Origin: Malacoraja senta
Taxonomy: Eukaryota
DNA length: 64,000 bases
Direction of reading: 5' to 3'
Assembly: GCA_038087875.1 (NCBI GenBank)
Contig: CM075993.1
Location: 3,784,001 to 3,848,000 of the forward strand
Both the position numbers and the translations under genes were made by a program. Shown here piece after piece: positions 1 to 64,000 of this stretch (within the stretch, counting starts at the first letter, position 1; each line of letters starts with the position of its first letter). Below the pieces are notes generated by a model. It searched no databases and was not told the DNA's origin. It worked only from the letters and a program-made list of their open reading frames with translations.

Positions 1-429
1 AGGAACTCAGCTGGTCGGGCAGCATCTATAAAGGGAATGGACTCCAGAAACTGAAGAAAGACCCCGTCCATTTCCCTCTGTGGACGCTTGCCTGGCCTGC
101 TGAGTTCCTCCAGAGGAAAAAAAAACAGTGCTAGTTCATAGAAACATAGAAACATAGAAATTAGGTGCAGGAGTAGGCCATTCGGCCCTTCGAGCCTGCA
201 CCGCCATTCAATATGATCATGGCTGAGCTGGTGGGAGCCATCCTTAGACAACCCAATTCCAATGGGATATGGTGGGGAAACAATTTTATTTGCCCAGCCA
301 GTACCCAACTCTGGGAGCCTGGGTTGCTTTCTCTGGATGGAGGATGGGGGGTCTTGAGTAGGGATGGGGGTGGGGAGGGGCTATGTTGAGCTAATTGGTC
401 AAACCCCCTGCTAAAGGGGGTATATATTC

Positions 430-761
430 ACCAATCATAGCCCAGCAGGATTGGACATACCCCCTAACAGACGTAACTATGGGAACCAATGACGCCTCCC
501 CAACGTCTCAAACGTTGCCATGGGTGTTGTCTATGAGCTGAATACACTAAACCCCCTTGCTGGGGTTAACAAATCAAGTTATACGGTTGCTCTGGTGCAG
601 GAAGGGCGGGCGTCTCATCAGCTGGAGGGAAAAGGGCAGAACACATCCTAGAGAGGGGGAACTAGTGGTTAAATTAGAGCTATTACAACTGCAACGGGGA
701 TTGCAGCTCAAAATCCAGAACAGAAGTCCAAAGTAAAGAGGAAACTAACTTCAAACCAACC
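430..761 (+). promoter_or_regulatory. Putative SORD-like promoter/5'UTR
   Basis: CCAAT at 431 and 486, GC box GGGCGG at 604-609, X-box-like GTAACTATGGGAAC at 473-486 and GTTGCCATGG at 514-523, CRE half-site TGACG at 490-494. Confidence 0.45.
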
Positions 762-812
762 ATGTCGCAGGAGAATCTAGCGTTAGTCTTGGCCTGTGGA
801 GAGCTGAAACTG
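762..812 (+). CDS. SORD: SORD-like exon 1 ([17 protein letters not shown])
   Basis: Good Kozak context ccaaccATG; resembles the SORD N-terminus NLSLVVHGPGDLRL; phase-0 donor CTG|gtaatc. Confidence 0.8.
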
Positions 813-3800
813 GTAATCAAACGACTTCCTATTTACCCTTTTACAGCTTCTCTTGTATGAAGTCATGAGGTCGAAGTCGACACAATTATCGGGGGGTGGG
901 TGGGATTCCGATATCAATGCACATCTCACAGCGTCAGGGTCCCTGGTCCCTGTTTCCTCGGGAGGATCTCAGCAGGGGCCAGGCAAGCAAGCATCCACGG
1001 ATGGAAATGGACAGAAGGGTCGGGGATCCTTCTTCAGACTCTTCAGTCCATTCCCTTCCCAGATGCTGGTTCGATCCTGAGCTCGGTCGCTGTGTCTGTG
1101 TGGAGTTTGTACCTTCACCCCCACATCCCACACAGGGGTTTGTACCCTAATTGACCTCTGCGAATCGCTCCCCCCCTCCTAGTGAACGCGAAAGTGGGAT
1201 AGTATAGATCTGAGTGGGGGGGGGGAAGAGTGATCGGTGGTCGGCATGGACTAGGTGGGCGGAAGGGTCTGATTCCACGCTGTGACTCTAGACTAACGTG
1301 CATTAAGGAGTAATGTACAGCCCTGGTACAAGTTCTGGGACAGTAGTTAAATGGTGGTGGAATTGTGGGGTCGAGTTGAGCCTTAGTGTCCATCCCAGCT
1401 TTGCTATCAGTCCGCTGCTAGCTTGGATGCAAGGTAGCGTGGCTGCCCGTGAAAACCCCGTTGACGGGGGCAAGGTAATCTTCCCCTATTGTTGTCAATG
1501 CATGACAGGACTGTATGTCACAGCGCAGTGACACCGGCCCCCCATCTACACCGCAGCGCCGCTGTTCAACGCCCTTGTTCAACAGAGACAGAGTAGGTAG
1601 ATCAGTGCCTATTAAATCTTACAATCTGGTCAGATTAGATAAAAGATAAATCAAGTGAGTTTATTGTCATGTGTCCCTGATAGGACAATGAAATTCTTGC
1701 TTTGATTCAGCACAACAGAACATAGTAGGCATTGACTACAAGGCATGCTATAAATATATATACACACATGAATCAAGATACTGATAAAGTGCAAATAACA
1801 GTTAATTGGCTAATAAAGTTCAGTGTTTTGTCCGAGCCAGGTTTAATAGCCTGATTGATGGCTGTGGGGAAGTAGCTATTCCTGAACCTGGTCGTTGCAG
1901 TCTTCAGGCTCAGATAAGAGAGAGTTAGATAGAGCTCTGGGGGCTAGTGGGATTGATGGCTATGGGGAAGTAGCTATTCCCGAACATGGTCGTTGCAGTC
2001 TTCAGGCATCAGATAAGAGAGAGTTAGATAGAGCTCTGGGGGCTAGTGGGATTGATGGCTATGGGGAAGTAGCTATTCCCGAACATGGTCGTTGCAGTCT
2101 TCAGGCATCAGATAAGAGAGAGTTAGATAGAGCTCTGGGGGCTAGTGGGATTGATGGCTGGGTGGGGGGGGGGGGGGGAAGTAGCTATTCCCGAACATGG
2201 TCGTTGCAGTCTTCAGGCTCAGATAAGAGAGAGTTAGATAGAGCTCTGGGAGCTAGTGGGATTGATGGCTGTGGGGAAGCAGCTATTCCTGAACCTGGTC
2301 GTTGCAGTCTTCAGGCTCAGATAAGAGAGAGTTAGATAGAGCTCTGGGGGCTAGTGAATCAAGGGATATGGGGAGAAGGCAGTCCCGGGTTATTGATTGG
2401 GGGACGATCAGCCATGATCACAATGAATGGCGGTGCTGGATCGAAGGGCCGAATGGCCTCCTCCTGCACCTATTTTCTATGTTTCTAAAAACCGAAGGTT
2501 TTCTTGGTCACAAAGGCAGGAGATGTATTCAGTACAATTTAAAAAAACAAGGAGAAATCTCCAAGATTTTCATTTTCTCCCTGGAATTTGCACCTTAAAG
2601 GAATCTAAAATACTTGTATCGACAGTCCTACCATGACAGTGTGATGGCTTCTTATGTATATATTCTTCATTTAATTGTTTTTTCCATCAATCAAGCTAAT
2701 GTCTCTTGCTTCGCATCCTATGTGGTGCAAAGGATGATAACTCCAGCATTCTTCCCCCTAAGAATAAGTAGATGATACTCCATCCAGCACACAAAGCAAG
2801 ATCATGGAGGCGAATGCTTGAAAGAATGAAGGTGGACACAAAGTGCTGGAGTAACTCAGCGGGACAGGCAGCATCTCTGGAGAGAAGGAATGGGTGACGT
2901 TTCGGGTCGAGACCCTTCTTCAGAATGAGACAATGAGTCTTATTGTCACAAAAATGCTGGTGCAGTGGCTACAAGGAAAGCAGTGATGTTGTACAAGAAG
3001 ACATGAAGACTGAAGACATTAAGAGGGTTTTGTAGGGATCGGGAGCATTCAACTTATGGGTGGATGTGATATTCAATTATTCATACCAGGTTATATTTAA
3101 TAGAAACCTGTGCAGATCGAGTCTAATTTTAGCCACCACCTTGTATACTATACAAGGTATTAAGAAGAATTCCAGCCCTTTAACATTCTTGTCAAAGACT
3201 ACCTAAGAAATGTAGAAGCAATTCTGGAGCTAACTCACTCTGAGAAATTTACTGCCGACAAAAAATGCTGGAGAAACTCAGCGGGTGAGGCAGCATCTTT
3301 GGAGAAAAGGAGTAGGTGACATTTCGGGTCGAGACTACTAGTTTTAGTAATAATTTTGTGGTTTCAAAATCCGCATCGTTTTCTATTGAAGAAAATCCTA
3401 CCCAGGTTTCAGAACTTCCATGTTTTCCCAATTTTTGATCAACATTGCAGAATTATGGATCTGTGTTTTAGACAAGATCTCATCGCCAAACAGCATTGAT
3501 GAGTCAGTTTTTTTCCGTGGAATTCTAATGTTCTGATGGCTAGGGATTAGGTTGGTTTCGTCTGACAATTTTCCAATGACTCTGCACCTGTTTATTGCAA
3601 CAAATGAATCACAGGGCTTATGCACCAGCACAAGGAGTGTTACAAAGAAAGATAACAGAAATTAGTCCTTGGAAGAAAGAAAGAAGAGAATATATTGTTT
3701 AAGAAAGAACTGCAGATGCTGGTAATATCGAAGTTAGACACAAAATGCTGGAGAAACTCAGCGGGTGAGGCAGCACCTATGGAGAGAAGGAATTGGCGAC

Positions 3801-6800
3801 ATTTCTGGTCGAGACCCCTCTTTGGACTGATGTCAGGGAAGGAGGGGGTAGGACAAAGAAAGAATGTAGGTGGAGACAGTGGGACTAGTGGGAGAACTGG
3901 GAGGGGTTGGGGGGGGGGATGAAGAGAGAGAGAGAGCTACCTGAAGTTAGAGAAGTCAATGTTCATACCGCTGGGGTGTAAACTACCCAAGTGAAATATG
4001 AGGTGCCGTTCCTCCAATTTGCGCTGGGCCTCACTCTGACAATGGAGGAGGCCCAGGACAGGAAGGTCAGATTGGGAATGCGAGGGAGAGTTGAAGTGCT
4101 GAGCCACCGGGAGATCAGTTTGGTTAAGACGGGTGTGTTCAGCGAAACGATTGCCGCGCCTGCGCTTGGTCTCGCCGCTGTTGAGAAGTTGACTCCTGGA
4201 ACAGCAGATGCAGTAGATGAGGTTGGAGGAGAGGTGCAAGTGAACCTCTGCCTCACCTGGAAAGACTGTTTGGGTCCTTGGATGGAGTCGAGGGGGGGGG
4301 GAGGTAAAGAGACAGATGTTGCATCTCCTGCGGTTGCAGGGAAAAGTACCTGGGGAGGGGGGTGGTTTGGGTGGGAAGGGACGAGTTGACCAGGGAGTTA
4401 CGGAGGGATCACTCTCTGCGGGAAGCAGAAAGGGGTGTAGATGGGAAGATATGGCCATTAGTGGGATGCCTTTGGAGGTGGCGAAAATGTTGGAGGATTA
4501 TATGCTGTATATGACGGCTGATGGGGTGGAAGGTGAGGACAAGGGGGACTCTGTCCTTGTTACCAGAGGGGGGAGGGGTGAGTAAGAGCAGAGCTGTGGG
4601 ATATTGAGGAGACCCTAGTGCCTCATCTATAATGGAAGAGGGGAACCCCCGTTCCCTAAAGATTGAGGACATCTCCAATGCCCTGGTATGAAAAACCTTG
4701 TCCTGGGCACAGATCTGGGCATAGACAGAGGAATTGGGAGTGGGGGATAGTCTTTACAAGAAGAAGGGTGGGAAGAAGTATAGTCCAGATAGCTCTGGGA
4801 GTCAGTAGGTTTGTAGATGTCAGTCAATAGTCTGTTTCCTGTGATGGAGACGGTGAGATCTAGAAAAGGTAGGGAGGCGTCGGAGAAGTGAATTGGAGTG
4901 CAGGATGGAAATTAGTGGTGAAGTTGATGAAGTCAGTGAGTTCTGCATGGGTGCAGGAGGTAGCACCAATGCAGTCGTCAATGTAGGGGCAGTAGAGTTC
5001 CTGGGATAGGGCCAGTGTACGCCTGGAACAGAGATTGTTCGACGTACCCTGCAAAGAGGCAGGCATAGCTTGGGCCCATGCGAGTGCCCGTAGCTACGCC
5101 TTGGATCTGGAGGAAGTAGGAGGAGTCGAAGGAGAAGTTGTTAAGGGTAAGGACCAGCTCCGCTAGGCGGAGGAGAGTATTGGTGGACGGAAATTGGCTG
5201 GTTCTGCGGTCGAGGAAGAAACGGTGGGCTTTAAGACCCTCCTGGTGGGGGATGGAGGTGTAGAGTGACTGGACATCCATAGTAAAGATGAGGGAATGGG
5301 GGCCTGGAAAACAGAAGTCATTGAAGGGACGAAGAGCGTGTGAGGTGTCTTGGGCGTAGGTAGGGAGGGATTGGACCAGGGGGGATAGGATGGAGTCGAG
5401 GTATGTGGAAATTAATTCGGTAGGGCATGCACAAGCAGAAACGATGGGTCTGCCAGGACAGTTCATTTTGTGGATTTAGTGGAGAAGATAAAATCGGGCC
5501 GTGCGGGGCTGGGGAACGATAAGTTTGGAGGCTTTAGTGGGCAGAGAGCCGGAAGTGATGAAGTCAGTAATGGTGTGTGATATTAAGGCCTGGTCTGTGG
5601 GGTCATGGTCCAAGGATAAGTAGGAGTAGGAGGAGGAGGTGTCTGAGAGTTGTCGGCTGGCCTCAGTCTGGCAGACGTCAGCGCGCCAGACTACCACGGC
5701 GCCTCCCCTGTCGGCGGGTTTGATTACCAAGTCGGGGTTGCTGCAGAGGGAGCGGAGGGCTGTACGTTCGGGGGGGTTAGAGTAGGTAAGGGGAGTGGAA
5801 AATTTGAGGCGTTCGATGTCCTGCCGGCAGCTGGAAAGTATTATTACCTGGACCCAATTTTTTTAGTGACTTTGATCGATACATTCTAGAGTAATGTCAC
5901 AGAGGCTGCTCTGCTCGAGACGTTAACTTGATCGATTAAAAGACCACCTTAATGAAGACTATGTCCGCATAAGAAGCCCTCAAGCTGCCATGATAGGACT
6001 GTAGATACAATTATTTTAGATTCCTTTGCCAATTCGAGGAGAAAATGAAAAGCTGTGAGATTTGTCTTTGTTTTTAAGGGTCTCCTGCCTTTATGGTTGA
6101 GGGAGAGACACAAGATTTGCTCATCTTTGTGCGTGCTTGGGCTAATGGACTGTTGAAGGAGACTTCTTGACTCCCAAGTGAGACAATGAATTCATGGGCT
6201 TGAGTTCATGTGTAATTAACAGCTGGAATCTTTTTTCAAATAAGTTATTCCAGGAAAAACCTTATCTCTTTCTATAAAGAACTTTTCCTCTCTTCATAGG
6301 AAAAGCGTCCAGTTCCAGAGTTATGCCCTGGTGGTGAGTTTACCTTTCCTATTTAAACAGCACATTGTTCTGTCTAATCCTTGTATTGTGTTTAAGTGTT
6401 GAATCTTAGCGAGAACATTCTATAAAGCTGTAAATTAATCTGGCCTGAAAGAATTATCTCAAAGTCTTTATTCCTTTATGACTGCACACTTGGTTCCTTA
6501 GAATCAAACTGGGATTGCAGAGCAGGAATGAAAACGTATTATGCCATTAAGTTTCCATTTATTGTGTGGAATGCAAGACTTTCAGAGTCACAACACTCCC
6601 CCGATATGTTAATTGATACATTATAGATAGCATTGTCTATCATTGTCTGGCAAGCTGTCTTCCGGCCATTCAGGACATTTTCCACAGGTGGTGCCTGCGG
6701 AAGGCACACAGCATCATCACGGACCACAGCCACCCAGCACACAGACTGTTATTGTCAGGCAGACGATATAGGAGGTAGACAAAAATGCTGGAGAAACTCA

Positions 6801-9800
6801 GCGGGTGCAGCAGCATCTATGGAGCGAAGGAAATAGGCAACTTTTCGGGCCGAAACCCTTCTTCAGACTGATAGAGTCTCCGGAGAGAGGAGGAGAACTT
6901 CTTCAAAGTAGGCATACCTTGAGGAGATTTCGCAGTGGAGTATAGACAAAGTGTTTAAGAAGGAACTGCAGATGCTGGAAAATCGAAGGTAGACAAAAAT
7001 GCTGGAGAAACTCAGCGGGTGCAGCAGCATCTATGGAGCGAAGGAAATAGGCAACGTACCACAAGAGTTATGGCCCTGTCCCACGGTACCAGTTCATTCC
7101 AAGAGCTCTCCCGAGTTTTAAAATAATCAAAGTCGTGCTATGCTCGGAGAATGAACGTAGCGGGTACGTCGGAGCTCGGGGACGTCTCTTAGCGGCTCGT
7201 AACGCAAACGGCAGGTACTCGGGAAGACTCGCTAACGGCTGGTAAGCTCGGGAAGACTCGTGAAGATTTTTCAACATGTTGAAAAATGTCCCCGAGAGCC
7301 CCGAGTACCGACGAGCGGCCATTACCGTAAATCAGGGCAAACTCGGGAGAGCTCTTGGAATGAACTCGTACCGTGGGACAGGGTCATTAAGAACAGTTTT
7401 TACCATCAGGCCATCAGGCTTCTGAACTCATAAACTCGTCATATATGTTGATTATTTTATTTATTATTGTCCTTTACCTACCAATGTCACTCTTATCCTA
7501 TCTTTTTTTATCATATTTTTATCCTTGTAATATCATGGCTGTGACACGTCGCCTTGTCGAACACATTTCATTGTACCATTGACCCTGTGTTAATCTACAT
7601 ATGACAAATACATAATAGAACTGAACTGTCAACTGTCATTGTAGAGAGCTGAGCATGTCAAGAAGAAATGAGTCAGCATTAAACCGCAGTATCTGTAACT
7701 TTGAGAAAGTAGCACTTTCTTTATCTGATGCTTGGAGTTTGCACGTACTCCCTCTGACCATGTGGCCTTCTGGTTTCCTCCCACGTTCCAAAGATGTGCT
7801 GGTGAGTGGGTTAATCGACTACAAATGTGCATTATTACCCCCACGACCGGTGGCTGGAAGGAGAGTTGGGGAATAGAGACAAGTCTCTCTGCATGTGAGA
7901 GAGACTGGTTTATACATAAATAAATGGTCATGGATAGCTCTGAGATTGGACGTAGACTTGATGGCCAAATGACCTCATACTTTGATGCAAGGAAATAATT
8001 GTTGCACCCTCCTGTTTTATTTTTGGGGAGATATTTATTTTAATAAATACATTAATTTTGTTACACCAACTTTCTTACTACCATGACCCCCCACCAACCA
8101 CCTACCCCACAAGATATTGGCCTGTATTTTCCAATCAGCACCAGACCAGAAGGGAAGGAACCTCAATGATTTGGGTTTAATGGGTTCCTTGTTTTGCCAT
8201 TTGTAGCTGGTGTTACGCCTCGGCTTTAGCAAGACCCCAACTTTAAGCTGACTCAGCGACTTGGTATTTAGAGAAATTCTTACAGAGACCAAACTTGGAA
8301 ATAAAGAGTGTAGGAAGGAACTGCAGATGTTGGTTTAAACCAAAGATGGACATTAAAAGCTGGAGTAACTCAGCGGGACAGGCAGCATCTCTGGAGAGAA
8401 GTAATGGGTGACGTTTTGGGTCGAGGCCTTTCTTCAGACTGAAGGAGGGTCTCGACCCGAAACGTCACCCATTCCTTCTCTCCAGAGATGCTGCCTGTGT
8501 CCCGCGAGTTACTCCAGCCTCTGGTGTCCATCTTTGGAAATAATGAGTACAATTTGTAATTAATTCTGGTCTCCTTAAGGGCCTGTCCCACTTGGGTGTT
8601 ATTTGCGCGTCATTTACGCGATATAATTTACGCGTCACGATGCACGACGTGCGCATGGCTCGTGGTGAGGCGTGGTGACGTAGGCAGTGATGCGCGGTAG
8701 CGCGCGGCACCTCAGGATTTTGGGATTCTCAAAATCCTCGCACGCCGCCTGCGTGACACGCAAATGACACCCAAGTGGGACAGGCCCTTAAGACAGGAAA
8801 TGTTTAACACAGAAGGCAGTGTGACAAAGATTCACCAGACTGAATCTAAGGATGGTGGGTTTTAGTTTATGAGAAAAGACTGAATAAGAGTAATATTTTG
8901 CAGAATTCAGAGGAATGTGAATGCCTACGACATTTTAGAAAGCCATGACAGGCTTGATGCTGAGAGGAAGGACTTAAGGGGGGGGGGGTGAAGGGTACAG
9001 TCAGAGAGTAGTGGGCAAGCCATTTAGACTGAGGTGAAGAATCATTTCTTCACTGAAATGGTGGTGAACCTTTGGAATGGTCTACCATGGAAGGAAGTGG
9101 AGCCTCGGTCACCGTGTTAATTCAGACAAGGTTCTGCGCATTAAGAGAAACAAAAGATAAAAGGGGATAATGTTGGTGGAACAGCATTGATGTGGAAGAT
9201 CTGGCTCGAAGGGCCAATTCACCCTCTTCCTACTCCCATTTCTAGCTTTATTTTAAATCAGAATTGAAAAATCTGGGCCATTAATTTACCAAAATAACTT
9301 GCCATAACTATGAGGTTTATTGGTGGCTTCCTCTGAGAGGTAATATTAGCAAGGAGATCAGGCCAGGTAAAATGATCAACATGACCTTCGGTACATTGTT
9401 TTAAATGTGTGTTTCAATGTTTCTAGGTTAGTCTATGTGGGAGGGAGGGGGTAATAGAGGGAAACTTTTTTTCAGTCACTTACCTCGACGGAGATGCGAA
9501 TCTTTCAGTCTCATCCCCCCCCCACCCGCGGCCTAACAATTAGATTGGCGCAGGCGCGGCGCGGATTTTAACATCGCGGTGCTGCTATCCTTTGCCGAGG
9601 ATCGCCAGAAGAAGTGCTCCGACCTGTGGACTTTCAACATCGTGAAGCCGCGGTCTCCGGTAAGAAGCGGCCGACTCGGGAACTCCATATGTTCCGATCT
9701 GTCCCGATGTCGGAGTTTCGATCATCCCGACGCGAGGGCCTGAACATCGGACCGTCTGTTGCGGCGAACTGCGGAGGGTTCAGAGGCCCCGACCACGGGT

Positions 9801-12800
9801 GAACGAAGGAGGAAGATGGCTGAACTTTATTGCCTTCCATCACAGTGAGGAATGTGAATTCCACTGTGGTGGATGTTGATGTTAAATTTTATTTTATGTG
9901 GGTATTGTGTTCTTTTCACTTAGTATGGCTCCATGGGAACTCAAATTTCACTGTACCTTAATCGGCTAAGTGACAATGAATGCAAACTTGAACTTGACCT
10001 TGAATTAAAATCAGGTTCAAGATTTCAGATTCCACGTCGCACTTGCAAAAATTCATTCAAGGAAGTAGTTCCCTCATGCAATAGAATGATGCCATCAGGA
10101 AAACTGTATGGATGTACCTCATGCCAGTATTTTCTGAGCAAATAGTTCCCCATTCCTGTCCAATTTTTCATATGGAAAATTGTGTGTGTGTGTTTAGTTA
10201 ACTAATCTATTACGCACGCTGTCCTTTGCAAATATTCCAAGCATTTCGTTTCCCAATGCTCCACTGACATTAATTTTTTGTTGTGCCAACAAGTTGGCAT
10301 TTCTTGATGGAGTGCCCGCAATCTTCATCTGAAACTATGTTAGTTAGACCTAGGCACCTCCTATATACGTTCAACTGAGACTCTAGATCAGCGTTTCTTA
10401 ACATTTTTACCCATGCGGAAACATTGAAATATATATATATATATTTTTAAAATAATATTTTTATTAAAGCATGTGCATATCATAAAACAAACATTTCTTA
10501 TATATCAATCCTACGTTGCTAATAGGTGGGAATCCAGCTATCAAAATAATAGCGGTCCTCCTTCATCAGTTGTATATTAACTCTGCTTCTATTTAGTTTT
10601 TTTTAATAGATAGAAAGTGAGAAATTTAAAAAAAGGCATAATAAAGAAGAAAGGAGTAATTTACCAATAATACAACTTTGGAGATAGGTCCGTAAGTTAT
10701 AAAGTAGCAATGTTACAAAATTTTGAGATTTTAAAAATAAAGTCTGCAATTTATCCCATCAGATAAAGCATAAAAAGAAGTTTAATTTGACACCTAATTC
10801 ACTTTCATATCTTCAGTATTAAAGAAGTTATGGCCATTTTCATACTCGGAAATTAGCATCTTGTTCCCTATTGCTTTTCCATTGACTTAACACAAAAGCT
10901 GTGATCGAGGACAGTCAAAAGCCCATAACTTTCTTAAAAATTAAGATAACTGAAAGAAATTTTCAGTTATTATAGATTGAAGCATTCTGAAACAAATATG
11001 AAACAATCTTACTTAGAAGACATGAAAGTAAAGCATATAATTAGTTAGTTACCTAATTGTAGCTAATTACAAAATTCAATTACTAGATCTAAACATCTAT
11101 CAATTTCTTAAGAATAGATTAACATTTTTAAATAGCCTAAGTGTCCAAATAACATTCACACAATAATTCACAATATAACATAATTTTTAAATCTCATTTT
11201 CATGAATTTACAGGCCAAATGGAAGGAATTGAATGTTTAATACCTGTAAATTAATGGGCATTTAAATCATCTTGTGAGTGAGGATTTCTGGAACGCGATC
11301 TTTTGGAACGTTCATTTGCGGTGAATTTAACCCCGTATTGGCATGAAAAATACTGCCGTTAGTTCGGGGAATAAAATCACCGTGTCGCATGAAAAAATGT
11401 GAATTAAAGGCTTCTTAAGAAGCACTTTTATACATTTAAAGAAACCACTTTCGTTTACCTGTCCCGTGTGTGAAATCCGTCCCCGTTATCGGCGTTGACG
11501 CTTCAGGAGCTGATTTTAAAATTACTCTAGCGCTGACATTGACGATTTAATAAAAATAAAAAATACACAAAACGCCACTAGGAACGATTCTTCAGCCAAA
11601 GCTTGTACTCCAACAAAATATTAACCAGGACAAGGGAGGAGAAACCCGCGTTTTAACCCCGCCCCCCCTTAAAGGCGCCAAAATCGCGCACACGGCCAGT
11701 GGCAGAATTACAGCGCGACTGAAGGTAAGTTTTGTAACATACCTATATAAAGCATAAACTATTCATGTAATCCTGAGCTCGAGTTTCAGTCAGATTCCCG
11801 TGCTGAACCAATTTACCCCTTCAAAAAATCAATAAATGGAGACTATATTCTATCAAATAATTCTTGTTTGTCAATTCCAAATGTAAGGTCTCAGACAATT
11901 CCATAATCCACATTTTAATTGTGTGGGTTACAGAACCTTTCCAAAATTTTAATATTCATTTTTTCCCAGTTATTATACTATAGTCAAGGAAGTTTCTTTG
12001 GTTTGTTGTAACATAGAAACATAGACATAGAAACATAGAAAATAGGTGCACGAGTAGGCCATTCGGCCCTTCGAGCCTGCACCGCCATTCAATATGATCA
12101 TGGCTGATCATCCAACTCAGTATCCTGTACCTGCTTTCTCTCCATACCCCCTGATCCCTTTAGCCACAAGGGCCACATCTAACTCCCTCTTAAAGCCAAT
12201 GAACTGGCCTCAACTACCTTCTGTGGCAGAGAATTCCAGAGATTCACCACTCTCTGTGTGAAAAATGTTTTCCTCATCTCGGTCCTAAAAGATTTCACCC
12301 TTATCCTTAAACTGTGACCCCTTGTCCTGGACTTCCCCAACATCGGGAACAATCTTCCTGCATCTAGCCTGTGCAACCCCTTAAGAAGTTTGTACGTTTC
12401 TATAAGATCCCCCCTCAATCTTCTAAATTCTAGCGAGTACAAACCGAGTCTATCCAGTCTTTCTTCATATGAAAGTCCTGACATCCCAGGAATCAGTCTG
12501 GTGAACCTTCTCTGTACTCCCTCTATGGCAGGAATGTATTTCCTCAGATTAGGTAAGTCTTAGGCTTTGTTCTGATATTCCTAATATTATTAGTTTTGAG
12601 TCGGGATCCAATTGGGTATTGACAACTTCAGAAATTATTCTGAAAATGTCCGTCCAGACCTATCTCCAAAGTTGTATTATTGGTAAATTACTCCTTTCTT
12701 CTTTATTATGCCTTTTTTAAAATTTGATTTTAGACTGACGTTAAATTTTAGTTGTGCCAACCAGTTGGCATTTCTTGATGGAGTGCCCGCAATCTTCATC

Positions 12801-15800
12801 TGAAACTATGTTAGAACCTAGGCACCCTCCTATACACGTTCAACTGCTACTCTCTAGATCAGCGTTTCTTAACATTTGTACCCTTGCAGAACCCTTGAAA
12901 TAATTTTCATGTCTCAGGGAACCCCTGAGTTGGGGGTTGCCGGGCGCGTGCCGCCATTTTGAGATTGTCATGGGCCCGTGCTGCCATTTTGAGATCGTCA
13001 GCCACGCCTGCGCAATTGGCCCACCGCTATTTTGAGCGCCATTTAGTCTCTCGTCACAACGGCGATCTCTGGCCTCACCATTTTAACATCCAGCATTGTG
13101 TATAGGTGAGTGCTACGGGGGGAATATTGCGTTGATGGAGGGGGGACTCAACAGGTCCACACTTGGTCTAGCTTATCACTATTTATCTTGGAACCCCTGC
13201 TGGCGACCTCTCGCGGAACCCTAGCGTTCCGGGGAACCCCGGTTGAGAAACGCTGCTCTAGATAACCAGAGACGGGGGGGGGGGGGGGGTCCACAAGGGA
13301 CTGCAGATGCTGAAAACATGCGTAAAACACACAAAGTGCTTGAATAACTCGGCGTGCCAGGCAGTAGTATCTTCCTCAATTTTCCTTCCATACAGTAGAT
13401 GCCGCCTGACCCGCTGAGTTACTCTCCAGCACTTTGCATTTCAATTGTGAGTTTTGCAACTTCAGAATGCAAAATAATTGACCAGGCAAATACGTATTGT
13501 GAAAGGTATATGTGCAGTGATATATACGAGCAGTCAATCCTCACACAGGCCAACTCCCTTAAAAAGCAGGTTAGGTCATGAGCAGATAATCGTAAAATGA
13601 CAATAACTAAGAGCTAAGTGTTGGCCAATGTATTGTGAAGGTCACCCTGTTCTTTCTTGAAAACTGTACAATGAAATCTTTTATAATCACTGGAGAAGGC
13701 AGACACGAATATAATTTATCATCCCAGCTGCATCTGGCTCCTGTATCTCTATGTATGGCTCCACCTCAGTAGAGAACTGCATTAGTTTAGTCTAAGGTAC
13801 ACAAAAATGCTGGAGAAACTCAGCGGGTGCAGCAGCATCTATGGAGCGAAGGAAATAGGCAACGTTTCGGGCCGAAACCCTTCTTTAGTTATTATCTAGT
13901 ATACCGAGGTGCAGTGAAAAGCTTTGAAGAAGGAACTGCAGATGCTGGAAAATTGAAGGTAGACAAAAGTGCTGGAGAAACTCAGCGGGTGCAGCAGCAT
14001 CTATGGAGCGAAGGAAATAGGCAACGTTTCGGGACGAAACCCTGAAGGAAATAGGCAACGTTTCGGGACGAAACCCGGAAGGGTTTCGGGCCAAAACGTT
14101 GCCTATTTCCTTCGCTCCATAGATGCTGCTGCACCCGCTGAGTTTCTCCCGCACTTTTGTCTCCCTGCAGTGAAAAGCTTTTTTTGCTGTTGTGTGCTAT
14201 GCAGTCAGAGTACAGACTATACACGATTACAATCAAGCCATCCAGGGTGTACAGATACAGGATAAAGGGAATAATGTTTAGTGCAGGGGAAAGGCCAGTG
14301 AAGATAATCTGAGGTAGACAAAAATGCTGGCAAAACTCAGCGGGTGCAGCAGCATCTATGGAGCGAAGGAAATAGGCAACGTTTCGGGCCGACACCCTTC
14401 TTCAGACTGATCAAAAGATAATCTGAGGGTCTCCAATGAGGTAGGTCAAAGATAGACACAAAAAGCTGGAATAACTCAGCGGATCAGAAAGCATCTCTGG
14501 AGAAAAGGAATAGGGTGACGTTTCAGGTCGAGACCTTTCTTCGACCCAAAACGTCACCTATTCCTTCTCTCCAGAGATGCTGTCTGACCCGCTGAGTTAC
14601 CCCAGCTTTTTGTGTCTAACTCCGGTTTAAACCAGCGTCTGCAGTTCCTCCCTACACATAGATCAGGGGGTTCCCTACCTTTTTTGTCCTGTTTCCCCCC
14701 GGCAACTTTAATAGCACCGAACAAATGTTATTTTCACTTATCTATGAACAACTAATGATGAACAGAACCAAACACAGGCAGTCAATGAGAAAAAATACGT
14801 ACAAATCCAGAATCAACAAATTTACCCCCTGGGTAGGCTGAATTTACCCCTGGGGGGAAACTGTCCCTAGGAAGAAACTGTCCCTGAACATGGAATTGTT
14901 AAAGCCCTGTCCCACGGTACGAGTTCATTCCAAGAGCTCTCCCGAGTTTGCCCTGAATCGGACTCGGAGATTTACGGTAATGGCCACTCGTCGGTACTCG
15001 GGGCTCTCGTGGACATTTTTCAACATGTTGAAAAATCTTCACGAGTCTTCCCGAGCTTACCTGCCGTTAGCGAGTCTTCCCAAGTACCTGCCGTTAGCGT
15101 TACGAGCCGCTAAGAGACGTCCCTGAGCTCCGACGTACCCGCTACGTTCATTCCCCGTGCTTACCACGAGTTTGATTTTTTTTTACTCGGGAGAGCTCTT
15201 GAATGAACTCGTACAGCGGGACAGGGCCATTAGTCTAGATACTCAAGTCCAGGCTCTGGAGTGGAGATTGAACCTGTGGCTGCTAAATTCAGTGCTTAAA
15301 GACTGGCTTGAAAGGGAAAACATGTCTTAACTCCAGCATTCTGCCTGTTAACCCATCGAACAGTCCCCATGTAGTGTTGGCTACTAATTGGAAAACACCT
15401 TGAGCTTCCCCATTCAATGCTCTAGCCTGGTTGCATCTGTTGAACAAAGGGAGCAGCTGTGGTTCATGAAGGTGACTCAGGGAGCACAGGTTCTGCATAA
15501 CACAAGGGGGAATCAAAATAGTGAGGGGGGAACCTACTTGAAACACACAGAATAGTGAAAGGCTTGGATAGAGTAGACGTGGAGAGGATGTTTCCATTAG
15601 TGGGAGAAGAGTCTAGGACTAGAGGTCATAGCCTCAGAATTAAAGGACGTTCTTTTAGGAAGGAGATGAGAAATTTCTTTAGACAGAGGGTGGTGAATCT
15701 GTGGAATTTCTGGCCACAGACTGCTGTGGAGGCCAAGTCAGTGGATATTTTTAAGGCGGAGATAGATAGATTCTTGATTAGTACGGGTGTCGGGTTATGG

Positions 15801-18800
15801 GGAGACGACAGGAGAAAGGGGTTAAGAGGGAAAGATAGATCAGCCATGATTGAATGGCGGAGTAGACTTGATGGGCTGAATGGCCTAATTCTACTCCTAT
15901 TCCCTATGACCTTATAATAGTCATGCCAGCAGTGCTCATGTTCCGCTGTGGACAAGTTCAAAGAAAAGTCTGGCATTTAAGGAAGTTCCTTGAATCTATC
16001 ATTGATTTGTTTGTGTTCTGGCATTCCTTCCATAGATAGGAACATACGATAACTTATTAGGATCTGCTGGATCCCACGACAGAAAGCAAAGAACAAACGA
16101 CACTTAGCTGTGTCTAATTAGTGTGTTTGACCTTGGAGTTGTTATCGAGCTCCTGTGGCTGGACCTTCTCGTGAGTCACCAGCGGTGACAAGCTATATGC
16201 AAACCTTGGGCGTGAAGGCACCCCACTTTGATTAGCATTTTAGATAACAGCTCCAAAATGAGTTCCATCAGATATGCAGCTGAGCAAGGTTGCAAAAGGT
16301 TGCTTTATGAAATCTTTGACATTTCACAATTTATTTTTTATTTTTTGGAAAAACCTGTCTCTCTGCTTCACATTGCACAGTTTTCAAGGTTTTGTGCTTT
16401 TTCATTAGATGTGCTGCTGAAGATTAATTCTGTCGGCATCTGTGGTACCGACGTCCATTTCTGGCTGGAAGGGAAAGTTGGCGATTTTGTCGTTAAGAAG
16501 CCCTTCGTTCTTGGGCATGAAGCCTCAGGGACTGTGGTCAAAGTGTCCTGTGGTGTGAGCCATCTGAAAGCAGGTGAGTTGGCATGGAGTTTCGCATTGC
16601 ACAAGACACTGGGAGAACCTTTTAATTCATAGGAAGAGTTAGCAGTGGAAGAAAAAGCCAACTGATCCTTGCTGGAGATAGACACACAGAGCTGGAGAAA
16701 CTCTGCGGGGACAGGCAGCATCTCTGGAGAGAAGGGAATGGGCGACGTTTCGGGTCGAGACCCTTCTTCAGACTGATGTCAGGGGCAGAGGGAGATACAT
16801 CAAATCAAATCAATCAAATAAACCTTTATTGTCATCTTGCAAGCCACAGTTGTACAGTGCAAAATGAAAAGATGTTTCCCAGGGAATACCGGAGCATCGC
16901 ACATGAAGTTTAAAACATTTCACACATAATAACACTAAAAACAATCCCGTCCCTGATGGAACAGTATAAATAGTTAAAAAGTAGGTAAAAACAACGTTAA
17001 AATACAGTAAAACCAATCATAAACATGTCCGGGGTGGCTGATTTGAGTGGCCAGTGCCAGTTATTGAAGTGGCCAGTGCCAGTTATTGAAGTGGCCAGTG
17101 CCAGTTATTATAGTGTCCGTGCCAAGCCGCAGAATCAGGTGACTGTGAGTACAGAGTGGCTGTCTAGCAGCCTCACAGCATATGTCAGGAAGCTGTTTAG
17201 CAGTCTTGTAGTCCTGGCTTTGATGCTGCGATATCTCTTGCCTGATGGCAGGAGATCCAGGTGTATGTGGAGGGGGTACAGTTTGTCCTTAGCAATTCTC
17301 TGAGCTTTTTTCCGACAGCAGCTCTGGAACAGTTCTTGTACCGAGGGTAGGGAGACGCCAATGATCTTCTCTGCTCCCCTCACTACCCTCTGCAGAGCCT
17401 TCCTGTCCGAGCAGTTGCAGGTGGAGTACCACGTATTTATGCAGTACGTGAGTACAGACTCCACCGTACCCCTGTAGAAAGTCCTGAGGATGTTGGTGGG
17501 GAGTGAGGCCTGTTTTAGTTTCCTCAGGAAGTGCAGTCGCTGATGGGCCCGTTTGACGGTCCCAGTGGTGTTCCTGGACCAGGTGAGGCTGTCTGTAATT
17601 TGCACCCCGAGGAACTTTATGCTCTCCACTCTCTCCACTGTGGCGCCACTGATGTTAAGGGGTGCATGCTTTGGCTGCGCCCTCCTGAAGTCGACAACCA
17701 TCTCCTTTGTTTTGTCGACATTTAATTCTAGATTATTTTTGCCGCACCAGTCCACTAGGTGTTTTACTTCATCCCTGTACATTGATTCATCATCTCCGCT
17801 GATGAGTCCCACCACTGTTGTGTCATCCGCGAATTTTATGATCTTATTGTCCCTGAATCTGGCCGCACAATCATGTGTGAGCAATGTGAACAACAGCGGG
17901 CTGAGCACACAGCCTTGAGGGGAGCCGGTGCTCAGCGTGATCGAGCCTGAAGTGTTCTTGCCCACACGGACTGACTGCGGTCTCTCTGTCAGAAAGTCCA
18001 AGATCCAGTGACACAGGGTGGTGTTGAGGCCCAGCAGGGTTAGTTTCTCCACAAGTCTCTGTGGGATGATGGTGTTGAACGCTGAGCTGAAGTCAATGTA
18101 CAGGATTCTGGCGTATGTGTTTCTGTTTTCCAGATGCGTGAGCACTGTGTGCAGCGTGGTAGAGATGGCATCCTCTGTAGAACGGTTGGGGCGATAGGCA
18201 AACTGGAGGGGGTCTAACGATGAGGGGAGGCTGGCAGTAATGTGGGGTTTCACCAGGCGTTCAAAACACTTCATTATTATTGGGGTCAGGGCGACAGGGC
18301 GGTAGTCATTTAGGCAGGCAACAACTGGTTTCTTCGCTATGGGTATTATTGTAGACGTTTTGAGGCATGTGGGGACAATGGCTTGACTGAGGGAGATGTT
18401 ATAGATGTCTGTAAGCACATATGCTAACTCCTCAGCACATTCCTTAAGCACACGTCCTGGGATGTTATCGGGTCCGACTGCTTTCCACGGGTTGACCTTA
18501 GACAGGATTCTCCATGTGTCCATCGGGTCTATGGTCAGGACTGGCTGGTCGGTTTGTAAGCAGGGGCTGGCTCTCCCCTTGGGTGTGGTGTTTGCTGCAT
18601 CAAAACGAGCGAAGAAGTTCAGTTCATCTGGGAGAGAAGAATCCGTGTCAGTTACCTGCTGCCTTGCCTTGTACCCCGTCAGTGTTTGGATTCCCTTCCA
18701 CATCCTCCTGGTGTCTCCTGTGTCATAGACAAGGAAGTGTAGGGTGTGAAAATAGGACAAGGAAATGGAGATCAAGGATCATTGTTAGCTGGGAGAAGCT

Positions 18801-21800
18801 AACAACAATGCAAACAGAGATAAAATGTAGGCGGGGACAGTAAGAGTTCCTTGCTGGGACTCTACAGGAGCCTTCCAATCCAGCACACTCTCTCCTCGCT
18901 CATCTTTATTTAACTTATCACTTACTAATCATTTCACCTGCTGCTTGTGATAATGGAGACACAAGGAACTACAAATTGGACTCTGAAGAATGGTGTCAAC
19001 CCAAAATGTCACCTATCCATTCCCCCACTGCCTGATCTGCTGAGTTGCTCCAACACTTTGTGTTTTACGTGCGATAGTGGGTTCAGTTTCTCTCTAGTTT
19101 TTCTCATGTTTACTACTGTACATTTAGATAATAGATAATAGGAGTGGTGCAGGAGTAGGCCATTCGGCCCTTCGAGCCAGCACCGTCATATAAATGGAAT
19201 GGAAAGCAGATACATAGTCTCTAAAAGTCCCATTTTCCAAACCCCATCATTATTTTAAAAGGCCCCCCTCCCAATTGTCCCTTAGGTACATGGATAGTAA
19301 AGGATTAGAGGGTTATGGGCCGAATACGGGCAGGTGGGACAAACGTAGATGTGGACAAGTTAGGCCAAAGGGACTATATGTTTCTGCGCTGTATGAGTCT
19401 ATGATTCTTTGCCTCCAACATGGAACATAGAGCAGTACACAGCGCAAGAGCATGCCCTGCGGCTCACAATATCTGTAACACGATGCCAAGACCTACTCTG
19501 CACATAGTCCATATCCGTCCATTATTCCCTGCCGAAAAGCCTCCCAAATGCCACCGTCGTGTCTTCCTCCACCACCACCCTTGTCTTGTTCTTCTTGATC
19601 TTCTTGATATCTGGTCCCTGCAACGAACCCACCATTATCCAATTATCCCGGTCCTTGCAGGTATTTTACAGGAGCCATCCATCCACCCCAGCACATCATA
19701 TCCAGTTGTTTTCCTCTCTCCTCCCCCATCTTTAGTTAACTTCCCACTTACTATTCATTTCACCTTCTGCTTGTGATAATGGAGACACATGGAACTACAA
19801 ATTGGACTCCCTAATTATGCATAAGTGAGTCATTCACACCAGGGAAAGTACGTGTGCATACAGGCAGTGTTCTCGTGCGCGATGTTTTGTGCCTAAAGTG
19901 TCTTGTTTTTCCCTCTGCCACAGGCGACAAGGTTTCCATTGAGCCTGGGGTCCCCAGAGAGAATGACGATTTTGTTAGAATTGGACGTTACAACCTGTCC
20001 CCAACCAGCTTCACAAGTGGTATTCCTCCCGATGATGGTACCATGTGTCGATTCTATGCCCACAAAGCCAACTACTGCTACAAGTTAGTATTCTGCCACA
20101 TCCTGTTAAAATGCTGTTAGGTTTAAGGCGAGAGGGGAAAGGTTTAATTGGAATCCAGGAAAAATGAGTAGGTTAACATATCATGAGTGTTTCATGGCAC
20201 TGGGCCAGTACTCGCTGGAGTTTAGAAGAATGAGGGGGACCTCATTGAAACGTACAGAATAGTGAAAGGCTTGGATAGATGTGGAGAGGATGTTTCCACT
20301 AGTGGGAGAGTCTGGGACTAGAGATCATAACCTCAGAATTAAAGGACGCTCATTTATTTAGGAAAGAGTTTCGATGCAAAACATACCTAGCTAATAAAGT
20401 ATTATTGTGATTGTGAGATTCACCACCCTCTGGTTAAAGAAATTCCTCCTCATCTCCTTACTAAAGGTACATCCTTTTTTTCCGAGCTGTGCCCTCTAGT
20501 CCTAGACCCTCCCACTTAGTGGAAACATCCTCTCCGCATCCACTCTACCCTGGCCTTTCATTTATCGGTGTGCGTTTCAAAGAGTCTCCCCTTCATCCTT
20601 CTAAACTCCAGCGAGTACAGGCCCGGTGCTGTCAAAAGTTCAAATTGTCGCTCGTGCTTATTGTCCATGTGTAACTATCGTTTTCAATGTGTACAAGTGC
20701 AGCCACTGTGCATTTTTAAAAATGTCCAAACTAAACTTTATTCAGAATTGAAAATAGATACAAAACAAAAAAACGGTGCAAAAACTCTCCTCATATTCTC
20801 AGTTGTCTATACATTTAATAGTGTCATACCCAGGGGAAGATGGTGTTGAAGAAGCTTATGAGAGGAAAAAGACCGTGTACTCTGTACTGGCAACTGAAGC
20901 TGCCCACAATGGCTGGAGAAGACCAAGATTTCCCCTGTCGAAGTGGGATGCAGGGGATTTGTTGCTACATCTATGACCAGGCTATTAAAGAAAATGGGGG
21001 TGAGGGGGGGTCGCTCCCTCCAACAAGCAATCAAGTCATTATCAAATTGTGCAGAAAAAAAGCAGCAATTCGATTTGGATCAAAAGGAGAGACAGCAATT
21101 GGGCTGCAAGATGAAGACAGGATGGTATGGAATTGAGGGGGGGGGGTGTAACTGGGATGCCAGGTATCACCGTTGAGCCCTCTGGAGATGTTGTGGGCTT
21201 ATCAATGAAACTTCAACGTTGATGACTCCGATGACGTACCTCTACCCTACCTTTCACCACTCCAATCCCACTGCAAAAAGCCGACTTATTACAGGGATTG
21301 AAACATCAAGTCCTATTAGCTCTAATACTACTACTAAGTAGTTTTAACACCTGTCTTTAAAACTAAACCCACTTGCCATTCATGTGCCCCCCTGGGGTGA
21401 GTGATATCCCCTCCCTTGTTTGAGTGGTGTCCCCAGCGGACTCTACCCCTCAGTGTCCATCGGCAGAAGGACCCTAGACTGTGGCCCTCCCCCACCGAGC
21501 CTTGGCGTTGGCTGCACCGAGCTCCAGGGTGTTCCTCAGCACGTACTCCTGCAGTCTGGAGCGGGCCAGTCGGCAACATTCCCTGGTGGACATCTCGCTG
21601 TGCTGGGAGGGAGTTCAAAGTTCGGGCAGACCAACAAGCATCTCACTAAGTTGGTGACCTTCCAGCACCACTCGATGTCCATCTCCGCATGTGTTCCTGG
21701 GGAATAGTCTGTAAATTGTCACAGAGTTGTAGCCCCACAGTGCAGACGGGTAAGGAGTACCCAGTTACAATGGTGGGAAGACTGAGATCTATCTGTTAGA

Positions 21801-24800
21801 CCACAAGCGACCACTGTCTGCATCACAACGTTCCCCAATGCAACATCTTATTTCAATAGGAACAAGAGATATTGTTTTTGCATTTTTTTACAAAAATATA
21901 ATTGGCTTTTGTGTAGTTTAGTTGAGAGATACACCACGGAAACAGGCCCTTCGGCCCACCGAGTGCGTGCCGACCAGCGATCCCCACGCCTTAACACTAT
22001 CCTACACACACTAGGGACAATTTTACATTGATACCATTAAACTACAAACCTGTACGTCTTGGAGTGTGGGAGGAAACCGAAGATCTCGGAGAAAATCCAA
22101 GCAGGTCACGGGGAGAACGTACAAACTCCGTACAGACAGCACCTGTAGTCGGGATCAAACCCGCGGGGGTCTCCGGCGCTGCAAGCGCTGTAAGGCAGCA
22201 ACTTTAGTATTCTACCCAAACAGTTTTGCTTGCTGTACCGATGGGGATGTCAGCAATGCCAGTGTTTCAGGTTTGGACATAAAGCAGCTTCTAGTCAATC
22301 ACCTTGTCCATTGAAGTTGCTGCCTCACAGCTCCAGTAACGCAAGTTCAGTTTTGAACACGGGTGCTGTCTGTGTGAAGTTTGCACGTTCTCCTTGTGAT
22401 CATGTGGGCTTCCTCTGGCTGCTCAGGTTTCCTCCCAAACCCCCAAAAATGTGCAAGTTGGTAGGTTAACTGAGTTGTGTAAATTGCCCCAAGTATGTAG
22501 ATGAGTGGTAAATCTGCAGGGAGTTGATGGTCTTACACAGAGAATAAAATGGTAAGATGGGCAAGCACCACCGGTGGCGCAGCGGTAGAGTTGCTGCCTT
22601 ACATTGCCAGGGACCCCGGTTCGATCCCGGTGCTTGTCTGTACAGCGTTTGTACATTCTCCTCGTGACCCGAGATCTTCGGTTTCCTCCCACACTCCAAA
22701 GCCGTTACAGGGTTTTGTAGGTGAATTGGCTTGGTATAAATGTAAATCTGTCCCCCAGTGTGTGTTAGGGCAGTGTTCATGTGCGGGGATCGCCGCTCGT
22801 CGGGCCGAAAACCGCCAAAGAAGAAGGCCTGTTCCCGCGCTGTATCTCCAAAAAAAAGATGAGTGTCATTTCATGGTGGGAGTAATTTAATGAGCTTAAA
22901 AGACTTGTTTCCAGTTTGGATCTCAAGTCAAGTCAAGTCAAGTCAAGTCGTCAACTTTATTTGTCACATACACATACAAAGATGTACAGTGAAATGAAAG
23001 TGGCAATGCCTGCGGGGTTGTGCAAAACAACAGAACAGAACAGAACAGAACCAATATTTACATTAAAAACAAGAAGATACAACAGTATTTACGCCCTGGT
23101 GAGATCAGAGTTTACTGTCCTGATGACCTGTGGGAAGAAACTCCATCTCATCCTCTCTTTCGCAGCGGAGGCACTTCCCTGACCGTAGCAGCTGGAACAG
23201 CTGGGGTGGTAGGGGTCCTTCATGATCTTGCTGGCTCTGGTTCTGCACCTCCTGGTGTATAGGCCTTGCAGGGGGGACGGGGGGGTGGGGGGAGTGTAGT
23301 TCCCGTGGTGCGTTCGGCCGAACGCACTACTCTCTGCAGAGCCTTCCTGCGATTTTCCTCTCTGCCTCTTGTGATTTCCACTGGAGTTTTAAGTGAGATA
23401 AATAAATGAAAGTTTTGGAAAATATTTCGAAAAACAAATGAACAGCTATAAATGCTCCAGGTAGAACTGGAAAATTGCCAGCTTGTAATCATTTTTCTCT
23501 TTGATATTTCATGTATGTACACTGTTGGACACACATTGGAGTGGCTACTGGAAACAATATGATGAAACCGACCATTTTCAGGTCTTCGTGAAATCCAACT
23601 TTTAGAAAGGAATATTCCAATGAAAATTTTATTTTAGATTGGCACATGATGAGGATGATTCCAAGAATGTGTGGGTTAGCATATGATGAGTGTTTGACGG
23701 CACTGGGCCTCGCCTCGCTGGAGTTTAGAAACTGAAACTTACAGAATAATGAAAGGTATAGATAGAGTGGATGTGGAGAGGATGTTTCCACTGGTGGGAG
23801 AGTCTAGGACCAGAGGTCGTAGCCTCAGAATGAAAGGGGGCGCTCTTTTATAAAAGAGGTGAGGGGGAACATCTTTAGTCAGAGGGGAGTTAATCTGTGG
23901 TACTCAATGCCGCAGAGGGTTGTGGAGGTCAAATCAGTGGATATTTGTAAGGCAGAGAGAGATGGACAAATTCTTGATTGGAACGGTTGTCAAGGGTTAT
24001 GGGGAGAAGGCAGGAAAATGGGATTCGGAGGCAGAGATCAGCCATGATTGAATTTCGAAGTAGACTCGATGGGCCGAATGGCCTAATTCTACTCCTATCA
24101 CTTGTGAACTTGTGACATGCGGGGAATGGAGGGATATGGATTGCATGGAGGCAGCAGCGATCATTAGTTTGACTTGCCATGTTCGATGTGGACATTGCAG
24201 GCCAAGGAGCTGTTCCTGTACTCTATCATGGTCTAATTTGCAGTTCTGATGAAATAAAAGTGAATCAGGAGATAGAGCCCCCCTCCATCGGGCTATCAGC
24301 AGAGAGCAGAGGCCACCCCGACTGAAGTCACGTCACCCCTTTTTGCTCCACATGGAAAACAACTCCTAGCATCCATCCAGCCAACTCAGACAAAAGCACA
24401 CTGGATACCCACCAAGTGGTCACAGGAGTGGAAGGCAACCTCATCTCCATTACACAGCTACATCTCGTCACCAGATAAAAGCTGTCCCGGGTCTGACCTC
24501 CCCTGAGGAGCATGGGTGAAGCTCAACAGACTTGGTACTGGAGTTGGGCGTTTCAATGCCAGCGTGTGGAGACGGGGGGCTCCGCCTGTGAATGCGGAGC
24601 AGAACAACAGACAGCCAACCATGTCATCTCTGGGTGCCCGCTCTACCACCCACCAAATGGAGTTCAGGACCTGGCAGACATTGACACCAACAGAGACAAC
24701 AACTTGGCTGCTCAACACCCGGCTTGAGATCTAACTATTCCTTTGGTTTATGTTTCATTTGCAAGAAGAAGAAGATGAGGAGATAGAAAAATAGTTTTGG

Positions 24801-27800
24801 AACCGGTTATATTCAATCTAATTTTTTAGGGAGAATACTGTAAATACCTCTGAAGAAACATCATTTCTCAAAGTTATACCCCAGGCTAGACATCCACTTA
24901 TCTGGATCTTCATGCCAGAAAGATATGTCGCAATTTAGTGTATTCCGTAATATCCTTCCTTGTGTTACATCAAAGGTCAATAGCTCAGGAATCGTGAACT
25001 TGAACACGATGTTCTGATAATTGGCTACCTAAACAATGTGCCCTGAGTTGGTTTTGAACCTGGTGCGTCGTTGAACAGATAGGAATGTTGATTTTATCAA
25101 CAGAAGCCAAAGGGTATCTGGCGCTGGAAGGCAGCAACTCTACCGCTGCTCCACCGTGTCGCCCAAACCATACCTCTGTCTTCAAACACATTCATACATA
25201 GATACATAGATACATAGAAAATAGGTGCAGGAGTAGGCCATTCGGCCCTTCGAGCCTGCACCGCCATTCAATATGATCATGGCTGATCATCCAACTCAGT
25301 ATCCCGTACCTGCCTTCTCTCCATACCCCCTGATCCCTTTAGCCACAAGGGCCACATCTAACTCCCTCTTAAATATAGCCAATGAACTGGCCTCAACTAC
25401 CCTCTGTGGCAGAGAGTTCCAGAGATTCACCACTCTCTGTGTGAAAAAGTTTTTCCTCATCTCGGTCTTAAAGGATTTCCCCCTTATCCTTAAGCTGTGA
25501 CCCCTTGTCCTGGACTTCCCCAACATCGGGAACAATCTTCCTGCATCTAGCCTGTCCAACCCCATAAGAATTTTGTACGTTTCTATAAGATCCCCTCTCA
25601 ATCTCCTAAATTCTAGCGAGTATAAGCCAAGTCTATCCAGTCTTTCTTCATATGAAAGTCCTGACATCCCAGGAATCAGTCTGGTGAACCTTCTCTGCAC
25701 TCCCTCTATGGCTATAATGTCCTTCCTCAGATTTGGAGACCAAAACTGTACACAATACTCCAGGTGTGGTCTCACCAAGACCCTGTACAACTGCATTAGA
25801 ACCTCCCTGCTCCTATACTCAAATCCTCTTGCTATTGAAGGCCAACATACCATTCGCTTTCTTCACTGCCTGCTGCACCTGCATGCCTACTTTCAATGAC
25901 TGGTGTACCATGACACCCAGGTCTCGCTGCATCTCCCCATTTCCTAATCGGCCACCATTTAGATAATAGTCTGCCTTCCCGTTTTTGCCACCAAAGTGGA
26001 TAACCTCACATTTATCCAAAGTTTGTTCTCCGTCATCCTTTGAAGAAGACTGATGACATTCTCGTGTTTGATCCCAGCAACTTCTCGTTCTTCTAAGCCG
26101 CCTACTCCTGCAGTCTGGAGTGGGCCGGTCGGTAAAATTCCCCAGATGGACATCTCGCTCCGCTGGGAGACCAACAAGTTCCGTGCAGACCTACGAGTGT
26201 CTTTCACTGAGTTGATGATCTTCCTGCTGCACTTGATGTCCGTCTCTGAATGTTTTCCCAGGGAACGGCCCGTAAATCAGAGAGCCCTCTGTCATGGGCC
26301 TGTCCCACTTAGACGATTTTTTAGCAGACTGCCTGAAAAAACGGCAACTGGAACGGCGACTGTCAGAGTGGAACACACACACACACACAAACACACATCG
26401 CTTCCTTCACCAGCCCGTTATGCAGGCGGGGGACAGGACAAGCGCGGGGGGGGGGGGTGCGCTGTCTAAAAATTTCACACGGTGCAAAGCCAAGGTGTGA
26501 TACAGACACACACCGCGATGAACAGGAAGGTTGGCGCAGTAAAAAGATGGCTGAAGCACAGTGTCCGGTAAGTCCTTTAAAAGAGGGGGGATAGAAGGGG
26601 AGAGAGGGGGGAGAGGGGGGGGAGAAGGAGTGGAGACAACTTTTAGGAAGCCAGAGATACACGGCTGTGAAGCTCGGCCGGACATTTGACATTACCGGTC
26701 GGTTATCCTTGGTTCTGAAAACTACTGCTTACCACTTTTTTCTCCCCAATGAACCAATGAAATCCACCGGTCAGCACCGGCTACAACCTACGAGAACCTC
26801 CGAGAACCTTCGACCACCTGGCGACCCACCAGGACCTCCTGGCGACCCGCCTACGGCACGAGAATTCTCGCTACGCTCCATGGCGGCTTCATTCTAGTCG
26901 CCGCTAACTTTTCAACATCTTGAAAAATTCACGGCGACCACAATGAGGCCGCGACCAGTTCCCAGAACGCGGGAACTCCTCGCGACCGTGAAGGCGACTC
27001 CCCGGCAACCGCCCGCGAACATGTGGCGACCGCATAGTCTCCTGCAGTCGCCTGAAAAGTCGCCTAAGTGGGACAGGCCCACTACGGAGCTGTTCCGGAT
27101 GAACCGTGAGAAATGACTCGTGCCTCATTCTCCGGACCCTCTTGGCAAATCACACTCGGTGAAAAGGTGGGCAGCCATGCCTCCTCCACAGCAGCCGTCC
27201 CGAGGGCAGCGTGCATTGGTGACACGATTCCTTCCGTGCAGGGAGGATCTGACTGCGGTGGAGAGCCTCTCTCACCAGGTCTTGGTGTGTGAGGAGGTGG
27301 TGGTGCTTGCCGGTGAGTCCTGACTTTGAGGCAGTTCGCCAGGCAATGCTGGGCAGTCTGCTGAAAGGGCCTTGTCTTTAAGTGCCCTTGGTGATTATTG
27401 GACCACCAATAATGGTGATTATTTAGGTGATTATGGTGATTATAATCACCGTATTATATGGCGATTAATAATGATATTTTTCTTTTTCACACACTATATA
27501 TCTCACATTTTTCTATTTTTCATTATCTAACTTTTTTCTTTTTCTTCTTTATTTCAAAAAAATTTTTTTAAATAAGAAGCTGTACATAAAAGGTATTATG
27601 AAAATATGATTGTATACAATTGTACTTCTTAATAAAATAAAAATATTTAAAAAAAATAAAAAATAATATTGATATTATTATTGGTGATTATTTCGGCGAC
27701 TGGCGGCATCATTGACTGACGTATCAGGTCACCGAAAAATTTGCGCTGCAAATTTTTCGGTGACCTGATACGCCAGTCAATGATGCCGGATTGATGAGCG

Positions 27801-30800
27801 GTGTTTTTTCCAAGTGTGGCAACATTTCTTTTGTCACCGCTGGATTTTGAAATGTTCCAAAATCTTTTGGCGACCCTGAAATGACGCCGGCAGTCGCCGA
27901 AAAAAAAAAAACGCCAAGTGGGACAGGCCCTTAAGAGGGAACCGCACCACAGGATCCATCGAGTCCTTGTCCCGCCGCGCTAATTGTTGTCTGCTCTCTG
28001 TTTTAGACTCCCCGAATGTGTAACGTTAGAAGAGGGTGCCTTAGTTGAGCCGCTTTGCGTCGCACTGCATGCCTGCCACAGAGGACGAGTAAAAGTGGGT
28101 CAGAAAGTTTTCATCTGCGGAGCTGGTAAGTGCCCGTTTTCGCCAGTACCATCTCCGAAACCTTCGCCACGAATGACATGCCTCGTTCGGTAAAGACGAT
28201 GAATAATCCTACCCTGTACATTACGGAGCAGACGCTTAACCAGCAAATAACAGGGAGAAATCTCCAATGCAATCACGTTCTTCTGACCCGTTCCCGCTTC
28301 GGCAAAATCAGTTCACAGTGAGATTTGTTACACTGCATTTGCCAATTAATTCCTACTTAATCATCACCAAATGCAATGGAATGCGTATGAGCTCTGAGGG
28401 CTAAAGGAATCAAGGGATATGGGGGATATTATCTGAATGGTGGCCGATTAGGAAAAGGGGAGATGCAACGAGACCTGGGTGTCATGGTACACCAGTCATT
28501 GAAAGTAGGCATACAGGTGCAGCAGGCAGTGAAGAAGGCGAATGGTATGTTAGCATTCATAGCAAAAGGATTTGAGTATAGGAGCAGGGAGGTTCTACTG
28601 CAGTTGTACAGGGTCTTGGTGAGACCACACCTGGAGTATTGCGTACAGTTTTGGTCTCCTAATCTGAGGAAAGACATGCTTGCCATGGGAGTACAGAGAA
28701 GGTTCACCAGACTGATTCCTGGGATGGCAGGACTTTCATATGAAGAAAGACTGGATAGACTCGGCTTGTACACGCTAGAATTTAGAAGATTGAGGGGGGA
28801 TCTTATAGAAACGTACAAAATTATTAAGGGGTTGGACAGGCTAGATGCAGGAAGATTGTTCCCGATGTTGGGGAAGTCCAGAACAAGGGGTCACATGTTA
28901 AGGATAAGGGGGAAATCCTTTAGGACCGAGATGAGGAAAACATTTTTCACACAGAGAGTGGTGAATCTCTGGAACTCTCTGCCACAGAAGGTAGTTGAGG
29001 CCAGTTCATTGGCTATATTTAAGAGGGAGTTAGATGTGGCCCTTGTGGCTAAAGGGATCGGGGTATGGAGAGAAAGCAGGTACAGGATACTGAGTTGGGT
29101 GATCAGCCATGATCATATTGAATGGCGGTGCAGGCTCGAAGGGCCGAATGGCCTACTCCTGCACCTATTTTCTATGTTTCTATGTTTCTATTTCCTTGGA
29201 CCATCGTGCTCTCCGAAGCTGGTTCCGTTGTCGGTCCGTACGACGAATAAACGTTGACGACTCCCTGACTTGAACCTTGGCCGTGGTTCAGCTCAGTTTG
29301 TCGGGCACTCACAACCCAGGCTGCACAAGGTAGCACTGAGGATCAGTCGCCAGGAAGCCTCTGTCTACAGTCATGCACTCGTGTGGACAGCCCCATTGCA
29401 ACCACTGCAACCTTGCATTCCATTGCATATGGTGATGATTGCACACATGTGCTGCTTCAGGAAGCCTTAAAATATCCAGGTTAATGCTGTCCATTTACAT
29501 GCATCCATTTCCAAATGCGATCGGAAGAAGGGTCCTGATCAGTAACATCACCGATCCATGTTCTCCAGAGGTGCCGCCTGGCCCACTGAGTTACTCCAGC
29601 ACTTGATTCCTTTTGTATTTCTATAACCTCTCCAGGAGATATGGAGTCGATATCCATATGATCGAGAGAGAAATGATATAAATGCAAAAGGAGACACAAA
29701 ATGCTGGAGTAACTCAGTAACTCAGTGGGCCAGGCAGGCAGCACCTCCGGAGAACATGGATGGGTGACGTTACTGATCAGGACCCTTCTTCACCCCGCAT
29801 TTGGAAATGGGTGTAAAGTGGGAAGTAAAACTCCATGGCTTTCTAACAAATGTTTTCTTTAATCTGTTAAGGACCAATTGGCCTGATGACTCTTCTTGCT
29901 TGCAAGGCCATAGGAGTGACTCTGACTGTAGTATGTGGTAAGTTTTTACAGAATACATTCCGAACCTGAATGAGTTATTTTTCCATTGCAATTGGTTGCG
30001 TTTTTCTTGTAGTAACCGTGACCTCTCTCTTCCACTGGAGGACCCCGAGGTGCGTGATGGGCTCCCGTGCTCTATTTGTTAGCCCTGTCGGAAGTATTTC
30101 CGGGTATTCCCGGTTCAGAGCCCCATCACTAATTCCACCCACAGCAGCATACCAGGGTAGCTGATTGTCAAGGGACAACTTGGTTTGGGGAAACAACTGC
30201 NNNNNNNNNNNNNNNNNNNNNNNNNNNNNNNNNNNNNNNNNNNNNNNNNNNNNNNNNNNNNNNNNNNNNNNNNNNNNNNNNNNNNNNNNNNNNNNNNNNN
30301 NNNNNNNNNNNNNNNNNNNNNNNNNNNNNNNNNNNNNNNNNNNNNNNNNNNNNNNNNNNNNNNNNNNNNNNNNNNNNNNNNNNNNNNNNNNNNNNNNNNN
30401 GCTCTCTCCCTTTCTCTTCTTTTTAATTGAAAACAGAAAGTGCTGCTATTTTAGACAGCAGAGCATTCGGCAACCAGGACCAGAGAGGTCAGTTTGGGAC
30501 ATTTTGGTTGTGTTGTGAAAGTAAGGGACATTATACCCGGCTGTGGGAAGATCTCTCTGCTCTCCTTGACATTCCAACACCAGAGACTTTACACAGCTAA
30601 CCGAGCGCATGTTGAACTTTTCTTTGAAGAACACCAGGTCCAGCAACGCAACCCATTCCCATCAGAGGTCTGAAGTGTCGGCGCAGTGGAGAAAAATACC
30701 TAATGATGCACCTCTGTCTAAGAAGGAACTGCAGATGCTGGAAAAATCAAAGGTAGACAAAAATGTTGGCGAAACTCAGTGAGTGAGGCAGCATCTATGG

Positions 30801-33800
30801 AGCCAAGGAATAGGTGACGTTTCGGGTCTCGACCCGAAACGTCACCTATTCCTTCGCTCCATAGATGCTGCCTCACCCACTGAGTTTCTCCAGCATTTTT
30901 GTCTACCTAAAGGGCCTGTCCCACATGGGCGTCATTTACGCTACATCATTTACACGTCATGGCGTGCATTACGCGCGCATGGCGCGTGGTGAGGCGTGGT
31001 GGTGTAGACAGTGATGCACGGTCCCACGCAGCGCCCCAGGATTTGGGGATTCGCAAAATCTTTAATGATTATTTAAAGGGTCAGAATGGTTCAGCACGGG
31101 AACCTGACTAATGCTCGGGCTAAAAAATGGATGAAATGCTATACTCTGAAATGTACGAATATATCTCGAATGAAGTTTTTTATTTTAATAAATTTTTCCA
31201 CTCTTCTTTAACTATCTTTCTCTTTTGTTTTGGTTTTTTTTGTTTTGTGTTTCTTGTTTTTTGTTAAAAAAAATTTAAATAATTTTTTTTTTTTTCTCTC
31301 TTTTTCTTCTCTTTCTTTTCTTTCTTTACTTCATCTATCTTTTTAGTTCTATCTAGTTTAAAATAAAAAAAATAAAAAGGTAAAAGGTATTGGAGACAAT
31401 GTAATAATAATTGATAATATTATCAATTTAAAAATGTAAGACTGTAATGATGTTAATAGATTATGTACTTATCTCCAATAAAAAATATTTTCAAAAAAAA
31501 AAATCTTCGCGCGCCACCTGCGTGACGCGCCAATGGCACCCAAGTGGAACAAGCCCTTAATGACACACGCCTGGTGTCTTAGCCACATTAGAGTCCCACG
31601 TTGTTTTCCTACATTAGTTTCACTTTACCCCATTAACAAATGCATCATGTTTATTAACAACTAAATTAATAAGAACTGTTTAAGAAATAAATGGGAATTG
31701 GATTTACAAGTGCTTCCCCAAGATGGTTGGTGGGACAGTTATCGTAGAACATAGAATGGTGCAGTACAAGAAAATGGCCACAATGTCTGCGCTGTACATG
31801 GTGCCAAGACCATCTCTTATCAACCCGCACATAACCCATATCCCCTCATTCCCTGCATATGATAGGGTCATACATTGTGGAAACAGGCCCTTGCCGTCCA
31901 AATTGCCCCATCTACACTGGTCTAACCTACCTCCCTATCTCTTCATATCCCTATCCCTGTCCCTAGTCTCCTAAATGCCACTATTGCATTTGCCTCTGCC
32001 ACCATCTCCAGTCACACAAACCACCCTCTGTGTAAAAAAAACCTTGCCCCAGGACATCTCCTTTGTACTTTGTCTTCCAATTTGACAGCAAGTCCCGACA
32101 GGAGATGTCAGGGCAGGTGACCAGAAGCTTAGGTTGTGAGAAGTATTTTTAACGGAAGGAGGAAGAATGGTAGAATTAGAACATAGAACAGGGGACAGTA
32201 CAGCACAGGAACAGGCCCTTCGGCCCACAATGTTTGTGCCGGACATGATGCCTAGCTGAATTGATCTCATCGGCCTGTACCTAATCCATATCCCTCTATA
32301 ATAATAATAATAATAATAATAGATTTTATTTATATAGCGCTTTTCAGGACTATTGTCCTACATTTCCACATGCCTACCCAAAAGTCCCAAACGCCACTAT
32401 TGTATCTGCCTCAACCACCACTGGCAAAATGCGTTCCAGGCCCCTACCACTCTCTGTGTAAATAATCCTGCCGTACACTTCTCCGTTCAACTTTCCCCCT
32501 CTCACTTTATAGCTATGTCCTCCAGTGTTGGACTCCTCCACCCTGGGACAAAGGGTTCTGACCGTCTACCCAATGTATGTCTCTGATAATTCAATGTACT
32601 TGCATGGGGACGGCAGGGAGTGATGTGTGGGAACCAGTCATTGAGGAACGGGATGTTCTCACAACCTTATTCCCAACGGAGATACGGAAGGATGTATTTC
32701 TTAATCTCATTGCCCTCTTGCAGATTTGTGTCAGGACCGTTTGGAAAAGGCAAAATGCTTGGGAGCCACAGTTGTCTTGAAAGTGGATAAGTGTACGTGT
32801 CCCATGGAGTTGGCCCAGAAAGTAAAGTCCTCTCTCTGCGCCATGCCTGACGTGTGCATTGACTGCACTGGGGCTGATACCTGCATCCAGGCTGGTGTCT
32901 ACGTAAGTCTCAACTCAAGAGGGTCTTTCAATCTGTGCAACCGTCGGGCAAGACCTAAAACCTTGGGCAAAAGACGCAAAAAGTCAAGTCAAGTCAAGTC
33001 ACTTTTATTTCTATAGCACATTTAAAAAACAACTCTCGTTGGCCAAAGTGCTTTACATTGGTGGAGATACTAACGTTATACAACAGTGGTTCATAGATTA
33101 AGTAGAGCTGGAGGGAGCCAGCATCCGTGGAGGGAAATGTTGACAGGCAACGCTTCGGGTCCTTTCCCTGCCTGTCACAAGTTCACAAGTTCACTAGTTA
33201 TAGGAGTAGAATTAGGCCATTCAGCCCATCATCTCTACTCCGCCATTCAATCATGGCTGATCTATCTCTCCCTCCTAACCCCATTCTCCTGCCGTCTCCC
33301 CCCGTAAGCCCTGACACCCGTACTAATCAAGAATCTGTCAATCTCCACTTTAAATATCCTGAATTTTTTTCCCACATCCCTGAGTTAATCTGTCATTTTG
33401 TTACCCTCTTCCCAGGCACTGGAAATAAACACCCCTTCCTAATGTAGTAGACAATAGACAATAGACAATAGGTGCAGGAGTAGGCCATTCGGCCCTTCGA
33501 GCCAGCACCGCCATTCAATGTGATCATGGCTGATCATCCACAATCCTGCCTTCCCCCCATATCCCCTGACTCCGCTATTTTTAAGAGCCCTATCTAGCTC
33601 TCTCTTGAAAGCATCCAGAGAACCGGCCTCCACCGCCCGCTGAGGCAGAGAATTCCACAGTAATCGGCTGTGACTTGTGTTGTAGTGATCACACACCAAT
33701 AAATGAGAAGGATCAGAGTTTTTGCCTCACACATCGCACACAGCAACATCTTGTATTGGCTTTCTGCTGACTGGTTAGCACGCAACAAAAGCTTTTCACT

Positions 33801-36800
33801 GCGTTGGTACACGTGACAATAAACTAAACTGAACTGATTCCTGGCAACGCCATCCTTTGCTCAACATCGCTTCTATGACCGTGCTATTGAGACAATACAG
33901 GTCTTTGCACATTTTGGATGACTTAACTTACCCCTACAGTAGTAACGATTAATATTAAAGTAAAGGAGAGTTTAGTTTGGAGATACAGCGTTGGAACAGG
34001 CCCTTCGGCCCACTGAGTCCATGCCAACACTAGCACTATCCAACACACATTAAGGACAATTTACCATTTTTACCAAAGCCAGTTAGCCTACAAACCTGTA
34101 CGTCTTTGGAGTGTTGGAGGAAACGGGAAAACCCATGCAGCCATGGGGAGAACGTGCGAACCCCTTACAGACAGCACCCCCCCCCCCCCCCCCCCCCCCC
34201 CCCCGTGATCAGGGTCCAACCCGAGAATTGAACTACTCAGACTTGTTCTTTTCATTGGGACAACCAAACTGTGCTGCTTTGATGGGCTCAATTTCTCAAT
34301 CAAATGGAACCTCTCTGTGTGTTTGATGTCAGCTGAGAGCATCAGGAAGAAATGGTACAGGGAGGGACTCCTCTGTCAGTTACTGAACGCTAGTGTTTTA
34401 ACTGCAGCAACTAATCAGTTAAGCTTCAGCACACTCTCTCCTCACCAACCACCTCCCCACACTCAGCTCTGGGCACCAGGTTTCAGATAAGGCTGTCAAA
34501 GGGCACAGAGGGGAGACTTAGGCAATTACACTGGGGTTGGAGGATTTCAGTTTGGTAGAATAAATGGGAAAGACTGCTTGTGTAGGAAGGAACTGCAGAT
34601 GCGGGTTTACTCTGAAGACAGACACAAAATGCTGGAGTAACTCAGCGGGGGACAGGCAAGCATCTCTGGATAGAAGGAATGGGTGATGTTTCGGGTCGGG
34701 GCCCTTGTTCAGACTTGCTTGTTTCCTTAAGCCATCTTTCCCCATGTACCTTACAAAACATGGGGAAAGATGGCTTAAGGAAACAAGGGAGTTAGATGTG
34801 GCCCTTGTGGCTAAAGGGATCAGGGGGTATGGAGAAGAAGGCAGGTACGGGATACTGAGTTGGATGATCAGCCATGATCATATCGAATGGCGGTGCAGGC
34901 TCGAAGGGCCGAATGGCCTACTCCTGCACCTATTTTCTATGTATCTATGTATCTAAAACTGAAATCCCCCATCGCCAGTATAATTGCCTAAGTCTCCTCT
35001 CTGCCGTTCGAAAGTCTGTCTGAAAACGTGGAAACTAAGGGGTGGGGGGTGGGGGGGGAGAGAAGGAGCTGATTAGTGCCAGTGACAAATCATAATTGAT
35101 AAATTATTATGTATTAAAATCATACATAAATAAACAATAATTTCTGCAGTTAAAACATGAGAATTCCTCCCTATTTCAGTCTTCCTGATGCTTTCGACCA
35201 ACATCAATCATACCTAGAGGCTCCATTTAATTGGAAAACTTTTTTCAGTCCTTCAATGAACACTTTGGTTGACCCAATGACAAGTAACACACACTCCTAT
35301 GTAGTTTAATGAAGAACTGCAGATGCTGGAAAAATCTAAGGTAGACAAAAAAATGCTGAGGAACTCAGCGGGTGAGGCAGCATCTAAATTTGTCCTCCGA
35401 TGTAGTTGAACTTTCTTTTACTTTAATATTAAGTGTTAGGGTTGGTGGCCTTGAGTTCCCCAGTTGATGATCCCAGAAGGAATGGTTCCTTCATCATTTT
35501 AGGGTCTAAATCCCAGAACTAACTGCATTCACCAGTTGCAAAAATATGGCTCACCCCTCCTTCTCAAAGCCAATTACAGGTGGGATTTTAATGCTGAAAA
35601 AAATGAGTGTTATTTTATCTAAAGAGTCCATATGAGGAAGGGTCCCCAGCCGAAATGTCACCTATTTGGGCGGCACAGTGGTGCAGCGGTAGAGTTGCTG
35701 TCTTACAGTGCCGGGTTTGAACCTGCCTACGGGTGCTTGTCTGTACGGAGTTTGTACCTTCTCCCCGAGACCTGCGTGGGTTTTTCTCCAAGAACTTCGG
35801 TTTCCTCCCACACTCCAAACATGTACAGGTTTGTAGGTTAATCAGCTTGGTATAAATGTAAAAAATTGTCCCTTGTGTGGGATAGTGTCAGTGGGCCTGC
35901 ATCTCCAAACGAAACTAAACAGAACTATCCATGTCCTCCAGAGATGCTGCCTGACCCGCTGAGTGTTAGTGTAGTTTAGTGTAGTTTAGTTTAGATACAC
36001 AGCGTGCAACAGGCCCTTCAGCCCACCGAGTCTGCACCGGCCAGCGAACCCCTACACATTAAAGGGCCTGTCCCACTTGCCGATTTTTCCGGCGACTGCC
36101 TGCGTCATATCAGGGTCGGCAAAAGATTTTGAACGTTTCAAAATCCAGCCGCGACAAAAAAAATGTTGTGACACTTGAAAAATCACCGCGCGTCAGTCAA
36201 TGTGCCACGTCATCACGCCGTAACACGCCACAAATTTTTAGGTGACCTGATACGTCAGTCAATGATGCCGGCAGTCGCCAAAAAAATCGACAAGTGGGGC
36301 AGGCCCTTAACACTCGTGACAATTTTCACCAATTTACACTTATACCAAGCCAATTAACCTACAAACCTGTACATCTTTGTTATTCCCACACTTTTGTATC
36401 CTTTTTTATACATGAATTAAACTGGTTACTACACATTGAGTTGGGTACACGTTCGATTTGTGGTATGAAGAGGTACTATTCTTAACATTGAACTTTTACT
36501 GTAATGCAGCACAAATGGCAATATATCATCTTGGCTCAGCGTTTCTAACAGTATTTTGTCTCTAAAACACAGGCTGTCAAACCTGGTGGAATTGTTGTAC
36601 TGGTTGGCCTGCAATGTAACACATCAAATGTCCCTGTGCTGCATGCAACAGTCAGAGAGGTGGATATCCGCGGGAGCTTTAAATACACAAACACGTAAGT
36701 ATTTTGTTTATAGACAATAGACAATAGGTGCAGGAGTAGGCCATTCGGCCCTTCGAGCCAGCACCGCCATTCATTGTGATCATGGCTGATCATCCACAAT

Positions 36801-39800
36801 CAGTGCCCCGTTCCTGCCTTCTCCCCATATCCCCTGACTTCGCCAACTTTAAGAGCTCTATCTAACTCTCTCTTGAAAACATCCAGAGAATTGGCCTCCA
36901 CTGTCTTCTGAGGCAGAGAATTCCACAGATTCACGACTCTCTGGGTGAAAAAGTTTTTCCTCATCTCCATTCTAAATGGCTTACCCCTTATTCTTAAACT
37001 GTGTCCACTGGTTCTGGATTCCCCCAACATCGGGAACATGTTTCCTGCCTCTAGCGTGTCCAATCCCTTGATAATCTTATATGTTTCATTAAGATCCCAT
37101 CTCATCCTTCTAAATTCCAGAGTATACAAGCCCAGCTGCTCTATTCTATCAACGTATGACAGTCCCGCCATAATGGGAATTAAACCTGTGAACCTACGCT
37201 GCACTCCCTCACTGGCAAGAATGTCCTTCCTTAAATTTGGAGACCAAAACTGCACACAATACTCCAGGTGTGGCCTCACTAGGACTCTGTACAACTGCAG
37301 AAAGACAGAAGTTTAGAGATACAGTGCGGAAACAGACCGTTCAGCCCACCGAGCCCGCACCGATCAGCGATCCCCACACATTAACATTACCCTAACACTG
37401 ACACACTGGGGAAAATTTACACCTACACCAAGCCAATTCACCTACAAACCTGTACGTCTTTGGAGTGTGGGAGGAAACCGAAGATCTCGGAGAAAACCCA
37501 GGTGGTCACTGGGAGAACGTACAAACTCCGTATAGACAGGAGTGTACAAAATCATGAGAGGAATAGACCAGGTAGATGCACAGAGTCTCTTGCCCAGAGT
37601 AGGGGAACCGAGGACCAGAGGATATAGGTTCAAGGGGAAAAGAATTACTGTAATAGGAATCTGAGGGGTAACTTTTTCACACAAAGGGTGATGGGTGTAT
37701 GGAACAAGCTGCCAGAGGAGGTAGTTGAGGATGGGACTATCCCAATGTTTAAGAAACAGTTAGACAGGTACATGGATAGGGCAGGTTTGGAGGGATATGG
37801 AGGTGGGACTAGTGTAGCTGGGACATGTTGGCCGGTGTGGGGAAGTTGGGCTGAAGGGCCTGTTTCCACACTGTATCATTCTATGACTCTATGACAGCAC
37901 CCGTGGTCAGGATGGAGCGCGCGCGCGCGGGTCTCTGGCGCTGCAAGCGCTGTAAGGCGGCAACTCTACCGCTGCGCCACCGCGTGCCGCCCAAACAGGA
38001 AAGATGTGGAGGCTCCGGAGAAGGTGGCAAAGCAGGTTTACCAGGACGCTGACTGGAGCAGAGGGTTCCAGCTGCAGGGAGAGGTTGGACAGACTTGGGT
38101 TGTTTTCTCTGGAACGTCAGAGGTTGAAGGGAGACTTGTTAAGCTTTATGGTGAGAGAGGGCAAAAATTTAATGCAGTTGAACAGGGCAGGTTTTTTTGC
38201 CCAGAGAGGTGGGGGCCTGGAACGCATTGTGATGGTGGAGATGGCTACATTAGTGCATTTAAGCGGCTTTTAGACAGCCTCTTAAGTTGCAGGGAATTGA
38301 GAGATATGGACCACGTCCAGGTAGGTGAGATCAGTTTGACTTGGTGTCATGTTGTGCTGCTTTATGTTCTACGATCCATTTCCACTCATAAAGAAGGTGT
38401 TGTTATTAAACATCAGCGACTCCCCCGACGGTGTGGCACTCTGCCAGTAATGCTTCCTGCATTTTAAGCCCGAGCAAATAATATTCTTCCTGCGAATGAG
38501 CCTATCTTTGTTCAGAACGTCGACTGTTGACGAGAACAAAAGAGCAGTCTGTTTAGCTCGTGTGTTATTGTGCATGGCGGTTAGATCCTGAAATTACTGG
38601 GGTTAGTTACACTGCAAAAACACTTGCCAGGAGAGTGGCAGGGTGGCGCAGTAGTAATGTTGCCGCCTTGCCACGCCAGAGGACCCAGGTTCGATCCTGA
38701 CTGCGGGTGCTGCCTGGACGGAGTTTGTACGTTCTCCCTGTGACCCCGTGGGTTTTCTCCAGCAGCACTGGTTTCCTGCCACACTCCAAAGATGTGCAGG
38801 TTTTGGAGGTTCATTGATCATATGAAATGTAAAAATGACCAGCACTGTGCAATGGGTCCTGTCAGTTCCTATGTATCCTCTGCCACAACTTGCCTTTGTT
38901 GGTCCCAGGAGGCTTGCTTGTTTGGCTGGGTGGCTCTCAGAGTTGCTCCAAGAGGTGGCAGAGTCTCCAACCATGGAGTTGACCCACCGGCATCCAAAAC
39001 ATCTAAAGATTAAACCATTTTGCAGAACGAAATCTGAAGACCACCTGAAGACAATTTTAAGTAATTAAAAGAATTACTGCAGGAAACATGCTCCCGATGT
39101 TGGGGGAGTCCAGAACCAGGGGCCACAGTTTAAGATTAAGGGGTAAGTCATTTAGAACGGAGACGAGGAAACACCTTTTCTCACAGAGAGTTGTGAGTGT
39201 GTGGAATTCTCTGCCTCAGTGGAGGCAGGTTATCTGGATACTTTCAAGAGAGAGCTAGTTAGGGCTCTTAAAGATAGCGGAGTCAGGGGATATGGGGAGA
39301 AGGCAGGATCAGGATTCTGATTGGGGATGATCAGCCATGATCACTTTGAATGGCGGTGCTGGCTCGAAGGGCCAAATGGCCTACTCCTGCACCTATTGTC
39401 TATTGTCTATTGTCTACAATTACACAAAGCACAAATATTTAAAATAAAGAACACTGGCCTTCTGCGTCCCAGACTGCACCCGTAGTCGGGATCGAACCCA
39501 GGACTCTGGCGCTGTAAGGCAGTAACTCTACCGTTGCGCCACCGTACCATTATTGGATAAATGCTGGCGTCTATCCAAATGACTGCAGCGTTGCCATGAG
39601 AGATGTGACCTAGATACATGTGCAAGTATCCGCAGTGGGATTTGTACCTGTAGCCCTGAATAGTCAGAAGCAGGAATGCTCTACTCCACTGAGCCATATG
39701 CCGGCAGTCATAGGTGCAGGAGTAGGCCATTCGGCCCTTCGAACCTGCACCGCCATTCAATGTGATCACGGCTGATCATCCACAATCCGTGCCCCGTTAC

Positions 39801-40957
39801 TGATTCCTCCCCCCATATCCCTTGATTCCGTTAGCCCTAACAGCTGAATCTAACTCCCTCTTGAAAACATCCAGTGAATCGGCCTCCACTGCCTTCTGCG
39901 GCAGAGAATTCCACAGATTCACAACTCTCTGGGTGAAAACGTTTTTCCTCGTCTCGGTCCTAAATGGGGGCCTACTCCTTATTCTTAAACTGTGTGACTA
40001 AGAGTTCAAGAAGGAACTGCTGCAGATGCTGGAAAATCGAAGGTAGACAAAAGTGCTGGAGAAACTCAGAGGGTGCAGCAGCATCTATGGAGCGAAGGAA
40101 ATAGGCAACGTTTCGGCCCGAAACCCTTCTTCTATGGAGCGAAGGAAATAGGCAACGTTTCGGCCCGAAACCCTTCTTCTATGGAGCAAAGGAAATAGGC
40201 AACGTTTCGTCCCGAAACCCTTCTTCTATGGAGCAAAGGAAATAGGCAACGTTTCGGCCCAAAACCCTTCTTCTATGGAGCAAAGGAAATAGGCAACGTT
40301 TCGTCCCGAAACCCTTCTTCTATGGAGCGAAGGAAATAGGCAACGTTTCGGCCCAAAACCCTTCTTCTATGGAGCGAAGGAAATAGGCAACGTTTCGTCC
40401 CGAAACCCTTCTTCTATGGAGCAAAGGAAATAGGCAACGTTTCGGTCCAAAACCCTTCTTCTATGGAGCAAAGGAAATAGGCAACGTTTCGTCCCGAAAC
40501 GTTGCCTATTTCCTTCGCTCCATAGATGCTGCTGTACCTGCTGAGTATCTCCAGGACTTTTGTCTATCTTAAACTATGACCCCTTGGTTCTGGACTCCCC
40601 CAACATCGGGAACATTTACCCCTGCATTCTAGCCTGTCCAATCCCAGCGGAATTTTACACGCTGTTTAACTCTCTCTCTCTCTTTCCCGTTTCAGGTGGC
40701 CAACTGCAATCGCCCTGATAGCTTCCAAGAAGGTGGATGTGAAGCCTCTGATCACACACCGCTTCCCGCTGGAGCAAGCCCCAGAAGCATTCGAGTGCGC
40801 TAAGAAAGGCTCCGGGATCAAAATCCTTATTAACTGCGAACAGCAGCAGCAACAGCAGTGCCCATCCCTCTGCCCACAGCAGTGCCAACCACAGCAGTGC
40901 CCACCGCAACAAAACCAATGCCAGACAAAGCAGTGCCCTCAGCACAGCTTCTTCTGA
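762..40957 (+). CDS. SORD: Sorbitol dehydrogenase-like (MDR zinc alcohol dehydrogenase family), 9 coding exons, 385 aa; Cys-rich variant with Q/C/P-rich C-terminal extension
   Basis: join(762..812,6300..6333,16409..16573,19924..20083,28007..28125,29872..29937,32724..32902,36573..36694,40696..40957) = 1158 nt. All introns are GT-AG, phases are consistent and there are no internal stops. Motifs: [37 protein letters not shown]. Confidence 0.93.
1853..2356. repeat. About 99-bp tandem repeat, about 5 copies, chimeric LINE-derived unit
   Basis: GATTGATGGCT.TGGGGAAGTAGCTATTCC...AGAGAGAGTTAGATAGAGCTCTGGGGGCTAGTG recurs at 1853, 1951, 2050, 2149, 2260. Confidence 0.9.
2896..2923 (-). ncRNA. Minimal hammerhead-ribozyme-like motif in a Penelope pseudo-LTR copy
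   Basis: Reverse complement reads CUGAAGA-A-GGGU CUCG ACCC-GAAAC-GUC: hammerhead core boxes, stem II and a palindromic ACGU helix III remnant. Helix I pairing is weak. Confidence 0.5.
3695..5835 (-). mobile_element. Penelope-like retroelement (RT + GIY-YIG endonuclease), frameshifted and 5'-truncated, with 3' pseudo-LTR
   Basis: ORF pieces [94 protein letters not shown]. Confidence 0.9.
6300..6333 (+). CDS. SORD: SORD-like exon 2 ([12 protein letters not shown])
   Basis: Pyrimidine tract plus tag acceptor, 34 nt, donor G|gtgagt; matches the small ENYPIPEPGPN exon of SORD. Confidence 0.88.
8578..8788. mobile_element. PIF/Harbinger-type MITE
   Basis: TIRs AGGGCCTGTCCCACTTGGGTG...CACCCAAGTGGGACAGGCCCT in TTA/TAA context. 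Relatives sharing the termini lie at about 7071-7387, 14901-15230, 26295-27080, 27690-27931, 30909-31558, 36062-36308, 48448-48974, 54352-54676. Confidence 0.7.
10706..11744. mobile_element. Non-autonomous TIR element, Kolobok-like
   Basis: Imperfect TIRs AGCAATGTTACAAAA / TTTTGTAACATACCT; interrupts an L1 3' fragment. Confidence 0.5.
12012..12552 (-). mobile_element. CR1-type LINE 3' fragment inserted in an L1 fragment
   Basis: [18 protein letters not shown]...WNSLP; (CATAGAAA)n tail. Confidence 0.85.
12860..13255. mobile_element. hAT (Charlie-type) non-autonomous DNA transposon
   Basis: TIRs CAGCGTTTCT...AGAAACGCTG flanked by a perfect 8-bp TSD CTCTAGAT. Confidence 0.85.
16409..16573 (+). 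CDS. SORD: SORD-like exon 3 (zinc ligands Cys, His, Glu)
   Basis: 165 nt; [18 protein letters not shown]...[16 protein letters not shown] boundaries. Confidence 0.96.
16801..18726 (-). mobile_element. Rex1/Babar-type LINE, 5'-truncated, RT ORF open for over 500 codons
   Basis: ORF 17135..18775 with [56 protein letters not shown]-type repeat tail near 16801; inserted into a Penelope-derived element. Confidence 0.88.
19924..20083 (+). CDS. SORD: SORD-like exon 4
   Basis: 160 nt; [16 protein letters not shown]...GRYNLSP...[11 protein letters not shown]; cag acceptor, gttagt donor. Confidence 0.96.
20815..21200 (+). mobile_element. Hero/R2-superfamily non-LTR retrotransposon 3' fragment (restriction-like endonuclease)
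   Basis: Across frames: [36 protein letters not shown], the RLE motif typical of Hero elements. Confidence 0.6.
24300..24780 (+). mobile_element. RTE/RTE-X-like LINE 3' fragment
   Basis: [37 protein letters not shown] zinc-knuckle-like end; (GAA)n tail. Confidence 0.55.
25195..26018 (-). mobile_element. CR1-type LINE 3' fragment
   Basis: Same ORF2 C-terminal motifs; (CATAGATA)n tail seen on +. Confidence 0.9.
26295..27080. mobile_element. Longer Harbinger-type non-autonomous element inserted in a Tx1-like fragment
   Basis: TGGGCCTGTCCCACTTAG...CTAAGTGGGACAGGCCCA termini. Confidence 0.65.
28007..28125 (+). CDS. SORD: SORD-like exon 5
   Basis: 119 nt; [23 protein letters not shown]...ICGAG; tttag acceptor, gtaagt donor. 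Confidence 0.96.
28427..29190 (+). mobile_element. CR1-type LINE 3' fragment
   Basis: [13 protein letters not shown]...RRLRGDLIE...[14 protein letters not shown]; 3' tail (TTTCTATG)n. Confidence 0.9.
29872..29937 (+). CDS. SORD: SORD-like exon 6
   Basis: 66 nt; [22 protein letters not shown]; aag acceptor, gtaagt donor. Confidence 0.93.
30201..30400. other. Assembly gap (200 N)
   Basis: N run in SORD-like intron 6. Confidence 1.
32724..32902 (+). CDS. SORD: SORD-like exon 7
   Basis: 179 nt; [14 protein letters not shown]...[15 protein letters not shown]; cag acceptor, gtaagt donor. Confidence 0.95.
36573..36694 (+). CDS. SORD: SORD-like exon 8
   Basis: 122 nt; [13 protein letters not shown]...[14 protein letters not shown]; cag acceptor, gtaagt donor. 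Confidence 0.95.
36711..37305 (-). mobile_element. CR1-type LINE 3' fragment
   Basis: [13 protein letters not shown]...WNSLP; (TAGACAA)n tail ending about 16 nt from the exon 8 donor. Confidence 0.85.
40084..40500. repeat. 47-bp tandem array (about 9 copies) inside a Penelope-derived foldback element
   Basis: Unit TCTATGGAGCRAAGGAAATAGGCAACGTTTCGKYCCRAAACCCTTCT starting at 40084, 40131, 40178 ... 40460. Confidence 0.95.
40696..40957 (+). CDS. SORD: SORD-like exon 9 (terminal, includes Q/C/P-rich tail)
   Basis: Long pyrimidine tract plus cag; [26 protein letters not shown]...[15 protein letters not shown]...HSFF TGA. Confidence 0.95.
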
Positions 40958-41059
40958 TAGTGGCTCTTACGCTTTGACATTCTTGACCACTGAATAAGTC
41001 ACCCTTCAGATCAGGATTTAAACACCGTGCTGTAATTTCCCAGACAACAGGCCTTCTGC

Positions 41060-41065
41060 AATAAA
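41060..41065 (+). terminator. Polyadenylation signal of SORD-like gene
   Basis: AATAAA about 100 nt after the stop codon, in unique sequence just before the repeats resume. Confidence 0.6.
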
Positions 41066-41220
41066 CATTGAGTATAACCACTGCAAGTCTCTGGTCTATT
41101 TACGTAGCGTCACTCCCTTGGTTCGAATCCCATTAGGGCGGATGTGCTGCAGCTGACAGAGCCAGGGACCAGGGTTCCAACCTGACCTCCGGCGCTTTCT
41201 GCCGTGGAGTTTGCATGCTC

Positions 41221-41700
41221 TTTTTTTTTTTTTTTTATCGAAAAATTTATTCAATTTAAAAAAAATAATATTTACACTACATTAAAACAAGCCTTCAGAA
41301 CCCACCAGCATAATACAACACAAAACATATATCCACAATAAACTACAATACAACTATGATACAATCCTTATCGAGGATACATTCAACACCCCAGCGGTCC
41401 CGGAACTCCCCCAGGGTGGCCGTGGACAGGGCGTATTCCCTTTCTGACCCCACCCGGGCACGGACGTAACCCCGGAAAAGGGGCAGGCTGGCAGCCGGCT
41501 CGGGTAGAGCCCTCCGCCGCCTGGCGCCGTGACTCGCGGATGGCCAGCTTGGCCAGGCCCAGGAGCAACCCAACCAGGACATCTTCAGCCCTCTACCCTC
41601 TCCCCTACGCACAGGGTGTCCGGAGATGAGGCTGGTGGGTGAAAAGTGCAGCCAGAAGGCAAAGGAGCAGCCCCTTTTAGGTATTCAAACAGTGGCTGCA
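41221..41700 (-). mobile_element. Tx1/L1-type LINE 3' end
   Basis: LLGLAKLAIRESRRQ...PLFRGYVRARV..EREYA..FRDRW; poly(T) on + at 41221. Fragments of another Tx1-like family ([14 protein letters not shown]) lie at about 21520-21710 and 26040-26290. Confidence 0.7.
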
Positions 41701-44700
41701 GCCAATGCTCTCTATCTTGGGTGGCACAGCAGTCGACCTCCAGAGTCCCGAGTCAAATCCTGACCACGGGTGCTGTCCGTGCAGAGTTTGCACGTTCTCC
41801 CCGTGACCGCGCGGGTTTACTCCGGCTGCTCCAGTTTCCTCCCACATGCGTGTATGGAACAAGCTGCCAGAGGAGGTAGTTGAGGCTGGGACTATCCCAA
41901 TGTTTAAGAAACAGTTAGACAGGTACATGGATAGGACAAGTATGGAGGGATGTGGACCAAGCGCAGGGAGGTGAGACTAGTGTAGCTGAGCCATGTTGGC
42001 CGGTGTGGGCAAGTTGGGCCGAAGGGCCTGTTTCCACACTGTATCACTCTATGACTAGAGATAGTTGGTTGCCGCGGACATCCCGTGCCAAGTGTTTGCA
42101 GATGGCATTGCCTCACTGATGGTTTTATTTAACTTGTCAGTCAATAGACAATAGACAAAAGACAATAGACAATAGGTGCAGGAGTAGGCCATTCGGCCCT
42201 TCGAGCCAGCACCGCCATTCAATGTGATCATGGCTGATCATCCCCAATCAGTACCCCGTTCCTGCCATCTCCCCATATCCCCTGACTCCGCTATTTTTAA
42301 AAGCCCTATCTAGCTCTCTCTTGAAAGCATCCAGAGAACCTGCCTCCACCGCCCTCTGAGGCAGAGAATTCCACAGACTCACCACTCTCTGTGAGAAAAA
42401 GTGTTTCCTCGTCTCCGTTCTAAATGGCTTACTCCTTATTCTTAAACTGTGGCCCCTGGTTCTGGACCCCCCCAACATCGGGGACATGTTTCCTGCCTCT
42501 AGCGTGTCCAAACCCTTAACAATCTTATATGTTTCAATGAGATCCCCTCTCATCCTTCTAAACGCCAGAGCGTACAAGCTCAGCTGCTCCACTCTCTCAG
42601 CATATGACAGTCCCGCCATCCCGGGAATTAACCTTGTAAACCTACGCTGCACTCTGCTATTATTGTTTGCTAAGAGCTGTAACTAGAACATAGAAGGGAA
42701 CAGCGCAGAAACAGGCCCTTCGGCCCACGATGGTCCATGCTGAAGATGACATCAATGTGAACTACTCACTGCCTGCACGCAATCCATATCCCTCCATTCC
42801 CTGGATAGCCATGTTTTTATCTAAAAGCCCCAAACACCATTATCATATCTGCCGTCACTTCTACCCCTGGCAGTGTGTTCTGGACCCCCACCTCTCTCTG
42901 TGTAAGAACAATTGACCTGCATATATATCTCTTTTAAACTGTGGCTGGGTGGTCTGATCAGGGACACATAAAGGCCAATACTAGCAGGGATGGTCAAGAC
43001 ATTCCTTTTCTGAAGGTTACAAATGAGCCAATAACTTTTTATATGGCAGTCAAATAGTTCATGTCAATTTCAAAGTACAATGAAAATCTTATTATTATTC
43101 TTAATGCTTCTAGATTGAAGGACATTTGTACGGGTATATCGAGAGGAAAGGTTTAGAAGGATATGGGCTGAATTTGGACAAGCGAGACCAACATTAATGC
43201 TTCTTCTTCTTAGGCCCCCTTCGGTCATGGCTGACCATGGGTGTCTCCAGGGTGCTATTCCCTATATGGAGGACGCCTGGACGTGACTTTGGTTAACGTG
43301 GGGAGACTGGTGCACAGACAGCCACCTCGCGGTCCTGGACAGATCTGGGTCAGGATCCAGTGGCATGGAGTCCAAGACGACTGGAGACCCTTTTCTGCCG
43401 CAGCCTTCATCCGCCTTTCCTGCCGTTGTGACGCTCCACTAAGGTCAGCCATCATCCTCCGCCTGTTCCACCGTTGAGGTCTTGGTTGGATTGCTCTTTG
43501 TCAGAGACCTCCCCCTCGACGTTACTGCCATGGGTGGCCCTACCAGGAGCATCGCTTCAGACGGCTATGTACACCAGGGGTTATTACACGAGGTCAGGCA
43601 TGGCCAAGTTGGGCCGAAGGGCCATTTTCCATGCCTCTCTATGACTGTAGATTGTTTACAAACTCTTCGAATTTTAAATTCTGCAGCTAACATGACAGCT
43701 TTTAAACGCACCTCTCTCAATCAATAGTCCAGGGCTTTGCATATTGCCCCAGTAATCTGCTCACTCTGGTACACTGTCATTAGAACATAGGAACATAGAA
43801 AAGAGGTGCAGGAGTAGGACATTCGGCCCTTCAAGCCAGCACCACCATTCAATATGATCGTGGCTGATCATTCAACATCAGTACCCCGTTCCTGCTTTCT
43901 CCCCATATCCCTTGATTCCGTTAGCCCCTAGAGCTATATCTCTCTATTGAAAACATCCAGTGAATTGGCCTCCACTGCCTTCCGTGGCAGAGAATTCCAC
44001 AGATTCACAACTCTCTGGGCGAAAAAGTTTCCCTCATAAATAAGGATCCTTAAGTAAGGATCCTCACAAATACAAGACATTGTTAGCTCTAAAATGATCT
44101 CTGAATCTGCCCTTCCTTGCTTTCTTCCGCAGCTACCTTGAAATAAGAGAAAATAAACGCTGCATTCGAGGATATTCCTTCATAACGTCCATTTAATAAA
44201 TATGAAATTAAGACTTGCAAACTGTGTGAATGGAGGCATACAAACAATGGTGGCTCAGACAATGGCACTGCTTAAACAGAGCGACATTGTAAACATTCAC
44301 ACAAAATATGTAGGAAGGAACTGCAGATGCCGGTTTAAACCGAAGACAGACACAAAAAGCTGGAGCAACTCAGCGGGACAGGCTGCATCTCTGGAGAGAA
44401 GGAATGGGTGATGTTTCGGGAAGGGTCTTGACCCCAAACGTCACCCATTCCTTCTCTCCAGAGATGCAAACATGCACATATATCAGGGTACATGATTTAA
44501 TGAATAGACGCACCCTAGGGTGATTTATCCACATGGCATTCCTAGTGAGAAACAATCCAATAACCCCTGTATTTCCACCCATCAGAAGCAAAATCATGAC
44601 CTTTAACTTCTAAACCAATTAATTAATTTCTAAGGTGCACAAAAATGCTGGAGAAACTCAGCGGGTGCAGCAGCATCTATGGAGCGAAGGAAATAGGCAA

Positions 44701-44739
44701 CGTTTCGGGCCGAAACCCTTCTTCAATTTCTAAACCAGG

Positions 44740-45440
44740 GTCGGCACGGTGGCGCAGCGGTAGAGTTGCTGCCTTAGAGCGCCTACAGCGCCAGACACCC
44801 GTGTTCGATCCTGACTACGGGCGCTGTCTGTACGGCGTTTGTACGTTCTCCCCGTGACCCCCGTGGGTTTTCAATAGGCAATAGACAATAGGTGCAGGAG
44901 TAGGCCATTCGGCCCTTCGAGCCAGCACCGCCATTCAATGTGATCATGGCTGATCGTCCCCAATCAGTACCCCGTTCCTGCCTTCTCCCCATATCCCCTG
45001 ACTCCGCTATTTTTAAGAGCCCTATCTAGCTCTCTCTTGAAAGCATCCAGAGAACCTGCCTCCACCGCCCTCTGAGGCAGAGAATTCCACAGACTCACCA
45101 CTCTCTGTGAGAAAAAGTGTTTCCTCGTCTCCGTTCTAAATGGCTTACCCCTTATTCTTAAACTGTGGCCCCTGGTTCTGGACTCCCCCAACATCGGGAA
45201 CATGTTTCCTGCCTCTAGCGTGTCCAAACCCTTAACAATCCTATATGTTTCAATCTTATATGTTATTCCGAGATCTTCGGTTTCCTCCCACACTCCAAAG
45301 ACGTACAGGTTTGTAGGTTAATTGGCTTGGTGTAAGTGTGAATTGTCCCTGGTGTGTGTGTGTAGGATGGTGTTAATGTGCGGGGATCGGTGCGGACCCG
45401 ATGGGCCGAAGGGCCTGTTTCCACGCTGTATCTCCAAACC
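44740..45440 (+). mobile_element. tRNA-derived V-SINE/HE1-type SINE, split by a CR1 insertion
   Basis: A box GGTGGCGCAGCGGTAG, B box GTTCGATCC, V-SINE core GTTTGTACGTTCTCCCCGTG...GGTTTCCTCCCACACTCCAAAG. Other copies lie at about 21915-22205(-), 22570-22850, 35668-35920, 37310-37980(-), 38638-38815, 47150-47420, 55225-55440(-). Confidence 0.75.
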
Positions 45441-47429
45441 ACCTTCTCCGAGGGAATAGACACAAAATGCTGGGGTAACTCAGCGGGACAGGCAGCATCT
45501 CTGGAGAGAAGGAATGGGTGACCTTTCAGGTCCGGTCTTCGGGTTGCAAGTTCTCATCCCAGTTCAGTTACTATCCCAACATGGCAGACTGAACTGGGAT
45601 GAGACTAAACTAAAGCTTACTGTTGGAAATCAGTCAACCAGTGCACTAAATGATAGGCATTGTGTCAAAATGTATAAACCTGTCATCCACACAATCGATG
45701 ATTGAAGATTTTGGAAATAATAATATTGTGAAGGGTGAATAATTTAAACACGATAAACACATCTACACGCAGGTCTAATGCTTAAATCTAAGAATAAAAG
45801 ACACCTTTTTGACCACTTACTCCTGATTCAAAAATGCTCGCCACAGTGTTCATGAATAATCATAATATTAATCAATAAAGTGCAATGGCTCTCTATCTAC
45901 TGTTCAATATAGCCTTTGGCATGCCACACATGTTCAACGTGAAGTTGTGTTTCAATGAACGAGTCACATTATCAATGTTTGTTCTGTTAACACAGTCAAG
46001 ATCCAGGCTTTGCATCGGCAATCAGTCTGGGACAGGGCGCAAAAGAAACGTTGCTCGCATTTGGTTTCAAGTCCATGGGTTGTAAAACTCCCCCTCAAGG
46101 ATGTCAAGCTCAGGTCTAATTCCACTGGAGCAGCCCTTGGTAATTGTACTTGGCTAAAGGTTCACAAATAAAATCCGGAAATGGTCCTTTTGATTTGTTC
46201 AATCAAGTACATCGTTAAATTCTCGAGCTCGGCAAGTGTTGCTGAGTGGACTTGGCACTGCCTTCCAAACCTGGAAACAAACAGAGAACAAACGGAGTCA
46301 TTCAGCTGCCCGGTTACCTTGCTGAGCCACCTCATCTAACCATTTGCTTTATATTAATCTGCAGGAAGGAACTGCAGATGCTGGTTTAAACCGAAGATAG
46401 ACACAAAAGGCGGGTGTAACTTAGTGGGTCAGACAGCATCTCTGGAGAAAAGGAATAGGTGACGTTTCTGAAGTCTCAACCCGAAACGTCACCTATTCTT
46501 TTTCACCATCTTTTTCGCCATAGAATGGAGCGGCTGGGCTTGTACACTCTGGAGTTTAGAAGGATGAGAGGGTATCTCATTGAAACATATTAGATTGTTA
46601 AGGGCTTGGACATGCTAGAGGCAGGAAACATGTTCCAGCTGTTGGGGGAGTCCAGAACCAGGGGCCACAGTTCAAGAATAAGGGGTAAGCCATTTAGAAC
46701 GGAGACGAGGAAACACTTTTTTCTCACATAGAGTGGTGAGTCTGTGGAATTCTCTGCCTCAGAGGGTGGTGGAGGCAGGTTCTCTGGATGCTTTCAAGAG
46801 AGAGCTAGATAGGGATCTTAAAAATAGCAGAGTCAGGGGATATGGAGAGAAGGCAGGAACGGGGTACTGATTGGGGATGATCAGCCATGATCACATTGAA
46901 TGGCGGTGCTGGCTCGAAGGGCCAAATGGCCTACTCCTGCACCTATTGTCTATTGTCTATTGTCTATTGTCTGTCTGACCCGCTGAGTTACTCCAGCTTT
47001 TGTGTCTATCTTTGCTTGTCTATCTAATTTTTTCTCCTATCTGAGTAGAAAACAGATTTCTCCTATCTGAGTAGAAAACAGATAGATAGGAGTTCCTCTG
47101 AACATCGGGTAAGTCTCATGAAATGTCTATTGAAATCCCCATTTGTCCAATACAACGCCAGAGACCCAAGTTCGGTCCTGACTACGGGTGCTATCTGTAT
47201 GGAGTTTGTACATTCTCCCTGTGACCGCGTGGGTTTTCTATGGGTGCTCAGGTTTCCTCCCACATCCCAAACAGGTGCAGGTTTGTAGGTTAATTGGCTT
47301 CTGTAACTTGCCCCTAGTGTGTAGGACGTGAAACAGGGATAAGTTAGAAGTGTATGGGTGATCTTTGATCGACGTGGAATCAGTGGACCAAAGAGCCCAT
47401 TTCCACACTGTATCTCTAGATGACTAGGC

Positions 47430-48148
47430 AAATGGCAAGTGCAACAAGACCTGGGTGTCCTTGTACACCAGTCACTGAAAGTAAACATGCAGGTGCAGCA
47501 GGCAGTGAAGAAAGCTAATGGCATATTGGCCTTCATAACTAGATGATTTGAGTATAGGAGTAAAGAGGTCCTTCTGCAGTTGTGCAGGGTCCTGGTAAGT
47601 CCACATCTGGAATATTATGTGCAGTTTTGGTCTCCTAATTTGAGGAAGGACATCCTTGCTATTGAGGCAGTGCAGCGTAGGTTCACGAGGTTAATCCCTG
47701 GGATGGCGGGACTGTCATATGGGGAAAGAAAAGGAAAGACTGGGCTTGTATTCACTGGAATTTAGAAGGATGAGAGGGAATTATAAAAGGACTGGACAAG
47801 CTAGATGCAGGAAGAATATTCCCAATGTTGGGGGGAGTCCAGAACCAGGGACCACAGTCTAAGAATAAAGGGGAGGCCTTTTGAAACGGAGATGAGCAAA
47901 AACTTTTTCACCCAGAGAGTTGTGAATTTGTGGAATTCTCTGCCACAGAAGGCAGTGGGGGCCGATTCACTGGATGAATTTAAAAGAGAGTTAGATAGAG
48001 CTCTAGGGGCTAGCAAAATCAAGGGGTATGGGGAGAAGGCAGGCACGGGTTACTGATTGTGGATGATCAGCCATGATCACAATGAATGGCGGTGCTGGCT
48101 CGAAGGGTCAAATGGCCTCCTCCTGCACCTATTTTCTATGTTTCTATG
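47430..48148 (+). mobile_element. CR1-type LINE 3' fragment
   Basis: PHLEYYVQFWSP...[16 protein letters not shown] tail. Other CR1 3' fragments lie at about 15550-15915, 33448-33660, 39082-39415, 42142-42652, 44872-45255, 46520-46970, 50224-50670, 52952-53255, 57903-58180. Confidence 0.85.
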
Positions 48149-49240
48149 AAACTTAATATAGGAATGTGTGTAAGTATACCAATGTAGCAAACATCACAAA
48201 AATAGGAGCGATTTCTACGCAAAGAAACAGCTATTAAACATCTGTGAAAAGCTATGTTAGACATTCGAAATTGTGCCTTGAATCCAAGTTTCCCTTGGTC
48301 CCTCTTTCAATTTACTTTCCTTCCTCCCCCTCTCTCAACTCTTGTCTGGTGTGACTCAAAGGGCAATTTCAAGAGAAATCAGTTTGTATAAGGTTGTCAA
48401 TGTAAATCTACATTCTCTCGGACGATAGACACAAAATGCTGGAGTAAAGGGGCTGTCCCACATGGGCGACCTAATCCGCGAGTTCTGGCGAGTTTGCCCT
48501 CGACTCATACTCGCAGCATGGTTGACACGAGGTTGTAGGAGGTCTTTGTAACTCTCCTTCATGCTCGAGAGTGGTCCCCGCGCACTCGAGGCCTCAGCTA
48601 GGTCGCGGCATATTTTTCAACATGTTGAAAAATGCCCGCGAGTAAAAAAAAGGTCGCCATGGAAAAAATCGATACTTTTTTACTCAAAGGTTTAGTCGTA
48701 GTAGGTCGTAGTAGGTCGGCATGTTAGTCGTAGGTAATCGAGGGTAGTCGTAGATAGTCTTCATCATAGTCGAAGGGAGGTCGAAGGAGATCGAAGGAGG
48801 TCGTCTTCACTCTCCACTATTCGGTGTCCAATTTTCCCGAAGTTAGTCGTAGCTAGTTAGTCGTTGTAACTAGTCTTCAACATAGTCGAAGGAGGTCTTC
48901 AACATGACATTTTTTCAAACTCTCCTAAACTCTTCTAAACTCGCCAATTAGGTCGCCCAAGTGGGACAGCCCCTTAACTCAGGCATCGTCTCTTGATAGA
49001 AGGAAATGGTGACGTCACCATTTCCTTCTATCCGGAAATGCTGCCTGTCCCGCTGAGTTACTCCAGCTATTTGTGTCTGTCTTCAGTGTAAACCAGCATC
49101 TGCAGTTCCTTCCTCTACATTCGCTCATTCTCATGTAACAATTCTCAGCTCAGCAGTAACGTGATCATAAGATAGTCCTTAGATGATACCATTTAGAATA
49201 GGTGAACAAATTACCTCTCAGTCCAGTGGAATGGTCGACA

Positions 49241-49288
49241 TTAGGTGTAAACAACATAGTCCTTGTTTTTGAAACTACTTTTTGTGTC
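49241..49288 (-). CDS. DUOXA: Probable DUOXA last coding exon ([15 protein letters not shown])
   Basis: Acceptor tcttttcattccag in phase 0, matching the exon 6 donor; TAA at 49243-49241; further donor GAG|gtaatt with the exon ending at 49215. Confidence 0.5.
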   Translation of the reverse strand, partial: DTKSSFKNKDYVVYT

Positions 49289-52200
49289 CTGGAATGAAAA
49301 GATTTGGAAATAATAAATCCACATGCAGATACTCAGAATTATAGTATTGATGACACACATTTGTTGGAGTTCGGAAGATTGAGGGATGATTTTATTGGAA
49401 CATGTTAGATCTTCAGGAGTTTCTGCGGGGCGATTTTGAGGTGTTGCCATGACGAGATAAATAGATACATAGAAAGTAGGTGCAGGAGTAGGCCAGTCGG
49501 CCCTTCGAGCCAGCACCGCCATTCGATAGTATCATGGCTGATCATCCACAATCAGTACCCCGTTCCTGCCTTCTCCCCATATCCCTTGCATTCCGTTAGC
49601 CCAACAAGCTGAATCTAACTCTCTCTTGAAAACATCCAGTGAATTGGCCTCCATTGCCAGAGAATTGTACTTTTTTACTCGAAGGCTTAGTCGTAGTAGG
49701 TCGTAGTAGGTCGGCATGTTAGTCGTAGGTAATCGAGGGTAGTCGTAGATAGTCTTCATCATAGTCGAAGGGAGGTCGAAGGAGATCGAAGGAGGTCGTC
49801 TTCACTCTCCACTATTCGGTGTCCAATTTTCCCGAAGTTAGTCGTAGCTAGTTGTAACTAGTCTTCGACATAGGACCTCATCTCAGTCCTAAATGGGCTA
49901 TCCCTTATTCTTAAACTGTGACCCCCTGGTTCTGGACTCCCCCAACATCGGGAACATTTTTCCTTATACAGACTTATTGCAGAGGGTTGGTGACTCTTGG
50001 GTATTGTGGAGGCTGGATTGTTGGGAATGATCTAAATAGAGCGTGGATAACGTTTTGAAAGATTGGGCATTGAGGGCTGTGGAGGAACAACCCAGAGTTG
50101 TTGGGGAAGGGATGAAGACTCAATGATACTGAAGGAATGGCCACGGTCATAACACACAGAAATGTGCTCTTGGGCCCAACTCATTATGCCCACCAAGATG
50201 CCCCATCTAAGCTAGTTCCATTTAGACAATAGACAATAGGTGCAGGAGTAGGCCATTCGGCCCTTCGAGCCAGCACCGCCATTCAATGTGATCATGGCTG
50301 ATCATCCCCAATCAGTACCCCGTTCCTGCCTTCTCCCCATATCCCCTGACTCCTCTATTTTTAAGAGCCCTATCTAGCTCTCTCTTGAAAGCATCCAGAG
50401 AACCCGCCTCCACCGCCCTCTGAGGCAGAGAATTCCACAGACTCACAACTCTCTGTGAGAAAAAGTGTTTCCTCGTCTCCGTTCTAAATGGCTTACTCCT
50501 TATTCTAAAACTGTGTGTGGCCCCTGGTTCTGGACTCCCCCAACATCGGGAACACGTTTCCTGCCTCTAGCGTGTCCAAGCCCTTAACAATCTTATATGT
50601 TTCAATGAGATGCCCTCTCATCCTTCTAAACTCCAGAGCGTACAAGCCCAGCCGCTCCATTCTCTCAGCGTTTGCCCACATTTGGTCCATATCCCTCTAT
50701 CCAGTTACACTTGGGAGTAAATGCCTGAAGAAGGGTCTTGACCTGAAACGTCACCCATTCCTTATCTCCAGAGATGCTGCCTGTCCCGCTGAGTTACACC
50801 AGCTTTTTGTGTCTATCTTCAGTGTATTTCTCAGTATGATTTGGAATGAGAAATCCAATAAACTAAACTGAACTGAACTGAATGGAAGGTATTTATTTTC
50901 TTTCAAAACGGTGGAGTTTGCATCATCCAAAGATTCTATGTGAGTTGCTCCACAAAACTTTGTAGATTGTTCAGATTGCAGCATCGCTTGTAGTGAGCAG
51001 GCAGGGAGTGCTGTATCGATTCTTATCTCAGCAAAGGGCGGCACTGTTAGAGCTGCTGCCTCACAGCTCCGGAGACCCGCTTCGATCTTGACCTCGGGAG
51101 GGTGCTGTCTGTGCGGAGTTTGCACGTTCTGCCCGGTTTCCTCCAGTTTCCTCTCACATCCCAAACGCGTGCTGGGCCGCTGTTTATTTGCCTCCAGTGG
51201 GTAGGGAGTGGGTGGGGAAAGTGGGGAAACATAGAGCCAGTGCGAACAGGTGATTGTCGGGCGACTCGGACTCGATGGGCCGAAGGGCCTGTTTCCCTAA
51301 ACGCTGCATCTCTAAACTAAACAAAGCATCTTGACCATCCACGCGTTTTAACTAGCAGTTGGCCTGAATGCTTGAAGGATAACAAGGCTGGTGTGAGTGT
51401 CATTTTGGGGAAAATGGTGGCATTTAGGAGACAAAGTGAAAAAATATACGTTCTGTCATAAACCCTGTTTAAACTCACCTTTAAAATTATAGTGTCTATG
51501 CAATCATCGGTGAAATAATCGTTAATTATTCCATGTCTCATCTCATCCTTATCATCGTCCTCCCCGATCAGTATGAAAAAGGCCCTCAGTTTCTCAGGCA
51601 TAAAGTGATCCATGATTATTATGAGTATTCCGAGCATGAAACACACCAGCGCTGCATGGGAGAGAGGAAGGAATCGGTTAGTTGGTTATTTTCCATTGGG
51701 AAAGGAGTGAGCCTGTTTAGGGCAGGGGTGGGCAACCTTTTCATGTTGGAAGGCCGCATTAAGTTAGCTGTGATCTAATAAGGCCGCATCCAAGAAACTT
51801 CAATTAGATATACTACACAACATTTATCTTGAAAGTTGTTGAAGAAATCTATTCCTCGTGTTCTACCCGTAAGAGTGCCCAAAGCGAGTAACTCTTTGTG
51901 GCAATAAAATAGCCCTCATGACTTACTAATGTTTTAATTGTGGCCGTCAGTCGGGGAGGATTACTTCGTTGAATCTTCTTTTACTCTTTGATATTTTAAA
52001 TACGTTCATTTTAAGATAAAAATAAAAATAATATCTTTCCTAATATCTCTCCTATTTGTGATAAATGCCAATACTCATCGGCTAATTTAACCCATACCTC
52101 TGTACAGCACTTTGGCCAACATTGGTTGTTTTAAAGTGCATAACAAATAAAGTTGGATTGGATTGGATAAATTGTATAAAAATTAAAAATTACTGGATTG

Positions 52201-55200
52201 ATATTTTTACAATAATCTCTGTAGTTGTTAATACTCAACTGGATCCCGATCCTAAATTAGATAATATTGGGCATGTCAGAACAATATCTAAAACTTACAA
52301 CAAACCAAAGAAATTTCCTTGACTACAGTATAGTAATTGGGAAAAAAATTAATATTAAAATTTTGGAAAAACCCCGCAACCCCCACAATATGGATGTGGA
52401 TTATGGAGATGTCGGAGATCTTACATTTGGAAAAAATTGGATATGTCTTAATTGACAAACCAGAATTATTTGCTAAAATATGGTCTCCATTTATAGATTA
52501 TCTGAAGGGGTAGACTGGGCCGGCACGGAGGCCTGACTGAAACCTGAACCAGGACTGGATGAATAGTTACGTTTTCTGACCTATGGACCTATCTCCTAAG
52601 TTGTATTATTGATAGTTTATCTTACTTTTCTAATTTCTTTTCTTTATTTCTTTATTTTTATTATCTATAAATATAAATAAATAATTAGAGGCAAGGTTAA
52701 TATGTAACCGATAAATGAGGACCCCAGCTACTTTGGTAACTGGGTACCCGGAACCCTGGAAACTTAATATGTAATCGTTACACAAAGTTTGTAATGGGTT
52801 GAACTATGATATGCAGATACCTGTAATAAAAAATTAAAATAAAAAAAAATTAAAAAAAATTAACATTTAAAAAAAATTAAAAAAATTAAAATAAAAAATA
52901 ATAAAAGACGAACAAAAACATATGAATAAAAAGAAAAAGATTTGTTCTACAAAATAAGAATAAGGAGTAAGCCATTTAGAACAGAGACGAGGAAACACTT
53001 TTTCTCACAGAGAGTGGTGAGTCTGTGGAATTCTCTGCCTCAGAGGGCGGTGGAGGCCGGTTCTCTGGATGCTTTCAAGAGAGAGCTAGATAGGGCTCTT
53101 AAAAATAGCAGAGTCAGGGGATATGGGGAGAAGGCAGGAACGGGGGTACTGATTGGGGATGATCAGCCAATGATCACATTGAATGGTGGTGCTGGCTCGA
53201 AGGGCCGATTGGCCTAATCCTGCACCTATTGTCTATTGTCTATTGTCTATTGTCTAAAATTTGGATTCATTCAGAAGGCCGCACTTAATGGCCAAGAAGG
53301 CCGCAGGTTCCCCACCCCTGGTGTAGGGTATCCTTTCATGTTAGTGGGCAAGGAACATTGCTTGTGTGATGCCCCCAGGGTGCATGCCCTCACTGGGAAG
53401 CCTTGGTGGATGGTTCTGGCCCAAACAATTTGTTCTGGCACAGACGTATCTCTTTCGTTCTCAAGCTCAACCCATAACACAGATTGGATTGTACCACGCA
53501 GATCGTCCGGTTGCTCACCAGTCGCCAGTGTTAGCCAGAAGGAAACGCTCAGGCTCGTCCTCAGTGTCATTGGTCCAAACTGAATAATGCATCGAGGGAC
53601 ATTGCGGGTGGTGGCAAACGAGATGACTCCAAAGATCATGAACGCAGACGTGACCAAGGTCATGTAGCCTCCGTAGACAATTGTTGACATGCAGAAGAGG
53701 ATATTGGAGATGATCCAGGCGCAGAAAGCCACCCTGTTGCGGAAAGAACAAAAGATAAACTTAGAGGTAGACAAAAATGCTGGAGAAACTCAGCGGATGA
53801 GGCAGCATCTATGGAGCGAAGGAATAGGTGACGTTTCGGGCCGAAACCCTACTTCTGACTGAACCAGTGGGTTTTTGTAATGGCACATGTTGGCACACTG
53901 TACCGGCACTTCTATGAAGTTAAAAATCATTATTTTGCTTTCTGGCCATGGTAGATGTATATTAATTTATTCATCGTGAATACCGGCTTTTCCACAATAA
54001 AAGCACTGATTTTAATAAAGGCAAAAACATCACCAGCATCTGCAGTTCCTTGTGTGCAACATTTAACTTCTTCACTGCGGAATCTCCGCAAGGTATATCC
54101 ACTATGCATGTGGCAGGCTTTGCACTCCTTCCACCTCTCCTTCCAGTTTTATCTCCCTTCGGCCCATGCTGACCAAGGACGCACTATGGTGCCTAGAATC
54201 CCTATCCATGTTCCCCAGAGATACTGCCTGACCCACTGAGTTACTCCAGCATTGTGTGCCTTATTTTGTAAACCAGTATCTGCAGTTCCTTGTGTCTACT
54301 ATTGTATCACTCTCTCTTCATTTGGAAGAACCCACACTGGCCTTGATTCTAATGAGCCCTGTCCCACTTTTGCGCGACTTTCGTCACCCGTCTTAGGTCG
54401 CTGCAGGTCGCCGAAAATTTCCAACATGTTGAAAGTCCAGCGGCAACCAAGAAGACGCTATGACTCTTTGGGCGACTGAGGAGACGACTCACGACCATAC
54501 AGGCGACACCCTGGCGACATGTCGCGGGGTGAAGCCTATAGTAGTCGCCCAAAGAGTCGTACGTAGTTCCGGTCACCGCTGGATTTTCAACATGTTGAAA
54601 ATTTTCGGAGACCTGCAACGACCTATGACGGGTGCCAGCAGTCGCCGAAAAAGTCGCATAAGTGGGACAGGCCCATTAGTGGTTTGAAAGCGCTGGAAAA
54701 TGATTTTATATTAACAAACTCTTCTGGTCTTTCATTGTCCTATTTGAAATGCAATGATGAGTCTTGCTTACCACATCATAGCTGTTGCATAATGTCCAGA
54801 AAAACCGGTACTGTGCATTGAGGAGGCAAGGGGCTTTTGAAGTAAACTTCTCAGCAATATACAAAATTGGATTTGGAAGCCCTCGTTCAAGTCCTTTATG
54901 ACTTTGCTCATCGTAATTTAACTCAAATTTCCACTGGAAGTTTTCATTGTAGTTGATGGTTTCATTCAGCTGGTTCACGGGAAGACCTGTGAACAAATGG
55001 CATTAGGGGGCCACATTAATCATAGGCGGTCGGCAAAAGCAACACCATTCACAAAGAAATCTGGCTGGAAAACGGCATGGTATAATAGGTAAAACGCAAG
55101 TTACTGGAGGAACTCAATGGGTCAGGCAGCATCATTTGGGGAGTGTGTAGGAAGAAATAGACATCTTTCCCTGTTGTACCTTGTCTTCCGAAGAGTCCAC

Positions 55201-57696
55201 CAGAGACTATACTGGAAGTTTTATACTGGACAATTTTTACATTTATACCAAGCCAATTAACCTACAAACCTGCACGTCTTTGGAGTGTGGAAGGAAACCA
55301 AAGATCTCGGAGAAAACCCACACAGGTCACGGGGAGAACGTACAAACTCCGTACAGACAGCGCCCGTGGTCGGGATCGAACCCGGGTCTCCGGCGCTGCA
55401 TTTTGCCGTGAGGCAGCAACTCTACCGCTGCGCCACCGTGACTGTTAAACCAGCCTTGGCTGAACTACTCTGGCGACTAACTCATTTATAAATGGTTTGG
55501 TGAAGAAATGCACCTCCAGTCGAATCTGAGCAAACCCATTCAAGATACAGTGAACATCCAGACAGAGGAGGATAGTTTAGCTTGGCATCATGTTTAGCAC
55601 CGACATTGTGGGCCGAAGGGCCTGTTACTCTACAGTTCTATGTCCTACATTCTATGAAACATTGGTCAAGTTACGTGAGCTCTACTGCCTGTTAGATTAA
55701 AAAACAGAGCAAATGTTCACAAACTCAGGCACACTGTGTTTCATTGTCACGGTTCGCAAACAGTGCTGAATAATCACTTTGGATTATATTCATTTCATTG
55801 ATTTCATTTCAGTACTTATCAGTGTGTAATCTTATAAGATCTGGATTGCGAATAATACTACCACATTCATTGAGTTACGTTAATCATTTACAATCTGCAT
55901 GTGATTTGAAGTCACTTCATTCTAATTGGGAAGTGATGTTTCATTCTTCCATTCCCACTGTCTTGCCCAGCTCCGCAAACCCTGTTTGAGGGTGTAATGT
56001 CTTTATCACATGAAGTCACTCTTTGCTTGCGATCTTCTGGTCTTTTTACACAATCAAAGGGGGAACTAAGCCAGAAATATCAGCACTGAATTTTCCCAAT
56101 CACAGAATACCAACCCCACCCACCCCCAGTCCGCACATATTAACTTACATAGAAAATGGGTGCAGGAGCAGGCCATTCGGCCCTTTGAGCCAGCACCGCC
56201 ATTCAATATGATCNNNNNNNNNNNNNNNNNNNNNNNNNNNNNNNNNNNNNNNNNNNNNNNNNNNNNNNNNNNNNNNNNNNNNNNNNNNNNNNNNNNNNNN
56301 NNNNNNNNNNNNNNNNNNNNNNNNNNNNNNNNNNNNNNNNNNNNNNNNNNNNNNNNNNNNNNNNNNNNNNNNNNNNNNNNNNNNNNNNNNNNNNNNNNNN
56401 NNNNNNNNNNNNNCCGGGGTGAAGCCACTTTGTGTAGTCAAGTGGTGGGAGTTTAAAACACACTTCATGAAGCACATCCACGCTATTTGTACAGCAGGCA
56501 CAATGGCCATTGTGGCAATTCTTAAACAGACTGGAACAGTGCACAGAACCAGTGGACCAGGCAAAACGCTTTGCTTACATGTCACGTAGTCTCAGCTGTT
56601 TTTCTTTTCTGAAATGTTTCTTTTTTGCTGAGAGTTGTGAGAGGGAAAGTGGGTTTTATCCCCGTTTAGTTTTAGAGATAGGGCTGCGGAAACAGGCCAT
56701 TCGGCCCACCGAGCCCGTGCCGCCCAGCGATCCCCGCGCACTAATATTATCCCCACACGTTAGGGACAATTTGCCATTTACAATCGTACTTCTTTGGATT
56801 GTGGGAAGAGACCAGAGCATGTTAACGAAAACCCACGAGGTCACAGGGAGAACATACAAACTCCGTACAGACAGCACCCGTGGTCAGGATCGAACCTGGG
56901 TCAATGGGTTATCCTAAGTCTGATTGGTGCCAATTCTGTCCATTGGGGCTTATGTGAAGCATGATATTTGCCCATTCATGGTGACATATCACGCTGTACT
57001 TTCACTGTAGAAAAAAATATAACCAATTCTTCAGGATCATACGGACTTTTGAGTTATTACGATGTTATGATTGCTTTCTCCCCTTCCCCTGGGTGAAAGG
57101 AAGTCGGGAGTTCAGGCAGTTAGATCTCAAAAACAGGAGGATAAAGAAATAACACAAGGTATCGCCTCCACAGATGCTGCCTGACCTGCCAACTATTTTC
57201 ATGATAGCTGGCACTGCCGTAAACTGAACAAAAGGAAAATAATGTTCACAGAGGTTATACATACCGACTATTATCACTCCAACCAGCAGGCTTAGAATCA
57301 CTCTGCAGAACGAATAGATTCTCTGCACGAAAAGAGAAAAAAAAAGCTCACAAAAGGGAAACAAGTTTTCTTTGGTCAAAACAGAATTTCACCGATCGAA
57401 TTAAACAATCGTTTCATCATTAATTAGCGATGGGAAGCTAAATAATGTTGTTTCATCGGTACTTTTAACGGATGTAACTAATTTTTAAATTGGGATAATC
57501 AATGTCGACTAAATACAAATTATAAATACAAATTATAAGAGATGGTTTATATATATATATATATACATATTATATATATATATACATATTATATATATAT
57601 ATACATATTATATATATATATACATAACCCTCATAATATATATATATTAAGAGATGGTGTGTAAATATATATAATATTACACCATCTCTTATAATT

Positions 57697-57760
<64 letters not shown>

Positions 57761-58490
57761 TTTTTTAATACACACACACCTATATATACGTCTATACATA
57801 CACATATATATGCACAACATATATATATAGACCTATTTATACATCTATACATATATACCTATATACACACGCACACTCACACATATATATAAATGTTTCT
57901 GTTAAGAATAAGGGGTAAGCCATTTAGAACGGAGACGAGGAAACACTTTTTCTCAGAGAGTGAGTTGTGAGTCTGTGGAATTCTCTGCCTCAGAGGGCGG
58001 TGGAGGCCGGTTCTCTGGATGCTTTCAAGAGAGAGCTAGATAGGGCTCTTAAAGATAGCGGAGTCAGTGGCTATGGGGAGAAGGCAGGAACGGGGTACTG
58101 ATTGGGGATGATCAGCCATGATCACATTAAATGGCGGTGCTGGCTCGAAGGGCCGAATGGCCGACTCCTGCGCCTATTGTCTAAATATATACATATGACG
58201 GTATTTGACGGCGATTCGGGCCATCTGATCAATGTTGTACTTGTGATGCCCAAGAACGGCGAGGCAGCCAGCACACAGAGAGAACCAAACATGCCGTGTC
58301 TCTAGACTTTGGCTTGAGGAAGGGGACGATTTGTCTCACTCACCCCTCTCCCTCTGATCCCGGGGAGAATAATGAGGAAAGTCGCGGCGAGGACCAGGAA
58401 GACGAGGATCACCACCAGCAGCGTGAGGCCGAAGACGAACGCGGTCCGTTCGTGGATGTAAAAAGGAGCAATCCCGTTGAATATAGTCAT
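49241..58490 (-). CDS. DUOXA: Dual oxidase maturation factor (DUOXA family); coding exon 3 not seen, +1 frameshift in exon 4 as assembled
   Basis: Exons 58344..58490, 57265..57322, [missing], 54772..54986, 53519..53733, 51479..51651 and probably 49241..49288. Motifs: [48 protein letters not shown]1 versus DUOXA2 orthology cannot be resolved by eye. Confidence 0.9.
51479..51651 (-). CDS. DUOXA: DUOXA coding exon 6
   Basis: (A)[25 protein letters not shown] followed by an acidic tail; cag acceptor, donor AAG|gtgagt. Confidence 0.85.
51723..53320. mobile_element. hAT-type MITE carrying nested L1 and CR1 fragments
   Basis: TIRs CAGGGGTGGG...CCCACCCCTG; near-TSD GTTTAGGG/GTGTAGGG. Confidence 0.7.
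52140..52870 (+). mobile_element. L1-clade LINE 3' end with poly(A) tail
   Basis: Frameshifted LDPDPKL.ILGMSE...[17 protein letters not shown]...[11 protein letters not shown], then 3'UTR, AATAAA and A-rich tail. A related copy lies on - at about 10450-12655. Confidence 0.7.
53519..53733 (-). CDS. DUOXA: DUOXA coding exon 5
   Basis: 215 nt; (W)[13 protein letters not shown]...YGGYM...SFWLTLAT; cag acceptor, gtgagc donor. Confidence 0.93.
54772..54986 (-). CDS. DUOXA: DUOXA coding exon 4 (one extra base at 54800-54804)
   Basis: [18 protein letters not shown]...[26 protein letters not shown], then the conserved GHYATAMMW in a shifted frame; 215 nt; donor gtaagc. Confidence 0.92.
56214..56413. 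other. Assembly gap (200 N)
   Basis: N run between DUOXA coding exons 2 and 4. Confidence 1.
57265..57322 (-). CDS. DUOXA: DUOXA coding exon 2 ([19 protein letters not shown])
   Basis: 58 nt; pyrimidine tract plus cag, donor G|gtatgt; homologous to RWFWLVRVLLSLFIGAEIV. Confidence 0.9.
57548..57890. repeat. (TA)n/(CA)n compound microsatellite
   Basis: Seen directly. Confidence 0.9.
58344..58490 (-). CDS. DUOXA: DUOXA coding exon 1 ([11 protein letters not shown]...LPGIRGRG)
   Basis: 147 nt, donor GGG|gtgagt. A splice acceptor lies 11 nt upstream of the ATG (exon starts 58501), implying an upstream non-coding exon. Confidence 0.93.
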
Positions 58491-59492
58491 GGCTGAGACT
58501 TCTGCGGCGAGTGGAGGGAGAAAAGAGCGTGTTATTTGCAGGCGGAGAGGCGCAAATTTTCATGTGACATTAAAAAGATGCTGAAAATCTGAAATAGGAC
58601 AAAAACGCTAAAAAATATATATATATATATGCACCAAAATGTGGAAACAAGGAACTGCAGATGTTGGTTTACACAAGAAAGGACACGAAATACTGGAGTA
58701 ACAGTGGGTCAGGTAGCAACTCCAGAGAAAATGGATAGGTAGGTTACAACCCAAATCACAAAAAAAACATGCGTCAAATTATACCACAAGGAATAGTATT
58801 TCCCCCAGTAATTTTGCCACGGCACTGAGTTTTGCAAAAATATATTGCATTTTATATTACAAATGTATTACATGTGTTACATTTTGGGACAGGCAGCATC
58901 TCCGGAGAGAAGGAATGGGTGACATTTCGGGTCGAGACCCTCTCGATCTGAAACGTCACCCATTCTTTCTCTCCACAGACGCCACCTGACCCGCTGAGTT
59001 TCTCCAGCATTTTGTGTCTATCTTCAGTTTAAAGCAGTTCCTTCCAACACATTACATTTTTTGGGTTTTGCACAACAAAAAAAAAGAGTTGCTCAAGAGA
59101 TTTTCCGTTAACATTACTTTAAATCCGATCAAAGAATTCGTGTTCTGGTATTGAACAGAAAAGGCGTTGTCAGATTGCAACATCAAACTTTATTACAGAA
59201 CGAGGAGACAGTCGAACGGATTGTCACCAGTTGCCAGCGATTGCGCGCCGCAGCCCAAAGGGACACTTCGATGAACCAACCCTCTCTCTCAAATTGTGCT
59301 ACACCACACCGCTTCCAATAAAAACTGTCCTTTGTCTCCCATCTGCAGTGATTTTTCAGCTTTTGATATTTTACAGAGACAGTGTTTTTGTCACGAACTT
59401 TCGATATTTTGAATAGGTCCTCAATTAATTTTTCATTCCCAGGTATTTAACAATTCCAAAAAGAAAATGTCACAACAATTTAATTCCAATCC

Positions 59493-59522
59493 TATGTGTG
59501 TGTGTGTGTGTGTGTGTGTCTA

Positions 59523-59560
<38 letters not shown>

Positions 59561-59708
59561 TGTGTGTGTGTCTGTGTGTGTCTATGTGTGTGTGTGTGTG
59601 TGTGTCTGTGTGTGTGTGTGTGTGTATGTGTGTGTGTCTATGTGTGTCTGTGTGTGTGTGTGTCTGTGTGTGTATGTGTGGGTCTATGTGTGTGTGTGTC
59701 TATGTGTG

Positions 59709-59748
<40 letters not shown>

Positions 59749-59756
59749 TATCTGTG

Positions 59757-59787
<31 letters not shown>

Positions 59788-59910
59788 CTATGTGTGTGTG
59801 TGTGTGTGTGTGTTTGTGTGTGTCTATGTGTGTGTGTGTGTGTGTGTGTGTCTATCTGTGTGTATGTGTGTGTGTGTGTGTGTGTCTATGTGTGTGTGTG
59901 TGTGTGTGTG

Positions 59911-59949
<39 letters not shown>

Positions 59950-59978
59950 CTGTGTCTATGTGTGTGTGTGTGTGTGTG

Positions 59979-60013
<35 letters not shown>

Positions 60014-60018
60014 CTGTG

Positions 60019-60049
<31 letters not shown>

Positions 60050-60124
60050 ATCTGTGTCTATGTGTGTGTGTGTGTGTGTGTATCTGTGTCTATGTGTGTA
60101 TCTGTGTCTATGTGTGTGTGTGTG
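59493..60124. repeat. Compound (TG)n microsatellite with TCTA interruptions
   Basis: Seen directly; about 630 bp. Confidence 0.97.
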
Positions 60125-60144
60125 ATGAGTTCTGATCCACTCAC

Positions 60145-60513
60145 CTTAACCCAGGTTCAGTTTGGAGTCGCCACAGAGTTCAGGTCGCGCTTTGTACCAC
60201 GAAGGCGAAATGTAGAAGTGGAGGAAACTTTGCAAGCAGTGTCCCCAGTCTGCAGACCCATCCAATTTATACCCCCTGCTGGTTCCCACTCATTGGGATT
60301 GGCCCCAAATATTTACGTCAGATGTTCAGTAAATAATTAAAAGTGGGAATTTTTGGAGCCATCGTCTTCTTCCTGGTAGCTGATGCAAATTATCCTACAC
60401 ACCCTCCGCCCCGCGTAACCAGCTACCCTCCTCCAGAGATTTTGAAGAGTATCTCCGTCTCCGCTCAGCAGCACCTGTCAATGCTTGAGCTCGGGTGAAA
60501 CTCGGCGCTGCAG
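60145..60513. promoter_or_regulatory. Putative bidirectional DUOXA/DUOX promoter with opposed first exons
   Basis: Minus-strand donor AAG|GTGAGT (exon end 60145) and plus-strand donor CAG|GTAAGA (exon end 60513) face outward around unique sequence. Motifs between them: CCAAT boxes, TTACGTCA 60313-60320, GGGAATTTTT 60345-60354, ATGCAAAT 60383-60390, GC box 60406-60411. Confidence 0.55.
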
Positions 60514-63500
60514 GTAAGAACTTCGCCGGTGTTTGACCAGGATTCACGCACAGCGTGTAATCTGGAGCCAGGATTCGGGGACACAACTTCCCCCATAGAT
60601 CGCTGTGGTGGAAGTTACTTTAAACCGAAGATAGACACAAACAGCTGGAGTAAACTCAGCGGGACAGGCAGCATCTCTGGAGAGAAGGAATGGGCGACGT
60701 TTCTGGTCGAGACCCTTCTTCAGGCTGCATTCTACAGACCCTCCCCCCGTGACTTTCAGTCTGAAGAAGGGTCTTGACCCAAGGCGTCACGCATTCCTTC
60801 TCCAAAGATGCTGTCTGTCCCGCTGAGTTACTGTAGATTGCTGTCTGCGTATAACTATTGTTCTTATTGTCAGTAAAGTTACAGAGAGGGAATAAGGGTT
60901 CAAATATCTCCCAAGATATCGCAGGTGCCAGAGACAAGAGGAACTGCAGATGCTGACTTGCCAAAGGGGATATAAAGTGCTGGTTACTCAGCGGGTGGGG
61001 CAGCATTTGTGTGGTGGAATGGGGAGGAATCTTGAGCAACGTAGAAGGTGTTGGAGTTTACTCAGCGGGTCAAGAGGCAAAAATATTGCAACATATCTCA
61101 GTTTCCTGCACGCCAAAGCATCCGCGCAGACAAACACAAGCAGCTGGAGTAACTCAGCGGGACAGGCAGCATCTCTGGGTGGAAGGGATGGGTGACGGTT
61201 CGGGTCGAGACCCTTCTTCAGACTGAGAGTCGCGACTCACGGGAACGGAAGATTGAAGTCTGAAGAAGGGTCTCGACCCGAAACATAACCCGTTCCTTCT
61301 CTCCAGAGACGCTGTCTGACCCGCTGAGTTACTCCAGCGTTTTGTGTCTGTCTGCGCGGACGCTTTGGCGTGCAGGAGTCGCACGCGACCTTCGCGGGAC
61401 CGTCGCGCCTCAACGCGACCACGAAATTAGCGTGCCATGGACGCGTAAGTGGGACAGGGCTTTACAGATACAGATGCGTCCACCTCCGGTGTAAACCAGC
61501 ATCTGTAGTTCCTTCCGACACAAAGCAGATGCGTATATCTGATTTCAAATCCCCGTCTGTCGTATCTGGAATAACTAGTTCGTATGTTGCAAAAAATAGG
61601 TCAAATTCTTTTGCTTCAACTTTTGTCGGCTGTCACTGTGCTGTAGATGAGAGGGGTCTGTTGCAGATTGGTCTTGCAAGGGCGCCCAGCGTTTTCAGTG
61701 GGCGGTGCCGAGTCGTGTCGTTTGGCCCGTCCATTGTAAACGTGTGATAGCTGCAATAGTTAACTGTAGGAAGAAACTGCAGATGCTGGTTTAAACCGAA
61801 GATAGACACAAAAAGCTGGAGTAAGTGGGCGGGACAGGCAGCATCTCTGGAGAAAAGGAACAGGCAACGTTTTCGGGTCTGAAGAAGGGTCTCGACCCGA
61901 AACATCATCTGCCCATGTTCTCCAGAGATGCTGCCTGCCCCACTGAGTTACTCCAGCACTTTATATCTTTTGTTTGTAGACCAGCACTTGCCGTTCCTTG
62001 TATCCACCCGTCTCTATTGCTAGCCTTTCATTTCGTTAAGAGCTTGCAATTTCTGATTGGGTTGGATTTTCATATCTGGAGCATAAAGCAATGGACAGGA
62101 CGAGAGGAATAGATCGGGTAGATGCACAGAGTCTCTTGCCCAGAGTAGGGGAATCGAGGACTAGAGGACATAGGTTCAAGGTGAAGGGGAAAAGACTTAA
62201 TAAGAATCTGAGGGGTAACTTTTTCACACAAAGGGCGGTGGGTGTATGGAACGAGCTGCTGGAGGAGGTAGTTGAGGCTGGGACTATCCCAACATTTAAG
62301 AAAACAGTTAGCATTCGCGGAGGGAGTGGACAGGCGCCGTTTTGGGTCTGGACAATTCCTCAGCAGTTTGAGTTTATTTGTTGTTCCTCGTGAATCCAGC
62401 ATCTGTAGTCTCCTGTGCGCTTCCACCTCTACAGGTTTCAGCGCTGTTTTACAGGGAATTGTGAAGTTTTAGGGCAAATTGTGGAATTCCCTGCCACAGA
62501 GGGCAGTGGAGGCCAAATCACTGGATGGATTCAAGAGAGAGTTAGATACAGCTCTAGGGGCTAGTGGAGTCAAGGGATATGGGGAGAAGGCAGGCACGGG
62601 TTATTGATTGGGGACGATCAGCCATGATCACAATGAATGGCGGTGCTGGCTCGAAGGGCCGAATGGCCTCCTATTTTCTATGTTTCTATGTAAATTAACC
62701 AGTGGTTAATTTCAACCCATCCACAGTTTGAACCTAAGACAAGCACAAAAAGCTGGCGTAACTCAGCGGGTCAGGCAGCATCTCTGGAGAGAAGGAACAG
62801 GTGACCCTTCTTCAGACTGGCCTCGACCCCAAACGTCACCCATTCCCTCTCTCCAGAGATGCTGCCTGTCCCGCTGAGTTACGCCAGCTTTTTGTGTCTA
62901 TCTTCGGTTTAAACCAACATCTGCAGTCCCTTTGACATGCAGTTAGCACGGGTCAGACATCAGTTGAAGGAAGTACAACGCCTTCGCTCTATGAGATCCC
63001 TAAAGGCAGGTTAATGGCGATAACAAGAACTCCTATTGACATAACAACAACTTCCCAAAGCTCTTCACATGAGAATCAGATTGGTCTGAAGAAGGGTCTG
63101 GACCCGAAACGTAGATGCTGCCTCACCCGCTGAGTTTCTCCAGCATTTTGTCCACCTGAGAATTAGATATAATCACTTTTACTTTGCAGTCTGAAGAAGG
63201 GTCCCGATCCCAACTGCAGATGTTAGAATCTTGCGCCGAGCAGAAAGTGCTGGAGTAACTCAGCGGGTCAGGCAGCATCTCTGGAGGGAATGGACCCCCC
63301 GACGTTCCTCTTCAGCCGTCGTGGTCATTACCCTCCCGCAGATGCTGACTGACCCAATGAGTTCCCCCAGCACCCAGTATTCCTCGCTCAAACCATCTCT
63401 GACTGCACTGCCTGTTTGAGTTCTCTCGTCAAGTCTTGAGGACGTGTAGCGGGGAATATACAGCGTATTAAAGACAAAAGGGGGGTGTCCTTGGAAACAC

Positions 63501-64000
63501 CCAGGAAAGTAGACACAGGAAACTGCAGGTGCTGGACTCCTGAGTGAAAAGAATCAAAGTGCTGGAGGAACTCAGCGGGTCAGGCAGCATCTGTGTGTGG
63601 GTGGGAGGGAGGGAGGGGGGGGGGGCGGGGAGGGGGTCGTTTTCCCAGGAACATCGTCTGTCCACTCCTTCCACAGATACACAGAGATCATTTGAAGGAA
63701 GCACAACGCCTTCGCTCTCTGAGATCCCTAAAGGCAGGTTAATGGCGATACCAACAACTCCTATTGACATAACAAAATCTTCCCAAAGCGCTTCACATGA
63801 GAATTAGATTGGTCTGAAGAAGGGTCTGGGACGGGTGAGGCAGCATCTGTGGATAGACGATGTTCCGGGAAAACGACCCCTCCCACCCCCCCCCCCCCCC
63901 CCCCCCCCTCCCACCCCACACAGATGCTTCTTCCTGAGGAGACTAAAGAAGGTCCATCTGTCTCCTCGGATTCTGGTGAACTTCTACCGCTGCACCATCG

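Follow-up and report, generated by a model that had tools for sequence, protein, structure and literature searches.

The window is the whole stretch of 64,000 nucleotides from Malacoraja senta that was analysed. It contains a gene of the sorbitol dehydrogenase (SORD) family on the forward strand, which we designate D. The gene model begins with exon 1 (762..812, ATG at 762) and exon 2 (6300..6333). Exon 3 (16409..16573) retains the zinc ligands C44, H69 and E70 and carries S46T and Y50F (human chain numbering), the substrate loop 118-121 is remodelled in exon 4 (19924..20083), and E155 is retained in exon 5 (28007..28125). After exon 6 (29872..29937), exon 7 (32724..32902) retains D203 and R208 and holds six gained cysteines, exon 8 (36573..36694) carries R298K, and the coding part of exon 9, including the stop, occupies 40696..40957. 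The nine exons have AG/GT ends and join into 1158 nt, encoding 385 amino acids with zero internal stops. Exon 7 is 179 nt long in D and in paralog A, 176 nt in paralog C, and 182 nt in paralog B.

The last SORD exon continues in frame beyond the usual SORD end for 39 amino acids (40838..40954), followed by TGA at 40955-40957. This tail contains 17 Q, 6 C, and 6 P. A preliminary description of this DNA had claimed such a coding tail, and its frame, composition, and stop were verified in the sequence. The tail consists of a variable poly-Q stretch (12 CAG and 5 CAA codons), a fixed CPSLC, a variable middle, and a fixed CQT[KR]QCPQH[SN]FF end. The same description built the tail from QQCP-like units; this fits the middle, which is repeat-like (15-bp unit x2.1, 40874-40905), but not the two ends, which are fixed, non-repetitive motifs. 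The 3'UTR follows at 40958..41067, with AATAAA at 41060-41065, and its structure is not notable (z 0.67).

Tandem arrays are also present in the window: 47 bp x 8.9 just 5' of the last exon (40084-40500), 99 bp x 5 in intron 1 of D (1853-2356), and a 630-base TG microsatellite at 59495-60124. A LINE-type element in intron 3 carries a 522-aa reverse-transcriptase open reading frame (17135-18703, minus strand; RVT_1, E 5e-35).

SORD is usually a single-copy gene. The M. senta genome holds five SORD-type last exons (A, B, C, D, and E), all on contig C17. Paralog A (about 3.70-3.72 Mb) has a different Q/C tail. Paralog B (3.72-3.74 Mb) is untailed and ends in CDSSDQNP, as in mammalian SORD. Paralog C (3744494-3764407) and paralog E (3935027-3946077, minus strand, beyond DUOX) are also untailed. 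The canonical untailed SORD copy of the cluster lies 88 kb upstream of D. What had been described as SORD with a Q/C/P tail is indeed a SORD-family enzyme with a gained, selected tail, but the gene is a paralog and the canonical copy is retained in the five-gene cluster. Exons 7-9 of paralog E were found and exons 1-6 were not found; an N gap adjoins at 3946308. Paralog E has pocket changes of its own (C118, H274, and M296).

The interval from D to E holds a DUOXA exon (window 53274-53789, minus strand, E 2e-18) and, on the opposite strand, peroxidase-domain exons of a DUOX-like gene (plus strand, C17:3853585-3873021). The position of SORD beside DUOX fits the neighbourhood found in mammals. 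A synteny search for TERB2 gave no match, and its control was equally silent. Other peroxidase genes were observed in the genome: a second one at C17:2.30-2.33 Mb, haem-peroxidase genes in which one exon is very long at C1:65553400-65554785 and C3525:144285-145670, and a tandem cluster at C6:9.75-10.31 Mb. In Chiloscyllium punctatum, the locus tags of A (15748) and D (15746) leave space for B alone between them, which suggests the loss of C.

Conservation of the tail across elasmobranchs

A tree of 78 proteins was built by a quick search with SH-aLRT support only, P0006 (a second C. punctatum model) and most bony-fish hits being left out. The tree showed five elasmobranch clades. The D clade comprised 20 rows with a support of 100, and these represented 18 named species, which belong to the skates, rays, and sawfish and to the hexanchiform, sawshark, horn, carpet, mackerel, and ground sharks. 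The sawshark D model (among P0006, P0154, P0240, and P0138) seems to be a fusion with part of an adjacent paralog. A branch with a support of 99 split A and D from every untailed row.

The tail was present in all 20 D rows, with poly-Q, CPSLC, a variable middle, and the CQT[KR]QCPQH[SN]FF end, and its length was 32-40 aa. The end was HSFF in 18 rows and HNFF in 2, and the length of the middle varied. Absence of the tail in close relatives, named beforehand as a refuting result, was thus not what we found. The same anchored tail in 20/20 orthologous rows argues against chance, although the pattern was defined after the rows had been viewed. The tail of paralog A had the pattern C-x3-C-x2-L-x3-C-x3-C in 21/21 rows, and its C and L residues would share one helical face if the spacing reflects a helix. 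In M. senta this tail (C17:3716751-3716894) has two CxxxC motifs flanking LL on that face, as in all 21 rows, and may form a disulfide-ringed coiled coil.

Among 254 proteins, 47 had 12 or more Q+C within their final 45 residues, all of them A or D, and the other 207 reached at most 7. The tail was absent from every non-elasmobranch SORD compared in this set. In the chimaera Callorhinchus, one SORD gene was seen, which was untailed, and neither A nor D occurred among the best 120 of 551 and the best 120 of 288 matches, where any chimaera A or D should have ranked high. Since both sharks and batoids carry the tails of A and D, these tails are older than the shark-batoid split, which dates to roughly 270-300 million years. 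No D-type protein of Scyliorhinus was found among the matches listed in protein searches.

The identity of D bodies between batoids and sharks was 82-87% (4 pairs), as high as that of canonical B (80-86%, 3 pairs), which indicates that D is not decaying. The values for A, C, and E were 79-85%, 75-77%, and 81-85%, respectively. P0002, the predicted product of a public contig of 916 bases, spans exons 6-9 and the tail. A contig holding exons 6-9 within 916 bases must be spliced; at least one skate thus transcribes D and splices the transcript. The preliminary description had also allowed that transcripts might stop near INC, and this spliced contig, which encodes the tail, speaks against it. In the public run X2, two contigs matched 40644-41210 with 0 differing letters (the DNA is unspliced, its depth is 2.1, and it may come from the same sample as the assembly), and this agreement argues against an assembly slip in the tail. 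Contigs of run X1 left 40664-41143 uncovered, which proves nothing. The D tail is the genuine coding end of an intact gene.

Catalytic core, cysteines, and origin of the tailed exon

GroES-like and Rossmann domains (Pfam ADH_N and ADH_zinc_N) run along the full length of the D ortholog P0134. We take the substrate pocket of SORD to consist of S46, Y50, F118, T121, R298, and Y299, with F59 and F297 added from the literature. Numbering follows the human SORD chain and was checked on 1PL6; residue roles are partly taken from PMC2731777. Of the catalytic core, the zinc residues C44, H69, and E70, together with H49, were retained in 18/18 D rows with data and the zinc residue E155 in 19/19. Of the NAD-type fold, the three Rossmann glycines (GxGxxG) and R208 were retained in 19/19 rows and D203 in 19/20.

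The pocket is different. S46 was replaced by T in 14/18 D rows, Y50 by F in 17/18, and A120 by G in 18/18. Position 118 was never F (T in 9, M in 5, Q in 3, and A in 1), position 121 was F, I, L, or M instead of T, and R298 was K in 11/19. F59 drifted (F in 7, W in 5, M in 4, and I and Y in 1 each), and F297 also varied. In the window protein, five of the eight pocket residues are changed (46, 50, 118, 121, and 298), so it lacks the pocket specific for sorbitol. PMC2731777 reports that changes at the equivalents of SDH F59 and F297 shift polyol preference in fungal relatives. The untailed C has a D-like pocket (T46, F50, G120, aliphatic 121, and K298). The pockets of A and B are largely canonical, with the exceptions in B of F50 in 4/10 rows and S or A at 119. 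The four paralogs thus combine the two traits in every way: A canonical and tailed, B canonical and untailed, C altered and untailed, and D altered and tailed. Independent variation of pocket and tail is expected of a localisation module and not of a part of catalysis. Paralog C, with its altered pocket and many spliced skate contigs, is possibly an abundant polyol dehydrogenase.

D is also rich in cysteine outside the tail. In full-length rows, the body contained 21-26 cysteines in D (13 rows), 14-20 in A (14), 9-11 in B (8), and 10-12 in C (5), compared with 14 in E, 17 in the chimaera, and 10-13 in bony vertebrates (16 rows). Twelve cysteine columns were present in at least 14/16 D rows and in at most 1/17 bony rows. 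The residues that gave way to the gained cysteines are P, G, S, N, A, E, or T; most of these are polar or small, and the cysteines are probably exposed on the surface. The body counts by paralog indicate that the gain of the tail was accompanied by a gain of cysteines.

The 3'UTRs of D and A are homologous. They align as far as the poly(A) signal with a score of 61, compared with 19.7 +/- 3.2 for shuffles (0/1000 reached it), and 73 of the 97 columns in the alignment match exactly, a value inflated by local alignment. The 3'UTRs of B, C, and E gave background scores in this comparison, and of 2826 tiles of the region two scored as high, both from D itself. From this homology, the tailed last exon has a single origin and later diverged into two tails. 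Fourfold sites between the paralogs are near saturation (33-50% identity), and retention of the 3'UTR in spite of this points to shared post-transcriptional control.

Split trees placed D with C in the N-terminal half (0.986) and with A in the C-terminal half (0.995). AU tests gave p values of 0.053 and 0.061 against A+D in exons 3-5, and 0.014 and 0.11 against C+D in exons 7-9, with groups chosen after the tree had been seen; the fourfold sites were too saturated to show a mosaic. Exon exchange among neighbouring paralogs is a likely, though unproven, part of the origin of D, and convergence of the C and D pockets is possible. Whichever origin applies, the cluster holds each pocket type both tailed and untailed.

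Hints on expression came from public contigs of skates, whose clusters mix species so that members are not independent. Spliced contigs made up 13/15 for B among the matches listed, 9/12 for C, and 2/3 for A, compared with 0/9 plus one spliced singleton for D and 0/5 for E. This is a crude hint that the expression of D is restricted. Against it, scarcity tracks the tail poorly, as the untailed E has 0/5 yet the tailed A has 2/3. An X-box-like (RFX) 10-mer (514..523, plus strand) lies 248 bases 5' of the D ATG; it is a weak, post hoc match to the consensus, with 1 match against 0.20 expected in the window, and for the full consensus 31 of 847 background windows score equally well. The promoters of A, C, and D shared repeats and nothing else in our comparison. 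A term search gave no match in the readable supplements of PMC10707392, PMC13188829, PMC12768270, and PMC11406177, and the readable supplement text of PMC11083954 lacks even the word "dehydrogenase", so that its silence is uninformative.

Proposed function of the tailed enzyme and comparison with known systems

The retained core, the changed pocket, and a flexible tail gained along with thiols of the body suggest an enzyme with another substrate range that is attached to something. We give about even weight to the reading that D is an elasmobranch-specific zinc/NAD polyol dehydrogenase, still able to catalyse but with an altered specificity, held by a thiol-cross-linked anchor in a restricted, terminally differentiating cell type. 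SORD is a homotetramer. If D assembles in the same way, four tails and many surface thiols would be on display. These thiols would be oxidised to disulfides as the cell differentiates, tying D into an insoluble scaffold. A zinc-bound stage possibly precedes the disulfides, and glutamine cross-links are possibly added. Anchored D would supply NADH and ketose locally, and the soluble role would be left to the untailed B and C. The transglutaminase part of the preliminary proposal finds no support, since the sole tail lysine is arginine in 10/10 shark rows. Against the anchoring reading, SDH of mammals gets to the fibrous sheath although it has no tail, and the failure to see D in Scyliorhinus means that it may be dispensable in some sharks.

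As to the site within this anchoring reading, our estimates are judgement and not data. A spermatid or sperm flagellum comes first, at slightly under an even chance. A stratified epithelium is unlikely, and the lens or cornea and any other site are each, and equally, improbable. Conserved 3'UTRs suit delayed translation in spermatids. Sperm leads because of this, the fibrous-sheath SDH, the accessory columns, and the weak X-box. PMC3398308 lists SDH among the enzymes of the mammalian fibrous sheath, and PMC11856307 describes two accessory columns in elasmobranch flagella. The egg capsule, another proposed site, is unlikely: from residue 4, the N-terminus already aligns with strand one of cytosolic SORD, and by this alignment no space is left for a signal peptide. 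A bolder version, which we hold to be unlikely, is that the tailed pair A and D polymerises through disulfides into a load-bearing, energy-supplying flagellar part, such as the accessory longitudinal columns, the two-by-two set having come from duplication and probable exon exchange. If true, elasmobranchs would have arrived on their own at the strategy of the mammalian fibrous sheath, and protein components would be known for these columns.

The foremost alternative, though an improbable one, is that D is soluble and that a membrane or scaffold holds it non-covalently, through S-palmitoylated cysteines or through its C-terminal S-F-F as a class I PDZ ligand. The near-invariant HSFF end, kept in 18/20 rows while the middle varies in length, fits this idea, as an invariant end on a variable spacer is typical of a terminal binding motif. 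However, HNFF in the other 2 rows breaks the S/T at -2, the sister paralog A has no such end, and about 12 gained cysteines across the body would be left unexplained.

Next in order, and also improbable, is recruitment of D as a structural protein, an enzyme-crystallin or filler that some cell type, in the lens, the cornea, or elsewhere, contains in very large amounts and whose catalytic activity is incidental or has been lost. Pocket drift at F59 and 118, the high sulphur content of D, and the precedent of zeta crystallin, an MDR-family crystallin, would suit it. The zinc and NAD residues are all retained, however, and the altered pocket is common to the untailed C. A catshark eye study (PMC11979771) counts 16 alpha, beta, or gamma crystallins among its top 50 eye genes, its main text does not mention sorbitol, and no D was seen in that genus.

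A role as a metal or thiol buffer follows these and is doubtful: tails and surface cysteines would bind Zn or Cu or absorb oxidation, protecting or regulating a soluble enzyme. The six cysteines of the D tail and the CxxxC pairs on one helix face of the A tail in 21/21 rows favour buffering, but the cysteine spacing of the D tail middle differs among species, and profile and sequence searches matched no metal-binding family. Neutral read-through, an assembly artefact, or a decaying duplicate is very improbable: the 12 CAG and 5 CAA codons of poly-Q are slippage-prone and length-variable and several database D models are mis-built at the N-terminus, but the splice sites and frame are intact, the fixed motifs occur in 20/20 rows, the spliced public contig encodes the tail, and the 3'UTR is conserved with paralog A.

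The cluster and its tails are real, ancient, and apparently undescribed. Databases label D orthologs automatically as "sorbitol dehydrogenase-like", and full-text literature held no description of the cluster or tails among the matches listed, subscription journals being mostly outside its coverage. A cluster of five genes retained in both sharks and rays, in which a new pocket has appeared beside two different Cys-rich tails, points to an unrecognised elasmobranch polyol metabolism. D would be a clean case of an enzyme acquiring an anchoring module, and the paired design offers built-in controls (C versus D, B versus A), so that the roles of tail and pocket are directly testable. If the site is sperm, the result bears on how threatened species fuel and store their sperm; an epithelial or lens site would make D a new structural recruit.

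GAPDHS-type sperm enzymes consist of a housekeeping fold with a Pro/Cys extension fixed to the flagellar scaffold. GAPDHS, ODF1, SMCP, and GPX4 are an analogy only, as no sequence likeness to D was found and the extension of D is C-terminal. The D tail shares with SPRR/LCE proteins of the epidermal differentiation complex the Q/C/P composition and QQC-P units, which we take to be characteristic of them. The resemblance to SPRR and SMCP noted in the preliminary description holds for composition but does not extend to homology, with no Pfam, profile, or Atlas match. Unlike SPRR/LCE genes, the tail lies inside the last exon of an enzyme at the SORD-DUOX locus and has one lysine, which is not conserved. 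Searches with the tail, a 39-aa low-complexity query of low power, gave 0 Pfam families and no Atlas match; against 1.84 billion representatives there were 0 matches, in a search that missed even known orthologs. Membership in SPRR/LCE was ruled against for want of a homology match in these low-power tests. Within their own genome, the A and D tails each match themselves alone, and these searches gave no sign of a wider tail family.

The fungal polyol dehydrogenases (7Y9P, 3M6I) belong to the same family, and the positions F59 and F297 vary in D. D nevertheless arose inside vertebrate SORD, and its substrate is not readable from the fungal enzymes. The closest known system is vertebrate SORD (EC 1.1.1.14; PDB 1PL6, 3QE3), with a full-length match of E 2e-140 for the 97%-identical little-skate ortholog. 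D shares with it ADH_N/ADH_zinc_N, the zinc and NAD residues, and the DUOXA/DUOX neighbours. It differs in its pocket (S46T, Y50F, F118T/M/Q, A120G, and T121F/I/L, with R298K in 11/19 rows), in having about twice the cysteines, in its 32-40-aa tail, and in being one of five paralogs. On the sequence evidence, we regard D as a descendant of vertebrate SORD at the DUOX locus and a co-ortholog among five.
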